In this document: positions 1 to 54,070 of the stretch, piece after piece
Position numbering within the stretch: position 1 is the first letter of the stretch
Layout: each line of letters starts with the position of its first letter
DNA from: a virus
Length of the DNA stretch: 54,070 bases
Strand: one strand, 5' to 3'
IMG/VR virus record: IMGVR_UViG_3300012964_000006
Location: 1-54,070 of that record
Notes under the pieces: model-generated
Database searches by the model: none
The model's input: the letters and a program-made list of their open reading frames with translations, nothing else
What the model was told of the DNA's origin: nothing
Position numbers and translations under genes: made by a program

Positions 1-123
1 GTCAATCTCAACACAGAGGCGGTAAGCGCGGGCGTAGGTGTATAGGTTTACTGTCTCCGCCGCCACTGGCGGTACTGCCTCGCCTCGTAGGTTATTACCG
101 TGGCCATTGTCAGGGCTACGATA
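1..123. repeat. Direct terminal repeat identical to 53948..54070 (contig closes on itself; unique length 53,947 bp)
   Basis: Bases 1-123 read identical to the last 123 bases of the window. Confidence 0.95.
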
Positions 124-164
124 GCCAGGGCGATCCATAACAACAGGTTCGACGGTTCGTTCAT
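48..164 (-). CDS. Small single-pass membrane protein (38 aa)
   Basis: Hand translation (below ORF-track cutoff): MNEPSNLLLWIALAIVALTMATVITYEARQYRQWRRRQ; ATG 164 with GGAGG ~6 nt upstream; follows dnaB stop. Confidence 0.45.
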   Translation of the reverse strand: MNEPSNLLLWIALAIVALTMATVITYEARQYRQWRRRQ

Positions 165-178
165 TGGTTGCCTCCATC

Positions 179-1555
179 TTACATTCCCTCCAGCGAGTGC
201 CGCCTGATTTCCAAATCAACAAACTGAGCCAGGTGTTTCTTGAAGTAAACCGAAAATACCCCGGTCGGCCCGTTCCGGTGCTTGCCCACAATGATTTCTG
301 CCACGTTGGGGAATTCGGTTTTTGGGTCGTAAACCTCATCCCGGTAAACAAACATCACCACGTCGCTATCTTGCTCAATAGCGCCGCTCTCTCTCAGGTC
401 GGATAACATAGGGTGTTTATCCTGCCGGCTTTCAAGCGCCCGGCTTAGCTGGCTGATTGCCAGGATAGGAATGTTTAATTCCCTGGCCAGGGCTTTGATC
501 GACCGGCTGATAAAGCTAATTTCCTCTTGCCGGTTACCGCTGCGCCTGTCGCCGCCGTCCATTAGTTGCAGGTAATCCAGAATCAGGAGGTCCAACCCGT
601 ACTCGGCATACAGCCGCCGCGCCCTGGCCCGAAGGTCGAAGGGGGTAAGCCCCGGCGTATCATCAATGAAGATAGGCCGCTCTGCCATTGTTCCCCGGGC
701 CTGGAGGTATACCGCCCATTCGTCCTCGTGAATCTGTCCGTTTCGTAGCCGCTGCGAATCTATGCCGGTGTCAGCCGATATGAGCCGGTCGATTAGTTGG
801 CTTTCGCTCATTTCCAGGCTAAAGATAGCGATTCGCTTGGCCCATTTTTTCGCCGCGTTCAGGGCGATACTCAGGGCCAGGGAAGTTTTACCCATTGACG
901 GCCGGCCGGCCAGGACGATCATATCCGATTTTTGCAGCCCCCCCAGGAGCAGGTCAAGACCGTGTACGCCGGTCGGCAATCCGGTAATCCTGTCCTGGTG
1001 CTGCTGTAAATACTCCATCCTGTCGGCGTGGGCGTCCAGCCCCAGGCGAATGTGACGCGGCCCGCGCTGCCTGTCTTTCCGGGCGGTAATGCCAAAAAGG
1101 ATTTCTTCGGCCCGGTCCATTACCGAGTCTAAATCCTCCGGGTCGGCATAGGCCAGTCGGGCAATCTCCCCCGCCCCCTGAATCAGGTGACGTAAGCCGG
1201 CGGTACGGGCCACGATGTCAGCGTAGTACCCGGCGTGGATACTGGAAGGGGTAACGTTTATCAGGCCGGTTATGTGGGCTGGGCCGCCTATCTCGTCCAA
1301 TTGGCCCTTGTGGGTCAGGTGGTCGCACAACGTTACCAGGTCGGACGGTTTGCCGGCCTGCCACAAATCCCGCACGGCCTGGTAAATCATCCCGTTTCGT
1401 TCGATGTAGAAATCCTTAGCGGCCAGGACCGGCGCCAGTTTGATAATGACATCAGGATCAATGAGCAGGGAACCGATAACCGCTTCCTCGGCTTCGACGT
1501 TATGGGGCTGGAGCTTGTCGGGGACGGTCCCCGGCGCGTTACCGTTTTGTTTCAT
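179..1555 (-). CDS. dnaB: Replicative DNA helicase, DnaB family
   Basis: PHNVEAEEAVIGSLLIDPD N-domain, Walker A GRPSMGKTS, RecA-like C-domain; start placed at ATG 1555 (MKQNGN) which has GGAGG upstream. Confidence 0.9.
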   Translation of the reverse strand: MKQNGNAPGTVPDKLQPHNVEAEEAVIGSLLIDPDVIIKLAPVLAAKDFYIERNGMIYQAVRDLWQAGKPSDLVTLCDHLTHKGQLDEIGGPAHITGLINVTPSSIHAGYYADIVARTAGLRHLIQGAGEIARLAYADPEDLDSVMDRAEEILFGITARKDRQRGPRHIRLGLDAHADRMEYLQQHQDRITGLPTGVHGLDLLLGGLQKSDMIVLAGRPSMGKTSLALSIALNAAKKWAKRIAIFSLEMSESQLIDRLISADTGIDSQRLRNGQIHEDEWAVYLQARGTMAERPIFIDDTPGLTPFDLRARARRLYAEYGLDLLILDYLQLMDGGDRRSGNRQEEISFISRSIKALARELNIPILAISQLSRALESRQDKHPMLSDLRESGAIEQDSDVVMFVYRDEVYDPKTEFPNVAEIIVGKHRNGPTGVFSVYFKKHLAQFVDLEIRRHSLEGM

Positions 1556-1727
1556 CGGGCAACCTCCGGGCCAGGGCCACGTTAAGATCGTTGGCAATCT
1601 GCTGGAGGAGGATTTTAATATCCTCATTCCATCGGTCGAGTTCGGCCTGCAACTCCGCCCGCTTGGCTTCTTCCTCCGGGGTTAACTGCTGGGGCATTAC
1701 GATCCATTCCATCATTGGCTTGTCCAT
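1539..1727 (-). CDS. Hypothetical small acidic/coiled protein
   Basis: ORF 1539..1778 trimmed to ATG 1727 just after the initiator stop; overlaps dnaB start by 17 nt (coupled). Confidence 0.45.
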   Translation of the reverse strand: MDKPMMEWIVMPQQLTPEEEAKRAELQAELDRWNEDIKILLQQIANDLNVALARRLPDETKR

Positions 1728-1737
1728 TGTATCTGTC

Positions 1738-2550
1738 CTATCTGCGGCCTCGCCGCTCCTGTTCTGATTCCTGCTCACGCAGCCGAATGGCTTCTAACTG
1801 CTCGGCCGTAAATCCTCGCCCTTGGCCATGGTCATTACCGCTTTTGGTGTCCTCAAACTGCATCCACGTTTCGCATACCTGCCTGGGTTTTGGCGCTTCA
1901 CCCTTCCGGCCGCGCCAGTCGTTTTTGTACCACCACTCCCCAAAGGCCCGAATCAGGTCGGGGGTTATGCCGGCCTGTTGCAAAAGGTTGGTCGATTCCT
2001 GTACCTCGTGGGCCAGGCCGTTTGTCATCAACTCCGGCCTGATTCTACAAAGATCGGCAAGAGCGGCCGGAATGGGGGCGAGTTGAATTTGTTTAGGGCG
2101 GGCTCCCTCTTTCTTAGATTCTTTCTCTTCTTTCTTCAACTGACTCTGTGCAACACTTTTGTTGCACTCTGCAACAGTCACGTTGTCCTGTGCAACAGTT
2201 TGGTGCTTCTTTCTTTTAGAAGTGTTGCATTGTGCAACAGTTTGGGCCTCTATCAGGTTAATAATCTTGGCCCGGCCGGCGTCAGCATAAATGTGTGGTA
2301 CGTTTCTTAATTCCGGCGTCAGGTCTACCAGGTAGCCGGCGTCACATAGTTTTTTTATATGCCTCATCACCGTTGCCTTATCCACGCCTATATGCTCGCC
2401 TATCGTTTCCAGCGATGCCCGACAAATACGATCCTCGCCCTGGCAGTATCGCCACACCACCCCATAGACCGCCGAGGTTGTCAGGCTAAACTCTTTTGTC
2501 AAGGCGTCTATGACCGGGGTCCAGCCCTTGACCTCAGTTAGAAAGCTCAT
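1738..2550 (-). CDS. Putative replication initiator / replisome organizer (winged HTH)
   Basis: wHTH-like IGEHIGVDKATVMRHIKKLCDAGYLV; immediately upstream of dnaB; carries an iteron array inside its coding sequence; start at ATG 2550 (MSFLTEV). Confidence 0.55.
   Translation of the reverse strand: MSFLTEVKGWTPVIDALTKEFSLTTSAVYGVVWRYCQGEDRICRASLETIGEHIGVDKATVMRHIKKLCDAGYLVDLTPELRNVPHIYADAGRAKIINLIEAQTVAQCNTSKRKKHQTVAQDNVTVAECNKSVAQSQLKKEEKESKKEGARPKQIQLAPIPAALADLCRIRPELMTNGLAHEVQESTNLLQQAGITPDLIRAFGEWWYKNDWRGRKGEAPKPRQVCETWMQFEDTKSGNDHGQGRGFTAEQLEAIRLREQESEQERRGRR
2147..2245. repeat. Iteron-like array (candidate origin) inside the initiator gene
   Basis: TGTGCAACAGTTTGG perfect at 2189-2203 and 2231-2245 (42-nt spacing); partial copies 2147-2156 and 2169-2178; inverted GTTGCA(C) at 2161-2167 and 2223-2228; flanked by CT-rich tracts. 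Confidence 0.55.
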
Positions 2551-3076
2551 TGTTAAACTGGCCCTCTTGATAGCTCGTAATTGAACAGATAAAAGCGATG
2601 TCGTTAGGGTCAAGGTTAAACCATTCGCTATGGTGGCACTTATCACGGAAACGGTGATGTAGAGCCGATTCGGCCAGGTCTATATCATCGGCCGGGAAAT
2701 GATGAATCATATTTATGTATTCTTGGGGCTTCTTGCTACGAATGGTTTTTAGGCGTCGGGCCGGGTCAATTGATAGGCCAATCTTGTGCAGACCAGACGA
2801 ACTAGAAAGAAGATAGATGTAGCCGGTTCGTTTATATTCTGGCGGGTTTAGCTCTTTGGTCCGCTGCTCATTCCACTCGGCAATATCTACATTGTATTGC
2901 CCATACGTTAACGCCATTTCTTTGGCCAGGGAGTTAAATTCATCTTCCGTTAATACAAAGCCGCCCTGATCCACCAGGAAGAATCTGTCAATCTCTTCGT
3001 TGTACTGGACAGTTAAACAGGTAGAAATAAGAAGCCTGGAATGTTCGGTTTTTTCAAGAACTCTTATGATTGTCAT
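2534..3076 (-). CDS. T5orf172 / GIY-YIG-superfamily endonuclease-like protein (free-standing HEG candidate)
   Basis: GYIYLLSSSSGLHKIGLS..RRLKTI..LHHRF..SEWF motif pattern; start at ATG 3076 with AGGAG upstream; has its own promoter and leader. Confidence 0.6.
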   Translation of the reverse strand: MTIIRVLEKTEHSRLLISTCLTVQYNEEIDRFFLVDQGGFVLTEDEFNSLAKEMALTYGQYNVDIAEWNEQRTKELNPPEYKRTGYIYLLSSSSGLHKIGLSIDPARRLKTIRSKKPQEYINMIHHFPADDIDLAESALHHRFRDKCHHSEWFNLDPNDIAFICSITSYQEGQFNNELSN

Positions 3077-3267
3077 CTCGCTTGCTCCTGTGCCGAAAAC
3101 GACAAAACGCCCGTAATTTGCTGCCACTCTTGGGTGTCTAGGCCAAAGGTTAGCGAGGCATTCCTGCCAATTGAGCAAATCACGGGCGCTTTAGCGCCAA
3201 AAATAGATTGTAGAGATTGACGGGAAATAAAAAACCCCGCTGTCAACCTATGACCTAGACATCTACC

Positions 3268-3296
3268 AGTATAGCACATCTCGCCCATTTTGTCTA
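3268..3296 (-). promoter_or_regulatory. Sigma70-like promoter TAGACA-17-TGcTATACT driving the T5orf172 gene
   Basis: Minus strand: -35 TAGACA (3291-3296), 17-nt spacer, extended -10 TGCTATACT (3268-3276); overlaps the methyltransferase stop. Confidence 0.5.
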
Positions 3297-4175
3297 GTCC
3301 TCAATCCCGGTGAACAACGGCAGATCGTCGAGGTTGCCGTTATCTCGAAGGGGTTTCCACTCTTTACGCTGTTCCCGTTCGACCTCACCCACCCGCCGGC
3401 GGGCCAGGTCGCAATACTCCTGGCTGATTTCAAAACCGAGATACTGCCGGCCGGTGACTACGGCCATTTTGGCAACCGTGCCGCTGCCTATCATCGGGTC
3501 AAAAACTATGTCGCCGGGATTGCTCCAGCTTAAAATATGGTCGTGGGCCAGGGCCTCGGGGAAAATTGCCGGGTGGTTAAAAATATATCTTTCGCTGTCT
3601 GGTTGCGTCCTTCCGGCCAAATAAAACCAGATATTACCCCTTATCGTTTTGTCGCTCGTGACTATGTGGTTTCTAGTTTGTGACTTCCTGACCGCTGCCC
3701 CTTGTCCAAAGCTGGCAGCCCGGCCCTTCATTGATTGCTTTTGCCCGGCGTGTTTGGTTGGCTCCATTATCGGATTGAATACTGCGGGTTTGCCTTTACT
3801 GAGGATAAACATATACTCAAATTTTTGTTCATAGCGATTATGGGTTAAAGGTGGTTTATCCCATTGATAAATCATTGTATCGTGTAGGTTAAACCCCAGC
3901 CCCATAAAATACAGGACCTGCCGAAAGCTATTACCTGATTCGCTCCCGTCCTTAGTTTCATCCCCCACGACCCAAACCACCACGCCGCCCGGCTTTGTCA
4001 CCCGGTAAAGCTGCTGAGCTATCCGCCCAAAGGGAAACACAAAGCCATTGTACCGCCGTAGTCCATCATAGGGCGGACTGGTTACGGACAGATTAATACA
4101 GTTATCCGGCAGAGCCGCCATAAGTTGGCTGCACTCGCCACAATGGATACTGTTTAATGGATACGGCCCCAACAT
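3294..4175 (-). CDS. DNA methyltransferase, beta-class N4/N6 (SPPY type)
   Basis: Motif IV TSPPY near the N-terminus, motif I FDPMIGSGT near the C-terminus. Confidence 0.85.
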   Translation of the reverse strand: MLGPYPLNSIHCGECSQLMAALPDNCINLSVTSPPYDGLRRYNGFVFPFGRIAQQLYRVTKPGGVVVWVVGDETKDGSESGNSFRQVLYFMGLGFNLHDTMIYQWDKPPLTHNRYEQKFEYMFILSKGKPAVFNPIMEPTKHAGQKQSMKGRAASFGQGAAVRKSQTRNHIVTSDKTIRGNIWFYLAGRTQPDSERYIFNHPAIFPEALAHDHILSWSNPGDIVFDPMIGSGTVAKMAVVTGRQYLGFEISQEYCDLARRRVGEVEREQRKEWKPLRDNGNLDDLPLFTGIED

Positions 4176-4177
4176 CT

Positions 4178-4438
4178 CTACCCCTTCCCGGCTTCGCCGC
4201 CGGCCTTACCTGCCCGCCGCAACTCAACCAGCCTGGGCCGGTAGTCAATATGCTTGTCCTGCACGGCCCTAACCGCCTTAATAACATTTACCGCCGCCTG
4301 GACTATCTCAGGATCGTCGCTTTCGTTCATAATCCACTCGGCATACTCGGCTGCGTCCAGAAGCAAGGCAATGGTATTATCTAAAAACTCCTGGTCTACG
4401 TCGACCGTCCACCCATTAACCGATGGTTTGCCGGCCAT
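4178..4438 (-). CDS. Hypothetical protein
   Basis: 86-aa ORF packed between flanking genes in the same operon. Confidence 0.55.
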   Translation of the reverse strand: MAGKPSVNGWTVDVDQEFLDNTIALLLDAAEYAEWIMNESDDPEIVQAAVNVIKAVRAVQDKHIDYRPRLVELRRAGKAGGEAGKG

Positions 4439-4442
4439 TGGA

Positions 4443-4754
4443 TCACCCCTCTTGCTCTAGCTTAAAAGCCCGGCGAATCCTGTCGGCTAATTGGGAATTG
4501 TGGAGCGATTCGTATCCAACCTTGATAATCCCGGCGAAGCCCACTCCGAAGAATAGCGTCAGCCAGGTGTTGGCATCCAGCCGGCCGGCCATCACGAACG
4601 GAAACGACCAAAAGAAGATGATGAAATAGCCGGTTGTCCAGCGGTAATTTTCCTGGCGTTTCCAAAGTTTGCCCAGGGTGGGCGTGGTGATGCAGACCGT
4701 TACAATGATGAGCGTCCAGTAAATCAAATTTGGGATTGAAAAGAAGCTATCCAT
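4443..4754 (-). CDS. Membrane protein (3 predicted TM helices)
   Basis: Hydrophobic segments; AAGGAG upstream of ATG 4754; first gene of the minus-strand early operon. Confidence 0.65.
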   Translation of the reverse strand: MDSFFSIPNLIYWTLIIVTVCITTPTLGKLWKRQENYRWTTGYFIIFFWSFPFVMAGRLDANTWLTLFFGVGFAGIIKVGYESLHNSQLADRIRRAFKLEQEG

Positions 4755-4780
4755 AATTGGTCACAAACTCCTTATAAAGT

Positions 4781-4794
4781 AGTACACTTGTTCT
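4781..4794. promoter_or_regulatory. LexA-like box AGTACACTTGTTCT
   Basis: Minus-strand reading AGAACAAGTGTACT, 27-40 nt upstream of ATG 4754; same family as boxes at 41793, 42140 and 43449. Confidence 0.4.
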
Positions 4795-5162
4795 ATATGA
4801 TAGGACTAAATACCTATCTAAAAGTACCTCAGAAAACCCTGCACATTACTAACATATTTTTTTATAATTGCTTTAACTGCTGAGAAATTCCGCTGCTTTT
4901 GGGGAAATTCGGGGTTTGGTTCATATAAGTCAAATTATATGAACCTGTACCCTGGTTTCCCGCCACCGTTTTAGAACCTTTGTTTTTCGGGTTTCCATAT
5001 AGCACAATCGTTCTTTCAGGCTTTTGCTTGAGGGCCAATGACCGGGGTAATATGGGGGTACGGCAGAGGTTTTAACGTGGGCCGTAGCCGGTCCGATCAC
5101 GGGCCGTTTAGGGTGCCGTCCTGGTTGCCCGTCGAAAGCTGGCCAGGCGGCGATAGATAGAA

Positions 5163-5196
5163 AAGAAGCTCCTACCCAAGAGGGTGGGGGCTTCTT
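5163..5196 (-). terminator. Stem-loop terminator downstream of the XRE gene (possibly bidirectional)
   Basis: AAGAAGC(5163-5169)/GCTTCTT(5190-5196) with inner GC pairs; T-rich on both sides. Confidence 0.5.
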
Positions 5197-5199
5197 ATT

Positions 5200-5418
5200 T
5201 TAGTCAGGTTCTACCGTAAAAAGGGAATCGACCGTAACGCCCAGGGCGTTGGCAATGCCAGCCATTGTCTTTAGGCTAACATCGTCAATGTGATCACGTT
5301 TTGCCAGCCGGTAAATGTGGTTAGAGTGCTTCCCCATCATTTGGGCCAGCTTGTAGGCCGAGACTCCTTTTTGCTTTAGAACGGCATCGATATTACTCTT
5401 GATTGCCACTTCTAACAT
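5200..5418 (-). CDS. XRE/Cro-CI family HTH transcriptional regulator
   Basis: KQKGVSAYKLAQMMGKHSNHIYRLAKRD HTH pattern; ATG 5418 with GGAGG upstream; divergent from the early plus operon. Confidence 0.8.
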   Translation of the reverse strand: MLEVAIKSNIDAVLKQKGVSAYKLAQMMGKHSNHIYRLAKRDHIDDVSLKTMAGIANALGVTVDSLFTVEPD

Positions 5419-5450
5419 TTCGCCTCCACTTTTATTCAAACTGTGCCCTA

Positions 5451-5479
5451 ATCATACCACACAATATTGGTACTGTCAA
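5451..5479 (-). promoter_or_regulatory. Promoter TTGACA-17-TGgTATGAT for the XRE gene
   Basis: Minus strand: -35 TTGACA (5474-5479), 17 nt, TATGAT (5451-5456) with TGn extension. Confidence 0.6.
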
Positions 5480-5509
5480 TAGACGGACTACATCTTTAAG
5501 GTAATACCC

Positions 5510-5538
5510 TTGACAAACAGTACCATCTATGGTATACT
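5510..5538 (+). promoter_or_regulatory. Early rightward promoter TTGACA-17-TGgTATACT
   Basis: TTGACA 5510-5515, 17-nt spacer, TATACT 5533-5538; spacer holds TACCAT..ATGGTA inverted repeat (possible operator). Confidence 0.65.
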
Positions 5539-5576
5539 TTAATTATCAACAATAACCATACGAAAGGCAACGACAA

Positions 5577-5810
5577 ATGACAGTTAAAATATGTGTAACA
5601 GTAGGTTGGTTCAAGGTTCCATTCAAGGACCAATTCATTATTGGCAAGTTGTCCCCTACGGCACAGCACCCCAGACGTTTCCAGGTCTGGTTTGCCAGGG
5701 ATACGCTTGATGAGGTGCGCAAGACCCTCAATAAGCGTTGCCGCGAAGGGTGGGAAGCAGTTGATTGGAATTTAAATCCAGTTGATCCCAACAATCCGGT
5801 TATCTCTTAA
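5577..5810 (+). CDS. Hypothetical protein
   Basis: First ORF after the early promoter; GAAAGG SD-like element upstream. Confidence 0.6.
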   Translation: MTVKICVTVGWFKVPFKDQFIIGKLSPTAQHPRRFQVWFARDTLDEVRKTLNKRCREGWEAVDWNLNPVDPNNPVIS

Positions 5811-5844
5811 CCACCCCTCGCCGGCCACCGGCAGAAAGGCAAGA
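5809..5844 (+). repeat. Start-associated repeat, copy 1
   Basis: AACCACCCCTCGCCGGCCACCGGCAGAAAGGCAAGA directly between a stop (5808-5810) and the next ATG (5845). Confidence 0.8.
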
Positions 5845-6006
5845 ATGATGAAGAAATACACCGCAATCACCAACGCCTCAGAAATTATCGATGTAATCGC
5901 CAGCAGCCTGGCCGATGCGATGGCCAAGATCGAGAAAGCCCTCAAGCGCCCCGGCCGCTACAGCGAGTATGACCGGTGGGTTGCAGACGGTAAGCAGGTC
6001 AAGTAA
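5845..6006 (+). CDS. Hypothetical protein (53 aa)
   Basis: ORF 5782..6006 trimmed to ATG 5845 just after the repeat/SD (MMKKYTAIT). Confidence 0.55.
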   Translation: MMKKYTAITNASEIIDVIASSLADAMAKIEKALKRPGRYSEYDRWVADGKQVK

Positions 6007-6080
6007 AAATCGCGGTCAAGCCAGAGGTAATGGGCTAACTAGTCTAAGGTCTGGAGTACAGGGTTAGCCAACCGCAACAT

Positions 6081-6118
6081 AACCACCCCTCGCCGGCCCA
6101 CCGGCAGAAAGGTCTATA
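6081..6118 (+). repeat. Start-associated repeat, copy 2
   Basis: AACCACCCCTCGCCGGCCCACCGGCAGAAAGGTCTATA ending at ATG 6119. Confidence 0.8.
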
Positions 6119-6307
6119 ATGAGCGTAATTATTACCGATAAAGGCGAACAAGTTGAAGGTAAATACCACGTCAGTTGTCATTGTTACATCTGTGGTATTC
6201 GCATCGGGTTCAATACCCCCAATCCAAACCTTGCCAAAATGAAAGATACTATTACTGATCAATCTATTGGCAAGCATTACGTTTGCCAAGAATGTTTATC
6301 CAAGTAA
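6119..6307 (+). CDS. Hypothetical Cys-rich protein (CxC..C, CxxC)
   Basis: 62-aa ORF starting immediately after repeat copy 2. Confidence 0.55.
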   Translation: MSVIITDKGEQVEGKYHVSCHCYICGIRIGFNTPNPNLAKMKDTITDQSIGKHYVCQECLSK

Positions 6308-6345
6308 CCATCCCTCGGCCGGCCGCCGGCAGAAAGGCAACGACG
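6306..6345 (+). repeat. Start-associated repeat, copy 3
   Basis: AACCATCCCTCGGCCGGCCGCCGGCAGAAAGGCAACGACG between stop 6305-6307 and ATG 6346. Confidence 0.8.
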
Positions 6346-6558
6346 ATGAAAATACAAGTAGGCGACAAGTTTAATTATCCAACCGCAGAGGTAGTTATTG
6401 AGGCCATTGAAATGCGGAATGAGACGGGTACGGGTTGGGAAGCCTGGATAATCCACGAACATCACGATCTTGAAACGGGCCAGTATACCACCCGCGATAC
6501 CCCGGCAATTGACTTTTGCCAGGCCCTGGAACGACAGGACAAAATAACCTACGGCTAA
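6346..6558 (+). CDS. Hypothetical protein (70 aa)
   Basis: ORF 6283..6558 trimmed to ATG 6346 (MKIQVGDKF) after repeat copy 3. Confidence 0.55.
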   Translation: MKIQVGDKFNYPTAEVVIEAIEMRNETGTGWEAWIIHEHHDLETGQYTTRDTPAIDFCQALERQDKITYG

Positions 6559-6768
6559 AAAACAAAAACCGGGGCAGCACACAACGCCGCCCCGGCCGAA
6601 CTAACAGAAAACGCTGAATGAATTTGGAGGTATCATAGACTAAAGAACAATGGCTCTAACTGACAACTGGTAACGAACAGTGTACCACTTGTGACAATAC
6701 AAGTCAACGGGTGGTATACATAAGGAAATTAGAAATTGGTTTGAGGAAAGTTGGAAAGGTTAAGAGAG

Positions 6769-7053
6769 ATGGCAGAAATCGAGTTTGTTAGCAGATACAA
6801 ATATCAGGATGGCGAGTCGGTTTACGTGGTCCCTGTTGACCGCAATAGCAGGGGCGAGTTGTGGCCGCGCTGCCCGGTAGGTGGCTGGAGCGCATACTAC
6901 AATGCCAACAAAAGCCAGGCCGTACTCGTGGCCAGTAAAACAGCATCGAGTTATCTGGACAGGCGCGGCTACGCCAGGAAGATCGGCGTGGTCCGGTTTG
7001 CCTGGAATGGCAATATTGAGGCCGGCCTACGGCAGATTGGTTTCGGCCGGTAA
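6769..7053 (+). CDS. Hypothetical protein
   Basis: ORF 6751..7053; ATG 6769 preceded by AAGGTTAAGAGAG; weak GTGACA-18-TGgTATACA promoter at 6691-6720. Confidence 0.5.
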   Translation: MAEIEFVSRYKYQDGESVYVVPVDRNSRGELWPRCPVGGWSAYYNANKSQAVLVASKTASSYLDRRGYARKIGVVRFAWNGNIEAGLRQIGFGR

Positions 7054-7318
7054 TGGGAGGGCGACGAAATAAAGCTGGGTGACGAGATATTTGATGGAAC
7101 AATGTGGTGATTGGTCAGGGTCACGCATACTGGCTACGCGGCCGGTTACCGGCCGGGTATGGTGGTCGAGTCGGGCCAGTGGGTCCGGCGATGGGTAAAT
7201 GATAACGCGCCGCGCTGGAGCGAACGCGATGCGTTTGATATGAATGAGTGAAAACGACACCGGCCCGATGCTGCGAACACCGGGCCGGCCAGACAGACTA
7301 CCGCTTGGAGACGGTAAA

Positions 7319-7540
7319 ATGAACAACACAATGGTATCACAAATCGAGGCCACTGTCAACGGGCCAGAATGGGATCAGGAAGCCGGCGAGTATGCCGTTT
7401 ATCTGGACGGGCAGCGGATCACCTGGGCCGAAACCGAAACGGCCGGGTGGGCAGCGTACAGCGCGGCCAGGTCGGCTAAGGCGGCGCACTACACCCGGAT
7501 GCAGAACCGGGTAGACTTGGGGGTGCAGTATGTGGCTTAG
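7319..7540 (+). CDS. Hypothetical protein
   Basis: ORF 7244..7540 trimmed to ATG 7319 (MNNTMVSQ) with GGAGACGG upstream. Confidence 0.5.
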   Translation: MNNTMVSQIEATVNGPEWDQEAGEYAVYLDGQRITWAETETAGWAAYSAARSAKAAHYTRMQNRVDLGVQYVA

Positions 7541-7646
7541 ATATTGCGCCTGGGGCAAACACTACTTTGGTTTCAAGTTCTCCTGGCCGTTCTGGCAGAT
7601 GGGCGTCACCCACGGGATTTGTAAGAAGTGCGGCAGGGGGATGTGA
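7530..7646 (+). CDS. Small Cys-containing peptide (38 aa)
   Basis: Hand translation MWLRYCAWGKHYFGFKFSWPFWQMGVTHGICKKCGRGM; start overlaps the previous stop, stop overlaps the next start (ATGTGATGA). Confidence 0.35.
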   Translation: MWLRYCAWGKHYFGFKFSWPFWQMGVTHGICKKCGRGM

Positions 7647-7852
7647 TGAGTAGACAGGAATTAATCACCCTTGCGCGTTCGCAGGGGGCGACGCATTACA
7701 GCGTCCTGTACGATGAGTTTTACCGGCCGGTCGACGGCCAGGCCCACGCCTGGCAATCGTGCCAGGTGCTGGAAGGCGAGAACGGTTTACACCTCGGATG
7801 GTGGCTCAGAGATTGCCGGGACTATCCACCGGAAAGCGCGGTGACGATATGA
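7646..7852 (+). CDS. Hypothetical protein, paralog A
   Basis: MSRQELITLARSQGATHYSVLYDEFYRP..ESAVTI; tandem paralog of 7849..8049. Confidence 0.6.
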   Translation: MSRQELITLARSQGATHYSVLYDEFYRPVDGQAHAWQSCQVLEGENGLHLGWWLRDCRDYPPESAVTI

Positions 7853-8049
7853 CTAACATTTTGCCCGAAGCTATCAGGCAGAAGGCCATAGAGCAGGGCG
7901 CCACGTATTACAGCCTGCTCTATCGGGAATTTTACCGGCCTACTCCTGGTGGCGGATGGGAATCGGCAATCTGGCTTTCCACTGGCGAATTGAGCCGGTG
8001 GACACGCGAACAGGGCATTGACCCCGCCAAAAGCGCGGTGAAGCTATGA
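7849..8049 (+). CDS. Hypothetical protein, paralog B
   Basis: MTNILPEAIRQKAIEQGATYYSLLYREFYRP..KSAVKL; ATGA overlap with paralog A. Confidence 0.6.
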   Translation: MTNILPEAIRQKAIEQGATYYSLLYREFYRPTPGGGWESAIWLSTGELSRWTREQGIDPAKSAVKL

Positions 8050-8210
8050 TAACCTTCATCGCCTTTCTGTGGGTGCTATTCGCCGGCCCATTACCACTGC
8101 CCCGGCCGCCGCAGCCCACGCCCATCCCGCCGCAGCCGTTACCGCCGCGAGGGCGGGCGATCCTGTGGACTAATAAAGCCACAGGACAAACGCGGGTGAT
8201 GGTAGTATGA
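8046..8210 (+). CDS. Small Pro-rich membrane-anchored protein (54 aa)
   Basis: Hand translation MITFIAFLWVLFAGPLPLPRPPQPTPIPPQPLPPRGRAILWTNKATGQTRVMVV; ATGA overlap with the previous gene. Confidence 0.35.
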   Translation: MITFIAFLWVLFAGPLPLPRPPQPTPIPPQPLPPRGRAILWTNKATGQTRVMVV

Positions 8211-8320
8211 GCATCATTCGATGGTTGCTAATCGTGGCAAGAGACGCCCGACGATTAGGGAAGCTGGGCAGGGGAATTTAGAGGAATTTATAGGTCCAGC
8301 AGGGCCAGAAGGGTTTCGTG

Positions 8321-8602
8321 ATGAGTAAGCAGCTTTTTGATTATTGTGGTGAGCCTATCAACCATCCGGTTTATGATTCGTTGGTTGATGTTTCCTATGG
8401 GTTGTGGGTTTGCCCGACCTGTAAGTCAGAGTTCTATGGCGGTGGCCCAGCTATCCACGAAAGGGAATGTACCGAAACCGGCTATGGGGGCTGCGAGTTC
8501 CACTTTGGGCCAGGCCAGGTTGATGAAGTGAATCGGACGGGTAGATGGTATGGCATCACGTTGGAATACCTGAAAGAGAATTACCCCGAGTTGGTGAAAT
8601 AG
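8321..8602 (+). CDS. Hypothetical protein with CPTC zinc-ribbon-like motif
   Basis: 94-aa ORF, ATG 8321. Confidence 0.6.
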   Translation: MSKQLFDYCGEPINHPVYDSLVDVSYGLWVCPTCKSEFYGGGPAIHERECTETGYGGCEFHFGPGQVDEVNRTGRWYGITLEYLKENYPELVK

Positions 8603-8655
8603 ATCATCGCAACCCCAGCCCCCCGGTAAGTTGCCGGGGGAAGAACAAAGAAACG

Positions 8656-8664
8656 TGGTATAAT
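8656..8664 (+). promoter_or_regulatory. Extended -10 element TGGTATAAT
   Basis: TGGTATAAT 19 nt upstream of ATG 8683; same TGGTATAMT family as 5530-5538 and 6712-6720; no clear -35. Confidence 0.35.
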
Positions 8665-8682
8665 CAGGATAGGAGTTATGAG

Positions 8683-9483
8683 ATGAACGATACAAAGGCT
8701 TTAAGTTTACGAGGCGATATTGATTTAATGACCCTCGGTGACGTGATGGTACAAAGCGGTTTCTTCCAGGACAGCCGGCAGGCCGCGCAGGCGGTCGTTA
8801 AGATTTTGGCCGGCAGGGAGTTAGGGTTTGGCCCCATTGCCAGTATGACCGGGGTAAACGTCATCAAGGGCCGGGTGACACTTTCGGCCAATTTAATCGC
8901 CGCCGCTATCAAGCGGAGCGGCCGGTATAATTACCGGGTGACAAAGCAGGATGATAAGGGCTGCACAGTTGAGTTTTTCGAGGGCGGCCAGTCCATTGGC
9001 CAATCGACCTTTGACGAGGCAGACGCCAAAGCCGCCGGCCTGGCTGCTGGCGATAATTGGCGCAAATACCCCCGTAATATGTATTTCGCCCGGGCTATCT
9101 CCAACGGGGCAAAGTGGTTTTGCCCTGATATTTTCGGCGGGCCGGTTTACACCCCTGACGAAATGGGTGCGGTAGAGGATCAGGAAACCGGAGCGGTGGT
9201 TATGCCCGAAGTGGCGCCAGTGGATCCGCCGGCGCCCACCCCGGCCCCCCAATCAGCCCCCACCCGCAACGGTAAAGCCGCCGGCCTGGTGACCCGGATT
9301 AAAGAACTGGTCAAAGAACTGGAATTTAACGGCGATTGCCTCACCGTTGACCAGGCCTTCCTTGACACGGCCGATGTCGAAAGTCTTACCGATTTCGGCA
9401 AGAACCTACGCGCCCGACTGGAAACGGTCAAGGCCCAAAACGCAGCGATGGCAGACCCGGACGATCCCGAGCCGGCCAATTAA
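8683..9483 (+). CDS. RecT/Redbeta-superfamily single-strand annealing protein
   Basis: GVNVIKGRVTLSANL.. and DNWRKYPRNMYFARAISNGAKWFCPDIFGG resemble the Bet/RecT C-terminal core; AGGAG 8671-8675; Pro/Ala-rich tail. Confidence 0.65.
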   Translation: MNDTKALSLRGDIDLMTLGDVMVQSGFFQDSRQAAQAVVKILAGRELGFGPIASMTGVNVIKGRVTLSANLIAAAIKRSGRYNYRVTKQDDKGCTVEFFEGGQSIGQSTFDEADAKAAGLAAGDNWRKYPRNMYFARAISNGAKWFCPDIFGGPVYTPDEMGAVEDQETGAVVMPEVAPVDPPAPTPAPQSAPTRNGKAAGLVTRIKELVKELEFNGDCLTVDQAFLDTADVESLTDFGKNLRARLETVKAQNAAMADPDDPEPAN

Positions 9484-9537
9484 CCAACGCAGCAAACCCC
9501 CGGCCTGGGCGACTGGGCCGGGGAGAAAGATCACGCA

Positions 9538-9852
9538 ATGATAACCATTCAAAAGCTGCACTCAATTCTAAAAAAAGCCGGCCTTAAGCACAGCAAGACG
9601 TATACGACAACGATTAGGGGATGGTACAACTACTCCGAGGGTTATCACCTGAGCCGGCATTACACCGGCGAAAGTAGCTACGCTATCTGCCTCAGCTTTC
9701 GTGACAGTGACCACCATCGCCCAAACAGCGACCGCCGCCGGTTGTATTTTGACAAAGCCAAGGCGGCGCTAACCGAGGCCGGAATTATCTTTGAGCACAA
9801 GGTTGATGGCTACGAAGAATTGATAATCAAATTAGACCAGGTCGCGGCGTAA
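9538..9852 (+). CDS. Hypothetical protein
   Basis: 104-aa ORF preceded by the GGGCCGGGGAGAAAG repeat. Confidence 0.6.
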   Translation: MITIQKLHSILKKAGLKHSKTYTTTIRGWYNYSEGYHLSRHYTGESSYAICLSFRDSDHHRPNSDRRRLYFDKAKAALTEAGIIFEHKVDGYEELIIKLDQVAA

Positions 9853-9877
9853 GACCGGGCCGGGGAGAAAGGATGAG

Positions 9878-10312
9878 ATGATGACGCCCGAGGAATTACA
9901 GGCAATCAGGGAACGGACAGAGAGGGCCACGCCGGGGCCGTGGGAAGAAAGATCGCGAGGTTTGGGCGGGTGTGAAATTGTTGGCTTCGTTCATCTAGGG
10001 TGGGCAACGCCAGTTTGTAGATTATCACCCGGCTTTGTGTGGTATGAGGGCGATAAGGATTTTATTGCCTACGCCCGGGCCGACGTGCCGGCCCTCCTGG
10101 ACGAGATTGACCAACTTTGCGCCGACCTGGCCGGGGCGGAGGGGGAACGGGATAGGCTGCGGGAAGCGCTGGAGCCGTTTGCCAAAGTGGCAGACCTGGT
10201 AAGCCACCGTAGGCCAGGGGAGACTTATGGCGTTACCCTGGCAGATTGCCAACGGGCCAAGACCGCCTTAAATTCTACTACCAAAAAAGGAGATGGCGAT
10301 GAGCCACAATAA
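9878..10312 (+). CDS. Ead/Ea22-like protein
   Basis: N-terminal ..IRERTERATPGPWE.. (ATPGPW signature) plus coiled C-terminus; shares this motif with 48446..49342. Confidence 0.55.
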   Translation: MMTPEELQAIRERTERATPGPWEERSRGLGGCEIVGFVHLGWATPVCRLSPGFVWYEGDKDFIAYARADVPALLDEIDQLCADLAGAEGERDRLREALEPFAKVADLVSHRRPGETYGVTLADCQRAKTALNSTTKKGDGDEPQ

Positions 10313-10670
10313 AACCTCAATTTGTCCCGGCTGCGGTCAAAGCTGTAGCCGGGTAGCATTGGTCAATTTGGTGTATACCTTTGAGTCGGGCGACGATAAC
10401 ACCCTGGTGGAAACATCCTGGCATAAGGATTGCTTTTTGGGCCAGGTAACGAAGGAGCGGGATAGGCTGGCAGAGCAGGTACACGCCGCCCGCGACCTGG
10501 CAGAGGCCGCCGAGCCGGTGATTGATTACCTGTTGGTAGCTGAGTTCTTTTGTCCGTATTGCGGTGGCGAGGCGATGGAGGACGGACACGACCACAAGCC
10601 AGGCTGCATATATGATAACCTGGAAACCGCGTGGAAATTGTTCCAAAATAAGATGATACCGCATCCGTAA
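10299..10670 (+). CDS. Hypothetical zinc-binding protein (CPGCG / CPYCGG)
   Basis: ORF 10293..10670; second ATG (10299) has better spacing to AAGGAG. Confidence 0.55.
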   Translation: MSHNKTSICPGCGQSCSRVALVNLVYTFESGDDNTLVETSWHKDCFLGQVTKERDRLAEQVHAARDLAEAAEPVIDYLLVAEFFCPYCGGEAMEDGHDHKPGCIYDNLETAWKLFQNKMIPHP

Positions 10671-10823
10671 ATTCTACTACTACCCCCGCCCCCGCCCCTG
10701 GCGATGAGGGCGAAAAATAAGCCAGGGGCGACGCCTGAAAAGGCGGTAGAATAGTAGAATTTCAATCACCGCCCCGGTAGAATCTGGCTGAACAGGCCAG
10801 GGAGCGGTAGAATTTGGTAGATT
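10669..10823. repeat. GGTAGAAT octamer array in a 200-nt non-coding region
   Basis: GGTAGAAT at 10745, 10776 and 10806; AGTAGAAT at 10753; GGTAGATT at 10816; inverted AAATTCTACTAC(TAC)C at 10669-10684 (and 10270-10282); 8-bp hairpin CCCCTGGC(10695-10702)/GCCAGGGG(10721-10728). Confidence 0.7.
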
Positions 10824-10869
10824 ACTAATTACGAAAGCAGCCCCGTAAAAGCCAGGGCAAAGAGATGAA

Positions 10870-11271
10870 ATGATCGAGAACGAAATCAAACGGCAAGTTG
10901 ATATTGCCGTCAAGGAAATCATTGACCGAGACTCCGAGAGGCTGTCTCCTTTGGTCCACGTAGGGTTGTATGACACCCTGCGCGGCAAATTACTAGCCGG
11001 ATTTAAGGACAGTTTGACCGTTAAGGCAGTTCTGGCTGATGATACGGTCAGAACTGCCAAGTCAGAGTACCCTCTGATTTTTAAGGGTTGGGATGGGGCA
11101 GAGGTTCAATACACGTTCATCCCGGACTGGGAGACGATCAACGAGGTCACCGGTGAGCAGGCCATCAATGCGGCGGCCTTCGCCGCCAACGAGACCGACA
11201 AACTCGCCGGGACCACTATTGGAAAAATGGTTGACCAAAAGGAGAACGAACACCATCATTTCTGGCACTAA
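10870..11271 (+). CDS. Hypothetical protein
   Basis: 133-aa ORF; last gene of the plus-strand early operon. Confidence 0.6.
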   Translation: MIENEIKRQVDIAVKEIIDRDSERLSPLVHVGLYDTLRGKLLAGFKDSLTVKAVLADDTVRTAKSEYPLIFKGWDGAEVQYTFIPDWETINEVTGEQAINAAAFAANETDKLAGTTIGKMVDQKENEHHHFWH

Positions 11272-11282
11272 AAACGAACACC

Positions 11283-11306
11283 GGCCCGGGCAACCGGGCT
11301 TTTTTA
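11283..11306 (+). terminator. Intrinsic terminator ending the plus-strand early operon
   Basis: GCCCGG-GCAA-CCGGGC followed by TTTTTTA; convergent with the end of the tail operon. Confidence 0.7.
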
Positions 11307-11648
11307 TTGGCGCTGGATGGTTGGCAGATAGTACCGCCATATCACAGACATTGCCCCCACCGGCGCCGGCCCTGCCTGGCAAGTTGCCGAGGGATCAGTC
11401 CACAAGATCAGGTTACAAAACCTATCCAGGTCGCCAGGATTCTCCACGTACCAGCAAAAGCCATAATGACTCTGGTCTTTGATGTAGGCGTAAATTGCCC
11501 GACTTTCAAAAAGGTAATCGTCGCCCGGCGTGGAGGCTATGCCCGGGCATATTGGGGAAAAAGGGGAATTAGGGGATTGGCTGGCGGCCGTGGTTCCCAA
11601 CCAGGCGACCAAGGCCACCGCAATAATTAGCAGTAAAATCACCTTCAT
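11304..11648 (-). CDS. Secreted or lipoprotein-like protein (signal peptide, Cys-rich)
   Basis: MKVILLLIIAVALVAWLGTTAAS signal-like N-terminus; last gene of the structural operon. Confidence 0.55.
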   Translation of the reverse strand: MKVILLLIIAVALVAWLGTTAASQSPNSPFSPICPGIASTPGDDYLFESRAIYAYIKDQSHYGFCWYVENPGDLDRFCNLILWTDPSATCQAGPAPVGAMSVIWRYYLPTIQRQ

Positions 11649-11663
11649 TGTGATTCTTCTTTC

Positions 11664-11942
11664 TCAGGGTGCGCTCGTGGTATGCGTCCAGGTTGCACCT
11701 GTGCCTGTTAAGTCCAGGTACTTATACCTGAGCGTTGCCCCGTCCTGGTATTGTAGTACAAATTTATCCGCTTTCATATACAGTCGGACTTCTGTTCCAT
11801 TCGCCGGCGCTGTCGGGGTGGCGGTTTGCTCCACAAACGATATGGTGGTTTTATTGGCCCCGAGGGCCGTGCTAAGCCGCTCGACTTCGGCCTTGAGCGC
11901 GGTGATTTCCCCCAAGAGTTGTTTTATTTGTTCTTCCATCAT
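11664..11942 (-). CDS. Small tail-fibre-associated protein (coiled coil plus beta C-terminus)
   Basis: Heptad-like MMEEQIKQLLGEITALKAEVERL; position after the tail-tip genes. Confidence 0.5.
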   Translation of the reverse strand: MMEEQIKQLLGEITALKAEVERLSTALGANKTTISFVEQTATPTAPANGTEVRLYMKADKFVLQYQDGATLRYKYLDLTGTGATWTHTTSAP

Positions 11943-13099
11943 TGCACTGCGTAAATATCGGCCCTGATCGTTTCGCCCTCGGGTGATACCGTCACGTCAA
12001 CCGGATCAATCCAGGCATTAAAATCTATATCATCTGCCCTGGCAATGACCTTGTCCCCAAGCCCCCAGTCTTTGCCATAGATACAGGCCGGCGTCTGTTT
12101 GATGATCCCCGTCAGGCTGATGACCGGCAATCCGGCCTGTAGCGCCGCCTCTGCCTCGTCAAGCACCTGGGCCGAGGTCGTGCAGTGGCTGGCGTTGACA
12201 AACCGCTCTATCCGGTTAAACGGGCTGTTGTCCATCCGTCCGAGGTCTTGTGCCTCTTGAACATCACGGGCCGAGCCGTCACCCTGCCCGCCGGCGTAAA
12301 CATCGGTTACCTCGTTCGTGTGGTCATAGCGTAACCGAACATTGGATAGATTGTCAAACTGTTCGGCAAAGACAACCTGACTCGTGCCGCTCGTCCGGTC
12401 CGTGCCGCGCTGATTCGGATAGGTCTTGAACTCAAATTTAGCGCCGTTCCAGATGACGTCAGGGTATACGACCGTGCCGGCCTGGTCGCTGCCCATAATC
12501 AACTCGTCAATAACTACGTCACATTGCCGCCGGCTGAAAGATTTTTGAACGGACGGCCCTGCGGCGGTATCGGCCGCGACCGCCAGGTATGCCGATAAAT
12601 CCCGCCCCGTTCCCGTGGCAGACGAGCCAAGATTTTGCTTTATGATGGTTTTCATCATATCGTCGGCCTGGTCTGTCTGGTCTGCCTGGGCCGAACCGGC
12701 ATTGTAAGCGACAATCCTCCGGCCTACCAGCCCGTAGGCCGATTGGCCGGCGCACTCGAACGATACCGCGCCGTGGTCGCTGATCTTGTCAAAGCGCCGC
12801 ATTAGCCAGCGCGTACCCATCTCGGTGTACCAGTTAAATCCTTCGACCCGCCGCAGTACTTCAACCTGCGCGTCGAGTTGGTAGAAATCACGCCAGGCGA
12901 TAAAATCTTTTGGCACGCGCAGGGTTAACCAGCCCGGCTTACCCACCCCCTTGGCGTAATTGAGAAATTCCAGGTAATCCAATTCCGCCACCTGCAACCC
13001 GGCCGGTGTGTGGTAAACGACCTTGTAATAAACAGTGACATTGTTTCCGGTGACTTGCATCAGGCCGTCCCGTCCGCCGATTCGTAGCGATTGCGCCAA
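11939..13099 (-). CDS. Tail tip / baseplate hub-like protein
   Basis: 386-aa ORF directly downstream of the Dit-like gene in a siphovirus tail module (positional inference). Confidence 0.5.
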   Translation of the reverse strand: MAQSLRIGGRDGLMQVTGNNVTVYYKVVYHTPAGLQVAELDYLEFLNYAKGVGKPGWLTLRVPKDFIAWRDFYQLDAQVEVLRRVEGFNWYTEMGTRWLMRRFDKISDHGAVSFECAGQSAYGLVGRRIVAYNAGSAQADQTDQADDMMKTIIKQNLGSSATGTGRDLSAYLAVAADTAAGPSVQKSFSRRQCDVVIDELIMGSDQAGTVVYPDVIWNGAKFEFKTYPNQRGTDRTSGTSQVVFAEQFDNLSNVRLRYDHTNEVTDVYAGGQGDGSARDVQEAQDLGRMDNSPFNRIERFVNASHCTTSAQVLDEAEAALQAGLPVISLTGIIKQTPACIYGKDWGLGDKVIARADDIDFNAWIDPVDVTVSPEGETIRADIYAVQ

Positions 13100-15531
13100 A
13101 CCAGATAGGCCGTGCAGGTGGAAGCGATTTGTACGCTGATCGTGTTATCGCCGCCGAGCAGGGAGAACTCCGCCCAGTCGCTCCGTTTCTGAACCGTATA
13201 AAAAAGGTCTGGCCGCAGGCTGGAATAGATGCGCCGCCGCCCCGGCTGCAATATGAGCGTCATTGTTTCGCCGGTAAGCAAAGTTAAGCCATTAAAATCT
13301 ATCTTTTTGTCCGTGGTGATGTTGGTAATGTTGTTCACCGCGCCGGGTCCGACAATGATAAGTGTCGGGAATCCCTCCGACTTGCCATTATAGGTCACGG
13401 CCGTTGACGTTGGCAGGTTTAGCGCCCCGGTTCCATCAAATCCAAATACCAGGGAGGCATCATTGTAATTCGAGATAGCCCGGATGGTAGTTGAAATACT
13501 GCCCAGGTCTATCTCCGGGTCATTCCACTGGCCCCCGCTGTCAAGGTAGGCCACATAATCAAAATCGCCGTCCCCGTCAACCGTGGAGAAATTGCCGCCG
13601 ATGTAAAGCCGCTCCAGGGTGCTATCCCATGCAACGGCGTAAACAATTTCGCTACTCGTCCCCACGTTGTAGTTTGTAAAAGCTACTTCGTCCCATTTGG
13701 CCAGGCCGTTGACAACCGCGCTCCCCCGGCTGCCGCTGGTCTGATCGCAGCCGATCCACACCACGCCGTCATCGTCTATGGCTACGCTGTAAGCCTTGGC
13801 ACTCATCCCGTTTGTACTAACGGTTGACCATAAATCGGTACTGATGGTGTATTTGCAAATGCCGTATGAGTTAGTTGTGGAAAGCGAACCATTCACATAC
13901 CCAACAAAATCCCCTACAGCCCAAATGGTATTACCATCTAATCCAGCCGCAAAACCGTAAACGATCCCGGAGATTAACCCGCTGTTGGCTACGTTCCCGG
14001 CAGGCATAGTCGCCCACGTATCAGTCGATTCGTCCCATACAGCAACACTTCTTGCATTGCCGAGCGTGCCGCCATCAACACTGGTAAAATTTCCTCCTAC
14101 ATATAACTTGCCTCCGGTAACGAGCAGCGCGTAAACCTCTCCCCCGGACACCCCCCCGCCCATTGCTGCAAAGGTATCCGTACCCGGGTTGTATTTTACA
14201 ATGTAATCCGTGGTCCCCCCGGCGACGTTTTGGAACAACCCCCCCACGTATAATAGACCATTAGTTTCATCCCAGGCCAGGGCGCGAACTTCTGCACTCA
14301 ATCCCGGTCCAGCCCCCAGAACGTTCCAGCTATCTCCCGCCTTATTGTACCGGGCAATGTAGTTATATGTGGTTGCCCCGAGAGTAACAAACGAGCCGCC
14401 TACGTAAATATCCGTTGAATTTTCGGCTACGGCATAGACAGATGTACTGGCGTCATCGATTCCGCCGTTCATATCGTCCCAGGACGCCGCGCCGGTCCGC
14501 CGAATCAGCCGGTTAAATGTCGTGGAAGCTGAAACCGACAACGTCTTTACGTGGTCGTTGGGGGATTGCCAATAAGGGTCAGGGCAGAGCAGGCGCAACC
14601 CGGCCTTTTCGATGACCTTATTTAATTGACCGCCGGGCAACCCCCCGGCGTAAAGCGCATCAATTTCCGCCGTTTTTTCGCCGTTGACGTAACGGAATCT
14701 GAACGGCTGCCGGGGCTTGACGAGATCCAATTTTATGGCATCTATCAGGGCTTGCCGGCGGGTATGCAGGTTATCTATGCTCGTGGCTTTGAAAGTCAGG
14801 CCCAAATCCAGGAGCCGACTGGAATATTTTGTACCCTCATAAGCGCCGCCGGGCGATAGGGCAAAATCGCTGACCTTGTGAGCCGGGTCAATCATCCCCC
14901 ACCCGGCCCAGTAGTTGACAGTCGCGCTCAGGTCGTCGTCAATATCTCTGACCCGGCCTCCGCTGCGCTCCAGGGCGTGACGGGTAGACGTGGAAGCGTG
15001 GTCGGCGCCGGTAAAATCATACCCGTCCGAGCGATTGCCGGTTAATGAGCCATCGCAATAGGTGGTGGCGTAGGCTTTATTTTCTAACTGCACTCCATCA
15101 ATAAGCAACCCGGCTTCTTTGGCCCTGACGCCAAAATTACGACTCCCGGCTGTAGGCGTACCCGTTTTGACGCAGTAATACCAATTGTCATCAACCTGGG
15201 TAATGCTGTCCCAGGTCGACGCGCCGCTGTCCCAAAACGGCGCTACTTGCGTAGCCGATACCGCTCCGGCCGCCGCCCTCTTGATATAGGCGCTCAGGGT
15301 GTAGCTGGTCGCCGTTACCGTCACCGCCTGGTAAATGTCGGCATACGTTCCGCCGCCCAAATCGGTAGAGGCGCAGCCGGTCCCTACCCAGCAATCCGTA
15401 GTGACCCGGGTAAAATCCTCCGTGCCATCCCCGGCGAATGTCCAAATAGTATCGGGGTCAGCCGTGGCAAATTGAGTGTCACTCAACAGGTTAGTTGTCG
15501 CTTCCGGTACGATGATTTTGAAATAGCCCAT
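13060..15531 (-). CDS. Large distal tail protein with beta-propeller-like repeats
   Basis: 823 aa immediately after the tape measure; repeated ..YVGG.F..V.G.. blades. Confidence 0.55.
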   Translation of the reverse strand: MGYFKIIVPEATTNLLSDTQFATADPDTIWTFAGDGTEDFTRVTTDCWVGTGCASTDLGGGTYADIYQAVTVTATSYTLSAYIKRAAAGAVSATQVAPFWDSGASTWDSITQVDDNWYYCVKTGTPTAGSRNFGVRAKEAGLLIDGVQLENKAYATTYCDGSLTGNRSDGYDFTGADHASTSTRHALERSGGRVRDIDDDLSATVNYWAGWGMIDPAHKVSDFALSPGGAYEGTKYSSRLLDLGLTFKATSIDNLHTRRQALIDAIKLDLVKPRQPFRFRYVNGEKTAEIDALYAGGLPGGQLNKVIEKAGLRLLCPDPYWQSPNDHVKTLSVSASTTFNRLIRRTGAASWDDMNGGIDDASTSVYAVAENSTDIYVGGSFVTLGATTYNYIARYNKAGDSWNVLGAGPGLSAEVRALAWDETNGLLYVGGLFQNVAGGTTDYIVKYNPGTDTFAAMGGGVSGGEVYALLVTGGKLYVGGNFTSVDGGTLGNARSVAVWDESTDTWATMPAGNVANSGLISGIVYGFAAGLDGNTIWAVGDFVGYVNGSLSTTNSYGICKYTISTDLWSTVSTNGMSAKAYSVAIDDDGVVWIGCDQTSGSRGSAVVNGLAKWDEVAFTNYNVGTSSEIVYAVAWDSTLERLYIGGNFSTVDGDGDFDYVAYLDSGGQWNDPEIDLGSISTTIRAISNYNDASLVFGFDGTGALNLPTSTAVTYNGKSEGFPTLIIVGPGAVNNITNITTDKKIDFNGLTLLTGETMTLILQPGRRRIYSSLRPDLFYTVQKRSDWAEFSLLGGDNTISVQIASTCTAYLVWRNRYESADGTA

Positions 15532-15532
15532 C

Positions 15533-17761
15533 TTATCGCCCCATTGATGCCCGCAACATCGCTATATCCCGCGTAGGCCCGGCGCTGGGCATATTGTAGG
15601 TGACGTTCCAGGTGTTATTTTCGACCTGGCTGCGCGGCGTAACATCTACCCGTTCCCCCGGCGACAGGTTGACGGTGTAGGGCCGGTCACCCATTCCCCT
15701 GCCTGGCACAATAAACGATCCGCCCTCGGCGTACCCGTAGGCGCTGGCCTGCCCGGCATACCTGGCCCCCTCTGCCGCCTGGGCCGCGCTCAATCCGTTG
15801 GCCCGCATCCGGTCGAAAGCGTTGGCCGCATCCTGGGCCGCGTTGGCCGCTCGCTGGGAATTGGTTATAAGGGTGTTGGTCATCTTGGTATTTTCCGCGC
15901 TAATACCCGCAAAGGTGCCGGTGTAAATCTGCTGTAGGGTTTGCTGGTTCGCCGTCGCCGTGGTCGCCACCTCGGCCTGTTGTTTGTTAAATGAGGCCAT
16001 TGTGCCCTGTAAGGCCGTGCCAAATTGGCCATCAATTTTAATAATCCCGGCCGTCACCAGTTCGTAAGCGTCTTTGGCCTTCAGGCCGGAAATCCCGGTG
16101 AGTTTTTCCAGTTCGCCGGTTTGCTCCAGGACAGAAAGGGCCGTTTGTAGTTTAAGCTGTTCAAGGTGTTCTTTTTGGGCGGCTTCTTCTTCGGCTCGTG
16201 CCGCGTCAAGTTTGGCCTGTTTTTCCTTAGTGGTTTTGTCCAGGATGGCTAATTCTTCGCCCGCCTCTTTTTCCAGGGTTCCTATTTTTTCCTTGCGCTT
16301 ACGTTCCACCTGGTCAAGTTCGTATTGCAAATCGGCCGCCTGCCCCACCTTGGCATTACGGATTAATTCTTGCCGGCGTTCCTCGGATTGTTTGTTGACT
16401 TCGGCTATTTTCTCTGCCGTGGTTTTTTCGATGTCCGTTTTGGTTTCGGCCTGGTCCCTGATAAGTTCACTGGATTTGTCCAGATATTCGCCCTGGGCTT
16501 CAAGCGCGTCTTTCTGCATATCGGCCAGGTCGTTAAAATAGGCGGCTTCAACGTCCATCAATGCGCGGCGTTGTTTCTCCTGCTCCTGCATTTGCTTAAT
16601 CAATTCTTCGGTTGATTCGGCGTTGCCGGCCTGCGCTGCCGAATTTGTGTCAATCGCCGCGCTCTGTTCCGTGTAGGTATCTGTCGCCGCTTTCGCCGCC
16701 TGTACTACGGCATCCTGGCCAAATACCCATTCGGCCTGTAGGACCAGGAGTTGCCCCTGCTGGGTTAGCCAGCTCTCAAATTGACTTCGGGCCGAATCTG
16801 CGGCGGCGGTAAATAACCCGGTTGCCCCGGTCCCGGCTGTAAGCGCATCGAAGAATGATTGCATCGGGCCGAGGTTGTTGTCCCAGGCAAGCGCCCCCTC
16901 TTCGAGCGCCCGGATCATAGACGTTACCCAATCTATCCCCTCGGCCCCCGGGCCGGTTAACAGGCTACCAAATGCTACCTGAAAATCCGAAACGGCCGCC
17001 GTGTATTTCTCCTGGCTGCCAGCCGCGTCACTAACCACGCCGCCCAATTCCTCAACCTTTTTGCGGCCCTCGATTAGTGCGGCGTTCAAAAACGCTTGCT
17101 TTTTCTCACCCTCGGTTAGTTGTTCCGCGCTCTTGCCCAGGCTTTGGGCATAGATACGGTAGGCTTCCTCAAGCTTGAGGGTGATACCTAAGTTATCCAG
17201 AATCAGGGGAGAGTTACGGCCAAGGGCAGTTGACAGGTCATCCAATGACTTTGTGGCGCTCTGGCCCATCGCATTGCCCAGGGTCACGGCGATTTTAGCC
17301 AGTTCGGCAAAGTCGCCCTTGTCGGAGACGATGCCAAACATCATTGCCTTGTTGGCCGCCGCCATCGCATCCATCTTAGAGATGGTGTAGCCGCTGGCTT
17401 CCTGGATACTCTTGACGATGGCCGAACCGGTCGTGTCAAACTCGCCGGCCATTGCATTAGTCGCCCGGCCTAACCGCTCTGCAGCCGCCGCGCTGGTGAA
17501 CGAGGATTCGACAAACTGGCCCAGTTGGTTGACGACCGCACCCAGGGCCAGGGTTGCGCCCAGTTCTCCGGCGAGGCTTTTCATTTCTGAACTAAACGAC
17601 GTGGCCCCTTTTTGGGCTTTCTTGGCGTTTTCGTCCAGGTTGTCAAAGCCAACGCCGGCCTGCTTTAGGGCGGTTATAAGTTGGCTTGCATCCCCGCTTA
17701 GGGTAATTTTTACCTGTTCAGCCATCTTGATTCCGTGATATAATAAAAGCCGGAGGAACAA
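15533..17761 (-). CDS. Tape measure protein
   Basis: 742 aa, Ala/Gln/Glu-rich coiled coil, downstream of the frameshifted chaperone pair. Confidence 0.85.
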   Translation of the reverse strand: MFLRLLLYHGIKMAEQVKITLSGDASQLITALKQAGVGFDNLDENAKKAQKGATSFSSEMKSLAGELGATLALGAVVNQLGQFVESSFTSAAAAERLGRATNAMAGEFDTTGSAIVKSIQEASGYTISKMDAMAAANKAMMFGIVSDKGDFAELAKIAVTLGNAMGQSATKSLDDLSTALGRNSPLILDNLGITLKLEEAYRIYAQSLGKSAEQLTEGEKKQAFLNAALIEGRKKVEELGGVVSDAAGSQEKYTAAVSDFQVAFGSLLTGPGAEGIDWVTSMIRALEEGALAWDNNLGPMQSFFDALTAGTGATGLFTAAADSARSQFESWLTQQGQLLVLQAEWVFGQDAVVQAAKAATDTYTEQSAAIDTNSAAQAGNAESTEELIKQMQEQEKQRRALMDVEAAYFNDLADMQKDALEAQGEYLDKSSELIRDQAETKTDIEKTTAEKIAEVNKQSEERRQELIRNAKVGQAADLQYELDQVERKRKEKIGTLEKEAGEELAILDKTTKEKQAKLDAARAEEEAAQKEHLEQLKLQTALSVLEQTGELEKLTGISGLKAKDAYELVTAGIIKIDGQFGTALQGTMASFNKQQAEVATTATANQQTLQQIYTGTFAGISAENTKMTNTLITNSQRAANAAQDAANAFDRMRANGLSAAQAAEGARYAGQASAYGYAEGGSFIVPGRGMGDRPYTVNLSPGERVDVTPRSQVENNTWNVTYNMPSAGPTRDIAMLRASMGR

Positions 17762-17945
17762 TGAACACTGAAAAGAAACCCCTACATAATGCTTTCATCG
17801 TCCTGCCGGCTCTATTCCTGATATTCTGCGGTTGCCCGCTGGCCCAATGGTTGACCAATGAGCCAATCTGCGGCATTATTGTTTTTGGCCTTGGCGCCCT
17901 GGTCCTGGTTGCCGGCCTGTTGTCGGGCCAGGTCAAGATGTTCGG

Positions 17946-18209
17946 TTAGCGCCGCCACTCGTCAACCTCTAAACACATTCGCACCAATTCGGGAAAATCC
18001 TCTTGAAATTTAACCGAGTCTTTGGCGTTCGCCCGGGCGCTGTGGGCTTCGTACACGTTCAGGGCGGCGGTCATCGATTGAAACCACGCCGGTTGATCGT
18101 CTATCCCGCCCGGCCTTGGCAGGGCTTTCCATTGTCTGCACAACAACCCTTTTGCCAGGAGCGGCGGCGGCTCTTTAATCGCGCCCTCGGCATAGTCGGC
18201 CGCCGCCAT
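17946..18209 (-). CDS. Tail assembly chaperone, T segment (also expressed as a G-T fusion by -1 frameshift)
   Basis: ATG 18209 overlaps the G stop; it is in the -1 frame relative to G at the slippery site. Confidence 0.7.
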   Translation of the reverse strand: MAAADYAEGAIKEPPPLLAKGLLCRQWKALPRPGGIDDQPAWFQSMTAALNVYEAHSARANAKDSVKFQEDFPELVRMCLEVDEWRR

Positions 18210-18505
18210 TAAGAGTTTTTTGGGATTGCGATGGCCTCCAGGTACGAGCCGTAGACCTCTTGTTTTAGCCAGTTGAAAAAGGCCACGTAGCTTAATGGCA
18301 GGTTCCGAACGTTAGTCAGATCGACCCCCTCGATCTTATCACACAGGGCGATGGTGCTATAGGTATCCTGCGTTCCGGGGCTGGCCCCCTCCGGGGCGGC
18401 TTGCCGGCCGGTATAGGATTTATCTATATGCTCCATTAGCCAGGTGTCGGGGTAACTCACCGTTACGTGTTCAAATCCCTTGACCGGGCATTGTACCGTT
18501 GGCAC
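18209..18505 (-). CDS. Tail assembly chaperone, G segment
   Basis: ORF 18209..18625 trimmed to GTG 18505 just after the tail-tube stop; ends ..AIPKNS with A_AAA_AAC. Confidence 0.6.
   Translation of the reverse strand: MPTVQCPVKGFEHVTVSYPDTWLMEHIDKSYTGRQAAPEGASPGTQDTYSTIALCDKIEGVDLTNVRNLPLSYVAFFNWLKQEVYGSYLEAIAIPKNS
18215..18221 (-). other. -1 programmed ribosomal frameshift slippery heptamer A_AAA_AAC
   Basis: Minus strand CCA AAA AAC TCT TAA; a -1 slip reads ..K K L L M A A A.., which is the frame of 17946..18209. Confidence 0.7.
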
Positions 18506-18507
18506 AT

Positions 18508-18957
18508 TTAGCTCACTGTTCCCCACGCCGGTACGGCTGGCGTGGTCGCTCCGCCGGAGGGTTTCAGCACGGCGGTACTGGTCTGCAATCCCGAAAGCGG
18601 CGGTAAAATGGTGTAGTTGGTACAAACCATTTCCCCCTCAAATTCCGGGTCACCCGTGGTGGGCGTGGTGTTGTTGCCGAGTTGCACGGTCAGGGTAAAT
18701 CCGGTGTTTAGTCCATCAATGCCACTAAATACCGTGTGCGTTCCGGTGCTGGCCGTGGTCGTAAACTTCATCCCCAGCGTAATGGTACTGTCGGCCTGCC
18801 CCGCCATATAGTTATGATCTTGGGTGTAGCCGCTCGATTCCAGCTCGTCATAGGTGAGCGGCAAGCCGTCAATGGTCATTACGTCCGTGGTTATATCTCG
18901 GGGAGTTCCCCCCGAGTCGTCCATTAAAATCTTTACGAATTTTCCAATTCTTGGCAT
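18508..18957 (-). CDS. Tail tube-like protein, paralog 2
   Basis: MPRIGKF..QDHNYMAGQAD shared with 18960..19679. Confidence 0.6.
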   Translation of the reverse strand: MPRIGKFVKILMDDSGGTPRDITTDVMTIDGLPLTYDELESSGYTQDHNYMAGQADSTITLGMKFTTTASTGTHTVFSGIDGLNTGFTLTVQLGNNTTPTTGDPEFEGEMVCTNYTILPPLSGLQTSTAVLKPSGGATTPAVPAWGTVS

Positions 18958-18959
18958 CT

Positions 18960-19679
18960 CTAATACCTCACAAAGTTAATAACAACCGGGAAACTAACGT
19001 CAGTCCCCGTCACATCGATGTAGGCACAAACGTATTGGCGAATCGTCCCGGCGATGGCGATTCTCTGCGCCCCGATAGCCGAACCGTCCAGGGTAAATGT
19101 GCCGATGGTCGTACCGGCACCCGATCCCGTGGCGCTGTCCTCAATCGTCACCGCTACCGTATCGCTGGGACTCAGTCCAAGGATATGCAGATAGGCCGCG
19201 CCGCCGGCCGTAGACTGGGCTCCGTTGTTAATGTAGGCCGTCCTGGTATCGCCGGTGAAGGACGCATCGGCCAATAATTTACCCAACTCGCAGCCTTTCG
19301 CGGTAACCGCGCCGGGCTTGAACGTGGCGTTAAGGGCGATTACTCCACCCAGGGGCGGCGAGGGGGTATAAGTTAATTCCTGCGCGGCGATACTCACGGC
19401 CGGGTCACCCAGGACCGGGGCGACGTTGTTGCCGTAGGCCACGGTACAAATCTTTTCCGTGCCCGTGGCAATCGTGGCCAGGGCAGTATGAGCCGTGGCC
19501 GCAAACCAGCCATCAACAACTAAACTGCCATCGGCCTGCCCGGCAAGGTATACGTGATCCTGTTCGTAGGCGCTGCACTCCTGTTCGGTGTGCGGTTTGG
19601 TCATCGCGGCATTGGTCAGGTAACTGGTCAGCGCGTAACCCCCAACCCAAACCCGCGTGAATTTACCCAATCTTGGCAT
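18960..19679 (-). CDS. Major tail (tube) protein, paralog 1
   Basis: MPRLGKF..QDHVYLAGQAD; position upstream of the chaperones and tape measure. Confidence 0.65.
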   Translation of the reverse strand: MPRLGKFTRVWVGGYALTSYLTNAAMTKPHTEQECSAYEQDHVYLAGQADGSLVVDGWFAATAHTALATIATGTEKICTVAYGNNVAPVLGDPAVSIAAQELTYTPSPPLGGVIALNATFKPGAVTAKGCELGKLLADASFTGDTRTAYINNGAQSTAGGAAYLHILGLSPSDTVAVTIEDSATGSGAGTTIGTFTLDGSAIGAQRIAIAGTIRQYVCAYIDVTGTDVSFPVVINFVRY

Positions 19680-20772
19680 AGGTTATCTCCTGCCGTACCT
19701 GTTTCGCCTGCCCATCGTCACCGCCAATCATTTCGGCCAGGTCAAGCGCGGCTATGGCTTCGGGCAACCGTCCCAGCATCCCAAGCGCCCTGGCCTTGAT
19801 CAGCAGCGGGGCGCTGGCAACGTGGGCCGGGTTGTAGGGGAACATTGTTTTTGGCTTGCCCAGGCTCAGGGCTTTTTCGGCATACATCAAAGCCATTTCC
19901 AGAAAAACCACCGGGTTTTTAACACCCTGCGCTTTCTGTAGCATAGCGTCGGCTAACAGCGTCCAGCCCGGGCTATAATTGCGGGCCAGTAGGGCGGCGG
20001 TTGCATCCTCGGCCGCCTGATGTGGCTTGTTAAGGTGCAGGTTAGCCACCCCCCGCCAAAAATAGACCTGGTGTAATTCGTCGTCGCTGTTCGGCTTGCC
20101 CAGGGCCAGGTATCGCCCTCCAGTACTGACAACCTTTTCCAGATAGCCGGCTACGAGATAATCCTGGCACAACAGGGCCAGGGTCCGCGCATTTGGGCCG
20201 TATGCCCCAAGCCATCGCTCGGCAATGTCTATGTTCTGATGCTGCCGGCCAGATACAACCGACTCGGGCCGCTCCTGGGTAACGGTTAGCTGGTCCGTTT
20301 GTGTTACTCGCGCCCGCTTATCGTCCAGGCTCCAGTACTCGTGGATAGGCGATACCCACTTGCCGCTATCCCGGCGGTAAATACGCGGTTGCAACAGATA
20401 GGTATTTTTGCGCCAGTAGGGCAAGTACACCAGTGATGCTCCTATCTGCTCTGCCCGGTCGACCGCGCCGCGCAGGTGTTCAACCCCGGCCCAAATATCA
20501 TCCGAGTCAACTACTACGGCCCAATCCGTGGCCAAGTGGTCATTGGCCTGCTGTCGGGCCGATGCAAAATCTAACAGGGCGCCGTTATCGTCCAACTCAC
20601 CATCATACGGATACACCGCGCCGTACCCTTTAGCTATCTCCGCCGTGGCGTCCGTGCTGTTGCCACCCAGGACAATAGCAACCTCGTCTATCTTTCCAGC
20701 GAATGGATCAAGCGCCCGCCGCATTGTTTCGGCGGCGTTTCGGGCTATCATTGCCAGGCCGATGGTGGTCAC
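19663..20772 (-). CDS. Family-2-like glycosyltransferase fused to TPR repeats
   Basis: N-terminal IGLAMIARNAAETM..VAIVLGGNSTDAT..VVVDSDD (GT-A fold, DxD); C-terminal TPR-like helices. Confidence 0.55.
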   Translation of the reverse strand: MTTIGLAMIARNAAETMRRALDPFAGKIDEVAIVLGGNSTDATAEIAKGYGAVYPYDGELDDNGALLDFASARQQANDHLATDWAVVVDSDDIWAGVEHLRGAVDRAEQIGASLVYLPYWRKNTYLLQPRIYRRDSGKWVSPIHEYWSLDDKRARVTQTDQLTVTQERPESVVSGRQHQNIDIAERWLGAYGPNARTLALLCQDYLVAGYLEKVVSTGGRYLALGKPNSDDELHQVYFWRGVANLHLNKPHQAAEDATAALLARNYSPGWTLLADAMLQKAQGVKNPVVFLEMALMYAEKALSLGKPKTMFPYNPAHVASAPLLIKARALGMLGRLPEAIAALDLAEMIGGDDGQAKQVRQEITYAKIG

Positions 20773-21260
20773 GTGAACCTCTTAACTGTCACGGCGATTT
20801 CTCCGTAATGACATAATACATTCCCAAATTGACGTGGTTCGAATATTTCAAGCGAGGCCGGCCCCCATAAATAAGCCGATGTATCCACGGTCGTTGTTGC
20901 CACGTCCAGCGCATCAACCATAGCCAGTACCTTGCCGAGCGCCGTTTTTTCACTGGCGGCGCTGTCATCCAACCCGTGATAATAGCGGACTCGATAGCCG
21001 AATGACTGGACATTGCCGGTATTACGTTCGCCGTAACTGGCGCCGTCTCCATCGTCGGTACTCTGCGGCATACGCTCACAGGTGATGGTACTGCCACGGA
21101 TAACCGCTTTGTTGCTAACGGTCGTTTTGAAGAAATTAAGGAAGGTCGTGTAATCCACGGCCCAGCGCAAATAGTCGTGACACGTGCCGGCGTCGGTTAC
21201 GGTTTCAATGGCGGTTTTGATTGCCGCCCGGATCGTGGTTTCAGCGGTTGCCGTGGTCAT
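20769..21260 (-). CDS. Head-tail connector or tail terminator candidate
   Basis: 163-aa ORF, position only. Confidence 0.4.
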   Translation of the reverse strand: MTTATAETTIRAAIKTAIETVTDAGTCHDYLRWAVDYTTFLNFFKTTVSNKAVIRGSTITCERMPQSTDDGDGASYGERNTGNVQSFGYRVRYYHGLDDSAASEKTALGKVLAMVDALDVATTTVDTSAYLWGPASLEIFEPRQFGNVLCHYGEIAVTVKRFT

Positions 21261-21763
21261 TTGGTAATCTCTTTCTCTATCCGCTGCGCCGCCCTGGTCC
21301 CAACGTTGCGCCAGATTCTATCCAGGGTAGGCCGGGCCGCCACCAATCCCTCTTTGAACATAAAAGCGCCTTTCGTCCCAACCCTGGCTATCTTGCGGGC
21401 TATCAAAAACGCCACGCTCCGGCTGTCCTCAGTTATGCCCAACTTACGAATGACCCAGTACTCCAGCGCGTCAACCGGCGGGAAGCTGCCCGGCTTGCGT
21501 CCGTATTCCAGGGGCGCGCCATAGGTGGCGGTCATTGCTAATTCGCCATTGATTGCAACCGGTGTGCCGTAAATCCTTTCGATCAGGCTGCCCTTGGCGT
21601 GACCGTTGAATACCGACGTTCGCCCCGCTACCTGCTCGTGTAGTACGCTCGTACTCTGGTGCATCCCGGTCCGCATCTCATCTAAAACTATCTTTGCCGC
21701 GCCGGGGAAGTTTTTAATCAGCCGGGTTAGTTCGGCGGTATCAATCTTGTAATTCATCCCCAC
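21257..21763 (-). CDS. HK97 gp10-like head-tail joining protein (tentative)
   Basis: Size, position and N-terminal helix pattern. Confidence 0.4.
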   Translation of the reverse strand: MGMNYKIDTAELTRLIKNFPGAAKIVLDEMRTGMHQSTSVLHEQVAGRTSVFNGHAKGSLIERIYGTPVAINGELAMTATYGAPLEYGRKPGSFPPVDALEYWVIRKLGITEDSRSVAFLIARKIARVGTKGAFMFKEGLVAARPTLDRIWRNVGTRAAQRIEKEITK

Positions 21764-22758
21764 CGCCCCCTGGTATTATATTCGTCGTGAAACAACCACC
21801 CGCGCCCGCCCGGGTATCCCGGCTGCGTGTCCCAGTTTATGAACTGCGCCGCCGGTTTATTCGGGCCGGAAAACTTACCAAGTCCAAGATGCTGCTCATA
21901 CAGGCCAATATATTCCGTTGCCCGCCGCCGAAATTCATCGGCCTTCGTGGTGTGGCTGGTGCTGTCGGCGTTGATGGTCGAGTCGCCAATCTGGCTAAAT
22001 TTCGTGGCGATAGCCTGGCAGGCCAGCCCGGCCGCCAGGTAACACACGGCGTAAAAATCCTGGGGGGGAACGTCACAGGCCGAGGGCGACCCGGTAAACG
22101 TGTACGGCAGGCTGTACTTGATCCTCATATACTCGGTCGCGGCCGGCGAGTGATTCGGTAAATAGAGGTAGCGGGTACTCACCCCCGCCGCCGTCACCCA
22201 GTAATTTTCCTCCCAGTCTTTCGGCTCCAGATATTGCGGCTGCTCGTCGCTGGCAATCGTCGCGGCCGGGTATTCGATGCTCAATATCTGGCTAAATCCT
22301 TCCACCCAGGAGGTCAGGGCCGTGGCGATGGCGTAGTAGTTGCCGCCGTCACCGGCAACGTCAATAGTCAGGTCGCCCGGGCTGTCATTGCTGTATCGCT
22401 CCAGGGCGGCCGTGGCGTGATAGGTGAGGTTATCCTGGCTCAGCGTTTCACGGTCTGGAATCCCGGCAACCCAATCATTGCCGTCGTAATGGTAAATTTT
22501 CGCCTCGTCCGTGACCCATACCAGCCAATCGGCGGCCGGTGTTTCATAAGTCCAGGTCGACCCGGTATAGGTGGCTATCTGTTCTTCTTTGCCAGCCCAG
22601 GCACCGGTTGCCACGGCCGCGATAATGTACCTGGCTCCGGTCGCTGGCGTACCCGGTGGGGCGGTTAAATCCCTGTCGACCGCGTCCGATTGCCAGGCCC
22701 GGCCGGGGAACAAATCACGCTCTATTTGTTTGAGGAAGGCGCTTAAAGTAATAGTCAT
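21754..22758 (-). CDS. Structural protein with DUF2793-like N-terminal domain
   Basis: PPGTPATGARYIIAAVATGAWAGKEEQIATYTGSTWTYETP..W pattern. Confidence 0.5.
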   Translation of the reverse strand: MTITLSAFLKQIERDLFPGRAWQSDAVDRDLTAPPGTPATGARYIIAAVATGAWAGKEEQIATYTGSTWTYETPAADWLVWVTDEAKIYHYDGNDWVAGIPDRETLSQDNLTYHATAALERYSNDSPGDLTIDVAGDGGNYYAIATALTSWVEGFSQILSIEYPAATIASDEQPQYLEPKDWEENYWVTAAGVSTRYLYLPNHSPAATEYMRIKYSLPYTFTGSPSACDVPPQDFYAVCYLAAGLACQAIATKFSQIGDSTINADSTSHTTKADEFRRRATEYIGLYEQHLGLGKFSGPNKPAAQFINWDTQPGYPGGRGWLFHDEYNTRGRWG

Positions 22759-22791
22759 AAGCGTAAAAAGAATGACAATTAATCGAACGGT

Positions 22792-23469
22792 TTAGACCGG
22801 CAACACAGACAGCCACGCCGCCGCCGTTGCCTGATAACCAGCCGCGTTAGGATGACAACCATCGTCGGTTAGCGTTGCGCCGTTGTCGCCATTCTCCAGG
22901 AAAATTCGTTCATCCGGTCCAAGAAATGCGAAATCTCCACGGGTAGATAAAATATTAGGTATCCAGGTATCATCCATTGCGTTCATCAGGATTTGGCTTT
23001 CGGGCGTCGTAACCCACCAGGGACGCATTAAGTAAATTTTGGCATTAGGCCATTTGGCGTGTAGGGCGTCCAGAACATAACCGTAATTTGCCTCAAATGC
23101 CGCCTGGGTCGTGCCCTCCGAATCAATATCATTTACGCCCCAGTTTGCCAGTATGTATGTCGGTATATCTGTATATGTATCCAGCGCCCCGGCAATGATG
23201 CTATTTTTGAAATTAAGAACTGTACCGCCGTATAGTGCCCCGCGTGGCACTAACTCGTACCAACTTTGCCCGGTTTCGGTAAATAGCAAATTTAGCAAAA
23301 CCGGTGGGTAGCCGATATAACCGGCGTTAACCGCTACCGTTTTGCTGTCGCCAATTGCAAAAATTAGCGGCCCGGTCGGCAATCTCAGCGTTACTCCGCT
23401 ATCAAAAAAATGCATCCAGAGCAACGTGCTCCCCCCCTGTGCCAAGCGCCCAACAGGCGAAATTTTCAA
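22792..23469 (-). CDS. SGNH/GDSL-family hydrolase
   Basis: FAIGDSKT (block I), GVNDI (block III), DDGCHPN (block V DxxH); alternative start ATG 23415. Confidence 0.7.
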   Translation of the reverse strand: MKISPVGRLAQGGSTLLWMHFFDSGVTLRLPTGPLIFAIGDSKTVAVNAGYIGYPPVLLNLLFTETGQSWYELVPRGALYGGTVLNFKNSIIAGALDTYTDIPTYILANWGVNDIDSEGTTQAAFEANYGYVLDALHAKWPNAKIYLMRPWWVTTPESQILMNAMDDTWIPNILSTRGDFAFLGPDERIFLENGDNGATLTDDGCHPNAAGYQATAAAWLSVLPV

Positions 23470-24655
23470 GGGTGCTGTCCGTATCGAAAAAGATCAAGCC
23501 CATCGGTAACTGGGTCGAACTTGGCACGGTTTGTGTTGCCCCGATTTTTACATAATTGTAAAAGGCGCTTCCGCTTGTGCTATTTATGATTGCCCGGATG
23601 ATCGCCCCGGCAGCGTAGGCTGCTGCTGCATTTACCAATGCCGTCTCTACCCCCGCCGCTCGCCTTACCAGTTGCAGATTCGTGCCGTTATGGATGACAT
23701 ACAAGTAATTATCTGCGTCCTGATAGCGGAGGACTATACCCGCTGAGGTAGTACCTCGCGTCAAAAAGACATCTAGTAATACATCGGCGGTGGTACTCTG
23801 GATTGTCGCTATAGCCCGGTCGTTGCCTACCCCGCCAAGGGCCGTGGCGATGGCTTTATTTGTGCCGATCTGGACTGTTCCGAGTTGGTTTGTCCAGGCC
23901 AGCCCGCCTCCACCATTAGCCTCGGCGTGCCCAGCTCCGTCCGTATTTCCGATTGCTCCATTGGCCCGATTAAACGAGTCTGAGGCTACCGGAGTTTGTA
24001 GCCAGGTTTGCAGGGGGATATTTATTGAATCGATCAGGGCGTCGGTGTTATAATTCGACAAGGCCGGGTACAGGGTTGCCGTGTCGTCCAGGCGGGAAAT
24101 CCATTTCAGAAGCGGATACCCCCCGCTTACCTCCTGGTAGAAAAATGCTCCAAGCGTCCTGAGAACTACCCAAATTCGGTACGGGGTATTAATTGCCCAC
24201 GCTCCGATAGTAGACCCCTGAACGTTTTTATCTTGAGGATAAACGTCTCCCTGGTAGAATGTCATATAACTTCCGTTCAAGTCGGCCCCAGATGCCGCAT
24301 TGTTGGCCTGGAATCCAATTTGAAAGGCTTTTCCTGTCACTAATCCGGTAGCCAACCGGCTAATCCCCACCCCCATTATCCGCCCTGCAACTCTCGGGAC
24401 GGCATCAAGCCATAGACCAGGGTCGCCTCGTTGTGGCGTTGCCTTACCGTAATTATATGCAACGAGTCCCCCGGACAGGGATAATTTATTCTCAGTGTCA
24501 ACAACCTTACGCGTTCCCGGTCCTGGTTCTGATGCCGTGCTATTCACCGCTCCCGCCGAAAGGGCCGTGGTAAATAGATCACGGAGTAGGTAGGTTATTC
24601 CGCCCCCAATCGCCGGCCCCATCCACCAAGCTATGTTTTTTAACGTCAGCTTCAT
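23402..24655 (-). CDS. Fibre or receptor-binding-like protein with C-terminal concanavalin/LamG-like domain (tentative)
   Basis: ORF trimmed to ATG 24655 (ATGA overlap); C-terminal beta-rich IVLRYQDADNYLYVIHNG.. pattern. Confidence 0.5.
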   Translation of the reverse strand: MKLTLKNIAWWMGPAIGGGITYLLRDLFTTALSAGAVNSTASEPGPGTRKVVDTENKLSLSGGLVAYNYGKATPQRGDPGLWLDAVPRVAGRIMGVGISRLATGLVTGKAFQIGFQANNAASGADLNGSYMTFYQGDVYPQDKNVQGSTIGAWAINTPYRIWVVLRTLGAFFYQEVSGGYPLLKWISRLDDTATLYPALSNYNTDALIDSINIPLQTWLQTPVASDSFNRANGAIGNTDGAGHAEANGGGGLAWTNQLGTVQIGTNKAIATALGGVGNDRAIATIQSTTADVLLDVFLTRGTTSAGIVLRYQDADNYLYVIHNGTNLQLVRRAAGVETALVNAAAAYAAGAIIRAIINSTSGSAFYNYVKIGATQTVPSSTQLPMGLIFFDTDSTLENFACWALGTGGEHVALDAFF

Positions 24656-24927
24656 CAGTCCAGCCTCAGCCAGCAGACCTTTTCGCCGTTTACGGACGAA
24701 TCGACCCAAATATCATTGACGTTGTTTAGTTCCATTACAATGGCTTCGCCCGGTTCCAGGGGGAATCCGTTCGTACTGGCCACGTCGCCCGCGTCGTCAT
24801 CGCCAATGTAAATTATGCCGGTGTTCGCCGGCGCAGCCTTGAAGGCGACCAGGTGGGCCTTTTGGGTTGTACCACGTACAGCCGTGCCGGCGGTTGTTAC
24901 CGTTACCTGTCCACTCCTGGCGGTCAT
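24655..24927 (-). CDS. Hypothetical structural protein (90 aa)
   Basis: Coupled ORFs within the structural operon. Confidence 0.55.
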   Translation of the reverse strand: MTARSGQVTVTTAGTAVRGTTQKAHLVAFKAAPANTGIIYIGDDDAGDVASTNGFPLEPGEAIVMELNNVNDIWVDSSVNGEKVCWLRLD

Positions 24928-25148
24928 TACTTATTCCTCCGCCGTGGCTTTTCCTCTACCGGCCCCGGTAACGTCTCGGGTTTCGGCGGCGCCGGCTGGA
25001 GCGGGTTTAATTCCTCAAACGGGATAACGTGTTTTTGCCCGGCGACAAGCACTATTACAATACGATCCAGGTAGAGCTTTTGCGCCAGTATGTCATCCTG
25101 CGTGATCTTTAGTTTTTGACAGGCCAAAGCCAAATAATCAAAATTCAT
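24927..25148 (-). CDS. Hypothetical protein
   Basis: 73-aa ORF with a Pro-rich C-terminus. Confidence 0.5.
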   Translation of the reverse strand: MNFDYLALACQKLKITQDDILAQKLYLDRIVIVLVAGQKHVIPFEELNPLQPAPPKPETLPGPVEEKPRRRNK

Positions 25149-25210
25149 AGTCGTTTCCTTTTTCGGCCGGGGCGGCTGGAGGTTACCGCCCCGGCCAGGC
25201 TAAAGGGAGA

Positions 25211-25576
25211 CTAAGCCGACAGGGCGCCGGTCAAAGCCCAAATTTGGATCATCACCTTGGCGTTGGTATCCGTGTTGTTGTTCACGTCGAACGTCAGTTT
25301 TGAGCCGGCTGCTACGACGACCGGCGCATTGGCCCCGCCCATATGGGTACTTTTCCAGGTTCCGGGCACACTGGCGTCAGCGGCATCAATCGCCGTGATG
25401 ACACCCGAGGCGTCATCGTTGATGTCAACGGTTTGGGTGGCCTGGTCTGCATTGGACGAGACACATACAAAGACGATGGTCAGATCATAGGGTACGGTAA
25501 TCGTATGGCAAGCGTCGCCAATGGCTCCACCTACCTCGCCCTGGGTGATGCTGATTACGGTTACTTTTTCATTCAT
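25211..25576 (-). CDS. Head-decoration-like protein, paralog 2
   Basis: MNEKVTVI..DINDDASGVITAI..PGTWKSTHMGGANAPV; tandem paralog of 25589..25951. Confidence 0.6.
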   Translation of the reverse strand: MNEKVTVISITQGEVGGAIGDACHTITVPYDLTIVFVCVSSNADQATQTVDINDDASGVITAIDAADASVPGTWKSTHMGGANAPVVVAAGSKLTFDVNNNTDTNAKVMIQIWALTGALSA

Positions 25577-25588
25577 CAGGTGCCCCCT

Positions 25589-25951
25589 TTAGGCCCAGTA
25601 TTCGCCTACAAGCCCCCAAATTTCAACGTGCAGCCGGGTGTTAGCCGCCGCGCTGTTGGCATCCAGGCTAACCACGGAGCCGGCGGCGATGGTAACCGGG
25701 GCGTTAGCGCCGCCCATATGAGTCGACTTCCAGGTGCCCGGCGTGGCCTTGGTAGCCGCCGCTACCGCCGTAATGACCCCGGTCCCGTCGTCGTTAATGT
25801 CTATGGTGGTATCGGCGTCATCGGCGCTGGGCGAGGCTTCGACGTAAATCACGGTCAGGTCACACGGTACGGTGAAATAGCGATAGAGTGCCCCGAGGGT
25901 CACGCCCACTTCACCATCGTCAAAATCCAGAACTACAATCTTTTCGTTCAT
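25589..25951 (-). CDS. Head-decoration-like protein, paralog 1
   Basis: MNEKIVVL..DINDDGTGVITAV..PGTWKSTHMGGANAPV. Confidence 0.6.
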   Translation of the reverse strand: MNEKIVVLDFDDGEVGVTLGALYRYFTVPCDLTVIYVEASPSADDADTTIDINDDGTGVITAVAAATKATPGTWKSTHMGGANAPVTIAAGSVVSLDANSAAANTRLHVEIWGLVGEYWA

Positions 25952-25987
25952 AGGTTAAAACCTCGTTAAAACTAAGAAATGTTAAAA

Positions 25988-27115
25988 TTACTGATCGCCC
26001 ACGGCGCACCAGTGCGCGGCTATGCCGGTGGTGCCGGCATTGTAATCTCCTCCCCAACTCGACAAGGTGAAAGATGCGGTCGTTGGATCGGTCGCGGTCA
26101 GGTAGGCCGCCGTTGCCGCAGGTTGGGTAATTTGGGTGGCAATCACGTAGGTAGTGGTGGTTAGCCCGGTTGGAGCGACCTGGGTCGTCGCCGTAAATAC
26201 GGCCGTGGTGCCGCAAACTATTTGTTGGCTGACAGATGCATACCCCAGCGGGTAAAGGTTATCCGCGCCGTATTGGAGCGTCCCGGCCAGATCGGTATTA
26301 CCGGCGCTCACGGTCAGGCCGGCCGCCAGGGTCAGCCCACCGTCTGTCCCAAAATCCGTACCGGCCGCTCCGACGTTGACCGCTGGCTGATTACTCATAT
26401 CCAAATCATCGGCCAGGGTTAACCCGCCAGTCGCGCTAAAATCCGTACCAGCCGCTCCCACATTAGAGATGGTCCCGTTTAACATATCCAGGCCACCGCC
26501 ATTGGGGAAACGGGCGACCGGAGTCGCGGCGTCTCTCACTTCCAGAATTGCGGAAACCCCGAGGCTGTCGATCACCGCCGCCGGGGTTGCCGTGGCGATT
26601 GCCGTAGGGGCAGATACCACGGCCCAGTTATTGATCGTCTGCCCGCTGGAATGAGTGCCAGCCCCGGTAGATGACCAGGCCCCACTATTGCCAACCACGA
26701 ACACCGGAGTCGCGTCATTTCTCAGGCTTAGAATCTCATTTCCGGCGCCCAGGTTATCGACGAATAAGGCCGGCGTGGCGGTTGCTACCGCCGTTGGGGC
26801 GGTAATTCCCACGGCTCCAGCGACCGGGCCGCCGCCAGAACCAAAGCCGGTGTATGTGGCGTTGCCGTCGACATCGACGTAAAAAACCGGCGTTGCCGAA
26901 CCGTTGCGGATTTCCAGGCTATTGGCGCTGCTGCTGTTTTGGATCAGTAATTGAGGGGTGGCCGTGCCGAAGGTGGATTGTGTCAGGCGAATACCGTTAA
27001 AGTCGGTAAGCCCTTCGAGTTGAGCCACGGCAGTCGGGGCCAGGGGCGAAAGCAACAGGGCCACGAATCCCAGGACCATAACCAGCCAGGGTAAAGAGTT
27101 TTTAAATCCTTTCAT
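25988..27115 (-). CDS. Repeat-containing structural protein with signal-peptide-like N-terminus
   Basis: MKGFKNSLPWLVMVLGFVALLLSPLAPTAVA; three ..R(N/D)..ATPV(F/A).. modules. Confidence 0.6.
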   Translation of the reverse strand: MKGFKNSLPWLVMVLGFVALLLSPLAPTAVAQLEGLTDFNGIRLTQSTFGTATPQLLIQNSSSANSLEIRNGSATPVFYVDVDGNATYTGFGSGGGPVAGAVGITAPTAVATATPALFVDNLGAGNEILSLRNDATPVFVVGNSGAWSSTGAGTHSSGQTINNWAVVSAPTAIATATPAAVIDSLGVSAILEVRDAATPVARFPNGGGLDMLNGTISNVGAAGTDFSATGGLTLADDLDMSNQPAVNVGAAGTDFGTDGGLTLAAGLTVSAGNTDLAGTLQYGADNLYPLGYASVSQQIVCGTTAVFTATTQVAPTGLTTTTYVIATQITQPAATAAYLTATDPTTASFTLSSWGGDYNAGTTGIAAHWCAVGDQ

Positions 27116-27138
27116 AGTTTTTACCTCACTTCATACTG

Positions 27139-27147
27139 TGGTATAAT
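27139..27147 (+). promoter_or_regulatory. Extended -10 TGGTATAAT for the plus-strand HNH gene
   Basis: TGTGGTATAAT ending at 27147; weak -35; lies between two minus-strand structural genes. Confidence 0.45.
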
Positions 27148-27247
27148 ATCAGTGGGCTTGGGCGGTCTAGCTAACCACCGACAAGCCGGGAACCCTGTAC
27201 CCGGCGCCCCACATATTTACAGGGCTAACTCTAACAGGGAGAGTGAA

Positions 27248-28060
27248 ATGATTAAGAATTGCCTCGTTTGTGGTACTCCATTTGAGTCCTTCCCCGCCTC
27301 CGGGCGAAAGTATTGTTCCCGCACCTGTATGGGCATCGCCAAATCCAAGCGCATTGAGCGAATTTGCCTGACCTGTGGTAAGGCGTTTTTTGCCCCACAT
27401 CAAAAGGTAGAAGCTGGATTTGGGCTTTACTGTTCCCGCGCTTGCGCTGATTACGGTTGGGATGAGCCTTGCCAGAACTGCGGCAAATTGGTGCATCGCA
27501 CACCGTTCCACTCCAGAACACAGGACCACGTTTTTTGTAGCCGCAAGTGTTATGGACAATGGAAACGCCGCCGGATTCAGGTGGCTTGCCAGAACTGCGG
27601 CAGAGTGTTTGAGGGTAAGCAATCCGACGCCGCAGATACTAGGTATTGCTGCCTGGCCTGCTATAACCAGGCCAGGGCACAGAAATTTACCATGTTGATT
27701 TGCCAGCATTGTGGTAAACCGTTTCAGCGTCCGGCGGCCTTTGTCAACCCGAATATGTACCTGGGTAAATATTGCTCCGCCGAATGTATGGGCCTTTCCC
27801 GCCGCTTGCCCGATAGCATCAGATCCGACTACGATCATCAGTTTACCGAAAGCCTTAAAGAGCAAATAAGAAATCGAGATGGCAGAAAGTGCCAGGTTTG
27901 TGGCAGAGCCGAATCTCAGCTTTCCAGAAGCCTTGATGTTCACCATATTGACTACGATAAAACTAACTGCCATCCCGATAACCTGATTTCGCTTTGTGGC
28001 CCTTGCCACTCTCGAACTAACTATAATCGCCCCCGATGGAAACAACGCTTTATGCGCTGA
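27248..28060 (+). CDS. HNH homing endonuclease with five tandem zinc-ribbon modules
   Basis: 5 x [CxxCG-x11-19-(Y/F)C(S/C)xxC], then C-terminal CQVCG..DVHHIDYD..NLISLCGPCH; ATG 27248 with GGGAGAG SD. Confidence 0.8.
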   Translation: MIKNCLVCGTPFESFPASGRKYCSRTCMGIAKSKRIERICLTCGKAFFAPHQKVEAGFGLYCSRACADYGWDEPCQNCGKLVHRTPFHSRTQDHVFCSRKCYGQWKRRRIQVACQNCGRVFEGKQSDAADTRYCCLACYNQARAQKFTMLICQHCGKPFQRPAAFVNPNMYLGKYCSAECMGLSRRLPDSIRSDYDHQFTESLKEQIRNRDGRKCQVCGRAESQLSRSLDVHHIDYDKTNCHPDNLISLCGPCHSRTNYNRPRWKQRFMR

Positions 28061-28062
28061 TG

Positions 28063-30285
28063 TTAAGCGCAGTTGGATTTGTGAAGTGGCCTAAAGTCAC
28101 TGACAGGGAGGCAATCGTAGGTGGCGCTAAACCGGAAGCTCATCAGCCGCACCTTATAGCGCAGCGTGTCGTTGGTGAACATCGCCCCGGCCGTTTCCTG
28201 GTCACTGGTAAAGAGTTGCGGTACTTGCTGGCCCCGAAGGGAGATGTCCCAAATTGCCGGCGCAACCTGTGGATCAGCCGCGAGCGCCCAGTTGTTGGTG
28301 TCGGTCCATTCGGGAACGGCGATGACATCAAACTCGTTTTGGTAGGGGTTAATGTCGTTATTGGCGCTGCCGGGCAATTTCTCGCTGTTACGCAGGGCTA
28401 CGGCCGTATTTTCCAGGTCAACCGGAACGAGCATGTACTTGGGCCGAAGCATCAGGCGAGTACCCGCGCCAAGGTATTGATCGGTTTGTTTTCGCATTGC
28501 CTCGCGGGCGGCTCCGTAGGCGGCGTAGCTCAGGGCGGCAGTTAACAGGTTAGCGTGACCGCCCGCGCCTGTGGCGGCCGTGGCATTGAACAACGCGCCG
28601 GTATCGGCTAAAACCGGACCGGCGGCGGTGTTGGTGGTAAACACGGCCGCAGCGCGGGCGCTCTTGGTGTTAAACCAGGAATTGGCCAGGCGGTTGGGGA
28701 TGGTCCGAATCACGTTCACCTTGTCACGCAACAGGGTTTCCATTGTTACCCCAACGTAGTTACCGTTTTTGATGAAATTGGCGGTTTCTTCCTCGTCAAC
28801 CCAATTCAGTTCCGTGTAGGCCGCGCCTTCGTTAACGGTTGACAGGGTGGTAAATCCGTAGGTCCGCACCAGGGTAAAATCGTCAATCGTGTCAGCCTGT
28901 TCCTGCCGGCAGATCGGCGCCCACCACTCGTTTCGCTTGCTGTAGTCGTTGGCCAGGATGATGTTGACGGTGTTTTTGACGATGCTGGTCATCCCGCTGG
29001 TACTCACGGCTTCGGCCGCGCGGGGGTCCGAGAAGTAATCGCCGCCCAGGATGTCATAGGCCCATTCGGACAGCCGGCGGTAGCCGTCGTATTGGCGGCC
29101 GGCCTTAACCCAATCCCGGTAAGCCTCGGGGACGCGCTCCTGGACATAGTCTTTGGTATTGGCTTCCAGGGCTTTAAACTCGCTGTTGCCCATTGCCATA
29201 CGCAAGAAAGCCAGCTCGAACTTGTCGCGTTCGTTCAGGCCCACGGTGATAGCCTGCCGGCCGTTCCCGGCATCTGCCACCCGGCCGCTGGTATCCTCGG
29301 CCGCCTGCGCTTCCTTGACGCGCTTGATCGCGGCGTCGAGTTCGGCGTCCTCAAAGACCTTGCCAGCAAACTGGCCCATAACGATAGCCCGGAAAGCCTC
29401 GGGCAGTTTGGCCGCGTTCAGCTTCCGCTCAAGGGCCAATTCGCACCGGGCCAGGCGGGCTTCCTGGGCTGCGGCTTGCGCGGCCTGTTCCGCCGGGTCG
29501 GGTTCGTCGGCCTCGGCTTCCATCCCGGGCATCATTTGGCCTTTACCTTTCTTGCCCTTCATTTTGTCCTTCAAAGCCGCCTCTGTTTCGGGCTCGGCTT
29601 CGGGTTCGGTCGCAACCGCTTCGGGCTGGGCGGCCGGGGCCATCTCCGCCAGTGCAGCCTTTACAGCGTTCGCCACCAATGCTTTGATTTCTTCTTCGTT
29701 CATAGTGGGTTGCTCCTGTAAAATATTGGCGGCTATCAGGCGGTTAAAACCACCCCCGGCCGCTGGCTCAGCTACTAAATCAACAGAAAGAATTTTGTTA
29801 AACCCTTCGATGGTGGGCCAGGCTTGCCCCTCTAAAATCTGTTCCTTGCCCACAATCGGAAAGGTGTCTATACTCAGGCCGATGGTGTTTAATACCCCGG
29901 CCTCGTAAGCTGCTTTAAGTTTTGCGGCTAATGCCGCTTCAACGACTTTCAACACGCCGCGCAGTTGTTTGGTTGTTTCTTCCCAGTACGGGGCGACAAT
30001 CGTCCCGATCCACTCTTTGGCGACTGACCGCATCCCCTGTTTTTGCTCAAATTCCTCTTGGGTCAGGTGGTTGTCATAGACCTTCACCCCCTCCCACATC
30101 GGCAGGGATTTTTGCAGGGCTTCGACGGCGTATAACCGGCCGTTCTTGGAGCGCACATATTCACGCCCGCTGGCCGTTACCAGGTCCGTGGCTTCCTGAG
30201 CGCCGATAATGGTTACGTCCCACTCGCGGCCCTCGCTATCCTTTTTTGTGACTTTGGCTTCGACCCAGATAGATTCATTTGCCAT
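28063..30285 (-). CDS. Major capsid protein fused to an N-terminal domain and a scaffold-like linker
   Basis: 740 aa: ~190-aa N-domain, Ala/Glu/Pro-rich and coiled segment, ~400-aa C-terminal HK97-fold-like region; no separate scaffold or protease gene seen. Confidence 0.7.
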   Translation of the reverse strand: MANESIWVEAKVTKKDSEGREWDVTIIGAQEATDLVTASGREYVRSKNGRLYAVEALQKSLPMWEGVKVYDNHLTQEEFEQKQGMRSVAKEWIGTIVAPYWEETTKQLRGVLKVVEAALAAKLKAAYEAGVLNTIGLSIDTFPIVGKEQILEGQAWPTIEGFNKILSVDLVAEPAAGGGFNRLIAANILQEQPTMNEEEIKALVANAVKAALAEMAPAAQPEAVATEPEAEPETEAALKDKMKGKKGKGQMMPGMEAEADEPDPAEQAAQAAAQEARLARCELALERKLNAAKLPEAFRAIVMGQFAGKVFEDAELDAAIKRVKEAQAAEDTSGRVADAGNGRQAITVGLNERDKFELAFLRMAMGNSEFKALEANTKDYVQERVPEAYRDWVKAGRQYDGYRRLSEWAYDILGGDYFSDPRAAEAVSTSGMTSIVKNTVNIILANDYSKRNEWWAPICRQEQADTIDDFTLVRTYGFTTLSTVNEGAAYTELNWVDEEETANFIKNGNYVGVTMETLLRDKVNVIRTIPNRLANSWFNTKSARAAAVFTTNTAAGPVLADTGALFNATAATGAGGHANLLTAALSYAAYGAAREAMRKQTDQYLGAGTRLMLRPKYMLVPVDLENTAVALRNSEKLPGSANNDINPYQNEFDVIAVPEWTDTNNWALAADPQVAPAIWDISLRGQQVPQLFTSDQETAGAMFTNDTLRYKVRLMSFRFSATYDCLPVSDFRPLHKSNCA

Positions 30286-30418
30286 AACGTTTACCTCAAG
30301 CGCGGCTAAGTGCGCTTTTGCTTTTTTGTCCGTTTCGTGACACCCGCCGGGTATCGGCTTGTCGTCGCCTTTTTTATGTATTCAACGACCGCGCAATTCA
30401 TACGGCATAAAAACCTCG

Positions 30419-30456
30419 GAAAATAAAAAGAGCGCCGGAAATTAACCCGGCGCTCT
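30419..30456 (-). terminator. Intrinsic terminator ending the capsid-leader RNA
   Basis: Minus strand AGAGCGCCGG-GTTAATTT-CCGGCGCTCT followed by TTTTTATTTTCC. Confidence 0.75.
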
Positions 30457-30615
30457 GTGGCGCTCTTGAAAAGTGTTTGATTCTTGGGGCCGGTATCTTG
30501 GACCGGCGCCCCTGACCCGCCGCTTGTCTTGCGACTTCCCGCCCCTGCTACCTCCGGGGAAACCCCGGTGCATCAAGCGGTACTTGTAGCGCGGACGGGC
30601 CAGGTACTATTTATA
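30421..30615 (-). ncRNA. ~195-nt structured leader / small RNA between a consensus promoter and a terminator, upstream of the capsid gene
   Basis: No convincing ORF; 13-bp closing helix (30591-30604 with 30511-30523), GCTAC/GTAGC helix, CCGGGG-TTT-CCCCGG hairpin, terminator. Confidence 0.45.
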
Positions 30616-30621
30616 CCCCAA

Positions 30622-30650
30622 ATTATAGCCGAGATTGCGGCTTATGTCAA
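30622..30650 (-). promoter_or_regulatory. Perfect consensus promoter TTGACA-17-TATAAT
   Basis: Minus strand: TTGACA = 30645-30650, TATAAT = 30622-30627; -35 overlaps the stop of 30647..30880. Confidence 0.7.
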
Positions 30651-30880
30651 TGCTCTGATTTCCCCTTCCAGCAATCCCCCATTGCCCGGTATTCGTCGTA
30701 GGGATCAGGCTTACGGGCCGGGTCGTTAAGAAACCACTGGCTTTTATCGCACCAATCGGGCAATGGTGGATCAAAGCCCATCCTGGCTTCACTGGGCGAA
30801 AAATCAAATGGAAGAATCGTGCCGCCTGGCATAATCTCTAATTCCTGCCCGGTGCTAGCGTCGTACAACACTACCCTCAT
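30647..30880 (-). CDS. Hypothetical protein
   Basis: 77-aa ORF. Confidence 0.55.
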   Translation of the reverse strand: MRVVLYDASTGQELEIMPGGTILPFDFSPSEARMGFDPPLPDWCDKSQWFLNDPARKPDPYDEYRAMGDCWKGKSEH

Positions 30881-31130
30881 TGCCTATTCCCCCCTTGTAT
30901 CTCGTTGTTGCCCCGGTAGCGATATAGCCAACAAATTCATTACCCACGTATACCCTGCCATCCTCCACATAAATACAAGCGGGTTCTTGTTCGCTGGTTA
31001 TTATCCAATGCAACGGTATGGTAGGGTCTATCGGCCCGGCATAAACCACCGGCCCGCCGGTAAGGTCGGCCTCGCCGACCTTACAAACCTCAAAGGTTAT
31101 TTTTGTATCTTTGCCGATTATAGTGGCCAT
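30855..31130 (-). CDS. Hypothetical protein
   Basis: 91-aa ORF. Confidence 0.55.
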   Translation of the reverse strand: MATIIGKDTKITFEVCKVGEADLTGGPVVYAGPIDPTIPLHWIITSEQEPACIYVEDGRVYVGNEFVGYIATGATTRYKGGIGNEGSVVRR

Positions 31131-31133
31131 CGC

Positions 31134-31310
31134 CTATTCTCCCTTGCGTAAAAGCCCCGTCAGGTCTTTTAGTAGTGTCCCCCACCCATTGAATTGGGGA
31201 TACCACAAACGATACAACCAGGGCGGGCAACCTGCGGCGTCAAGCATTGCAGCGCTACGGTGTTGCCACCCGACTATAAAAAGATTTACGCGAGTCTCTT
31301 TAGCCATCAT
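31134..31310 (-). CDS. Hypothetical small protein (58 aa)
   Basis: Hand translation MMAKETRVNLFIVGWQHRSAAMLDAAGCPPWLYRLWYPQFNGWGTLLKDLTGLLRKGE; stop 3 nt before the next ATG. Confidence 0.35.
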   Translation of the reverse strand: MMAKETRVNLFIVGWQHRSAAMLDAAGCPPWLYRLWYPQFNGWGTLLKDLTGLLRKGE

Positions 31311-31338
31311 TTTCCCTTCACCCCCATTATACCACGGC

Positions 31339-31367
31339 TTGACCGGCAGACAAAACGAACGTATAAT
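31339..31367 (+). promoter_or_regulatory. Promoter TTGACC-17-TATAAT for the RHH operon
   Basis: TTGACC 31339-31344, TATAAT 31362-31367. Confidence 0.6.
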
Positions 31368-31369
31368 AT

Positions 31370-31387
31370 ATACACAATATTGTGTAT
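31370..31387. promoter_or_regulatory. Perfect 18-bp palindrome ATACACAATATTGTGTAT (operator candidate)
   Basis: Sits between the -10 and the SD of the RHH gene. Confidence 0.6.
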
Positions 31388-31397
31388 GGAGTAATCA

Positions 31398-31529
31398 ATG
31401 AGGTACAATATCTCTCTACCGAATCACCTATGGGAAGCGGCCAAAATCAAAGCCGGGATAACCCCTATGAGCGCGATTATCCGCCGATTGCTGGAAAAGT
31501 GGCTCAGCGGGGAGATAAGCGCAGACTGA
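31398..31529 (+). CDS. Ribbon-helix-helix (CopG/Arc-like) protein, 43 aa
   Basis: Hand translation MRYNISLPNHLWEAAKIKAGITPMSAIIRRLLEKWLSGEISAD (beta strand plus two helices). Confidence 0.6.
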   Translation: MRYNISLPNHLWEAAKIKAGITPMSAIIRRLLEKWLSGEISAD

Positions 31530-31538
31530 GGTAAGAAA

Positions 31539-31823
31539 ATGAAAATAGCAGAGTTATATAAAGTTTCAACCGGCTACCATCCTTTTTGCCCACAATGCGG
31601 CGAGAATATAAAAGTTAAGCACAACGATATAACACAATGCAGTTGTGGACTATACCTTATCAACCAGGGAAACGCGCTTTATTACACCGATGACGAAAAG
31701 GAATTACCGCCAAATGGTGCCCGCGACCTCGTGCCGGCGTTCACCGGCGACGGGAAAAGCTGTGAATACAGCGAATACCAAAAGACGGTACTCAATCCCC
31801 TTTTTGATAGTTCCTTTGAGTAA
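31539..31823 (+). CDS. Zinc-ribbon protein
   Basis: CPQCG..x..CSCG; 94 aa. Confidence 0.6.
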   Translation: MKIAELYKVSTGYHPFCPQCGENIKVKHNDITQCSCGLYLINQGNALYYTDDEKELPPNGARDLVPAFTGDGKSCEYSEYQKTVLNPLFDSSFE

Positions 31824-31827
31824 CATC

Positions 31828-32073
31828 CTACTTCCCCTCCACCAGCCTCAATAACCTTGCCCCAAATTCCCGCGCGTCAATCTCCACCACCCGCGCTTTT
31901 GGCCCGTCCTGCGCCTGGCTATTGCTCCTGTGGCTGTGGCTCAGGAATGACAACACGCCCGTGCTGTCGTTAAACCGGGCGATCTTCACCCCGCCAAGGC
32001 AAACATAGCCGTTGTCGAGGGTGAGCGGGTGAACTGGGGTATAGGGCTGGCGGAATCGACGAGGATTAGTCAT
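31828..32073 (-). CDS. Hypothetical protein
   Basis: 81-aa ORF. Confidence 0.5.
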   Translation of the reverse strand: MTNPRRFRQPYTPVHPLTLDNGYVCLGGVKIARFNDSTGVLSFLSHSHRSNSQAQDGPKARVVEIDAREFGARLLRLVEGK

Positions 32074-32101
32074 TGTGTTTCCAATCGTCCTGTGTTATAA
32101 T
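32073..32101 (+). promoter_or_regulatory. Promoter TTGTGT-17-TGtTATAAT giving a probably leaderless mRNA
   Basis: TATAAT 32096-32101; ATG 32108 is 7 nt downstream and has no SD. Confidence 0.45.
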
Positions 32102-32107
32102 AGCCAT

Positions 32108-32338
32108 ATGACAGCAACTATCTTCATCCTTGGCAAAAAGGCCACAATTACCGATTACGAATGGCGCGCCGACAATCCGGCGGTTGCCAATTTGTTAAAC
32201 TCGCTACTTGACCCGGCCGGCCCCTCTGGTGCCGATCCTAACCCGGATTTAACCACGGCCCAGGAAATCGCCATTAGATTCAACGGCGAGGTACTGGACT
32301 TCGAGCCGGTGAAATCGGAAACGGGCATCGTTTATTAA
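32108..32338 (+). CDS. Hypothetical 76-aa protein, convergent with the MuF gene end
   Basis: ORF 32075..32338 trimmed to ATG 32108; its stop overlaps the MuF stop. Confidence 0.5.
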   Translation: MTATIFILGKKATITDYEWRADNPAVANLLNSLLDPAGPSGADPNPDLTTAQEIAIRFNGEVLDFEPVKSETGIVY

Positions 32339-35106
32339 AATCCCCTCAAAAGCCCAAAAATAAAGTCAAAGTAGTCTGGATCGGCTTTGGCAAATGCCGC
32401 CGGGTCTGCCCACATATTTTCCATCCCCATTGATATAATTTCAGTGGCGTACCGTTGCCCCGTAGCCTTATTTAGATATTCCTTGCCCATATACGAACTG
32501 GTAAACTTGTCCCGGCGCGCAACCTCGTGTTTTTCGTAGCTACCCCCTAACCATTCCAGGGTTTCGCCCTTTGTTCGCCGGTCGTAAAACTCCAGGGCTT
32601 TTTGATGGACTCTTGGGTCCATATCTTCTAACCAATGTCCCAATTCGTGAATAGCCGTTCTTTGCCCGTCCCCCTTGCCAAGTACGACGCTGCCATTAAG
32701 GTCATAAAACGCACGGCCCTTACCCCTCGGCTTAATACCAACCGTCCTGCCATCAATGGTCCCTGTGCCAACCATCTTGGAAAATTCCTCGGCTCCGTCC
32801 TTGTACGCGGCCCGCCTGGTCTTATCAAATGTCCCCTCGAATTTTGTTTTTATCTGAGCGGGTTTTTTGACATAGAGAACTTCACGCTGACGAGACAGCA
32901 AACCCTGTTTTATTTCTGTAAGTTGGTTTACTAATGATGAGTGATGTATAACCTTCGCGTCAATGTCGCGGCTCATTTGCCTATATAATTCCCGGTCTGC
33001 GTCTGTCCAATTGGGATAATTATCGTAGAAGTTTCGCTTCTTTTCCCACATAGAATTTAATTCATCATCGGCCGTACTTATTTGCGCCCTCAGGCCCTTA
33101 ATTTCTTTGTCAAGTTTGTCCGGTATCGTTTCAAGTATTTGACTTCTGGCCCGTTGTCCCACATTAGCCAGTGCTTTCATTTGCTGGATCTTTAGTTGCT
33201 GCGCGCGCCTTTCTTCCTTTTCGCCCTGTGCCCTATCCCGCCGCATCTTTTCGTTGACGACTTTTTTATCTAGCGGCGTCTCGACTGCGCCTATGGCCGG
33301 GTGTATTGTCACCATCGAACAACGACAATTCTTGACAATAAACGTATTGCTGATGTATAATTGTTCTATAGTTTGGAGGTCAAAAACGTGTCCAGAAAAA
33401 TCGAAATTCCTAACCTTGATGATTTGATTATTCGATATAAATCCGGCGAATCTATTAAAGAATTGTCGCGCCAAATTGGTATAGGTGGTGGGCCTCTCTG
33501 CCGACGATTTGCTCAGGCTGGTGTGAAAATTAGACACCCCAAGCGCGTCGACGTACCCAACCTCGGCGTCATTGTAGCCAGGTATGCCGCCGGTGAACCG
33601 GAACAAAGACTCGCCAAAGAATACGGTATAACCCGTACTATTCTGCGTCGTCGGTTGATTGAGGCCGGGGTGCCCATTCGTGGCATTAGTGAAGCCAACA
33701 CGATTCGGATGCAAAATATGTCTCCCGGGAATCGCCTGGTTTTGACCGAAGCCGCCCACTCTGCCGTAAGGGGTAAAAAGCGCACCGAGGCCGAACTTAT
33801 CAAGCGGGCCATAACCCGTCAGGAAACCTTGCAGTATGTTACCCCGGCTGAATTGATTTTGATCGAAATGCTCGGGGAGCGCGGTATCATTCTTACTCCG
33901 CAAAAAGCCTACGGCCGGTACAATATCGATATTGCCCTTGATGAATTTCCCGTCGCCGTGGAAGTAATGGGGCATAACGGCGCTTACCGCTTGAAAACCC
34001 TCTCTGGCTACAACCGAAAGAGAACCCCATATCTCCTCGATTCTGGTTGGCACGTGGTCATTGTCCGGGTCGACGGTACGCGCTATTTCATTACCCCGGC
34101 TGCTGCCGATTACATAGTCGCCTTCACGCAAGAACTTGGCCGCAACAAACCCCCTACTAGTCAATATCGGGTGATTGGGGGTAACGGTGAGTTGTTTACC
34201 GCTGTCTATGGTTAGCTCGATGGCTGGTCCATCATAAAAGGACCGAGCCGCCGCAACCAAGCCAGGGGCGATAACACTATTGCCTGGCAAAATACAGTTG
34301 ACGGTTTCTTGCGCTCCCCCGGCCGGATCGCCCGGCTGCATCAAAAACGAGCCGCCCACCTGAAACGGCTGGCTCACCGGAATAGGTGCAAAGAAATACC
34401 GGCTATGGGCTATCAGGTGACTTCGACGCGTTCTCCTGTCTGCCGCCGCTAACCATCGCTTTTGTAGTTCTGGTATCGCTTTTGCTGTCTCCGCCTGTTG
34501 GCTTGCCGCCGCCAGGTTGTAAACGCGGGTCATCTCTGTCCGGGCGATAGCCTCGGACCTGGCGGCAACGCCCGTGACAATCTCCGGCCTGCGCCTGATT
34601 CCCCACGCGCCCGCCCGGGCCTCCGTGCCGAGTATGTCCGTTATGGCTTTCATCGTGTCCAATGGGCTGCGCTGTCCCAGCGTGGCCAGCCTCAGTTGTA
34701 CGTCAATCTGGCCCCGCATCGTGTCGCTGACATTACGGATAAGCGCGGCGCTGTAATCAAACGAGGCGTTCAGTTGCGCCGGGTTGATGACGTTAAACGC
34801 CCCTCCAAGGTCTGCCTGTATGATCGGGTCCACCACGGAGTCGCCGCCAAGTCGCGCCGCCTGGTTAAATGATTGCCGCAGATTGGCGTCAAGCCGGGCC
34901 TGGTACTCGTCAATCATCCGGTTTATGCTCGTCTGCATCTCGCCCATTCGCCAGGCGGCAAATTCGGACGTGGCAACCTGTCCGGCGATTTGATTCCGCA
35001 AATCCTGGAGGGCCGAGATAAGCGCCTTCACGGTGTCATCTTCCAGGGAGACATACCGGCGAATGACCGAATCAAGCGCGGTTTTATACTTCTGCTTTGG
35101 GGTCAT
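32335..35106 (-). CDS. Head morphogenesis / minor capsid protein (Mu F / SPP1 gp7-like) interrupted by an intein, with a C-terminal HExxH domain
   Basis: MuF-like N-domain ending ..ETVN | intein | CRCSMV (N-CRC motif); position after portal; HELGH at 32635-32649. Confidence 0.75.
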   Translation of the reverse strand: MTPKQKYKTALDSVIRRYVSLEDDTVKALISALQDLRNQIAGQVATSEFAAWRMGEMQTSINRMIDEYQARLDANLRQSFNQAARLGGDSVVDPIIQADLGGAFNVINPAQLNASFDYSAALIRNVSDTMRGQIDVQLRLATLGQRSPLDTMKAITDILGTEARAGAWGIRRRPEIVTGVAARSEAIARTEMTRVYNLAAASQQAETAKAIPELQKRWLAAADRRTRRSHLIAHSRYFFAPIPVSQPFQVGGSFLMQPGDPAGGAQETVNCILPGNSVIAPGLVAAARSFYDGPAIELTIDSGKQLTVTPNHPILTSRGFVAAKFLREGDYVIGSSRGNEIARTVDPDNDHVPTRIEEIWGSLSVVAREGFQAVSAVMPHYFHGDGKFIKGNIDIVPAVGFLRSKNDTALPEHFDQNQFSRGNILQGFLTGYGPLDKFGLGALFTPYGRVGGFGQNQAIPGRHILHPNRVGFTNATNGHPGLNQPTTQNSTGYTVFFGESLFRFTGGIPGYNDAEVGYVDALGVSNFHTSLSKSSAERPTTYTNLARQFFNRFAGFISNNQIIKVRNFDFSGHVFDLQTIEQLYISNTFIVKNCRCSMVTIHPAIGAVETPLDKKVVNEKMRRDRAQGEKEERRAQQLKIQQMKALANVGQRARSQILETIPDKLDKEIKGLRAQISTADDELNSMWEKKRNFYDNYPNWTDADRELYRQMSRDIDAKVIHHSSLVNQLTEIKQGLLSRQREVLYVKKPAQIKTKFEGTFDKTRRAAYKDGAEEFSKMVGTGTIDGRTVGIKPRGKGRAFYDLNGSVVLGKGDGQRTAIHELGHWLEDMDPRVHQKALEFYDRRTKGETLEWLGGSYEKHEVARRDKFTSSYMGKEYLNKATGQRYATEIISMGMENMWADPAAFAKADPDYFDFIFGLLRGF
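33332..33361 (+). promoter_or_regulatory. Promoter TTGACA-18-TATAAT for the antisense endonuclease gene
   Basis: TTGACA 33332-33337 (overlaps intein codons VKN), TATAAT 33356-33361, GGAGG 33375-33379. Confidence 0.6.
33388..34215 (+). CDS. HTH-repeat plus Vsr/DUF559-type PD-(D/E)XK endonuclease (homing endonuclease candidate), antisense within the intein
   Basis: GTG 33388 after GGAGG; repeats IIRYKSGESIKELSRQIG / IVARYAAGEPEQRLAKEYG; nuclease core GRYNIDIALDEFPVAVEVMGH..GWHVVIV. Confidence 0.65.
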   Translation: MSRKIEIPNLDDLIIRYKSGESIKELSRQIGIGGGPLCRRFAQAGVKIRHPKRVDVPNLGVIVARYAAGEPEQRLAKEYGITRTILRRRLIEAGVPIRGISEANTIRMQNMSPGNRLVLTEAAHSAVRGKKRTEAELIKRAITRQETLQYVTPAELILIEMLGERGIILTPQKAYGRYNIDIALDEFPVAVEVMGHNGAYRLKTLSGYNRKRTPYLLDSGWHVVIVRVDGTRYFITPAAADYIVAFTQELGRNKPPTSQYRVIGGNGELFTAVYG

Positions 35107-35136
35107 AGTCTTTGTCAGTTATTACGGTAATATTAC

Positions 35137-35289
35137 TTAAATGCGCACTAAGCTGGGTCGTAACCAGCCAATGGGCCGATAAAAAACTAACCCGCTGCTA
35201 CATACCTCTGTGACAATACCCAAATGATCATCGTAACGCTCGTGGACTCGGATCATATCACCTGGCTTAATTGGGTCGCTGTGTTCCAT
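35137..35289 (-). CDS. Hypothetical small protein (50 aa)
   Basis: ORF 35137..35358 trimmed to ATG 35289 (MEHSDPIK) after the portal stop. Confidence 0.45.
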   Translation of the reverse strand: MEHSDPIKPGDMIRVHERYDDHLGIVTEVCSSGLVFYRPIGWLRPSLVRI

Positions 35290-36877
35290 TTCTCCCTTGC
35301 CTTTCTGGCTGTAATTCGTCCTCCGCCGGCTCATCCTCTGCCGGCATATCTTCCTCATCCCCCGCCATAAGATTCATTGGCGACGGCTCCGGTTCCTCGG
35401 GTTTTTCTTCCTCTGCCTTTTCTAACTCCTCTCTTACGTCGATTTCAACGCCAAACTCCGCCGCCACTTTGGCCCAAATCTGAGCCGCTTTCTCGTGGCT
35501 GACCCAGCCGGTTTGTTCTGCAACCGTCAACGCGCTGGTGAGTTGGGTCAGGGCCGTGGCGTTTTTGCTGGTGTCCTTGCTGGTCATCTCGGGAGCGACA
35601 ACCTCAATTTCCCCGGCCTCATCGTCACCACTCCACGCGCCGGCAATTACAGCCTGGTCACGCTGGAAATTGAGCATCATTGTTAGCATCTCAGTGACGT
35701 ATGATTGCCGGTCCTCCAGCGACTTCCAAGACGGGTCGCCCTGCTCTGCCGCTGTCGCCCGGTTGGCTGCGTCACCATTGGCATACCAATGCTCGGGGAT
35801 GCCCAGGCCGCCGAGGATGAAAGTTAACTGGGTGCGAACCACGGCAATGGATTCGGTTTGTCGCAAATCAGGCTTTTTCAGTTCCCAAATCTCTTTTTCA
35901 TTGTGGGCGTTGACCGCGCCCTTTTTCGGCGGCATTGCCCGGATTTCATTGGTCCGTTTAATCACTTCCTGTGGACTAATTCCTTCGAGCGTTACGTCCC
36001 AGGAGAAATACCCGGCAAACTGCTCCTTTTCGCCAATCTCGAAAAGGGTCATATCTAACTGATCAAGCCAGTCCAACACCTGCAGCAGGTCCGAAAAGCC
36101 GCGCGATTGATTGCTAACATTGTTTACCTGAAACAGAAAGCACGAGCCGGTATACTGTTGCAATCCCAACCCGGCAAGCCACACTTGCTCCCACGGCTCA
36201 AGCGTTGCCTGTTCTGCCAGGACAAGCCGGCCGACATTCTCCGCGTCAACCACGCGCCCATCCTGTACGACCGGTTCTTGTTCCCGAATGACCCGGTAAA
36301 CCATTTCCCGCGTAGCCCCCTGCCCCTTTTTCAGCACAACGGCCCATTTCTCCATTGCATTGTCAGGGTGACATTTGATCTCCAGTATCTGGCCTGGGTC
36401 GATGTAGCCAAGACGGGTCAAGCCATCGGCCCGGCGCACAAACGCCGGGTAAACCTGCTCACCCCACAAGCCAAGCTGCAGGACGAATTGCTTAATACGA
36501 TGCTTTAGCCGGTTGACCTCCCAAAAGGAGTCCAATATTTCCCGCAGGCCGTCATCCTCTACCTCGTAGGTAATACCACGGCCCACCACGTAAGCAACCA
36601 TCAGGGCCAGGACGCGCTTGGCCACCGGGTTGGATTGGTACACGCTCCAAACGGCTTCGATGATTTTATCATAGCTCAGCTTGGAGAAATCCCGCAGCAT
36701 ACGACCGGCGACCCTGTAACCCTGGCCACCCGGTTTGAATTGGCTTGTGCCCGGGTCGTCGTTGCCGTCCTGATAGCCGGCATAATAGGCTGATTGCCTG
36801 GCCTCGGTTAGTCGGGCGTTAAAGTCGTCTTTTGTGACCAGGCCAAGAGCCTCGTAAATTCTATCTGTGATTCCCAT
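35267..36877 (-). CDS. Portal protein
   Basis: 536 aa directly after the large terminase; acidic C-terminal tail. Confidence 0.8.
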   Translation of the reverse strand: MGITDRIYEALGLVTKDDFNARLTEARQSAYYAGYQDGNDDPGTSQFKPGGQGYRVAGRMLRDFSKLSYDKIIEAVWSVYQSNPVAKRVLALMVAYVVGRGITYEVEDDGLREILDSFWEVNRLKHRIKQFVLQLGLWGEQVYPAFVRRADGLTRLGYIDPGQILEIKCHPDNAMEKWAVVLKKGQGATREMVYRVIREQEPVVQDGRVVDAENVGRLVLAEQATLEPWEQVWLAGLGLQQYTGSCFLFQVNNVSNQSRGFSDLLQVLDWLDQLDMTLFEIGEKEQFAGYFSWDVTLEGISPQEVIKRTNEIRAMPPKKGAVNAHNEKEIWELKKPDLRQTESIAVVRTQLTFILGGLGIPEHWYANGDAANRATAAEQGDPSWKSLEDRQSYVTEMLTMMLNFQRDQAVIAGAWSGDDEAGEIEVVAPEMTSKDTSKNATALTQLTSALTVAEQTGWVSHEKAAQIWAKVAAEFGVEIDVREELEKAEEEKPEEPEPSPMNLMAGDEEDMPAEDEPAEDELQPERQGRNGTQRPN

Positions 36878-38456
36878 CGAATACGCTCCTTCGCTGGCTC
36901 CGGTAGGTGTCCAGCGGAATGTCGGTGATTGCGCCGGCGGGTGGAGGACCGCCGCCGGGAAGATGAGCCATCATAAGGGCCTCGCCCACGTCGGGGCTGC
37001 GCCCAATCCGTTTTTTAATCTCGTCCTTTTCTTCGATCTGGACAACGCCGCCGGCCAGCATCCTATATTTTGCCGCGCACAAATCCGCAACGATTTCGTT
37101 ACCCGGCGGTAGGGCCAGGTTGTCGCCGTGAACGGGATCAAGCGCCACCCGCATCCGCCAATAATATTCGGCCCGGGTATTTTTCATCCTCAATACGACG
37201 TCGCCGGTTTCCGTCTTTATCTCGTAATCGGACCCGGCCGCCGCGTTGACCGGGTGAACCTTGCCGGGCCACATTACCTTCATACTGTCGTAGGGTGACG
37301 AGCCAATACCGGCCGCGTCTATGTTGATATAGCCTATATGCGGCTCGTCTTTCAGCACGTCGTAAAACACGCCGGCCGCCGCTGGACCGTCCTCAATATT
37401 CACGCCTGGCACTTTTTTCACCTCGTCAAACCACCAGCCATAACGTTTAGCCAGGGCAAGGAAATCTTTACCGCCCCTGGCCATATCGCCCCCAACGCCC
37501 GACAAGGGGATACCGGGCTTCTCCGCTTCCATCCATCGCCGTTGTGCTGCTCGTACCCATTCGGTTGGGATAACCTGCCAGGGGTCGGTTGATTTACCGG
37601 CCGTAAAATCGCCGTCAAGCAATTGGCTTCTAAGTGGCTCAGGAAGCGATTGCAGGACTGACAAATATTGATTGTCACTCGATAGGTAGATGTTGTCTTG
37701 GAGTTTTGCGGGGATGAATGTTCGGCTGCGCGGGTAGATTGTCCGGCCGTTGACTTCGACGGGAGCGCCGCTTTTGAGCCATACAACCCTGTCGCCGTCA
37801 TAATAATACCATCGCAGTTCGCCGGGTTTTGCCGGGTCGGAGTGGTTAGGATCAAGCCAGGGCGCCCATTCTTCGACAATCCAACTGCCGGCCTCGTCCG
37901 TGGGAGGGTTGCAGGTACACACGACCCGGCAACGCTGGCCCCTGACCGTGGTCCGATTCCAGCCGATGATAAACAGGTATTGTGTCCTGGTAAATTCCGT
38001 GATTTCATCGAAAGCCTTTAAATCACCCGCCCGCCCTTGCCAGTTTTTCTTGTTTTCCTCGTATTGGACCGCGCCAAATTCGATAACCCGATTGCCGACC
38101 CGCCAAACCTTTTCAACCTTGTTATAGTTCTTTTCGTCCCCAATGATCTCGACGCTCCGGTCTATTAGCCCGCGTAAGTTTGGGTAGACCCGGCGGAATA
38201 TCTGTGAGCGTCGATGCTGGGTCAGGGCCAGGCCAAGAATTAAATCAGATTTGCCCCCGCCGGCCTGCCCACCATAAAGCAATTCATCAGCCGGGCTTTC
38301 AAGGGCCTGCGTCTGTGGGCCGGGTTGGGGTTGCCAAATCGTCCGGCTCGTCACCTGCGAGGGCTTCAAGAAGTCGAATTGCTTTATCGGCAATGACCCC
38401 GTGTAGTACCGCAACTTCCGAGGCGGGTTGTTTGTGTAGCCATTCCTCATCAGCAA
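36861..38456 (-). CDS. terL: Terminase large subunit
   Basis: PQPGPQ..LLYGGQAGGGKSD Walker A, nuclease C-domain; maximal ORF overlaps terS by 158 nt, so the true start is uncertain (ATG 38450 or GTG 38354). Confidence 0.85.
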   Translation of the reverse strand: MLMRNGYTNNPPRKLRYYTGSLPIKQFDFLKPSQVTSRTIWQPQPGPQTQALESPADELLYGGQAGGGKSDLILGLALTQHRRSQIFRRVYPNLRGLIDRSVEIIGDEKNYNKVEKVWRVGNRVIEFGAVQYEENKKNWQGRAGDLKAFDEITEFTRTQYLFIIGWNRTTVRGQRCRVVCTCNPPTDEAGSWIVEEWAPWLDPNHSDPAKPGELRWYYYDGDRVVWLKSGAPVEVNGRTIYPRSRTFIPAKLQDNIYLSSDNQYLSVLQSLPEPLRSQLLDGDFTAGKSTDPWQVIPTEWVRAAQRRWMEAEKPGIPLSGVGGDMARGGKDFLALAKRYGWWFDEVKKVPGVNIEDGPAAAGVFYDVLKDEPHIGYINIDAAGIGSSPYDSMKVMWPGKVHPVNAAAGSDYEIKTETGDVVLRMKNTRAEYYWRMRVALDPVHGDNLALPPGNEIVADLCAAKYRMLAGGVVQIEEKDEIKKRIGRSPDVGEALMMAHLPGGGPPPAGAITDIPLDTYRSQRRSVFDGNHR

Positions 38457-38700
38457 ACGCCCTGACCTGTATCCTTAACGTGTTAAGCGATTCGGCTAAA
38501 TAGCCAACGATTAAATTTCCGATTTCCTTTTTTGTGTCCGAATCGGTCGATATTTTCCGGTCAATACTCGCTGACCAGGTGGCTATTGTGCCGCGTGGAA
38601 TATTATATTGTCGGGCAACCTCCCTGACAGACTGACCAGCCAGGAGCGCCGCCATAACCTCGGCTTTTTGCTCTTCGGAATATTCCCGCTTAGTTGCCAC
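38299..38700 (-). CDS. terS: Terminase small subunit candidate (HTH)
   Basis: LLAGQSVREVARQYNIPRGTIATW HTH; immediately upstream of terL; GTG start. Confidence 0.5.
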   Translation of the reverse strand: MATKREYSEEQKAEVMAALLAGQSVREVARQYNIPRGTIATWSASIDRKISTDSDTKKEIGNLIVGYLAESLNTLRIQVRAFADEEWLHKQPASEVAVLHGVIADKAIRLLEALAGDEPDDLATPTRPTDAGP

Positions 38701-38711
38701 GAATCACACCC

Positions 38712-38846
38712 CTACACAATCAGCGTCACAACCAACACGGCAAACGCCAGCCATTCCCAACTCACTGCCGCCTGTACCCGGAAACCGGCCAGGGCAAACA
38801 GAACAGCCGCTACCACATAAAGCACAAGATCGATGCTCAGGGTCAT
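38712..38846 (-). CDS. Small membrane peptide (44 aa)
   Basis: Hand translation MTLSIDLVLYVVAAVLFALAGFRVQAAVSWEWLAFAVLVVTLIV; GGAGG upstream. Confidence 0.45.
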   Translation of the reverse strand: MTLSIDLVLYVVAAVLFALAGFRVQAAVSWEWLAFAVLVVTLIV

Positions 38847-38856
38847 AATTCCTCCT

Positions 38857-39429
38857 CTATTCGTACTCCGCTATTAATGCTTTCAACTTTGCCAGGAACG
38901 CTGGCAACCTGTCGACTTCCCCCGGCTCTGGCTCTGGCTCCGGGTCAGGCCCCGGTCCCATCCCATATTGGACGAGCTGCCATACCACGTAAAACGAGTG
39001 ATGCCCCAGTGTATTCCCCTGTCCCTCGTCCTGATGCCTGGTGTGGACATTTAACACCCGCTCGGAACGGTGAACACTGGCAACCTCGGCCCATATATTC
39101 TGAGGCCAATAAATGGCGATGTTGCCACCCGGCTCGTTCGCTGGTTTGTCCAGGGTGATGTCGGGGGAATTTTCATTTGGCCCCTGGCCCTCCCACCCCC
39201 AGGCAATCAGGCCGCCAGTTACCGCCCCCTCGCGGGTCAGAGTGTTCAGGAAAAGGTTATGCTTGCCGGCATTCTCGTCTGACGCCAGGTGGTGGACACC
39301 AATCACGCGCCAGTACAGATCACCAGGCGCCAGGCCGTCGGCCGGTTCAATAGCGATGTTGTAACGAAAGGCATCGGTCAAGTCAGGAGTTACCAGCCAT
39401 TTGTTGATAATGGACAGATGATTAAACAT
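38857..39429 (-). CDS. Hypothetical protein
   Basis: 190-aa ORF with a (PE)n linker near the C-terminus. Confidence 0.6.
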   Translation of the reverse strand: MFNHLSIINKWLVTPDLTDAFRYNIAIEPADGLAPGDLYWRVIGVHHLASDENAGKHNLFLNTLTREGAVTGGLIAWGWEGQGPNENSPDITLDKPANEPGGNIAIYWPQNIWAEVASVHRSERVLNVHTRHQDEGQGNTLGHHSFYVVWQLVQYGMGPGPDPEPEPEPGEVDRLPAFLAKLKALIAEYE

Positions 39430-39739
39430 TGGCCCACCTGCTTTTTGCCCACAATTTCAGTCGGACCCACAAGGGCGGCCGCCGTCCCCATTGAATGTGT
39501 GCCGGCGGGGGCAACTTTTGAAGCAATTCGTCCACACTGCCAACCCAGCGCCACTCGGGAATAATAAGCCGCTGGCCTACCTGGATACCACGAACCACCG
39601 GCTGGTATTTCCCCTCGTGCAGCATCACCAGCCGGAATGATTTGACCCCGTACAGCGACCAGATAACTACGAGCAAGGCCCATAGGACGAGCAGGACCGT
39701 AACGCCGAAAATGGCATAATTAATGATGCTGGACATCAA
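39422..39739 (-). CDS. Membrane protein (N-terminal TM helix)
   Basis: MMSSIINYAIFGVTVLLVLWALLVVIW. Confidence 0.55.
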   Translation of the reverse strand: MMSSIINYAIFGVTVLLVLWALLVVIWSLYGVKSFRLVMLHEGKYQPVVRGIQVGQRLIIPEWRWVGSVDELLQKLPPPAHIQWGRRPPLWVRLKLWAKSRWANV

Positions 39740-39767
39740 AAGAACACCTGTTCGATTCGGATAGAAA

Positions 39768-40301
39768 TTAACCTACTTTTTTACCGGGCAGCAACCCCAG
39801 CAAGGGCGAATTATCAACGTTGTAGTAGCCAATCGAGAAAAGGACATCATAAATTAGGTCTATTGTTTCCGGGTGGGCTTTGATTTTATCGCCTATCAGG
39901 TGGGTGTTTAGCCAGTCGGACATATCCCACGAGCCGGTATAAGCCCGGCTGGCACCCATCCAGTCGGCAACCATTTCACGGACGTAAACCACGGGCATCG
40001 GCATCAGGCCAGATATAATCTTGCTCCCTGTCGGGCTGTAGCCATCGGGGAAAATCCAATGCTGCCAATGATGAGGATTATAGTGGATATGATGCAACCA
40101 GGCCCGTGCAAACCCGTCGGGGTCGCCCTTGTCGCCGTGAAATTGCCGGGCGTAATGCGGATACTCCGCCTCGGTAAATTTACTGGCATCGTGATTAAAT
40201 AGCGCCTCTTCGGGTATACCACCGACGATCAGGCCGGCCTCCAGGACGTATAATTTGTGCAAGTGCAATGATTCAAAAAAATCCTTAATCGCTTGATCCA
40301 C
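39768..40301 (-). CDS. His-rich metal-binding-like protein (DUF5662-like, tentative)
   Basis: HDASKF..WLHHIHYNPHHWQHW pattern. Confidence 0.5.
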   Translation of the reverse strand: MDQAIKDFFESLHLHKLYVLEAGLIVGGIPEEALFNHDASKFTEAEYPHYARQFHGDKGDPDGFARAWLHHIHYNPHHWQHWIFPDGYSPTGSKIISGLMPMPVVYVREMVADWMGASRAYTGSWDMSDWLNTHLIGDKIKAHPETIDLIYDVLFSIGYYNVDNSPLLGLLPGKKVG

Positions 40302-40345
40302 GATTACCCATCACTTTCTTTTATCGCGCTCCCCTGCGTGTAGTA

Positions 40346-40639
40346 CTACGCGGCCTTTTTTGTGGCTTTGGTGAGTTGGTAGAACCCGGCGACGACCAGG
40401 AAAATAAAGACGCTCTGCGCCACCGGCTCAGCAACCGCCAGGTATTGGGGGTAAGCCAGGAGCAGGCGGTCAAGACCGTAAGCGCCGGCCGACAGAGCGC
40501 CGGCTAAATACCGGGCGTTTTCATCGGCAATCCACTGGAAATGTTTGGCCAGGGCAACCAGGCCCACGATCAGGGGAACCCAGGCGACCGCGCCGATTGA
40601 AAGATTTTGAATGAGAGAAAAGTCAATGTCCATAATCAA
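40346..40639 (-). CDS. Holin-like membrane protein (tentative)
   Basis: 97 aa, 2-3 TM helices, basic C-terminus. Confidence 0.45.
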   Translation of the reverse strand: MIMDIDFSLIQNLSIGAVAWVPLIVGLVALAKHFQWIADENARYLAGALSAGAYGLDRLLLAYPQYLAVAEPVAQSVFIFLVVAGFYQLTKATKKAA

Positions 40640-40875
40640 CCCTCCAGGGGCCAGTAATCGCGCTGATTGACAAATATCTGGTGATAGGCCATCGCCTTTT
40701 CAACATCGGTCTTGACGATGGCATACCGCCGGGCCAGTTCGCCGCGCTCTTTTGGTTTGGCCGCGTCGATGGCATTCATCAACTCACGGAAACGGATTTG
40801 AACAAGGTCGTCAGGATGAATAGGCCCAGGAATGCTATCGTCCTGCTCTTTGGTTTCGACGTTAATTTCGTTCAT
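40636..40875 (-). CDS. Hypothetical protein
   Basis: 79-aa ORF. Confidence 0.5.
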   Translation of the reverse strand: MNEINVETKEQDDSIPGPIHPDDLVQIRFRELMNAIDAAKPKERGELARRYAIVKTDVEKAMAYHQIFVNQRDYWPLEG

Positions 40876-40953
40876 TGTGGTATTTTGCCTTTCTGATTTT
40901 TTAATGTCATACGACGCACTATACCAGTTATACGACGTATGATGTGTATTTAG

Positions 40954-41604
40954 CTAATGAGTGATATAAAACGCTCTTTGTTCAAATAGGGCCATCTGCT
41001 CAGGCCCCACTACTCTGTATGCATCAGGTAGGTCTGCTTGTTTGTACACTGGCGGGTTCTCCGTTTCATACCTCATATCATCTAGGGGTAAACTCGCTCC
41101 GACTGTCCAGCCCAGCCCGTCCCGTTTGATAAACTCTGCTCTCCACAAGTTGCCAGTGTAACCACTGTGACAATTCCGGCAGAGCAGACAACATTTGTCT
41201 AATTCCTTCCAGGTTTCGGCAAAATTATTGTTATAAATAAGCGAGGTGGGAGTATGCTTCTTTTCGGCCCGGTAAATATGATGAAAGTCCAACCCTGCCG
41301 TAAATTCCTTGTATCCACACCGCTGGCAACACCCACCGGACAATTCCACAAACTTAACTTTTAGCCCGTTGTTCCGATCCCTGTTGTATTTCTTTGCCCA
41401 CTCCCTATCCCGCTTTGCGTTGTTCTCACAATCAATACAATAACTCCGATACCCATAATTTGTGTTTTGGCCTTCGCCTGGATTCCGCCACCTGTAAAAC
41501 TGCTTTACCGGCTTGAATCGCTTGCACTCGCTACACCATAATTGGCCCTGACTCCACATCTGATTACGGAGCTTTAATTCTGTTGTTGTTAATCTCTTTG
41601 GCAC
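40954..41604 (-). CDS. HNH endonuclease
   Basis: CSECK, CIDCE, CQRCG..DFHHI..CLLCRNCH; GTG start; own promoter and leader. Confidence 0.75.
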   Translation of the reverse strand: MPKRLTTTELKLRNQMWSQGQLWCSECKRFKPVKQFYRWRNPGEGQNTNYGYRSYCIDCENNAKRDREWAKKYNRDRNNGLKVKFVELSGGCCQRCGYKEFTAGLDFHHIYRAEKKHTPTSLIYNNNFAETWKELDKCCLLCRNCHSGYTGNLWRAEFIKRDGLGWTVGASLPLDDMRYETENPPVYKQADLPDAYRVVGPEQMALFEQRAFYITH

Positions 41605-41787
41605 AGTCTCACCCCTATCTCGTAAGCTATGCGCCCGCCGATTTCGGCAAAATAAAAACGGCTATCTTGTCAGACAACCGTCAATGTGCTAGAATGATTC
41701 TAGCGACTGTTGCCTATCTCAGCGGTCGCTCTTTAGCCGGCTTTGGGTGTTCCTGCACCCGGCCGGCTTTCATTTTTGATTGACGGT

Positions 41788-41816
41788 ATTATAGCACAGA
41801 TGTTCTTTTAGTTCAA
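41788..41816 (-). promoter_or_regulatory. Promoter TTGAAC-17-TGcTATAAT
   Basis: Minus strand: TTGAAC = 41811-41816, TATAAT = 41788-41793. Confidence 0.6.
41793..41806. promoter_or_regulatory. LexA-like box AGCACAGATGTTCT in the promoter spacer
   Basis: Minus-strand reading AGAACATCTGTGCT abutting the -10. Confidence 0.45.
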
Positions 41817-41823
41817 CTTTATG

Positions 41824-42138
41824 TTAGTCCGATCTGCTAGATACCTTAACCCCCGGCCGCTTACTCGACGGCAATACCACCCCGTCAACCAGCTTTCCGG
41901 CTTCCTCATCTGGCACCCAGGCCAGGTAATATTGATTGTTCTCTGTCAGTATCCACTTGACGGTATACCGTGGTTTCATCTGCCCTCGCTCGCCCCCCCC
42001 TTGGCCGGCCAGGGTAAAGGAGACGAAACCCCTGGCCGGCTGTCCAAGGAGGCCGCTGATGAAGTCTAAATGAGTACTTACTCGTGTTAATCCCGCTGCG
42101 TCAAATCTTAAACGTTTTAGCGTGTCAAATTCCGGCAT
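41824..42138 (-). CDS. Hypothetical protein
   Basis: 104-aa ORF. Confidence 0.55.
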   Translation of the reverse strand: MPEFDTLKRLRFDAAGLTRVSTHLDFISGLLGQPARGFVSFTLAGQGGGERGQMKPRYTVKWILTENNQYYLAWVPDEEAGKLVDGVVLPSSKRPGVKVSSRSD

Positions 42139-42361
42139 CAGAACGCGTGTTCTGTCCGTCGTCTAAAACCCGAATCGCCCGGGCCAATCCCGGCGCTCGT
42201 TCGATCAGGCCCATTGCCTCTAATTTTAACACGTGATGCTGGGCCGCGCTGCTACTGGCCAGGCCCACGCCGGCGGCAATCTCGCGGCAGGTTGGAGCCC
42301 GGCCCGTATCGGCAAAATGCTCTTTGATATAGGCTAAAACTTGTAAGGTGCGAATTTTCAT
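42125..42361 (-). CDS. LexA N-terminal DNA-binding-domain-only protein (78 aa, no S24 peptidase domain)
   Basis: MKIRTLQVLAYIKEHFADTGRAPTCREIAAGVGLASSSAAQHHVLKLEAMGLIER..RAIRVL matches the LexA wHTH pattern; ATGA-coupled start 42361. Confidence 0.7.
   Translation of the reverse strand: MKIRTLQVLAYIKEHFADTGRAPTCREIAAGVGLASSSAAQHHVLKLEAMGLIERAPGLARAIRVLDDGQNTRSDAGI
42139..42154. promoter_or_regulatory. LexA-like palindrome CAGAAC-GCGT-GTTCTG
   Basis: Lies in the last codons of the LexA-like gene, just upstream of ATG 42138. Confidence 0.45.
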
Positions 42362-42594
42362 TTTATCAGGCCCCACACCTTAAGCTGTTCGTGGCGCTTG
42401 TCCCTCTGTTGGTGCGGAACGGGCCGTTTTTGTTTTTCGGGCTGGAAGATGATCGGCTTATCAAAACTGCCACTGGCCACGCAAATATAGCGACTCGAAT
42501 CCGCCGTAGTACACTGGCAGGGCCAGCTATGGCAAGATTGGCAAACCCCGTTGAATGTTGCGCTTGAACTGGTATCGTCTAATTTTATGTACAT
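42358..42594 (-). CDS. Hypothetical Cys-rich protein
   Basis: 78-aa ORF. Confidence 0.5.
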   Translation of the reverse strand: MYIKLDDTSSSATFNGVCQSCHSWPCQCTTADSSRYICVASGSFDKPIIFQPEKQKRPVPHQQRDKRHEQLKVWGLIK

Positions 42595-42623
42595 AAGCGA
42601 TGACTATGACTAAAACATACGTT

Positions 42624-42842
42624 CTACCCGGCCGGCGGCAATTTATCCAGGTCCACGCCGTCGACTTCCTTTGCCACAAACCGCCAGTTTTTGGCCATCA
42701 TTAGCAAATTGGATAATGCCAATTCGTCGGCCTCGCCCTGGGCCAATGCCTGGCGCAACATTTCATTTTTGCGCTTGATTCCGTTTAGCAATTCTTCCAG
42801 GCGCCTGGCCGCCTCGTCCATCCTGAAGTGATCCTCGCTCAC
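42624..42842 (-). CDS. Hypothetical coiled-coil protein
   Basis: 72-aa ORF; similar in style to 42859..43044. Confidence 0.5.
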   Translation of the reverse strand: MSEDHFRMDEAARRLEELLNGIKRKNEMLRQALAQGEADELALSNLLMMAKNWRFVAKEVDGVDLDKLPPAG

Positions 42843-42858
42843 GTTCCCCCCGTGCAGC

Positions 42859-43044
42859 TTAATGTTTTTCGCCGGTCAGTCTCCGGCTTTTCATCCGCTC
42901 AATCGTCCGAGTTAGTATCCTGACGTTATTCTCGCTGTCTTGCAGTGCGGCCCTCAAGATGTCGTTACGCCGCCTGGCCCTGCATAACAAATCTTCCAGC
43001 GCGGCTATCTCCTCATCCTCTACCGATGTTTGATTTACGATCAT
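42859..43044 (-). CDS. Hypothetical coiled-coil protein
   Basis: ORF trimmed to ATG 43044 (MIVNQTS) with GAAGGGG upstream. Confidence 0.45.
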   Translation of the reverse strand: MIVNQTSVEDEEIAALEDLLCRARRRNDILRAALQDSENNVRILTRTIERMKSRRLTGEKH

Positions 43045-43303
43045 CGTGGCCCCTTCCCCAAAACTCATCGGCCAATTGTTCCGCGACGGCCTGGGCCGTG
43101 GTAATTTCTGCAAGCCGGTTTTCGAGATGGTTTAGGGCTTCGGTCAGGCGGTCGATCCGGTCGAGGAATTGCTTATCCCGCCTGTCAACGTACCAGGCAA
43201 AGATAACCAACAGGGGAAATTGAACTATAATCGGGGTCAGGAGTTCCCATTCAGGCGTTGCCGCCCCTTGCAAAAATGGCATAAATAGTGATATGATGTT
43301 CAT
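43013..43303 (-). CDS. Membrane protein
   Basis: 96 aa, N-terminal TM helices; first gene after the 43.4-kb switch region. Confidence 0.55.
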   Translation of the reverse strand: MNIISLFMPFLQGAATPEWELLTPIIVQFPLLVIFAWYVDRRDKQFLDRIDRLTEALNHLENRLAEITTAQAVAEQLADEFWGRGHDDRKSNIGRG

Positions 43304-43392
43304 AGGCTCTCAGGGAAGCACCTTTTTCCTGTTTGCTCAGGCCCGGGCCGGGTGCGGAAATCACCTGACCCGGGCCGCGTGGTTTAAAGACA

Positions 43393-43429
43393 AAGGGCCA
43401 TACCCCGCTAGCGGTACGGCCCTTTTTTA
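43393..43429 (-). terminator. Promoter-proximal terminator-like hairpin (T-rich on both strands)
   Basis: GGGCC(43395-43399)..GGCCC(43418-43422); TTTTTT on plus, TTTGTCTTT on minus. Confidence 0.45.
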
Positions 43430-43448
43430 CGCCTGTTCTTTTCTGGCA

Positions 43449-43462
43449 AGAACGGGTGTTCT
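43449..43462. promoter_or_regulatory. LexA-like box AGAACGGGTGTTCT
   Basis: GAAC-N4-GTTC core; immediately downstream of the minus-strand -10; extra half-site TGTTCT at 43433-43438. Confidence 0.5.
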
Positions 43463-43468
43463 GTTGTT

Positions 43469-43497
43469 ATAATATTATGTTTTATGCCTATTGTCAA
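43469..43497 (-). promoter_or_regulatory. Promoter TTGACA-17-TATTAT (leftward operon)
   Basis: Minus strand: TTGACA = 43492-43497, TATTAT = 43469-43474. Confidence 0.55.
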
Positions 43498-43557
43498 GTT
43501 AAGGTTTTTGGCAGGTTGACAATAATAAAACCCGTCTAAAACTCGTGGTAAAAACTA

Positions 43558-43586
43558 TTGACAACTGACTATATATCGGATATAAT
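43558..43586 (+). promoter_or_regulatory. Perfect consensus promoter TTGACA-17-TATAAT (rightward)
   Basis: TTGACA 43558-43563, TATAAT 43581-43586, 45 nt upstream of ATG 43632. Confidence 0.7.
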
Positions 43587-43631
43587 ATAGTCAATCAACA
43601 ATAATTAATTAGTTTCTCACGGAGGATAAAA

Positions 43632-43847
43632 ATGTTTAGCTTTCTCAAAGGTTCTAAGGTTATCGCCCCCAGTGGCAAGACGCTAGAAATTCTTGAAGTT
43701 GAGGTCGAGGTCGTGAAAGACACGGCCGGGCAGACACACAATAACATTTCCTATACCGTCTCCTGGAACGGCGGCGAACCGGAAACAGCCTTCCCTTCGG
43801 CCGTCAACGGCTTGGCCCAAATTCCGGGTAGCCAGGTAATCAAATGA
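43632..43847 (+). CDS. Hypothetical protein
   Basis: 71-aa ORF with GGAGG SD. Confidence 0.6.
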   Translation: MFSFLKGSKVIAPSGKTLEILEVEVEVVKDTAGQTHNNISYTVSWNGGEPETAFPSAVNGLAQIPGSQVIK

Positions 43848-44074
43848 TTGACCAGGTTATCAGCCAGGAGGTTGAGAAGGCCCTGGAGGCGATGCATCCC
43901 GTCGGACAAAAATACCGGACCGTGTTGGAGCGAATGGCCCACCAGGTGGCCACGGCCGCCGCTCACGAGGCGTTACTTGGTTTGAAATCCAGCCAGCAGG
44001 TGGCTGATCTGTACGGGGTTAGCCGCCAGGCCATCAATACCCGGGCGGCCCGGCTCCGTTCCCGGCGCGGTTAG
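43844..44074 (+). CDS. HTH DNA-binding protein (ends at an in-frame TAG; see extension)
   Basis: VADLYGVSRQAINTRAARL HTH; ATGA overlap with the previous gene. Confidence 0.6.
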   Translation: MIDQVISQEVEKALEAMHPVGQKYRTVLERMAHQVATAAAHEALLGLKSSQQVADLYGVSRQAINTRAARLRSRRG

Positions 44075-44173
44075 TTTGGTTGGGAAGTGGGGGCCGGTGC
44101 CTGGGCGTTCACCCCGGAGGAGGTAGAGGCCCTGCGGCCTGGGCCGGCCGGCCGGCCACGAAAAACCGCATAG
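44075..44173 (+). other. In-frame coding-like extension after TAG 44072-44074
   Basis: Same frame reads FGWEVGAGAWAFTPEEVEALRPGPAGRPRKTA then TAG; the terminator follows 14 nt later. Confidence 0.5.
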
Positions 44174-44186
44174 CCCCCCGAATCAA

Positions 44187-44215
44187 AAAGCCCTCGCTTG
44201 GGGGCTTTTCTTTTT
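44187..44215. terminator. Bidirectional intrinsic terminator between convergent units
   Basis: AAGCCC-TCGCTTG-GGGGCTT with TTTTCTTTTT (plus) and TTTTTGATT (minus). Confidence 0.65.
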
Positions 44216-44269
44216 GCCGCTGTCAATGCCCGCAATCTGACAGTATGGTGACATTCGAGTGACATCAGC

Positions 44270-44716
44270 CTAACTCCCAGTACACCCGATATACCATTGC
44301 TCGGCGCTAAACGGAGTTTCCCGGGCCAATTCGATAGCATCATCCGGTTTAATGTCGCACAGTTTGCGCTGGGTAATTCCCTCCAAAACCTCTTTGAGGG
44401 TGAGCCACACAAAACCACTGTCCGTATGTATGGGCATTGCCCTATCTGGAGAGTACCCCAGCGCCAGGGCCGATTTTATGCCCTGGCGGTAAAGCTCCAG
44501 TGTTTCGGCATAATCGGCCGGGTCGTTGGGGTATTTCCATCGCCACCTGGCCTGGCGATTTTCCCACTCCCTAGCCTGGACCAAGACAGAGCCGTAAATA
44601 GCTTCCCCGCCTATCAATAATCCCGGTATTATGGGCAAATTGGCAAGCGCCCCTTTTAGCTTCTCGGCCGCCGCATTAAGTTTTTCGGAGTCGACTTTTA
44701 TTTTTACGGTTGCCAT
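44270..44716 (-). CDS. Hypothetical protein
   Basis: 148-aa ORF; last gene of the wrapped early operon. Confidence 0.6.
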   Translation of the reverse strand: MATVKIKVDSEKLNAAAEKLKGALANLPIIPGLLIGGEAIYGSVLVQAREWENRQARWRWKYPNDPADYAETLELYRQGIKSALALGYSPDRAMPIHTDSGFVWLTLKEVLEGITQRKLCDIKPDDAIELARETPFSAEQWYIGCTGS

Positions 44717-44732
44717 ATTTTTATTATACCAC

Positions 44733-45137
44733 CTATCCTAACACAATACACGTTTCCCCCCTCTGCTGTCCCGGCCATCTCTCCCTAACTACCGGCCTGC
44801 CCCCCGGTCCTGTCAATACCGGCAAGCCCTCACCCTCGGGGCATTTCGGTACATCTTTCCGCTTGCCCAATGCCATCCCCGCCGGCAGCTTCCAGGGTGG
44901 CCTTTTTGGCGCCCCCCGGTATTTATCGCCGCCGTTCTGCTCTGCCCTCTGCTGTCGCAGTTCGACCGCCCGGGCATTGTGGCAGGTGCGGCAATCGTCC
45001 CGAAATTGGATCCGTCCGGTTTTTTTGCTCCGGCCCATCGTCGGGAAGTAGGCCGTAGTCAGCGGGTAGGCAACGCCGCAACGTGAACAGATTTTGGTAG
45101 TCTGGTCTTGGTTGTCCTGGTCCTGGTTGGTGGTCAT
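44733..45137 (-). CDS. Zinc-finger protein
   Basis: CSRCG..x..CRTCH. Confidence 0.55.
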   Translation of the reverse strand: MTTNQDQDNQDQTTKICSRCGVAYPLTTAYFPTMGRSKKTGRIQFRDDCRTCHNARAVELRQQRAEQNGGDKYRGAPKRPPWKLPAGMALGKRKDVPKCPEGEGLPVLTGPGGRPVVRERWPGQQRGETCIVLG

Positions 45138-45857
45138 TTATTCCATCCTCCGAAATTGAATGACCCACACGTGGGGGTTGTCCTGCCAGGTGCAGCCGGG
45201 GCGCTTGCCGTTGATGGATTGCCACAGGGTTTGAAATTCCGGCCGGTATACCGTCCCGTTAGTCGCGTCGTGCCAAGCGGATACCCCCTCCGCCTTAGCG
45301 TCCTCCTCGCTGATGTCCTGCAACCGCTCGACTCGGACGCCGGTAATCTCCAACCTGAGTCGGCAGGCCCAGCGGGGCATAAAAATAGACGGCTGCCATT
45401 TCTTGGTACGCGCCGCCGCAAGCCACAGGTTAGCGGCGTCTTTGGTGTTTTCAATGGCCACAAATTCGTTATCGGCCCGGTAACGGATACCATCAAGGCC
45501 CGATTCTAATTCCTCGGTTCGCCAGGTTTCCCGCACCCAAAGCGAATCGCCGGGCTTGCCGTAGGAACATTTTACCGGGATAACGTTTAATTCATCGGCT
45601 TGTCGTCCAACAAACCAATGATACAGGCCGGGGTTTTTACGGTAGTCTCTTTTGTACTTGGTGGCAATATAATGGTCATTTGGGATCAAGCCGCGATAGC
45701 CCAGCGGTGGCCCGAATCTAGCAACATTGGCAAATGTACCATGGTAGTTATTGACTTCTTCCAGGCCATCTAGCCGCCTGGTATTCGTTTTTCTATCCTC
45801 CAATATCGCCCGGACCATCGGCCCGCTCATCAAAATAGGTCGCTCGATTCTGTCCAT
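45138..45857 (-). CDS. ASCH/PUA-like domain protein (tentative)
   Basis: N-terminal RPILMSGPMVRAILEDRKTNTRR pattern common in phage ASCH-like proteins. Confidence 0.5.
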   Translation of the reverse strand: MDRIERPILMSGPMVRAILEDRKTNTRRLDGLEEVNNYHGTFANVARFGPPLGYRGLIPNDHYIATKYKRDYRKNPGLYHWFVGRQADELNVIPVKCSYGKPGDSLWVRETWRTEELESGLDGIRYRADNEFVAIENTKDAANLWLAAARTKKWQPSIFMPRWACRLRLEITGVRVERLQDISEEDAKAEGVSAWHDATNGTVYRPEFQTLWQSINGKRPGCTWQDNPHVWVIQFRRME

Positions 45858-46363
45858 TATGCCGCCTCCCTCAATCGCTGCTCAATCATCTTAATCGCCT
45901 TGTCTATCAACCGCCGGCCACCGCCGGCGTTTACTGTCCCAATCGCCTCGGCAATACGGGTTTGATGCCACTTACCCTTGCCGTTCTGGTACTGCTCAGG
46001 GTTGGCCAGGATCAGGTTAACCCCGGCCGTAAATTGATCGTTTGGCCGCTGCCTTGCCGCCTCGATATGGTGATAGTACGGCTCCCGCTTAATGTCCACA
46101 TCCCCGAATAACTGGGGGCAGTTCTGGTATAGCCAGGGCCATCCTTCGGCCGGGTCGGCTGGACAGTCGGCAAATGTCAGGCCGGCCGCTTTAATGACGG
46201 GCTGGACATCGGCCGGCGCTCCCTCGTTTTGCAAGGAAAACCCAACCGGCTCAATTGCAAACCTAATCCCTGGCCCCTCAATCGTCAACACGTCACCTAT
46301 TTCTATTTCAACCTCTACCGGCTTTCGTCCCGGAAGGTGCAATAATCCATTTAATTTGTCCAT
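45857..46363 (-). CDS. Hypothetical protein
   Basis: 168-aa ORF. Confidence 0.6.
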   Translation of the reverse strand: MDKLNGLLHLPGRKPVEVEIEIGDVLTIEGPGIRFAIEPVGFSLQNEGAPADVQPVIKAAGLTFADCPADPAEGWPWLYQNCPQLFGDVDIKREPYYHHIEAARQRPNDQFTAGVNLILANPEQYQNGKGKWHQTRIAEAIGTVNAGGGRRLIDKAIKMIEQRLREAA

Positions 46364-46638
46364 TTGCGTTCCCCTGCTGTATAATCGGCCACGGCGGTAA
46401 GAATTTGCGTTCCCCGCCCCCGCCGTGGCCGTTTTGGTTGCGGCGGGTTTTTTATTACTAGTAGTGCTGTGTTTACAAACTTTAGCTCTTGCCCGCTGTT
46501 CCGCCCGTCCTGTCGGAGGGGGTACAAGCCTGTCAATTCAGGCGCCGGTTTCTCACCGGCGAAGGCACCCTCTGGTAATTCCACCAAAGAGGGGAATGGG
46601 TTTCAGGGTTGCCCACGCCCTACATTACCAATAGTTCC

Positions 46639-46914
46639 TTAATCGTCCGCTTTGGTCAGAATTTTCAGGCCCATTGAGGTGTAGAATGAAACGAGTCGCT
46701 CTGCGTCAATCCCGGCTTCTTTCGGAACCGCCTCTATCCCTATGTCCCCACCATACCCGGTATCCCGTATTTCAGAGATGGCTAATGTCAAAAGTCTTTT
46801 TGCTTTCCCCTGCCCTCTATATTCAGGGTGCACAAAAAGGCCGTAAATCAAAGCGGAGGACTCCCCCACTTCAAAGTAACACCATCCAAACCGAGTCTGA
46901 ATAAAATCTTCCAT
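46639..46914 (-). CDS. Minimal GNAT-like acetyltransferase (91 aa)
   Basis: LFVHPEYRGQGKAKRLL (motif A R/QxxGxG/A); ATG 46914 with GGAG upstream. Confidence 0.5.
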   Translation of the reverse strand: MEDFIQTRFGWCYFEVGESSALIYGLFVHPEYRGQGKAKRLLTLAISEIRDTGYGGDIGIEAVPKEAGIDAERLVSFYTSMGLKILTKADD

Positions 46915-46998
46915 AAAGTCTCCACTTAATTCTTGTTCACTCTGCGTGGGTGGTGGTCCTTTCCCACCCCGCCCCAGCGGCCTCAAGCGGCCGGGGCG

Positions 46999-47232
46999 TT
47001 AAATCATTAATCTCCAATACTCCCCACCCGTCACCAGCCCTCGCCACGTCTCGCCGTTCGGTATCCACCCGTCGAGCCACCTGGCCCCGTCCAGTACAGC
47101 CAGATAGACGCGCTCCGGCAAATTCCATTGTTGCCAAAACATCACGATCAGCGGAAATTGCCAGCATAGCCGGCGGTCGTTGTCGGCTATGACCAGTTCA
47201 AGCGAGGCGGTTAGGGTGACGATGTGTTTCAT
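46999..47232 (-). CDS. Hypothetical protein
   Basis: 77-aa ORF. Confidence 0.5.
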   Translation of the reverse strand: MKHIVTLTASLELVIADNDRRLCWQFPLIVMFWQQWNLPERVYLAVLDGARWLDGWIPNGETWRGLVTGGEYWRLMI

Positions 47233-47357
47233 TCCCGGTATCCCATAATCTGACGTCGGCTCCTGGCATACTGGACGACCGCCAAGGCGACCAGGAGCAA
47301 CATAAACCCGCCGCCACCGCCACAGAGAAGAAAAATAAAGACAAAGACGTTAGTCAT
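47229..47357 (-). CDS. Small membrane peptide (42 aa)
   Basis: ORF trimmed to ATG 47357 (MTNVFVFIFLLCGGGGGFMLLLVALAVV). Confidence 0.4.
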   Translation of the reverse strand: MTNVFVFIFLLCGGGGGFMLLLVALAVVQYARSRRQIMGYRE

Positions 47358-47631
47358 TGCCCCGCTCCCGTATGCCGTTCTTTTCCAGCAACCGGCGGTA
47401 CCGTTCCGGCGAAAGGTAAAATGTTCGTCCTCCACCGTCCTTAAAAATCAATTCTCCATCCTCGGTCGTCTTGGTGGTCAGGATCGCGATGGTCCTGAAT
47501 AGCAGGACAACCCCGCTTCTGACGCGATGCCCATAACGTAGTTCAATTTCGCCATTGCGGACAAGCGTCACCCAGGCCCGGATTGGGCCAATACCCTTCT
47601 GGCGGTAGTCGGTAACGATATAGCCGGTCAT
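47350..47631 (-). CDS. Hypothetical protein
   Basis: ORF trimmed to ATG 47631 (ATGA overlap with the upstream gene). Confidence 0.5.
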   Translation of the reverse strand: MTGYIVTDYRQKGIGPIRAWVTLVRNGEIELRYGHRVRSGVVLLFRTIAILTTKTTEDGELIFKDGGGRTFYLSPERYRRLLEKNGIRERGND

Positions 47632-48209
47632 TGGCTCACCCTCACTTTGTGTACTCGCTTGTGTGCGCTGAGCTGGTAACGGTTGCCAAACGTCACCCCG
47701 CAAACATTGCAGGTTACGACCGGCAGCGCCGCAGGTTCTGGCAATTGCGCCGGCTGCACTCGCTCGATTCGTAAAGCCGTCTCGCTCTTGTCGCTGGCCG
47801 TCTCGCTGGCCCTGGCTGCCTTCGCTTCCTTGCCAGCAACCAGCGAGTCGACCTGGCGATACAAAAAGCCCAGCAACGCAATAGCGACGGTCGGAAATAG
47901 CGCATACGTCCAGGCTGCCACGGCTGCCACGCTCAGCGTAAACTCAGGAGCGAGGTAGCCAACATTCATTAGCCCACTTGCGATAACAAAAGCGAAATAG
48001 CCGGCCCACGCGATTCGCTGCGTCTTTTCCCACCTGGTAAAATACGCCGCCACAATGATAGCCATTTCGACCGCCACGGCATACGGCAACCCAAGCCAGG
48101 CCGTCCACAAAGACGGCTCAAAACTGGCAGCGTAGGCGGTGACGTGGACAATCGTCACCAGTCCGAAGGGGACCATTGAACCGATGATCCATTTACGCCG
48201 GTTGTCCAT
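47628..48209 (-). CDS. Multi-pass membrane protein with a C-terminal classical C2H2 zinc finger
   Basis: 4 TM helices, then CNVCGVTFGNRYQLSAHKRVH (47649-47711) = C-x2-C-x3-F-x5-L-x2-H-x3-H; start ATG 48209. Confidence 0.6.
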   Translation of the reverse strand: MDNRRKWIIGSMVPFGLVTIVHVTAYAASFEPSLWTAWLGLPYAVAVEMAIIVAAYFTRWEKTQRIAWAGYFAFVIASGLMNVGYLAPEFTLSVAAVAAWTYALFPTVAIALLGFLYRQVDSLVAGKEAKAARASETASDKSETALRIERVQPAQLPEPAALPVVTCNVCGVTFGNRYQLSAHKRVHKVRVSQ

Positions 48210-48459
48210 CGTCGGCCCCCTGCCTCGCCAATTTCTCGGCAAAATCATCCATCTCCAGGTAAGACACCCCCCGGTAATAATCGTCAGGCCCATCACTCTT
48301 GGGACAATCGGGGTTTCGGCATACGCCCCAAACGGATGACCCAGTCAGGACGCAAACCTCAAACGGATGACCCTTGCAGCATATCCCGGTGTATTCGTCG
48401 CCGTCTGCTATTTCCCCGGCGGTGATGATCTCATTATTCTCAATTTTAGCCGTTAACAT
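48193..48459 (-). CDS. Hypothetical Cys-rich protein
   Basis: 88-aa ORF. Confidence 0.55.
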   Translation of the reverse strand: MLTAKIENNEIITAGEIADGDEYTGICCKGHPFEVCVLTGSSVWGVCRNPDCPKSDGPDDYYRGVSYLEMDDFAEKLARQGADDGQPA

Positions 48460-49342
48460 CGTCGGCCTCCGTGTACGCCCTAAAGATGTCAGTCGCCATC
48501 CTTCGGTACTGCCTGGCCAGCCGCTTCCAGCATATCGCCCAATCCCGGTTGACGTCGGCCCGGGCTAATTCCTCGGCGTGTTCCTTGACAAGTTGCGAAT
48601 CCTCGTCGTTCACATACCGCCACCAGGCCGATACCATCGTCTGTTGCGCCCGGAACAGTTCAAGCGGCGATGTATCAAAGCCGGTCATACCTGCTACGTC
48701 CTCAAACAGCCGTTCCAGCCGGTGCTGAATAACCTCTCCCAACGTGCCGGTTTCCATTGGCTGTTCTGGTACGTCAACCCCCCTCATCATTTCGTCCAAC
48801 GCCGCCCCCACTCCGTTCCCCACCTGCGGCCGGATTGCCTTAATCCCGGCCACAAACCGGGCCACGAGCGCCGCCAGGTTATTGGCTAATTCCTGGGTGT
48901 TACTGAGCCGTGCCAGGTCGTTGGACCTGGTTTGCACCAACCCATAATTTTCCTCCGCGGCCATTTCCAGCGCCGCCGCCCGCTGGGTTAGTTGCTCGTG
49001 CAGCGTCGCCGCGTTGACCAAGGCCAGGTCATACGCCTGCTTCAATTCGGCATAGATTCGGCGTAGCCGTTCGTTTTCGGCCTGCAATTGCTCGATTTCC
49101 GCAATCAGGACCGGAATGTCGGTACGGGCAGCGATAATAAAAGCGGTATCCGAATCGGACGGAGGAGTACCGCCACCCTCAAAATCTACGGTAGAGCAAT
49201 CAAAAATAACCGTTTTATCGCCGTCGCTGGATTCTATCCACCAACAATCCTCCGCGCTGATTCGTTGGCTTTTTGCGTTCCACGGCCCCGGCGTTGCCGC
49301 CTCTGCCATTGCCCTGATTCTTTCAAGCTGCTTTGTGTTCAT
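48446..49342 (-). CDS. Ead/Ea22-like protein
   Basis: N-terminal ..IRAMAEAATPGPW.. plus long coiled coil. Confidence 0.55.
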   Translation of the reverse strand: MNTKQLERIRAMAEAATPGPWNAKSQRISAEDCWWIESSDGDKTVIFDCSTVDFEGGGTPPSDSDTAFIIAARTDIPVLIAEIEQLQAENERLRRIYAELKQAYDLALVNAATLHEQLTQRAAALEMAAEENYGLVQTRSNDLARLSNTQELANNLAALVARFVAGIKAIRPQVGNGVGAALDEMMRGVDVPEQPMETGTLGEVIQHRLERLFEDVAGMTGFDTSPLELFRAQQTMVSAWWRYVNDEDSQLVKEHAEELARADVNRDWAICWKRLARQYRRMATDIFRAYTEADDVNG

Positions 49343-49676
49343 TGTGTCTCTCCTTTTTCAAGTGATACATAAAGTTTAGTCTGTCTGCCAAAATTTCAAT
49401 ACGCCTGTAAAACCACTTCACCGGCAACCCCCTGGCCAGCGTTGCGGCGGCGGCCTCATCACCCATTCGCAGCGCCCGAGCCGGGCCGATGTAGCGTAGT
49501 TTCCAAAAGATATAGTCAATCAAACAATCCGGCTCTTGTGTCAATTTCCGCGCATACTGTGGAACGTGGTGGTACAGATCGCACGTGCCCGGATGCATTG
49601 GGCAATGAAAGCACAGGACCGCGCCGGGGTCGGGGATAAGTTGAATAGTGCCGTTTGCCTTGTGCCGGATGGTCAT
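49323..49676 (-). CDS. Hypothetical protein
   Basis: 117-aa ORF. Confidence 0.55.
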   Translation of the reverse strand: MTIRHKANGTIQLIPDPGAVLCFHCPMHPGTCDLYHHVPQYARKLTQEPDCLIDYIFWKLRYIGPARALRMGDEAAAATLARGLPVKWFYRRIEILADRLNFMYHLKKERHNEHKAA

Positions 49677-50341
49677 ATAACCGCCTTACCTGGCCGGTAG
49701 GACCAAACCCCCGGCAGTAATACCAATTGATGCCCGGTCCCAGCATTGATATAATCCACGCCGGCTGTGATACTCTCCACCTGCTGAGTCGGGTGTTTTA
49801 CGAGGGTCGTACCATCCAGGCTATCGGCCCACGTCCAATGGTCAAGCATTGCCGTGCCGGATTGCGACCGGCCCACGTGGACCCACAACCCCCGCCGTTT
49901 TGCCTCTAGCGCCAATTGCTGGCCCTCGTACCCTCGCTTGTGGTCATCATCACCGCCGATGAATAGGCAATCAATCTCTGACCACGGAATGTCATCAACC
50001 GTCATCCCGTTTTGGGTGACGAAAGTCGTAGGATAGCCGTAAAACCGAGGAATATGCCCGTATCGCTCGAAGTCGGCTAACGTTCCCTCGCGGTCAAAAG
50101 GCCGGTCGGGTACGACTATTCCGAGGCAGGTTGCCCGATACGGTTGCAGCCGTTCCAGCCAGCGAATCCATTTTGGCTCTGACCATTGATTAGTAAACCG
50201 GCTGTTATCAAATATCCACCAACACCCAAGTTCTAGCGCCTCGAATTGCCCCCCCACCTGTTTAGCCACATTGAAAATACAGCCAAAGTGGACCGGGTCA
50301 TTAAGGAAATGTTGGGGCTTGGGTGACAGGTATATCGTCAT
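49673..50341 (-). CDS. Hypothetical protein (weak resemblance to TGT/DpdA-type TIM-barrel transglycosylases)
   Basis: WIFDNSRF.., VVPD, LFIGGDD.HK, ADSLDGT spacing recalls DpdA/TGT motifs; not verified. Confidence 0.5.
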   Translation of the reverse strand: MTIYLSPKPQHFLNDPVHFGCIFNVAKQVGGQFEALELGCWWIFDNSRFTNQWSEPKWIRWLERLQPYRATCLGIVVPDRPFDREGTLADFERYGHIPRFYGYPTTFVTQNGMTVDDIPWSEIDCLFIGGDDDHKRGYEGQQLALEAKRRGLWVHVGRSQSGTAMLDHWTWADSLDGTTLVKHPTQQVESITAGVDYINAGTGHQLVLLPGVWSYRPGKAVI

Positions 50342-50664
50342 AACCCCGCCCTCACCAGGTCGTCAACCGACTCGGCCACAATCGCAATCCCGCCGGCCGC
50401 TTCGACCGCTGCCAGGAAGGCCGCTTGAAGGTCACTCACCTGCCCACGTCGGCCGGGGCGTTTGCACTCTACCGCATAGAACGTTCCCCGGTTGGTGCAG
50501 CCGATAATATCAGAGCTGCCCGGTACATCCGTAAAGCGAAAGAATCGCCGCTTGCCCTGGTACTCATTCACCTGGGCGCCGTTGTTGATGCGAATGGCGA
50601 TGTGACCGCGTAGCCTTAAGTAGTCTAAACAGGATCGCTTGACATCGTTCTCTGATGCGCTCAT
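50338..50664 (-). CDS. VRR-NUC domain nuclease
   Basis: CLDYLRLRG..GSSDIIGC..FYAVECKRPG..Q..F pattern. Confidence 0.75.
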   Translation of the reverse strand: MSASENDVKRSCLDYLRLRGHIAIRINNGAQVNEYQGKRRFFRFTDVPGSSDIIGCTNRGTFYAVECKRPGRRGQVSDLQAAFLAAVEAAGGIAIVAESVDDLVRAGL

Positions 50665-52922
50665 TATGCCGCCTCTCCAAATAGGGAGTATTGCCCCTCG
50701 GTTGCCATCGTTTTTAGTGCGACCTCTGCCGTTTTGCCCTCTGCCCGGGGAAGGGCATTGACCGCCAGGTAGACCGGGTTAAGGTCCAACCCCACAAATC
50801 GCCGGCCCAGGTTGCGGGCGACCTCGCCGGCCGTACCGCTGCCACAAAAAGGATCAAGGGCGATTGCCGGGACGGTTGGGGCTGTTTTGTTTCCGGCGAC
50901 TCGGGTTGTCCACAGGTACGGCTTGATTTCATCGGCCGCCAGGACAAATACCGCCCGGTGCAATTCGGGAATATCTTTGTTCTCCGCCACTGCCGCCAGT
51001 TTGTCATACCGCTTCTGAATCAGGTCTTGCCGGCGGCGCTTGGTTGGGTTGGCGGTACGGTAGCAGGTACAGGATGGTTGCCAGCCGGTGGTAATGGGCT
51101 GCTTATATCCCGGCATTGTTCCACCAGGGCCGCCCCTCGCTCCGTGCTCCAAATCGTGTTGCCTGTCGGTACTTCGCCAATCGCCAACCCTTGCGGTTTC
51201 CACCACCCTCACCCACCCGGCCCCGCACTTCGGGCAGCACCCCCGCGCACTCGTACCAGCCAAAACGCACGGCTCCACGAGCTTTGTGGGGAAGGTGGCA
51301 AAGTGGGCGCCCGGGTACGCTTCGGTGGCAATGGTCCAAATTGTGCGGCGATTGCGATGCCCACTAAAGACTTTTATCCCCGGTGTATTGCTTTCGTTAC
51401 CAGGTCGCCCAGCTCCGTTAGTCTCTTTTTTGCCAACGTGAAACGCGCTGTTGTATCGGCCGGCGTATTGCGGATCCGCGCTTTCCCTTACCGCCTCTGC
51501 ATCATAAAAATACCGTTCCTGCTTCGTCATCAGAAACACGTACTCGTGCGCTTTCGTCGGCCGATCGTCAACCGATTCGGGCATTGGATTCGGTTTTGCC
51601 CAAATAATCGTTGATCGGCAAATCCAGCCATCTTCCATCAAGGCCCGCTTGACCAGATCGGGTATACCTAATTCCTGTTTCGCCCTGGTTGCGTTTGACA
51701 ATCGTTTGGCTTTGTCGTATAATTCAGCATAACGAACAAGACTACCGAATTGATTGGAGATAAACAAATGTCTTACGGAATTGACAGTAATCTTGATAGC
51801 CCCATCCATCAAAGAGAGCGCGAAATGCTCAGGGGTGGCTTTAGTTATGCGGAAATTGCGCAAGCCCTGGGGAGTAAACACAAGAGCATTGCTGAGCGTA
51901 ACAGGTTGGTCTATAAGATCGACGTCCGCCAGGCTTTTGCTGACAGAATCAGGCGCGACGGTGTCCCTTGCCGGCTGGAAGTCTCCGACAGCTTTGGTTA
52001 CTGGTTTAGTGGATTCTTCGACGGCGAGGGGCATATTGGAATTTATAGCAGGCAAAGGGCAGATAGGTACATCGAGCGAAGATTGTCCATTCAAATTATC
52101 ATCCGAGACGACGACGCTGATGTTATTCATTCCATCAGGGATAATCTGAAGGTCGGTATTGTTTATGACAATGGCGGACACGGAAGAACTAACCCTAACA
52201 CTACTTTCAGGGTTGAGCAGATTAACGACCTGGCAGAAATCATTGTCCCTTTGTTTGAAAAGTATCCGCTTCACACTAAGAAAGCGCGTGAATTCGCCAT
52301 CTGGAAGGACATTGTTGGGCTTCAATACACCGTCACTATGGGCGGATATAGTCAACGCGCATCGGCCTCCGATGAACATAACGCCATTTTTGATAATGCC
52401 CTCAAGTTGATTAGCGATATTCGCACCTACCGACGATGACGGCTTATCCCTGAAAGTCCGGTCATCATTGCCGGCCGCTTTCGTTGCCGCCGCGCTTCGG
52501 CCGTTTGGGGCGGTGGCATAGGAATCCCCAATGTTAAGCCAGAGCGTTGCCTCGGGCCGCAGCACTCGCCACACTTCACGAAAGATATTGACAATGTGCT
52601 GGATAAATAAGCCGGGTGTTGGTTCCAGGCCCAGGGAGCCGCGCCAGGCGTGGCAGTGGATACAGAATTGACCAGAATCAGCGGTTTGTCCGATAGCGGC
52701 AGCGGCGTTATGTTTGGCCCCGGTGTTAGTTTGCGGCACTTGATTGGGGTGATGAGCCAGTCCAAGTTGCCCCCACTCGTGCTGGCAATCTTCCCGCCCG
52801 TCCCAAATCATAGGCGTAATTCCGTAGTCCCTTAAGCCCCACTAATAAGGCGGACTAGTCACTACACAGTGTACTGACTCGTCCGCCAAAGGGATGCGAA
52901 AGCTATTAGCGTGAACAATCAT
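50664..52922 (-). CDS. DNA methyltransferase (beta-class N4/N6) carrying an in-frame TAG and a ~250-codon in-frame insertion
   Basis: ATG 52922 with AAGGAGG SD: MIVHANSFRIPLADESVHCVVTSPPY-TAG-WGLRDYG..GLEPTP..LNIGDSY..[insert]..IIWAKPNPMPESVDDRPTKAHEYVFLMTK..HFATFP..DPFCGSGT. Confidence 0.7.
51695..51723 (+). promoter_or_regulatory. Perfect consensus promoter TTGACA-17-TATAAT for the LAGLIDADG gene
   Basis: TTGACA 51695-51700, TATAAT 51718-51723, GGAG 51756-51759. Confidence 0.65.
51768..52439 (+). CDS. LAGLIDADG homing endonuclease (single-motif) with N-terminal HTH
   Basis: GYWFSGFFDGEGHIGI (LAGLIDADG motif); ATG 51768. Confidence 0.8.
   Translation: MSYGIDSNLDSPIHQREREMLRGGFSYAEIAQALGSKHKSIAERNRLVYKIDVRQAFADRIRRDGVPCRLEVSDSFGYWFSGFFDGEGHIGIYSRQRADRYIERRLSIQIIIRDDDADVIHSIRDNLKVGIVYDNGGHGRTNPNTTFRVEQINDLAEIIVPLFEKYPLHTKKAREFAIWKDIVGLQYTVTMGGYSQRASASDEHNAIFDNALKLISDIRTYRR
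52842..52844 (-). other. In-frame TAG codon inside the methyltransferase
   Basis: Minus strand ..TCC? no: ..AGT CCG CCT TAT TAG TGG GGC TTA AGG GAC TAC GGA = S P P Y * W G L R D Y G. Confidence 0.85.
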
Positions 52923-53496
52923 CCCGCCCTCCTTTCTGCTCAGATTCCTTGATAAAGTCTCTGTTGATATTCTTGGTACTGTGGACCCAGTTGTGGCAGT
53001 CCGGGCAAAGCAAAATGAGGTTGTCTACATCGGCCCTTAGTTCCTTCACCTGAAAAGATACAATGTGGTGAATGTGGAATCGGTCCCTATTTCTGGCTAT
53101 AGCCCCACACCGCCGACAAATACCCCTGTCGCGTCGCCACACGGACAAGGCGGCCTTTTTCCATTCCCTGGAAGCGTAAAAACCTTGTCTTTCGGCGGTT
53201 ATGCCACCCTTCCAGTTTGGTACTTCTGCCCCCCTGCGCCCGTACATTGGGTTCTTTTTTCCATTGGCCCCCCAATGCTTAACGGCCCTGGTTTCTGATA
53301 TAGTACGGGTTGGTATTTGGTGCTTTTGGAGAAAATAGAGGATATTGTTTTCGATGCAGCCAAAATCATCCGCGATGTCTTTGGCTGACCTTTGCTTTAT
53401 AACATATTCGTTGTAGAGCCATTCCCGATTCCAGTAAGGCTTTTCTGTTCGCCAGTGTTCGCCCTTAACGAATCTACCTGTGATTTTGTCCGGCAT
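52906..53496 (-). CDS. HNH homing endonuclease
   Basis: CRRCG..FHIHHIV..NLILLCPDCHNWVH; start at ATG 53496 (MPDKITG) downstream of its own promoter and leader; maximal ORF runs to 53700. Confidence 0.75.
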   Translation of the reverse strand: MPDKITGRFVKGEHWRTEKPYWNREWLYNEYVIKQRSAKDIADDFGCIENNILYFLQKHQIPTRTISETRAVKHWGANGKKNPMYGRRGAEVPNWKGGITAERQGFYASREWKKAALSVWRRDRGICRRCGAIARNRDRFHIHHIVSFQVKELRADVDNLILLCPDCHNWVHSTKNINRDFIKESEQKGGRDDCSR

Positions 53497-53655
53497 AGCA
53501 AAACGCCCCTTACCAAGTTTGCCATCGTTGCCTAGACGAATGGCGGGACGTGAATCCACCTGATAAGGGGCGCTTTGCCCACAATGAGTATTGTGTTTTT
53601 CGATGGCGTCTAAAAAAGCAAAACGCCCCGTGGTCCATTCGTCTAGGCACTTACC

Positions 53656-53684
53656 AGTATAACACAGTTCGGCCGGAATTGCAA
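53656..53684 (-). promoter_or_regulatory. Promoter TTGCAA-17-TGtTATACT for the HNH gene
   Basis: Minus strand: TTGCAA = 53679-53684, TATACT = 53656-53661; -10 and leader are homologous to the 3268-3296 promoter. Confidence 0.5.
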
Positions 53685-53696
53685 TACCCTGTACTA

Positions 53697-53834
53697 TCAT
53701 CTCCTAATCCCCCTCCACCCTCTCGCCCCGTTCAGCCTCCTGACCTCTTTTGAATACTGCCGGTAGCGGCAGATGCAATTTATCGCCACCCACAGGGCAG
53801 CGATTACAGCGATGGTATAGGCGGTGTCGCTCAT
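53697..53834 (-). CDS. Small membrane peptide (45 aa)
   Basis: Hand translation MSDTAYTIAVIAALWVAINCICRYRQYSKEVRRLNGARGWRGIRR; ATGA overlaps at both ends. Confidence 0.4.
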   Translation of the reverse strand: MSDTAYTIAVIAALWVAINCICRYRQYSKEVRRLNGARGWRGIRR

Positions 53835-54013
53835 TTTTGCGCCTCGCTCAATTCCCCGTCCAATATCGCCCTCACCACCTCGTCCAGCGTTCGCAACAAC
53901 ACGCCGTCCCTGGTGCGCCAGTGAGCCCGGCCGCTGGTCAGGCCGGCGTCAATCTCAACACAGAGGCGGTAAGCGCGGGCGTAGGTGTATAGGTTTACTG
54001 TCTCCGCCGCCAC
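53831..54013 (-). CDS. Hypothetical protein (60 aa, GTG start)
   Basis: ORF-track entry; partly inside the terminal repeat. Confidence 0.45.
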   Translation of the reverse strand: MAAETVNLYTYARAYRLCVEIDAGLTSGRAHWRTRDGVLLRTLDEVVRAILDGELSEAQK

Positions 54014-54070
54014 TGGCGGTACTGCCTCGCCTCGTAGGTTATTACCGTGGCCATTGTCAGGGCTACGATA
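53948..54070. repeat. Direct terminal repeat (copy of 1..123)
   Basis: Identical sequence. Confidence 0.95.

Follow-up and report, generated by a model that had tools for sequence, protein, structure and literature searches.

In phage lambda the late structural genes can be reached only by readthrough of a terminator. The constitutive sigma-70 promoter pR′ (TTGACT, a spacer of 17 nt, and TAAATT) lies just past a small gene, 42 nt after Q, and gives rise to the 6S RNA, a non-coding terminated transcript of approximately 194 nt, the whole unit being located ahead of the lysis and packaging genes. In phage HK022, the putL and putR sites are double stem-loops of about 70 nt which place a structured RNA between a strong promoter and downstream terminators and which in principle need no protein factor. 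Gp39 of Thermus phage P23-45 and p7 of Xanthomonas phage Xp10 are factor-type antiterminators without a dedicated RNA site, by which the host polymerase is made terminator-resistant for late genes located behind intrinsic terminators. Thermus phage P23-45 is an example of such antitermination (PMC9163698). In bacterial attenuators and riboswitches, finally, promoter, structured leader, intrinsic terminator and gene also follow each other in this order.

Here we describe a cis-regulatory cassette of an already known kind, placed directly at the capsid gene, in the window (the whole stretch of 54,070 nucleotides analyzed in this work). To our knowledge, nothing is known about gene regulation in uncultivated phages such as this one. 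An exact direct repeat of 123 nt is present at both ends of the window (1-123 and 53948-54070), and the contig, which comes from a JGI metagenome, thus closes into a circular genome of 53,947 bp. Proteins identical to those of the window were found on four public contigs, and the only hints about the host came from two related loci located in Anaerolineales and Chloroflexota MAGs. Upstream of the capsid gene and on the same strand are the genes for the terminase, for an SPP1-like portal and for a MuF-like protein that contains an intein. The gap between the MuF-like and the capsid genes is occupied by a 2-kb island of lower GC content, with six small ORFs on both strands, one of them encoding an Arc-like repressor with divergent promoters. 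In the direction of transcription, the features of the cassette and its surroundings are the following:

30647-30880, minus strand: ORFan of 77 aa with the promoter in its 3′ end; no detectable family and no homologues found
30645-30650, minus strand: -35 hexamer TTGACA, overlapping the TGA stop (30649-30647) of the 77-aa ORF
30622-30627, minus strand: -10 hexamer TATAAT, at a spacer of 17 nt from the -35
About 30616-30614, minus strand: predicted transcription start, placed by the usual distance of 6-8 nt to the -10
30610-30615, minus strand: second -10-like hexamer TATAAA, 6 nt past the -10, within a small 5′ hairpin GGUAU..GUACC
30511-30604, minus strand: GC-rich (68%) three-way-junction domain of 94 nt, predicted to consist of a 13-bp closing helix, a CCGGGG-UUU-CCCCGG arm and a GUC-GCAA-GAC hairpin
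30486-30510, minus strand: predicted hairpin GGCGCCGGUC-CAAGAU-ACCGGCCCC, directly 3′ of the junction domain
30457-30485, minus strand: A/U-rich unpaired linker of 29 nt, holding the distal copy (30466-30459) of the terminator half-stem AGAGCGCC
30420-30456, minus strand: intrinsic terminator, with its stem at 30456-30429 followed by the tail UUUUAUUUU
30382-30417, minus strand: GAGG and a uORF of 8 codons (MPYELRGR), immediately past the terminator
30298-30317, minus strand: hairpin adjoining the capsid RBS, with a terminator-like score on the plus strand
28063-30285, minus strand: capsid gene, encoding a 740-aa fusion of a protease/scaffold region with the major capsid protein (Phage_capsid_4 at residues 429-714)

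The promoter (30650-30622, minus strand) reached the full consensus score of 12/12, and the initial annotation was right in reading a perfect TTGACA-17-TATAAT over the stop of the preceding gene. Four promoters with a score of 12/12, and several more with 11/12, were detected in the window, compared to a chance expectation of about 0.02 perfect promoters per 54 kb on both strands at uniform base composition. Perfect promoters are thus far over-represented in this genome, which argues that consensus sigma-70 promoters are used by the phage. As in lambda, the promoter of the window is constitutive-looking and lies just past a small gene, the 77-aa ORF occupying with respect to it the position that Q occupies with respect to pR′. 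Both promoters also carry a -10-like hexamer 6 nt past the -10, AACGAT in lambda and TATAAA in the window. By this analogy, TATAAA (30615-30610) is a possible candidate for a sigma-dependent pause element; the hexamer is not conserved in the relatives, so that we take it as a weak lead only. Another candidate, TAAATA as a motif shared by the initially transcribed regions, was not significant (P about 0.1), and with these two results no site for the loading of a factor could be defined.

Between promoter and terminator, the leader of about 195 nt contains no credible ORF, as had been annotated initially: its sole ORF has 44 aa, begins with TTG and lacks a ribosome-binding site, and the gene calls of the matching public contig leave the whole interval empty. 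Folding of the full RNA (197 nt) yielded -86.5 kcal/mol with a z of -4.62, a value equaled by none of 200 shuffled sequences, and the 94-nt junction domain folded alone yielded -50.1 kcal/mol (z -3.9). Two elements of the earlier structure, the 13-bp closing helix and the CCGGGG-UUU-CCCCGG hairpin, were recovered with pair probabilities of at least 0.95. The third, an inner GCUAC/GUAGC helix, can form but lies 3.9 kcal/mol above the minimum free energy (MFE) with a pair probability of about 0.001; in its place, the MFE structure pairs CCGCUU with GGGCGG and forms the GUC-GCAA-GAC hairpin. The hairpin directly 3′ of the junction was absent from the structure annotated initially. No mutually exclusive antiterminator pairing was found in the leader, nor did inspection of the sequence provide a convincing alternative pairing that joins the stable 13-bp P1 helix to the terminator.

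The terminator is the sole strong one on the minus strand within the structural block (11.9-38.5 kb). Its stem (30456-30429) consists of 11 bp, 8 of them G-C pairs, closes a loop of 6 nt and is followed by TTTTATTTT up to position 30420; the predicted energy of the hairpin is -21.4 kcal/mol. The strong terminator annotated at 30456-30419 was confirmed together with its U-tract. Two further elements had been overlooked. The first is a direct duplication of the half-stem AGAGCGCC (30466-30459 and 30456-30449). The second is the 8-codon uORF, whose start (GAGG-N5-ATGCCG) aligns with the Shine-Dalgarno sequence and ATGCCG of the capsid gene in the related locus L040, and which may represent a relic start or else a leader peptide. 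The ATG of the capsid gene lies at 30285, that is, 134 nt beyond 30419, as first stated, and 143 nt past the terminator stem.

We also compared the cassette with those of related phages. The capsid relatives found in IMG/VR, GTDB genomes and JGI metagenomes were distant (mostly 30-45% identical), and a query limited to the 200 N-terminal residues of the capsid protein retrieved proteins of about 60% identity; a scan of metagenomes for closer relatives returned capsid fragments only, without the upstream region. Ten loci were compared (the window, L009, and L036 to L043), with capsid N-terminal domains 45-64% identical. Several of the relatives are long-read assemblies with 2-5x coverage in which sequence errors are possible. 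As shown by this comparison, all ten loci have the same order of promoter, leader, hairpin with U-tract, and capsid start. The promoters fit TTGAC[ACGT] and TAnnnT with a spacer of 17 nt (18 nt in one) and scored 9-12 of 12; the leaders measured 66-187 nt (66-98 nt in the relatives, 142 nt in L009), and the terminator hairpins, with energies of -16.2 to -29.5 kcal/mol, were followed by runs of 5-8 U. The distance from stem to ATG was 11-34 nt in the relatives vs. 143 nt in the window, which in the relatives leaves no room for another promoter. The capsid N-termini align (MANESIWVEAK in the window with MAKSEIIVLEAK in L036), and the start codons are thus consistent across loci. Since the genes that precede the cassette vary from locus to locus, the cassette is linked to the capsid gene and not to its upstream neighbor. 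In a control set of 12 capsid relatives of about 30% identity, no locus had an upstream promoter of at least 10/12 and only 2 had a T-run of at least 5, and the capsid gene usually abutted the MuF-like gene.

At the level of sequence, conservation was restricted to the promoter hexamers and, within sub-lineages, to the terminator. The window terminator, with its duplicated half-stem, is homologous to the capsid-gene terminator of L040 (Smith-Waterman z = 9.0; local alignment was used for these two leaders because the global MAFFT alignment was unreliable). The duplication itself was significant in the window (P = 0.001) and L040 (P = 0.008) only, and it was discarded as a feature of the whole clade. 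L036 and L039 have highly similar promoter regions; between their terminators, two base pairs have changed in a compensatory manner and 100% of cells are paired, a comparison of two sequences that is statistically weak. As judged from the homology between window and L040 and from the compensatory changes, the terminator is under selection. By contrast, the three-way junction and its adjacent hairpin are present in the window only and absent from all relatives, and about 115 additional nt, beginning with GAGG-N5-ATGCCG, follow the terminator of the window. The window leader hence looks like a mosaic of the ancestral short cassette and later insertions. Conservation or covariation of the helices in relatives had been named beforehand as one test of the structured RNA; it went against the junction and in favor of the terminator.

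A cis-acting readthrough control of the capsid gene and the late structural operon is the reading that we prefer, and we give it an even chance of being correct. Under this reading, a host RNA polymerase of the sigma-70 type would start at the consensus promoter within the end of the preceding small gene and, by default, would be released about 195 nt further on at the strong intrinsic terminator, producing a short and abundant leader RNA. Polymerase arriving from the upstream terminase, portal and MuF genes would meet the same terminator. Expression of capsid and tail genes would then need readthrough, which might be supplied late in infection by some antitermination factor. No further promoter-like site was found between terminator and capsid start, either in the window or in the nine relatives, and capsid transcription must consequently cross the terminator, whether transcription begins at the adjacent promoter or at a more distant point upstream. 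From the sequences compared we infer that the promoter fires and the terminator terminates. Readthrough would, in addition, be regulated rather than constitutive, and it would be what makes capsid expression late. The initial annotation had already proposed, from the architecture, that capsid and tail expression depends on readthrough, and the recurrence of this layout in nine related loci of diverged sequence strengthens that proposal.

The closest working analogue is the pR′/6S/tR′/Q unit of lambda, an assignment made by analogy only. Both have a non-coding terminated transcript of similar size (predicted to be about 195 nt in the window) and, in the window by prediction, late structural genes that are reached only through the terminator. 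However, the RNA of the window has no sequence similarity to 6S RNA, and its cassette is located directly before the capsid gene and downstream of terminase, portal and MuF, whereas that of lambda precedes the lysis and packaging genes. Neither a Q protein (lambda, 82 and 21 types) nor N nor any other named antiterminator was found among the approximately 50 ORFs scanned, most of which have no family, and the 77-aa and 91-aa upstream ORFs had no Pfam or PHROG match. With regard to HK022, the window also has a structured RNA between a strong promoter and a downstream terminator, but as a 94-nt three-way junction with a hairpin instead of a double stem-loop. Local alignment of the RNA to putL and putR was not significant (z = 2.1 and 0.5, respectively), the shared string GCGGCGGGU(U)CAGG lies in a different structural context, and the domain is not conserved in relatives. 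Membership in the lambda Q or HK022 put families, to which the architecture had been likened at first, thus found no support. In difference to bacterial attenuators and riboswitches, the leader has no Rfam match and no mutually exclusive antiterminator pairing, and the leaders of the relatives (66-98 nt) are too short for an aptamer.

The same layout could also be produced by a leaky attenuator, insulator or 5′-UTR module, that is, by a constitutively partial terminator that has no dedicated antiterminator. Such an element would stop most of the polymerase that has transcribed the low-copy head genes upstream and would trim the output of a very strong promoter. In the readthrough mRNA, the hairpin and the U-rich tract by the RBS would stabilize the 5′ end and enhance translation. 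This agrees with the nine relatives, where hairpin and U-tract abut the RBS at 11-34 nt from the ATG, with the small 5′-proximal hairpins that recur in the leaders, and with the lack of an antiterminator gene among the scanned ORFs. Inefficient terminators that serve to tune expression are numerous in phages (PMC9163698), which also counts in its favor. On the other hand, with stems of 10-22 bp and runs of 5-8 U, these hairpins have the canonical form of strong terminators, and losing most transcripts of the most highly expressed gene of the phage would be costly. In the window, moreover, a distance of 143 nt separates the terminator from the ATG, and the terminator is thus no RBS-adjacent UTR element there. 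We consider a leaky terminator unlikely.

A consensus promoter followed by a terminator also fits a small RNA gene, and this counts against readthrough control. In that case the 195-nt RNA itself would be the product, a trans-acting phage sRNA that base-pairs with or sequesters host or phage targets, and the capsid gene would be transcribed by upstream polymerase that is already termination-resistant. The RNA has the equipment for such a role (a consensus promoter of its own, a strong U-tailed terminator, an unpaired A/U-rich linker of 29 nt and a stable fold), and it adjoins an accessory island that has its own promoters and an Arc-like repressor. Nevertheless, no seed is conserved, the leaders of the clade being unrelated except for promoter and terminator, no significant complementarity was found elsewhere in the phage genome, and the cassette keeps its close linkage with the capsid start although the genes upstream of it vary. 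A stand-alone sRNA had been offered initially as an alternative; its promoter and U-tailed terminator stood up to analysis, no target appeared within the phage genome, and we judge it decidedly unlikely.

In order of survival, control by an RNA specific to this phage comes last. Rfam 15 gave no match at gathering thresholds in the window or the nine related loci, and in E-value mode only sub-threshold noise, so the Rfam search proposed at the outset assigned no family; ARAGORN found no tRNA or tmRNA. The RNA had no match by blastn in phage and plasmid collections or by four exact or degenerate seeds in IMG/VR. The three-way junction was not found by blastn and nhmmer in 43 related loci, and a single-sequence covariance model of junction plus hairpin had no match over 180 kb of related loci. 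The 119-nt junction and hairpin (30604-30486) is an orphan within Rfam, the relatives, IMG/VR and the phage and plasmid collections, and it has the look of an insertion, specific to this lineage, in a leader that was short ancestrally. No relative carries the domain, so that the conserved function of the cassette does not need it, and the initial view of the structured RNA as a functional part found no support, the junction being absent from all relatives that keep the cassette. That the junction and hairpin act as a put-like cis antiterminator, which would render polymerase from this promoter resistant to the terminator of its own unit, or as an aptamer sensing a ligand or protein and governing the terminator, is very doubtful: the domain folds better than its shuffles and sits between promoter and terminator, and the duplication of the terminator half-stem, a potential binding or switching element, is conserved with L040, but the domain has neither put similarity nor an Rfam match, nor a convincing alternative pairing of P1 with the terminator. 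The window also lacks the family of small proteins that precedes the cassette in L036, L039, L040 and L041, no homologue having been found, and this is a point in favor of RNA control. It would be a long shot to propose that the 119-nt element represents a new class of phage cis-acting RNA, a protein-independent antiterminator or sensor which in this lineage took over the conserved capsid-gene terminator and replaced the small-protein gene of several relatives. By its folding energy only, the window-specific RNA is a candidate new cis-regulatory RNA.

The main interest of the readthrough cassette is its placement directly at the capsid gene, conserved in a clade of uncultivated phages. If it works as proposed, it would mark the control point of capsid production in this clade, and, if this is true, late control in the style of lambda would be exerted at the capsid gene by an agent distinct from Q, N and put. 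The pair of promoter and terminator also provides a simple assay for finding such an antitermination factor.

Several other observations were made in the related loci. The gene behind the cassette of L043 (2501-3544) encodes a fusion between a homologue of the capsid N-terminal domain and a 2′-5′ RNA ligase / Acb1-like domain (PF13563; PF23474 weak). In L038, the cassette is closely preceded by a near-perfect inverted repeat of about 190 nt (3673-3860; -104.9 kcal/mol, z -7.4), which may be an assembly artefact, the contig being a long-read one of 1.96x. L036, a relative of 59 kb, carries reverse-transcriptase (RVT_1) genes downstream of the capsid region (7672-9035), which may belong to a diversity-generating retroelement. 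A 12-mer found in the window terminator occurs identically in L032 (424-787), in four copies about 117 nt apart, which suggests a tandem repeat array.

Within the window, the accessory island between the MuF-like and the capsid genes contains overlapping divergent promoters (31326-31367 and 31370-31400; 11/12 on the plus and 10/12 on the minus strand), which separate the operon of the 43-aa Arc-like repressor from that of the 91-aa and 77-aa ORFs. Just past the -10 of the plus-strand promoter is ATACACAATATTGTGTAT, a perfect palindrome of 18 bp, and the region (31326-31400) is probably an autoregulated switch within this island of six ORFs. A gene for a Cys-rich HNH endonuclease (27152-28060, plus strand) directly follows the capsid gene in the opposite orientation; with at least two further HNH genes (40954-41604 and 52906-53700), this is a genome rich in homing-type endonucleases.

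The remaining 12/12 promoters of the window were found in other settings. In the region 33332-34215, one of them (33332-33361, plus strand) drives a 279-aa ORF with HTH and REase_MTES_1575-like matches, which is wholly contained, in antisense, in the part of the MuF-like head gene (32335-35106, minus strand) that encodes the intein (residues about 286-593). The minus-strand frame stays open across it, and the arrangement looks like a homing-endonuclease gene antisense inside an intein. The second, in the region 51695-52439 (plus strand), drives a 229-aa LAGLIDADG endonuclease ORF, embedded in the same antisense manner within a 715-aa ORF (50664-52811, minus strand) that ends in a C-terminal N6/N4 DNA methylase. 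The region 43300-43586 contains divergent early-type promoters (12/12 on the plus strand at 43558 and 11/12 on the minus strand at 43497). Ahead of the first gene, the leftward leader from 43497 forms three strong hairpins, including a terminator-like one (z -4.0), and is a second case of promoter followed by terminator in this genome, another terminator (41682-41657) being located in the same co-directional gene array. A second put- or nut-like copy after this early leftward promoter was considered and rejected, the shared GGGUCAGG having a different hairpin context. Finally, the stretches 5451-5538 and 5200-5439 hold a third pair of divergent promoters, scoring 11/12 and provided with extended -10 elements, next to a 79-aa HTH protein of the Cro/CI type.

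Follow-up and report, generated by a model that had tools for sequence, protein, structure and literature searches.

Class-1 inteins in MuF-like minor capsid proteins that are accompanied by a "VSR -1 ORF" have already been listed by Gosselin, Arsenault and Gogarten (bioRxiv 10.1101/2025.01.02.630785), who name several Gordonia phages with an antisense VSR-like endonuclease (Vivi2, Fosterous, Affeca, Angelicage, Malisha and others) and report most VSR-type MuF inteins to be vertically inherited. Inteins with antisense LAGLIDADG genes go back to 1998, with Synechocystis DnaX and a Chloroflexus SpoVR-like protein as examples (Gorbalenya 1998, Gogarten 2002, as cited in that preprint), and actinophage minor capsid inteins with antisense LAGLIDADG genes are described in the preprint as well. 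Vsr-like endonucleases were first found between the halves of split inteins (Dassa et al. 2009, PMC2677866), in a paper that does not mention antisense cases.

Here, we analysed a 54,070-nucleotide stretch of viral DNA (hereafter, the window), in which a sequence-only reading had pointed out an intein with an endonuclease gene on the opposite strand. Its suggestion that no contiguous intein with an antisense endonuclease as linker is known was wrong, as the 2025 preprint contains the same family in Gordonia phages. Because this exact arrangement has been described, the window element adds an example to a known kind. A keyword search of the literature for intein, antisense and Vsr together, and for a MupF intein, returned nothing specific. 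Every computational test available supported the core reading, and we consider it highly probable that a contiguous class-1 intein in a MuF/gp7-type protein and an antisense, in-register Vsr-like homing endonuclease gene constitute a single mobile element on both strands.

The MuF gene and its intein

The MuF/SPP1 gp7-type minor capsid (head morphogenesis) precursor is encoded by a minus-strand ORF of 923 aa including the intein (32335..35106), as seen from the ORF list and from Pfam matches to Phage_Mu_F and Intein_splicing. Two large ORFs (36861-38450 and 35267-36877) lie upstream; in related phages, the MuF slot comes after terminase and portal. The 323-aa class-1 intein (33328..34296, minus) runs from Cys1 (34294-34296) to the terminal Asn323 (33328-33330) and is followed by a +1 Cys, the limits given in the sequence-only reading. 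Based on the junction and on intein-free homologs, the N-extein (34297..35106, minus; 270 aa) ends with GGAQETVN, and the C-extein (32335..33327, minus; 330 aa and stop) begins with CRCSMVTIHP.

An alignment over the junction bore out the proposal that the insertion splits the conserved N-CRC motif of MuF/gp7 proteins: four intein-free homologs (P0014, P0015, P0019 and P0022) read E(T/V)(V/F)NCRC, as in ETVNCRC, without interruption, and the insert sits exactly between N and CRC. Splicing in silico raised the Phage_Mu_F match from 30 to 40 bits and extended it over profile positions 30-111 of 112; this restoration of the full match marks the insertion as precise and in frame. The predicted ligated product has ~600 aa and the junction peptide GGAQETVN-CRCSMVTIHPAIGAVETPLDK. 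Searching phage records with the MuF gene at the DNA level gave no match, the closest intein-free MuF homolog (P0014) is 47% identical, and no closely related intein-free allele was found.

All splicing blocks named beforehand were recovered. The N-terminal HINT lobe (34117..34296, minus), conserved in the intein frame, comprises block A (34261-34296), block B (TVTPNHPILT, 34159-34188) and GDYVIG (34105-34122), and the likewise conserved C-terminal lobe (33328..33410, minus) comprises block F (SGHVFDLQT, 33370-33396) and block G (NTFIVKN, 33328-33348). The sense-frame linker in between (33412..34114, minus) is open, not conserved as protein and rich in G, F, N and T; as predicted, Pfam detected no endonuclease or other domain in it. 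Pfam Intein_splicing (PF14890) covers intein residues 17-323 with E = 3e-8, at a score of 34.0 bits that is just under the curated cut-off of 35.8. A profile built from ten inteins matched 21 solved inteins or intein-like domains at E < 0.01, including 2JMZ in both lobes (1e-9), PI-MtuI, Pho RadA and DnaB, and the alignment with PDB inteins in the C-terminal lobe spans profile positions 283-317. Residues C1, T39, N41, H42 and N323 are invariant in 10 lineages, with the T-x-x-H of block B present as T39-P-N41-H42, and residue +1 is Cys in all lineages compared. The penultimate His of block G, usual in class-1 inteins and not obligatory, is replaced by Lys in the window and in lineage L006, other lineages having H, S or R. 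A single-sequence AlphaFold model of the 323-aa intein, for which no alignment was used, had a pLDDT of only 28.7, too low to be informative. Together, these sequence comparisons support assignment of the insert to the class-1 inteins and the HINT fold, with splicing itself as a prediction.

The antisense endonuclease gene and its expression signals

Both ORFs were found as previously described. The plus-strand frame is open from 33361, and the homing endonuclease gene proper (33388..34215, plus) encodes 275 aa from a GTG start to a TAG stop. It uses the identical triplets as the MuF ORF and is thus in exact codon register with the intein frame. It overlaps intein residues 28-303; its 3' end thus lies opposite block B and the N-lobe residues that follow, as had been noted, but not to block A (residues 1-12), which the sequence-only reading had included. 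TTA, CTA and TCA are barred from the endonuclease gene because the intein frame has to stay open, and a codon scan confirmed that the gene holds none of them. Under a null model conditioned on Leu/Ser content and on the window's own codon usage, this absence has P = 9e-4, given 25 Leu and 11 Ser codons. Across lineages, the three codons are missing from about 3,000 endonuclease codons, and the product of P over 8 lineages is about 1e-26, a figure that is only approximate because these lineages share ancestry. Openness by itself is weak evidence, since the window, at 54% GC, holds two further antisense open frames of 290-300 codons (28843-29721 and 50718-51614) with no detectable homology. For this reason, the main argument was moved from a simple binomial null for ORF length to the Leu/Ser-conditioned null and comparative evidence; the case for the endonuclease gene is decided by homology and comparative data rather than by the length of the ORF.

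The endonuclease has 12 full-length homologs of 31-54% identity, and a search of its family yielded 1,681 clusters at E <= 1e-30. An AlphaFold (AF2) model from 13 sequences reached a pLDDT of 86.5 with the layout HTH-HTH-Vsr, in agreement with the repeated HTH modules and Vsr/DUF559-type core read from the sequence. Two three-helix HTH DNA-binding modules (33415..33663, plus; residues 10-43 and 59-92) were identified by Pfam HTH_58 and HTH_7 and by the AF2 helices, and resemble Cbp1 (2LVS), the Pax paired domain and the Hin/resolvase HTH in Foldseek and PDB profile searches. The Vsr/DUF559-like PD-(D/E)XK nuclease core (33844..34179, plus; residues 153-264) contains the invariant D181 (YNIDIA) and E192 (AVEV). 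Foldseek matched this core to 1VSR, 1CW0 and 3R3P at probability 1.0 and also to 3HRL; in the profile search against the PDB, 3R3P was matched at E = 2e-4, again together with 3HRL. The best Pfam nuclease match of the endonuclease, MTES_1575, scored 20 bits against a curated cut-off of 38.2, and the Pfam Vsr signature (PF03852) was not matched; the modelled protein thus resembles the Vsr mismatch endonuclease at the level of fold only.

The active site departs in part from that of I-Bth0305I, whose composite EDxHD motif consists of Glu170, Asp196, His213 and Asp222, with His213 as the proposed general base (Taylor et al. 2011, PMC3239194). Equivalents of the Glu (TPAE) and the first Asp (YNIDIA) are present in the window endonuclease, and those of His213 and Asp222 are absent, the latter position, which is variable, being occupied by Asn. 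Where relatives have AVEVFGGGWH, the window has AVEVMGHNGAY; the GGxWH motif occurs in about half of the relatives. The catalytic competence of the window endonuclease is uncertain on account of these replacements.

The expression unit described in the sequence-only reading was likewise recovered, with each of its signals lying antisense to intein codons. A predicted, perfect sigma-70-type promoter (TTGACA-N18-TATAAT; 33332..33361, plus) is antisense to block G codons, its -35 box to V-K and its -10 box to L-Y. Perfect TTGACA/TATAAT sites occur 4 times in the window and in none of the shuffled sequences, and the promoter-like sites of four other lineages score 10-12 of 12. The Shine-Dalgarno sequence GGAGG (33375..33379, plus), 8 nt upstream of GTG 33388, is antisense to the D-L-Q codons of block F. 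A consensus TTGGAG(G/A)-N8-ATG (most often TTGGAGGTCATAAAC-ATG) was found in 7/10 lineages, the endonuclease start lies exactly 60 nt from the Asn codon in 7/10, and GTG 33388 aligns with an ATG in 9 other lineages. This start (ATG or GTG) is the reverse complement of the His codon in G-H-V-Y-D-L-Q, and the two lineages with Pro for the block F His and E for the Q start the gene elsewhere. The unusual penultimate Lys coincides with the perfect -35 box. We tentatively raise the possibility, to which we give slightly less than even chances, that intein and antisense endonuclease are one co-evolved bidirectional unit and not a mini-intein with a recent lodger; if so, the expression signals of the endonuclease shape residues of the splicing domain.

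Constraint on both strands and competing explanations

The antisense, in-register arrangement at the same site was observed in 12 lineages (the window, L001, L002, L006, L008-L013, L017 and L018), which include cultured Gordonia, Aggregatibacter, Idiomarinaceae, Klebsiella, Pseudomonas and Vibrio phages. To partition constraint between the strands, BLOSUM scores and codon-position variability were taken from a ten-lineage alignment. In the N-lobe, minus-frame BLOSUM scores were 1.7-3.3 in the two bins over block B (34117-34204) and 0.5-1.3 in the two bins past it, with plus-frame scores of -0.4 to 1.4 across the N-lobe bins, and the third codon position of the minus frame was most variable. 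In the middle segment (33412-34114), mean minus-frame scores were about 0 in most bins compared to 0.2-3.4 for the plus frame, and nucleotide identity at plus-frame codon positions 1/2/3 was 0.44/0.56/0.34. In the C-lobe (33328-33410), the minus frame again scored higher (1.5-2.1 versus 0.0-1.1). Constraint is thus divided by segment, falling on the intein frame in the two terminal parts and on the endonuclease frame in the central part. The plus frame varies most at its third codon position and is under purifying selection across the family. The two-strand arrangement explains why gene callers annotate MuF or the endonuclease, never both: at most metagenomic loci only the endonuclease ORF was called, on the window's own contig only the MuF ORF, and the public annotation of cultured phages shows one continuous MuF gene. 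A motif proxy for intein-embedded members (a mirrored block B close to the C-terminus; 131/157) was discarded as too loose to rely on.

We propose that the MuF-type gene on the minus strand would be translated straight through the 323-aa intein, whose two HINT lobes (about residues 1-60 and 296-323, as judged by conservation) would fold together and excise the insert, including a meaningless linker of ~230 residues, so that ETVN is rejoined to CRCSM and the MuF motif restored. On the plus strand, the DNA under the linker would be transcribed and translated from its own promoter, ribosome-binding site and GTG start into an HTH-HTH-Vsr-like endonuclease. The specificity of this enzyme would presumably lie near the N-CRC coding site, where it may cut intein-free MuF alleles in co-infecting phages; recombinational repair would then copy intein and endonuclease gene together, and the element may be mobile in this way at present.

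An unlikely, though the strongest, alternative is that the element is a fixed, vertically inherited passenger without homing, in which the intein still splices and the endonuclease of this phage has either lost its catalytic activity or taken on a new role as a DNA-binding protein. It would fit the lack of the GGxWH His (the His213 equivalent) and of the Asp222 equivalent in both the window endonuclease and its closest relative (P0001), the predominantly vertical inheritance of VSR-type MuF inteins in the preprint (10.1101/2025.01.02.630785), and the failure to find a close intein-free allele. However, purifying selection on the plus frame across the family, with its most variable third codon position, the invariance of D181 and E192 and the intact ORF, promoter and Shine-Dalgarno sequence all argue against it, as a dead gene would not hold 275 codons open or keep a perfect promoter. 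A fractured gene, in which separately translated MuF halves with a split intein are joined by trans-splicing around a free-standing endonuclease gene on the other strand, would recall the setting in which Vsr-like endonucleases were first found (PMC2677866), yet is very improbable: the sense frame is stop-free across the endonuclease gene in 12 lineages, for which a split layout would not select, and cultured phages are annotated with one continuous MuF gene. We rejected with similar firmness, for the MuF element, a non-splicing in-frame loop insertion of the type proposed for the ShiLan domain. The missing penultimate His and an intein-free in-frame insertion in the methylase of the same phage would speak for it; the insert, however, interrupts the conserved N-CRC motif and not a variable loop, the residues at the splice junctions and in block B do not vary, selection acts on the sense frame of the HINT lobes, and the profile matches solved inteins. 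Finally, antisense in-register frames arise easily, as only three sense codons create stops and two such frames of 290-300 codons without homology exist in the window, but a chance mirror ORF is scarcely conceivable here and was rejected in view of full-length homologs, the plus-frame codon-position signature, a confident AF2 fold with HTH and Vsr-type Foldseek matches, and a conserved promoter, Shine-Dalgarno sequence and start.

In the two-strand element, as interpreted here, about 830 bp are used by both strands, the constraint on each frame falls in a different segment, and three sense codons are denied to one gene, an illustration of how densely two selfish functions can be combined. The family could serve as a compact model for overlapping-gene constraint, and as a source of predicted Vsr-type site-specific nucleases and of inteins that would tolerate an arbitrary linker of ~230 residues.

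Comparison with known antisense and hidden endonuclease genes

In the methylase gene of the same phage, we observed another antisense, in-register endonuclease gene inside an in-frame insertion, here with no intein. A search of the whole window against Rfam gave no match, and hence no recognised intron at any of its endonuclease loci. This second use of the layout, now without an intein, suggests a strategy by which homing endonuclease genes in general could conceal themselves in coding sequence. In the phage ShiLan (2025, PMC11855218), too, an insertion conceals an endonuclease gene in another frame while the host gene is read through it without stops, a likeness relevant to the methylase element; the hidden ORF of ShiLan is on the same strand, whereas the MuF element of the window is antisense and has a bona fide splicing domain.

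I-Bth0305I (PMC3239194; 3R3P) shares its nuclease fold with the window endonuclease (Foldseek probability 1.0, TM 0.63 on target), and its Glu170, Asp196 and an extra conserved Glu have equivalents there. Both enzymes combine a DNA-binding half with a nuclease half; I-Bth0305I has reported NUMOD motifs and belongs to a group I intron, while the window enzyme has HTH_7/HTH_58-type modules and belongs to an intein. The fractured genes (PMC2677866) likewise have an intein-associated Vsr-like endonuclease with its own gene and an N-terminal DNA-binding region. Their inteins are split and their host genes consist of two ORFs, in contrast to the contiguous intein of the window with its sense frame open through the endonuclease gene. 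The antisense LAGLIDADG inteins differ in endonuclease family (LAGLIDADG versus Vsr-like PD-(D/E)XK), and the older cases reside in other host genes.

The closest counterparts are the MuF inteins of Gordonia phages, which share host protein family, intein class and the -1 antisense register with the window and occupy the same insertion site (HEVIN/CRCTM in the Vivi2 cluster versus ETVN/CRCSM). The window endonuclease is 38-39% identical to those of Fosterous, Vivi2 and Angelicage (tblastn, E = 4e-36 to 6e-30), which lie opposite the annotated MuF gene, and all have the Vsr core in the C-terminal and a helical region in the N-terminal half. Fosterous has Arg as its penultimate intein residue where the window has Lys. 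Neither the TTGGAGG-N8-ATG nor the TTGACA/TATAAT signals occur in the Gordonia elements, and the window phage, with 54% GC and E. coli-type promoter and Shine-Dalgarno signals, is not an actinophage. What is new compared to these systems is, first, that the family, so far described only in actinophages, extends to phages of Proteobacteria and many metagenomic lineages; second, that promoter, Shine-Dalgarno sequence and start codon of the endonuclease gene lie antisense to intein blocks F and G; and third, that the same phage carries its second antisense endonuclease gene inside a methylase gene, without an intein.

Intein and endonuclease at the MuF locus

The 923-aa MuF-type ORF on the minus strand (32335-35106) matched both Phage_Mu_F and Intein_splicing in Pfam, the latter covering residues 286-593. 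Alignment with intein-free homologs (P0014, 47% identity; P0015, P0016, P0019, P0021, and P0022) showed that the 323 residues of the intein (33328-34296, minus strand) are inserted between ETVN and CRCSM, where the homologs read E(T/V)VNCRC(S/V/T)M without interruption. In silico splicing gave the junction peptide GGAQETVN-CRCSMVTIHPAIGAVETPLDK, encoded by ...GAAACCGTCAAC|TGTCGTTGTTCGATG..., and extended the Mu_F match, which before splicing covered profile positions 30-88 at 30 bits, to 30-111 of 112 (40 bits), in line with the earlier proposal that the intein splits the N-CRC motif. A ten-intein profile matched solved inteins, with both N-lobe and C-lobe aligned to 2JMZ (1e-9), and PI-MtuI mini-inteins (~2e-8). 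C1, T39, N41, H42, and N323 were invariant in ten lineages, and the +1 residue was Cys in every case. The Pfam match, these profile hits, and the invariant junction and block B residues support an intein in the MuF-type protein. Its penultimate residue (position 322) is Lys, as the sequence-only reading had noted, and H, S, R, or K in relatives.

The endonuclease ORF spans 33361-34215 on the plus strand (284 codons from a TTG, 275 aa from the GTG at 33388). Pfam analysis of its product returned HTH_58, HTH_7, and a sub-threshold match to MTES_1575 (restriction-endonuclease-like). Twelve full-length homologs were found at 31-54% identity, and a profile search gave a family of 1,681 clusters (50% identity clusters, E <= 1e-30). 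An AlphaFold model, which reached a mean pLDDT of 86.5 from just 13 sequences, comprises two three-helix modules, a helical connector, and an alpha/beta core. Its top fold matches were E. coli Vsr (1VSR, 1CW0), the catalytic domain of the EDxHD homing endonuclease I-Bth0305I (3R3P), and 3HRL; the N-terminal half resembles paired-domain and Hin-type HTH structures. Domain hits, homologs, and fold matches support the HTH modules and Vsr-type core that had been read from the ORF. D181 and E192 are invariant among homologs. The window's protein has no equivalents of His213 and Asp222 of I-Bth0305I. It shares the fold without being a canonical EDxHD member, and its nuclease activity is uncertain.

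Two frames under divided constraint

Both ORFs read the same triplets, and a stop in one frame therefore appears as TTA, CTA, or TCA in the other. This exact codon register and the absence of the three codons from the endonuclease gene had both been proposed, and both were found: the count is zero (P = 9e-4, given the ORF's 25 Leu and 11 Ser codons and synonymous codon usage taken from the remaining genes of the window). Antisense ORF length by itself is weak evidence. Two further in-register antisense frames on the plus strand, 292 codons inside the capsid gene (28843-29721) and 298 codons inside the C-terminal half of a methylase gene (50718-51614), have no Pfam match or other detectable homology and are probably chance mirror ORFs, a warning against relying on length alone in this genome. 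The endonuclease ORF covers intein residues 28-303 and is therefore antisense to block B, the remaining N-lobe, and the first three block F residues; block B had been named correctly, but block A, also placed opposite the 3' codons, lies outside the overlap.

In all homologs for which DNA was examined, the endonuclease gene is antisense and in register within a MuF-type ORF, with the intein at the same site. These comprised metagenomic loci (L001, L002-L005, L006/L007, L012, and L013) and the cultured Gordonia phage Fosterous, Idiomarinaceae phage 1N2-2, Aggregatibacter phage Aaphi23, Klebsiella phage KpTDp1, Pseudomonas phage BR313c, and Vibrio phage PvVp04. When ten lineages were aligned by codon threading and scored by BLOSUM in each frame, three zones emerged. 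Over blocks F/G (33328-33410), scores were 1.5-2.1 in the minus frame and 0.0-1.1 in the plus frame. Across the linker and endonuclease body (33412-34114), the minus frame stayed at ~0 in most bins, with values up to 1.9 at 33901-34069, beneath the nuclease core motifs, and the plus frame scored 0.2-3.4. Blocks A/B (34117-34296) gave 0.5-3.3 in the minus frame, highest over block B, and -0.4 to 1.4 in the plus frame. Nucleotide identity at plus-frame codon positions 1/2/3 agreed with these zones (middle, 0.44/0.56/0.34; C-lobe, 0.42/0.59/0.52; N-lobe, 0.35/0.58/0.49): in the middle zone it is the endonuclease frame whose third position varies freely, and in the two lobes it is the intein frame (plus position 1). 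Across lineages, ~3,000 endonuclease codons include no TTA, CTA, or TCA; the product of the per-lineage stop-avoidance probabilities, ~1e-26, is approximate because the lineages share ancestry.

At metagenomic loci extending past the element, the gene caller reported only the endonuclease over it, and in cultured phages only MuF is annotated. In contigs L001-L007 and L013 the antisense endonuclease was called and the spanning MuF-intein ORF missed, so that such inteins are under-counted in protein databases; for L013 (logan SRR30224741_730338), spurious GC-rich ORFs were called as well.

Putative expression signals opposite blocks F/G

The candidate promoter of the endonuclease gene, a perfect TTGACA-N18-TATAAT, lies at 33332-33361 (plus strand), and GGAGG precedes the GTG by 8 nt; both motifs had been read originally. 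Perfect promoter sites number four in the 54 kb, with none expected from shuffles: those of two endonuclease genes and two TTGACA-N17-TATAAT sites, at 30622-30650 (minus strand, upstream of the capsid gene block) and 43558-43586 (plus strand). Each signal of the MuF-locus endonuclease gene falls on splicing-domain codons. The -35 box is antisense to the V-K codons of ...IVKN, the -10 box to L-Y, the Shine-Dalgarno sequence to D-L-Q, and the start codon to the His codon of G-H-V-Y-D-L-Q (CAC, giving GTG, in the window). The consensus over lineages is TTGGAGGTCATAAAC-ATG, and in seven of ten the distance between the terminal Asn codon and the start is exactly 60 nt. L009 and L013, which have Pro for that His and E for Q, show distances of 69 and 75 nt. 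Promoters are perfect (12/12) in the two lineages with penultimate Lys and score 10-11/12 in those with H or S. This correspondence may mean that the endonuclease gene has imposed selection on the splicing domain.

Further antisense elements and known systems

A second element lies in an N6/N4 methylase gene (50664-52922, minus strand), whose frame continues across a LAGLIDADG endonuclease gene encoded antisense and in register (51768-52439, plus strand; Pfam 6e-17). The latter has a predicted perfect promoter at 51695-51723 (plus strand) and a Shine-Dalgarno sequence with start codon, TTGGAGATAAACAA-ATG, its ATG lying antisense to a His codon of the methylase. Relative to an insert-free homolog, ~245 residues are inserted in a variable loop between GDSY and KQELGIP. 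No intein blocks are visible in the insertion, Pfam assigned nine such proteins to methyltransferase families only, and no intron was detectable at this position. Among 12 closer relatives (LAGLIDADG genes 39-63% identical; L016, L019-L024, and L026-L030), in 11 the gene runs antisense to, and in register with, an open frame of 273-727 codons, and methylase motifs are present in at least nine of these frames. Such a frame is absent from nine of ten more distant relatives; the tenth (L035) is in register but just 185 codons long. Conservation within the endonuclease body follows the plus frame, and nine lineages contain no forbidden codons.

The methylase gene also contains an in-frame TAG (52842-52844, minus strand) between ...VVTSPPY and WGLRDYG..., an extra codon relative to homologs (SPPYWGLR or SPPYYGLR) that cuts the catalytic SPPY motif off from the remainder. 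Possible explanations are a lesion in a pseudogene, read-through at this codon, and a sequence error; TAG is the ordinary stop of 6 of the 30 other genes. Directly upstream, overlapping the methylase start by 17 nt, is a free-standing HNH endonuclease gene (52906-53700, minus strand; Pfam HNH 9.5e-12), and the methylase region therefore holds two different homing-type endonuclease genes. Elsewhere, a weak HNH-like ORF of 270 aa (27248-28060, plus strand; Pfam E = 6e-4) is likewise free of TTA, CTA, and TCA (P ~0.006). It lies opposite an open minus frame of 307 codons (27167-28090), in phase with the downstream gene 25988-27115 with two stops between them. Situated between the capsid gene and the gene that follows it, this region is possibly a third antisense endonuclease element, decayed or differently organised.

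The nearest precedent for the methylase element is the ShiLan domain, an in-frame insertion of phage methylases that does not splice and conceals an out-of-frame HNH gene on the same strand (PMC11855218). The element described here looks like an antisense-LAGLIDADG variant of this insertion type.

For the MuF element, our analyses confirm the initial observation and support its interpretation on computational grounds. The accompanying view that no contiguous intein with an antisense endonuclease was known does not hold: Gosselin, Arsenault & Gogarten (bioRxiv 10.1101/2025.01.02.630785) describe actinophage inteins that are contiguous and have antisense endonucleases of the VSR-like and LAGLIDADG types, and cite earlier antisense LAGLIDADG cases (Gorbalenya 1998, Gogarten 2002). 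In Supplemental Table 1 of that preprint, Malisha, Vivi2, Angelicage, Affeca, Fosterous, and further phages are entered as 'minor capsid, MuF-like, class 1, VSR -1 ORF', with the insertion site HEVIN|CRCTM, and tblastn with our element recovered the same phage records. As a homolog of these listed elements, the MuF element joins a family already described, and its novelty is confined to that of a further member of a kind reported recently. The searchable text of that preprint contains no mention of the family in phages of Proteobacteria, of a frame-by-frame partition of constraint, or of expression signals arising from the antisense of blocks F/G. The interest of the present case lies in an unusually clean division of constraint between the two strands, a broader range of hosts, the signals within splicing blocks, and the co-occurring intein-free antisense element.

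Follow-up and report, generated by a model that had tools for sequence, protein, structure and literature searches.

The DNA analysed here (hereafter the window) is a stretch of 54,070 nucleotides that represents a complete circular assembly of 53,947 bp, its ends sharing an exact 123-nt overlap. The circular genome is nearly unchanged across four public samples, and its source is an uncultured tailed phage. Its genes include those for DnaB, a replication-initiator-like HTH protein, two DNA methylases, a VRR-NUC protein, two HNH endonucleases, a DUF5662 protein, a portal protein, an intein-containing MuF protein, a capsid protein and a tail module. No tRNA gene was found in the phage genome, and neither an integrase nor an S24 repressor was found among the ORFs scanned. 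When compared with reference genomes, the large terminase gave only matches of about 30% identity, in assorted MAGs. The portal and capsid proteins were best matched by Microcystis phage Mae-JY22 (about 30%), TerL was 46% identical to those of Acidovorax, Limnohabitans and Aphanizomenon phages, and HIP1 was absent from the window. The structural-protein matches are at most a weak hint of a cyanobacterial host.

A standalone LexA-type DNA-binding domain

Between the replication/modification genes and the packaging/structural genes lies a gene for a LexA-type DNA-binding domain (LexA-DBD). A small minus-strand operon (43303 to 42125), which begins at a divergent promoter region (43303-43632) and also contains ORFs of 96, 69 and 72 aa and ORF78, has the LexA-DBD gene as its last clear member. 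Next comes the promoter of the HNH-terminase-structural operon. The genes at the locus are as follows.

42125..42361, minus strand: LexA-type winged-HTH gene, DNA-binding domain only, 78 aa, with Pfam, PDB, fold and PHROG matches
42358..42594, minus strand: Cys-rich 78-aa ORF, an uncertain gene that has no family and is absent from public gene calls
41824..42138, minus strand: 104-aa ORF, a doubtful gene between the LexA-DBD gene and the late promoter
40954..41604, minus strand: HNH endonuclease, first gene of the late operon (PHROG 2255, E=8e-25)

The LexA-DBD gene starts with an ATG at 42361, which the stop codon of the Cys-rich ORF overlaps (ATGA), and ends with a TGA at 42125; the full 78-aa product is MKIRTLQVLAYIKEHFADTGRAPTCREIAAGVGLASSSAAQHHVLKLEAMGLIERAPGLARAIRVLDDGQNTRSDAGI. 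The downstream 104-aa ORF is called as a gene in one of three public contigs. It has no Pfam or PHROG match and is not S24-like, in agreement with the initial annotation. Homology of this ORF to the neighbour of a related LexA-DBD gene (locus L001, see below) was ruled out by lack of similarity, as was a role as a co-repressor like gp7 of phage GIL01.

The likeness of the 78-aa product to the N-terminal winged HTH of LexA, seen by eye in the initial annotation, was borne out by profile and structure comparisons. Pfam PF01726 (LexA_DNA_bind) matched the protein with E=3.3e-15 and 56 bits (cut-off 23.7 bits), ten orders of magnitude ahead of the next-best family, HTH_IclR (1e-4). The E. coli LexA chains of the PDB were matched without gaps over query residues 4-69, corresponding to LexA 7-72 (E=7.5e-9), and PHROGs 3502 and 362 were matched as well. 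The AlphaFold model (pLDDT 80.8) consists of three helices and a two-strand wing, with a folded domain at residues 3-66 and a tail at residues 69-78 of low confidence (pLDDT below 50). Its closest PDB folds are the E. coli LexA-DNA complexes 3jsp and 3jso (TM 0.80-0.82, rmsd 1.0-1.6 A). The 78-aa protein is a LexA-type winged-HTH DNA-binding domain.

It is not a LexA, as tests for the cleavage and dimerisation features gave negative results. The NCBIfam lexA model TIGR00498 was covered at positions 7-74 of 203 alone, and the score of 58.2 bits lies below the curated whole-protein cut-off of 110.95 bits. In a tblastn search with full-length B. subtilis LexA, residues 3-71 aligned with the 78-aa protein (45% identity, E=7e-14) and nothing beyond them did; no S24-like sequence was found in any frame of the 54 kb, which rules out an S24 remnant in the window. 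The product therefore ends, as first annotated, before any Ala-Gly site or S24 dyad: it has no Ala-Gly cleavage site, no Ser/Lys dyad and no S24 dimerisation domain, all of which LexA has. Lambda CI and other S24-type repressors are likewise phage repressors linked to the SOS pathway, but they combine HTH_3 with an S24 autocleavage domain, and that architecture is not present in the 78-aa protein. A frameshift fusion with the downstream 104-aa ORF was also ruled out, given a stop 9 codons before the ATG of that ORF in the same frame.

The boundaries of the protein are nearly the same as those of the LexA autocleavage fragment (E. coli LexA 1-84), the phage product ending at about E. coli residue 81; the fragment arises by cleavage, whereas the phage product is encoded as such. 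The N-terminal domain of LexA alone is a known specific DNA binder; the E. coli fragment keeps weak specific DNA binding and is removed by ClpXP via its new C-terminus, to which the tail of the 78-aa protein (RSDAGI) is unrelated. Because a cleavage site, an S24 protease and a dimerisation domain are lacking, RecA* should be unable to inactivate the protein, and RecA*-stimulated self-cleavage is expected to be impossible with the catalytic domain missing.

The recognition helix begins with GLASSS, like that of Bacillus LexA, and differs from the latter at four residues. With regard to the five base-contacting positions of E. coli LexA (PMC3091678), two of the five are kept (the equivalents of S39 and A42), so that binding specificity cannot be read from homology.

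Palindromic boxes and the promoters that carry them

The initial annotation had also pointed to four LexA-like boxes. The motif is real and enriched, and the count rises to nine, two of them perfect. In a scan of the window, AGAAC-N4-GTTCT was found at 9 sites with at most one mismatch against about 0.88 expected, which is above chance; none of 100 shuffles reached 9. As a check against cherry-picking, an unbiased palindrome scan was run over all 5-mer arms and spacers of 0-10. AGAAC with an N4 spacer was the best non-GC-rich palindrome (p=2.5e-7, equalled in 1 of 200 simulated genomes); GC-rich strings of the GGCCGG type scored higher, but look compositional. No second enriched AT-rich palindrome emerged from the scan of the window. 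The nine boxes are given below.

42140..42153: perfect box AGAACGCGTGTTCT, in the last codons of the LexA-DBD gene, 1 nt 5' of the start codon of the doubtful 104-aa ORF
43449..43462: perfect box AGAACGGGTGTTCT, spanning roughly +1 to +14 relative to the LexA-DBD operon promoter
42612..42625: box AAAACATACGTTCT, one mismatch, overlapping the stop of the 72-aa ORF upstream of the LexA-DBD gene
41793..41806: box AGCACAGATGTTCT (minus strand AGAACATCTGTGCT), between the -35 and -10 elements of the late promoter
39741..39754: box AGAACACCTGTTCG, within the 31 nt that separate the DUF5662 gene from the one that follows, 4 nt short of the latter's ATG
5001..5014: box AGCACAATCGTTCT (minus strand AGAACGATTGTGCT), at the head of the leftward replication/methylase operon
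4973..4986: box AGAACCTTTGTTTT, spanning roughly +3 to +16 relative to a putative extended -10 promoter
4781..4794: box AGTACACTTGTTCT, sharing bases with a weak -10-like TATAGA, 27 nt 5' of the ATG at 4754
6644..6657: box AGAACAATGGCTCT, at about +15 to +28 of the minus-strand promoter 6707..6679, upstream of the terminator 6597..6567, in the rightward early region

The LexA-DBD operon has one of the two perfect boxes at either end. That at 42140 forms the core of the palindrome C-AGAAC-GCGT-GTTCT-G (42139-42154), located, as had been noted, in the last codons of the gene, where it encodes residues 70-75 (QNTRSD) of the low-confidence tail. Near the second lies an additional half-site, AGAACA, on the minus strand (43434-43439). 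Even when ORFs are mapped generously on purpose, at least five of the nine boxes fall outside coding sequence (binomial p=0.001). This becomes eight of nine if two doubtful promoter-overlapping ORFs are discounted, one of 59 aa that is absent from public gene calls and one of 58 aa with a TTG start, set aside on our own judgement.

The operator consensus of LexA of the Cheo type is GAAC-N4-GTTC (PMC4234289, PMC3091678). The box consensus of the window equals the Gram-positive-type operator (PMC4234289) and is one base off the cyanobacterial form (PMC3091678); the box at 4781 fits the cyanobacterial RGTACNNNDGTWCB exactly (PMC3091678).

Predicted promoters and terminator-like hairpins near the boxes are as follows.

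43469..43497, minus strand: predicted promoter TTGACA-17-TATTAT (11/12 matches), heading the operon from 43303 to 42125
43392..43425, minus strand: strong hairpin bordered by runs of A and U, in the LexA-DBD operon leader, terminator-like on both strands
41788..41816, minus strand: predicted late promoter TTGAAC-17-TATAAT, TG-extended, heading the packaging/structural operon
41657..41682, minus strand: terminator-like hairpin followed by UUUUUAUUUU in the late operon leader

GAAC-N4-GTTC palindromes overlap core elements of the predicted promoters of the LexA-DBD, packaging/structural and replication operons. Upstream of the LexA-DBD gene, the promoter scan found no other minus-strand promoter between 43469..43497 and the gene, and the box at 43462..43449 starts 6 nt past the -10 element. 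The late promoter serves the HNH endonuclease, the DUF5662 protein, the large terminase, and the portal, MuF, capsid and tail genes. Of the 17 spacer bases its box (41806..41793) covers 13; the box also includes the opening base of the -10 element and is fused to the extended -10 (TGTGCTATAAT), the junction reading AGAACATCTGTGC/TATAAT. At the head of the replication operon, the box at 5001 meets a putative extended -10 promoter at the junction AGAACGATTGTGC/TATATG, and a second box follows 9 nt later, the two boxes being 28 nt apart from centre to centre. This promoter has no -35 element and was not called by the scan tool. The boxes at 5001 and 4973 thus repeat the geometries of those at 41793 and 43449, respectively. 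All of the box positions are places where a bound protein would block RNA polymerase.

The leaders of the LexA-DBD operon and the late operon are structured (fold z=-4.1 and z=-7.1, respectively), and no Rfam family was found in them. The late promoter and a perfect rightward promoter at 43558..43586 have a common sequence after the -10 element, and the region 5200-5540, which includes a gene for a small XRE protein, resembles a second switch. The structured leaders, the shared sequence after the -10 element and the XRE region point to further control layers, possibly antitermination.

Relatives and recurrence of the gene-plus-box layout

No relative with more than 56% identity was found in 5.8 billion proteins, IMG/VR or JGI metagenomes, and an exhaustive search with the 78-aa protein returned nothing below E=1e-30. 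The other contigs that carry an identical LexA-DBD protein are themselves 99.97-100% identical. With no close relatives on the one hand and near-identical contigs on the other, phylogenetic footprinting is impossible. Among the best 150 matches of the exhaustive search, those inspected included no canonical full-length LexA. By hand count, these 150 are mostly single-domain proteins of 68-140 aa or tandem repeats of the domain, and only four are single-domain proteins of at least 177 aa.

Standalone phage LexA DNA-binding domains had been annotated before, so the novelty implied at first was overstated. Mycobacterium phage Wildcat/Cosmo gp13, the protein of Bacillus phage 11143 and members of PHROGs 3502 and 362 share the architecture and size of the 78-aa protein at 41-44% identity; they are annotated but uncharacterised and come from other hosts. 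PHROG 362 is annotated as 'transcriptional repressor', and the viral structure matches, many of them BFVD entries, are proteins of 65-80 aa named 'LexA repressor DNA-binding domain-containing protein'. The 78-aa protein thus joins the standalone LexA-DBD phage proteins that resemble gp6 of GIL01.

A metagenome scan yielded 29 loci which, together with L001 and L004, gave 31 loci with LexA-DBD relatives (178 kb). These hold 15 boxes with at most one mismatch, and 13 of the 15 lie within about 400 nt of standalone LexA-DBD genes (69-140 aa). In five distinct elements (L032, L040, L042, L043/45/46 and L050) a box lies 3' of the stop codon of the gene, and most of these elements also have a box in or beside the gene's own promoter. 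The first box is degenerate in L040 and L050. In L032, L042 and L043/45/46 the post-stop box has at most two mismatches and a second box follows 23-47 nt on, fused to an extended -10 in the form (A/C)GAAC-N4-GTGCTAnnnT, which is the same structure as that at 41806..41788 in the window. The box at 42140 corresponds to the post-stop box of these relatives.

Some of the box-bearing elements look chromosomal or island-like rather than phage-like. The proteins of the box-bearing relatives have recognition helices of the SVLRH type with a one-residue deletion, versus AAQHH in the 78-aa protein, and the GAAC core of the boxes is the same. The relatives with the most similar helix, L001 and L064, lack boxes. 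L001 carries, just 5' of its LexA-DBD gene, two perfect GTGCA-N3-TGCAC palindromes, of which no counterpart was found in the window, and L064 has half-site matches only. In Bacillus phage 11143 an 83-aa LexA-DBD protein has a recognition helix (GLASSSTVHGHL) identical to that of the B. subtilis LexA used, and the sole Cheo-like box in 8.2 kb lies at the promoter of its gene, as in the window; Cosmo, in contrast, has no box cluster near its LexA-DBD gene. On these comparisons, the LexA-DBD gene with its flanking operators is a recurrent module and behaves as a portable one. Canonical LexA shares with the present system the DNA-binding fold (TM 0.8), the B. subtilis-type operators and a box on its own promoter, and the module most likely descends from an autoregulated lexA gene.

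Which protein reads the boxes

The reading that we tentatively prefer, with slightly less than even confidence, is that the phage LexA-DBD protein binds the boxes directly and represses there; both the identity of the binder and the sign of the regulation are what we infer. The protein would bind the nine LexA-type (Cheo-box-like) AGAAC-N4-GTTCT operators and act as a repressor of its own operon, with the box at about +1, of the packaging/structural operon, whose box takes up the space between -35 and -10, and of the leftward replication operon, whose boxes are on and just after the extended -10. Since the form of the boxes is that recognised by LexA of Gram-positive bacteria, Chloroflexi and cyanobacteria, host LexA probably reads the same sites, and the boxes are most likely shared between the two proteins. 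The phage promoters would then be under two layers of control, one exerted by the cleavable host LexA and one by an uncleavable phage copy.

Binding by the phage protein is suggested by the linkage of regulator and operator that recurs across elements, by the perfect boxes that bracket its own operon, by the GLASSS start of its recognition helix, shared with Bacillus LexA, and by the example of gp6, which demonstrates that proteins consisting of a LexA-DBD only can bind palindromes tightly. Other observations argue against it. In GIL01, the sole characterised case, host LexA occupies the boxes and gp6 acts elsewhere, as an activator. The relatives with the most similar helices, L001 and L064, are without boxes. 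Lacking a dimerisation domain, the 78-aa protein may have a low affinity for palindromes. Repression of a near-consensus late promoter by a phage product would also call for a mechanism of relief, and none was found. The original proposal of a repressor acting on phage promoters with LexA-like boxes fits the enrichment of the boxes, their location at positions suited to repression and the recurrent linkage. Its choice of binder is a different matter: sequence does not decide between the phage protein and host LexA, and the boxes of GIL01 are bound by host LexA.

GIL01 gp6 (Betatectivirus GIL01 / Bam35) is the characterised 'phage-encoded LexA homologue' (Fornelos et al. 2018, PMC6182141). Like the 78-aa protein, it is phage-encoded and consists of a lone LexA-type winged HTH that has neither a cleavage nor a dimerisation domain (66 aa vs 78 aa), and the two are 32% identical (pairwise E=2e-7). 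In GIL01, Cheo-type boxes are bound by host LexA together with gp7, and gp6 binds GACACA-N2-TGTGAC, centred at -43.5, in the nM range and activates (PMC6182141). The gp6 gene lies just upstream of the late promoter P3, which carries tandem GAAC-N4-GTTC boxes and reads GGAACACTCGTTCG/TATTAT, with one of the boxes abutting the -10 element as in its counterpart in the window. The differences are that GIL01 is a tectivirus and the present phage a 54-kb tailed phage, and that the latter has no second enriched palindrome and no gp7 homologue that could be found.

A division of labour of the GIL01 kind is the main alternative, though a rather doubtful one. The boxes would serve host LexA only, making the early, middle and late promoters SOS-controlled, and the LexA-DBD protein, having diverged, would bind another site and activate or modulate late transcription. 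The layout is suggestive of this, in that the LexA-DBD gene is situated where early genes give way to late ones, directly 5' of the late promoter, as gp6 is just upstream of P3 with its -10-abutting box for host LexA, and in that an integrase and an S24 repressor were not found among the scanned ORFs, as in GIL01. Moreover, a GAAC core that stays constant across relatives despite divergent recognition helices is the pattern that a conserved host factor would produce. However, no second enriched palindrome is available as the protein's own site; no palindrome was found near -43 of the late promoter P(41816), and in the relatives the -10-fused box is preceded, at a distance of about 23 nt, by a GAAC box. 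The late promoter is already near consensus and should need no activator, and a partner like gp7 is absent. The tight linkage of gene and box outside phages is easier to account for if the boxes are sites of the protein itself.

We consider a more general proposal unlikely. In this proposal the gene and its flanking operators belong to a portable module, 'LexA-N', built on an uncleavable, Cheo-box-specific LexA-DBD paralogue that is held off by host LexA and, after LexA cleavage, would take over the LexA operators of the element and of the chromosome, re-closing or re-timing SOS-controlled promoters independently of RecA; such a module would be widespread and so far undescribed.

Less probable again is the host as the main target, with the protein acting as an uncleavable LexA mimic that sits on host SOS boxes once infection has occurred or LexA has been cleaved. 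The SOS regulon would then stay wholly or partly off without RecA, and the phage boxes would serve mainly for autoregulation. The truncation point, which is that of the LexA cleavage product, fits such a mimic, as do the fold and the GLASSS start of the recognition helix, which match Bacillus-type LexA, and a box consensus that equals the Gram-positive-type operator and is one base from the cyanobacterial type. In phage 11143, whose helix is identical to that of Bacillus LexA, binding to host SOS boxes would be near unavoidable. In the present phage, however, the presence of nine boxes at phage promoters speaks for a role directed at the phage itself, and the recognition helix differs from that of Bacillus LexA at four residues.

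Antitermination of the lambda Q type, in which the protein would be loaded at the promoter boxes and the polymerase would read through the leader hairpins, or a generic small wHTH regulator unlinked to the boxes, is very improbable: three box-bearing promoters are each followed by a terminator-like hairpin within about 40-125 nt in a structured leader, the box of the late promoter is in the -35/-10 interval, the location at which lambda Q binds, and the LexA-DBD gene is placed like Q just upstream of the late promoter, but no known antiterminator has a LexA-DBD fold, the box positions vary by promoter (spacer, +1, +15), and the hairpins are predictions, one of them a better terminator on the opposite strand.

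Given that standalone LexA-DBDs of phages are already annotated and that GIL01 gp6 has been characterised (PMC6182141), the present protein is a well-documented further example and not a new category. The contribution of this analysis lies in the operator network of the phage and in the architecture of a -10-fused box that recurs across unrelated elements. The occurrence of the layout in Bacillus phage 11143, at P3 of GIL01 and in several uncultured elements suggests that LexA-linked control of the GIL01 type is not confined to tectiviruses. If the phage protein does bind the boxes, the virus would have copied just the DNA-reading half of the host SOS repressor, and would thereby possess a RecA-blind switch acting on LexA-type operators, with which it could schedule early and late transcription and perhaps shut off the damage response of the host.

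Circular form and composition of the genome

The first 123 nt of the window are repeated exactly at its end (1-123 = 53948-54070). The assembly is circular and complete, with a length of 53,947 bp. Given this circularity, the leftward operon beginning near 4754 runs on across the window ends. Palindromes of the GGCC, CCGG, and GGCCGG type were found in 4-5 fold excess over a first-order model in the whole window, and HIP1 (GCGATCGC) was not found anywhere in it. One head gene contains an intein:

32335-35106, (-), MuF-like head morphogenesis protein, 923 aa, with intein

The Pfam Intein_splicing model matched residues 286-593 of this protein with a score below the gathering score.

Leaders, promoters, and a second switch-like region

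A terminator-like hairpin was located approximately 40-125 nt downstream of each of three minus-strand promoters that carry the LexA-type box (AGAAC-N4-GTTCT):

43392-43425, terminator-like hairpin
41657-41682, terminator-like hairpin
6567-6597, terminator-like hairpin

Two of the leaders were folded, and both were far more stable than their shuffles (z=-4.1 for the 43392-43425 leader and z=-7.1 for the 41657-41682 leader). These observations suggest attenuation, antitermination, or short RNAs. The late-operon leader also contains a promoter-like site, TTGTCA-17-TAGAAT with TG (41667-41695, (+)), in antisense orientation and directed at the late promoter and at the LexA-DBD gene, which encodes the LexA-type DNA-binding domain only.

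Directly after the -10 element, the late promoter and the perfect-consensus rightward promoter have TATAATA-NN-GTCAATCAA in common, at 41772-41793, (-), and 43581-43602, (+), respectively. The rightward promoter, in addition, lies within an inverted repeat with 22-nt arms (43553-43574 / 43585-43606). The shared sequence, or the inverted repeat at the rightward promoter, may be the operator of a second regulator.

The start of the LexA-DBD gene is overlapped by another reading frame:

42358-42594, (-), Cys-rich 78-aa ORF

Its stop and the start codon of the LexA-DBD gene overlap as ATGA, as is typical of translationally coupled genes. This ORF had no family match in Pfam or PHROG and was absent from the calls of public gene callers.

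Positions 5200-5540 hold a second switch-like region, resembling CI/Cro, in which two divergent near-consensus TG-extended promoters adjoin an XRE-family gene:

5200..5439, (-), XRE-family HTH gene, 79 aa
5479..5451, (-), promoter
5510..5538, (+), promoter

LexA-DBD relatives in other elements

The closest long relative is a 79-aa LexA-DBD in L001, a high-GC contig with an integrase and ParA. Two perfect GTGCA-N3-TGCAC palindromes (6406-6418 and 6451-6463) lie just upstream of its gene; no further perfect copy was found in the 14.7 kb of L001, nor were GAAC boxes. In L062 (B. cereus phage 11143), the recognition helix of the product annotated as 'LexA DNA-binding domain protein' is identical to that of Bacillus LexA, and a single Cheo-like box, AGAACATACGTTTG, is present at the gene's own promoter (3903-3916). 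Tandem pairs of paralogous LexA-DBD-only genes occur in several metagenomic elements (L034, from 727; L035, from 908; L042, 279-479). The database proteins P0004-P0012, P0116, and P0142 would be built-in pseudo-dimers.

Follow-up and report, generated by a model that had tools for sequence, protein, structure and literature searches.

An amber codon lies in frame within a small regulator gene of a phage-like genome, and the question that it raises is whether the ribosome is meant to pass this codon, whether the gene has been broken by it, or whether the base that creates it was miscalled. The DNA analysed here (the window) is a complete phage-like genome of 54,070 bases, with a GC content of 54% and a terminal overlap of 123 bp, in which PHROG matches identify replication, recombination, head, tail and packaging genes. 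Its TerL is at most 47% identical to that of phages of Proteobacteria. An earlier note, made from the letters of the window, had described an ORF that ends at a TAG and a frame that runs on for another 32 codons to a further TAG, and the sequence bears this description out (Table 1). As explanations it had offered either short and long isoforms produced by readthrough or an amber lesion, and it had treated the codon as one of a pair with a second in-frame TAG, located in a DNA methyltransferase gene.

Table 1. Features of the regulator locus and of the other loci discussed, in coordinates of the window.
Feature	Position	Strand	Remarks
Terminal direct repeat	1-123 / 53948-54070		123 bp
Antisense ORF pair, first ORF	27152-28060	+	About 300 codons
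Antisense ORF pair, second ORF	27167-28045	-	About 300 codons
Head-morphogenesis (Mu F-like) gene	32335-35106	-	923 aa
HNH-endonuclease-like gene	40954-41604	-
HNH-endonuclease-like gene	44733-45137	-
HNH-endonuclease-like gene	52906-53700	-	Overlaps the start of the methyltransferase gene by 17 nt
Repressor-like gene	42125-42376	-	LexA_DNA_bind / phrog_362
Leftward promoter	43469-43497	-	Near consensus, 11/12
Imperfect inverted repeat	43553-43574 / 43585-43606		22 nt, 77% complementary
Promoter of the two-gene module	43558..43586	+	TTGACA, 17-nt spacer, TATAAT; 12/12 sigma-70 consensus matches
Upstream gene of the module	43632..43847	+	71 aa; TGA stop overlaps the regulator ATG (ATGA)
Regulator ORF as in the window	43844..44074	+	76 codons and TAG, ending ..RLRSRRG; identical to JGI's own gene call on the window contig (P0001)
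In-frame TAG of the regulator	44072..44074	+	A at 44073 private to the window contig; wild-type TCG (Ser77)
Extension	44075..44173	+	32 codons, FGWEVGAGAWAFTPEEVEALRPGPAGRPRKTA, and TAG at 44171-44173
Intrinsic-terminator-like hairpin	44186..44209		A-run 5', T-run 3'; AAAAGCCCTCGCTTGGGGGCTTTT then CTTTTT
Convergent gene	44270-44716	-	Ends 60 nt beyond the terminator hairpin
Interrupted methyltransferase gene	52922..50664	-	N6_N4 DNA methyltransferase; ATG at 52922
In-frame TAG of the methyltransferase	52842-52844	-	TAT TAG TGG

By the arrangement of the locus, the regulator comes second in a small operon that has a strong sigma-70 promoter and a terminator of its own. The first gene of this module has no Pfam or PHROG family match, an identical copy of its product is present in Logan/ENA assemblies, and a small ORF occupies the same place in the related contig L001, where the orthologous module has the same layout of promoter and 5'UTR. 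The hairpin does lie just past the second stop, as had been noted, at distances slightly shorter than those first given: about 12 nt (instead of 14) separate it from the second stop, and about 111 nt (instead of 113) from the first. Its proposed bidirectional character is in keeping with the convergent minus-strand gene, the end of which, at 44270, makes the terminator able to serve both strands. The terminator-like hairpin would then close both the regulator module and the convergent minus-strand operon.

Upstream, the imperfect inverted repeat brackets the module promoter from the -35 element to +1 and could be an operator. The L001 promoter is also flanked by half-sites, resembling ATTGACAA and TAGTCAAT, at a different spacing. 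The repressor-like gene to the left belongs to an operon that runs leftward, away from the regulator module, and a leftward promoter close to the consensus lies between the two. This divergent layout of repressor-like gene and regulator module looks like a genetic-switch region, though no integrase or recombinase was found among the PHROG matches for 30 genes or among the Pfam labels of the genes called in identical contigs.

A run of 32 open codons carries no significance by itself, and several other genes of the window are equally open past their stops. That the extension is more than a chance opening follows from its codon usage, from relatives that read straight through it, and from the best-conserved residues of the family lying inside it. 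Its codon-usage score of 0.30 bits per codon is at the level of real genes. A homology search returned two orthologues, one of 118 aa and the other of 119 aa; both align without interruption over 98-100% of the read-through sequence (SRRG-X-FGWEVGAGAWAFTPEEVEALRPGPAGR across the first stop) and carry Ser at the position of the TAG; in the DNA of the orthologues (contigs L001 and L002) the codon at this site is TCA and TCG. When the window was compared with L001 and L002 by the Nei-Gojobori method, synonymous differences were saturated (pS 0.77-1.0), and pN fell from 0.28-0.31 before the TAG to 0.16-0.18 after it, where pS was 0.94-1.0. Between L001 and L002 themselves, omega was 0.12 before the TAG position and 0.10 after it. 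Judged from these substitution rates, the extension is under purifying selection, and the coding signal, whose absence in the relatives the earlier note had named as a refutation, is present.

The same conclusion about length was reached on a larger set of proteins. In a profile search of 1.8 billion representative proteins, the regulator family comprised about 99 representatives, nearly all of 105-130 aa, with matches that reach profile positions 113-117; just one member, the window's own ORF, ends at profile position 83. When 40 members were aligned, each of the 39 relatives ran across the TAG column with a sense residue or a gap, so that the question whether homologues cross this position is answered in the affirmative: intact homologues have 105-130 aa and none of the 39 ends at the first stop. 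The TAG column itself falls in a variable, indel-prone linker of the family alignment, and two of the five nearly invariant family columns, G79 and W87, lie past it. The relatives that could be used came from a protein cluster look-up and from Logan/ENA contigs. Searches of IMG/VR viral contigs, JGI metagenome contigs and GTDB genomes gave no relative of the regulator, and the GenBank phage collection gave none either, by DNA or by protein, so that no cultured phage in that collection carries it.

The part of the extension that reads ..FTPEEVEAL.. had been taken for the C-terminal part of a helix-turn-helix domain, and profile matches that cross the stop agree with this. These weak matches come from the read-through protein and not from the 76-aa form; they are to Pfam HTH_17 (PF12728) and to phrog_66, 'excisionase and transcriptional regulator': HTH_17 over residues 50-96, across the TAG, with E = 0.18 and 12.5 bits (cut-off 27), and phrog_66 over residues 9-97 with E = 7e-4. 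Among the 40 aligned family members, 20 match HTH_17 at E <= 0.01, with a best E of 3.5e-9. An AlphaFold2 (AF2) model of the orthologue P0002, built on a 57-sequence alignment, has a pLDDT of 91.9; a model built from a 2-sequence alignment was discarded as unusable (pLDDT 51.6). In the P0002 model, helices at residues 2-18, 28-52, 57-64 and 68-82 all precede S84, the residue equivalent to the TAG, which follows directly on the recognition helix. Past S84 the model places a short strand at residues ~87-88 (below the 3-residue cut-off), a strand at 94-96 and a helix at 98-103, and the pLDDT of this extension region is 92-96. In the window, the extension accordingly holds the wing, a beta-hairpin (FGWEVGAGAWAF), then the last helix (TPEEVEAL), and finally a basic tail with the conserved pattern LRPG..GRPxK.

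The model has the topology of the MerR-like winged helix-turn-helix (wHTH), in which a beta-hairpin wing and a C-terminal helix come after the helix-turn-helix, and the predicted structure places the regulator in the MerR-like/HTH_17 fold class. The best Foldseek matches in the PDB were RacA (5i44), BldC (6ama), pSK1 Par (8csh) and mycobacteriophage Pukovnik Xis (4j2n), over 50-56 columns, with probabilities of up to 0.99, TM-scores per target of 0.57-0.70 and weak E-values (0.14-1). A sequence search of the PDB returned calmodulin and designed-repeat proteins, which were judged spurious. The helix-turn-helix, the beta-hairpin wing and the short C-terminal helix are shared with BldC, RacA, the DNA-binding domain of pSK1 Par, Pukovnik Xis, D29 Gp36 and RdfS, and the MerR-like and excisionase-type wHTH proteins named here for comparison are those without an effector domain. 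The regulator family differs from them by an additional N-terminal two-helix hairpin of ~50 aa and by the conserved LRPG..GRPxK tail. Small phage and mobile-element proteins of the MerR-like class are reported to control transcription or recombination through multimerisation on DNA (PMC5859096, PMC12266134, PMC11963761). Since no integrase was found in the genes searched, the regulator is probably not an excisionase, and the wild-type protein would be a small transcriptional or architectural DNA-binding regulator.

That the TAG is private to the window contig emerged from a comparison with other assemblies of this phage. Clustered at 90% identity, the 76-aa ORF falls together with a 109-aa protein (P0222) that is the read-through product of the window with Ser77. 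P0222 is carried by four other contigs, namely those of ENA ERZ27227668, Logan SRR15532675 and Logan SRR6436091 and one more, presumably from SRR15532676, where the same phage occurs. At the DNA level, the ENA contig (L003, from ERZ27227668) covers positions 43496-54070 and 1-226 of the window (10,575 + 226 nt) with 1 mismatch, one contig of SRR6436091 (L004) covers 41479-47520 (6,042 nt) with 1 mismatch, and another contig of SRR6436091 (L005) covers 3060-15605 (12,546 nt) with 0 mismatches. The sole difference in the ~25.4 kb of DNA thus compared is at 44073, where the window has A and both L003 and L004 have C (TAG versus TCG). TCG and TAG are a single-base step apart, and the rest of the regulator gene is identical. 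In addition, 13 large proteins from elsewhere in the genome have exact look-up matches in those assemblies.

The assemblies also agree in genome length. The JGI assembly (the window; 54,070 bases with a measured terminal overlap of 123), the ENA assembly (54,088 bases, overlap taken as 141) and the Logan assembly of SRR15532675 (53,977 bases, overlap taken as 30) each reduce to a genome of 53,947 bp, an equality that holds if the ENA and Logan overlaps are, as assumed, the k-mer overlaps of the assemblers, the 123 bp being the one measured value. The direct repeat at the ends of the window probably arose as an overlap in the assembly of a genome that is circular or circularly permuted.

These comparisons point to an ordinary nonsense substitution or a base-call error, seen in this one assembly, as the nature of the TAG at 44072-44074. 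Of the two options first proposed, the amber lesion is the one that fits, independent assemblies of the same phage carrying TCG (Ser). The wild-type gene would encode a 109-aa phage DNA-binding protein composed of an N-terminal helical hairpin, a MerR-like/HTH_17 wHTH and a basic GRPxK tail, and in the window contig a C-to-A change at 44073 would have turned Ser77 (TCG) into amber (TAG). A stop of translation directly past the recognition helix would leave the N-terminal helices and the HTH in place but cost the protein its wing, last helix and basic tail. Conservation and the structural model both suggest that the resulting 76-aa product is most likely inactive or defective in DNA binding, because these parts and, with them, two of the five nearly invariant columns are lost. 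The codons downstream of the TAG are still intact, we propose, because the mutation is too young for decay.

This account resembles that of a classical amber nonsense allele in a phage gene, with a sense codon one step away, the wild type in sister genomes and an intact frame downstream; it differs in that the allele was found in a metagenome assembly and is not a selected laboratory mutant. Judged from the assemblies, there is about an even chance that the A at 44073 is a real and recent nonsense allele of the phage population in that sample, and under this reading we infer that the base call is real. Nonsense changes make up 3.3% of random substitutions and 5.9% of C>A/G>T changes, which would make such an allele mildly unexpected as a neutral mutation, and selection would normally act against a nonsense mutation in a conserved gene. 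The competing explanation is a consensus or sequencing error, in which the phage of the sample has TCG and the A was miscalled, for example at low depth or through oxidative C>A damage; we regard this as a serious contender, somewhat short of an even chance. C-to-A is a typical artefact of oxidative damage, and the A is the lone difference from otherwise identical assemblies of the 53,947-bp genome, with the 76-aa product on one contig against the 109-aa product on four. A change that destroys a conserved gene also fits an error at least as well as it fits a real mutation, the share of nonsense among random changes (3.3-5.9%) being equally low for both. On the other side, consensus substitution errors are rare in such assemblies, the window contig closes at the same genome length as the others, and no further error shows up in ~25 kb of compared DNA or in protein look-ups that match exactly over ~6,500 aa; the closure and the lack of any other error argue for good depth and a low error rate.

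Explanations in which the ribosome passes the TAG fare worse. Programmed readthrough, giving isoforms of 76 and 109 aa, would agree with an open, coding-like extension that stops just short of the terminator; it is extremely unlikely, given that the same phage has TCG in four contigs, the orthologues TCA or TCG, and all 39 relatives a sense residue or a gap, and that the short form would come without the wing and the conserved residues. With the stop absent from every other copy of the phage and from every relative, the proposal of short and long isoforms does not hold, and as a conserved mechanism programmed readthrough is, on the sequences compared, already refuted. The Q-beta A1 protein offers a likeness, in that a stop is followed by an in-frame coding extension. 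In readthrough systems such as this the stop is conserved and both products function, whereas the stop of the window is private to one contig and its short product lacks essential parts of the domain. The RNA 3' of the TAG has no structure beyond that of shuffled sequence (MFE z-score +0.51), and Rfam gave no match with E below 0.4 in the region of the regulator TAG. Both in-frame TAGs do sit in a T-TAG-T context, as had been pointed out; for the regulator this context carries no signal, because the flanking T's were already present in the ancestral GGT TCG TTT. A gene-60-like hop from the GGT at 44069-44071 to the GGT at 44078-44080 was also considered and was set aside as needless, the wild type having a sense codon at the site.

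A different case for decoding comes from the second in-frame TAG, which directly follows motif IV (SPPY) of the methyltransferase. The gene has a strong Shine-Dalgarno sequence at its ATG and an intact N-terminus of 26 codons before the TAG; past the TAG, the frame is open for 726 codons and the motifs are intact (..VVTSPPY-stop-WGLRDYG..). All homologues examined, ~120 matched to the N-terminal 168 residues and the ~60 closest full-length ones, have SPPY[W/F/Y]GLRDY without a gap, so that the methyltransferase TAG is an extra codon and not a substitution. The independent ENA assembly has this TAG unchanged, and SRR15532675 shows the truncated call of 715 aa again. The two TAGs differ in kind, that of the regulator being a private substitution and that of the methyltransferase an inserted codon common to the assemblies checked. 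The methyltransferase TAG may be an older lesion of the clone or a stop that is decoded or bypassed; all assemblies are one clone, and no closer relatives exist. As pure speculation, the SPPYW consensus of the family would be recovered exactly if the P-site tRNA-Tyr slipped by +3 on UAU-UAG-UGG. A TAG at 40954-40956 had been tried as the methyltransferase TAG and was rejected: it lies between two neighbouring genes that share a frame, an HNH endonuclease gene and, after it, a separate gene that starts at an ATG of its own. At residues about 170-410 the methyltransferase contains a central insertion of ~240 aa with a different composition (..GIIKNGVMFIGGRCALTISAHSDGVLKPNN..); several distant relatives, P0244 and P0255 among them, have the insertion too.

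On the strength of the methyltransferase TAG, one may suppose that the TAG of the regulator is a real amber allele that is partly decoded, a host or other factor suppressing UAG at a rate that gives some full-length regulator, so that both the regulator and the methyltransferase stay functional. The presence of the methyltransferase TAG in every assembly checked, with open codons and intact motifs beyond it, agrees with this, as does the position of the regulator TAG in a variable linker column, where almost any residue should be tolerated. We nevertheless consider it improbable: the phage has no tRNA gene and uses TAG as an ordinary terminator, no other copy has the regulator TAG, which is therefore not a maintained feature, and the assemblies are a single clone, so that the shared methyltransferase TAG says little about age. 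In E. coli, moreover, UAG is poorly suppressed when a U comes next. That the host decodes UAG at a useful rate through a natural amber suppressor, or that the ribosome passes these particular UAGs, is in our view very improbable; if true, the regulator and the methyltransferase would still be made at full length, with the TAGs serving as valves that set expression according to the host. The methyltransferase TAG is the sole observation that keeps the scenario of host suppression alive.

Reassignment of TAG throughout the genome was rejected on its use as a terminator, on the lack of a tRNA and on a small gain in coding density. About 20 of the 77 called genes (about 26%) end in TAG, and ARAGORN found no tRNA gene in the window, hence no suppressor with a CUA anticodon there. 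In our own gene call, coding density rises from 86.4% to 86.8% when both in-frame TAGs are read (a gain of 0.36%), compared with the gain of >10% that serves as the criterion for recoded phages on contigs of 5-100 kb (10.1101/2021.08.26.457843). A suppressor tRNA is also missing in about 60% of true recoded phages, which makes its absence weak evidence when taken alone (10.1101/2021.08.26.457843). With code 15 phages, in which TAG encodes Gln (Borges et al., 10.1101/2021.08.26.457843; Peters et al., PMC9523058), the window shares in-frame TAGs inside recognisable phage genes. It differs from them in having two such TAGs only, in the regulator and the methyltransferase and none in a structural or lysis gene, in its GC content of 54%, and in a regulator TAG that is not even fixed in the phage.

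For annotation, these results mean that the gene is that of a 109-aa protein interrupted in the window contig, and not that of a 76-aa regulator. As a mechanism the regulator TAG matters little: a small regulator is either knocked out by it or wrongly assembled at one base. The two in-frame TAGs that had been treated as a pair are now separated, and the methyltransferase TAG alone is a shared property of the phage. As a by-product, the analysis describes a so far uncharacterised family of small proteins, with about 100 representatives, that combine an N-terminal helical hairpin, a MerR-like wHTH and a GRPxK tail.

Several observations were made elsewhere in the window. All three HNH-endonuclease-like genes lie on the minus strand, and one extends into the 5' end of the interrupted methyltransferase gene (Table 1). 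In an identical Logan contig, the Mu F-like head-morphogenesis protein has a weak match to Pfam Intein_splicing; its PHROG matches fall in two separated blocks, and this pattern suggests that the protein may hold an intein or another inserted domain. Finally, two antisense ORFs cover the same DNA inside a long minus-strand structural block, where the gene callers of other assemblies pick a plus-strand ORF of 270 aa.
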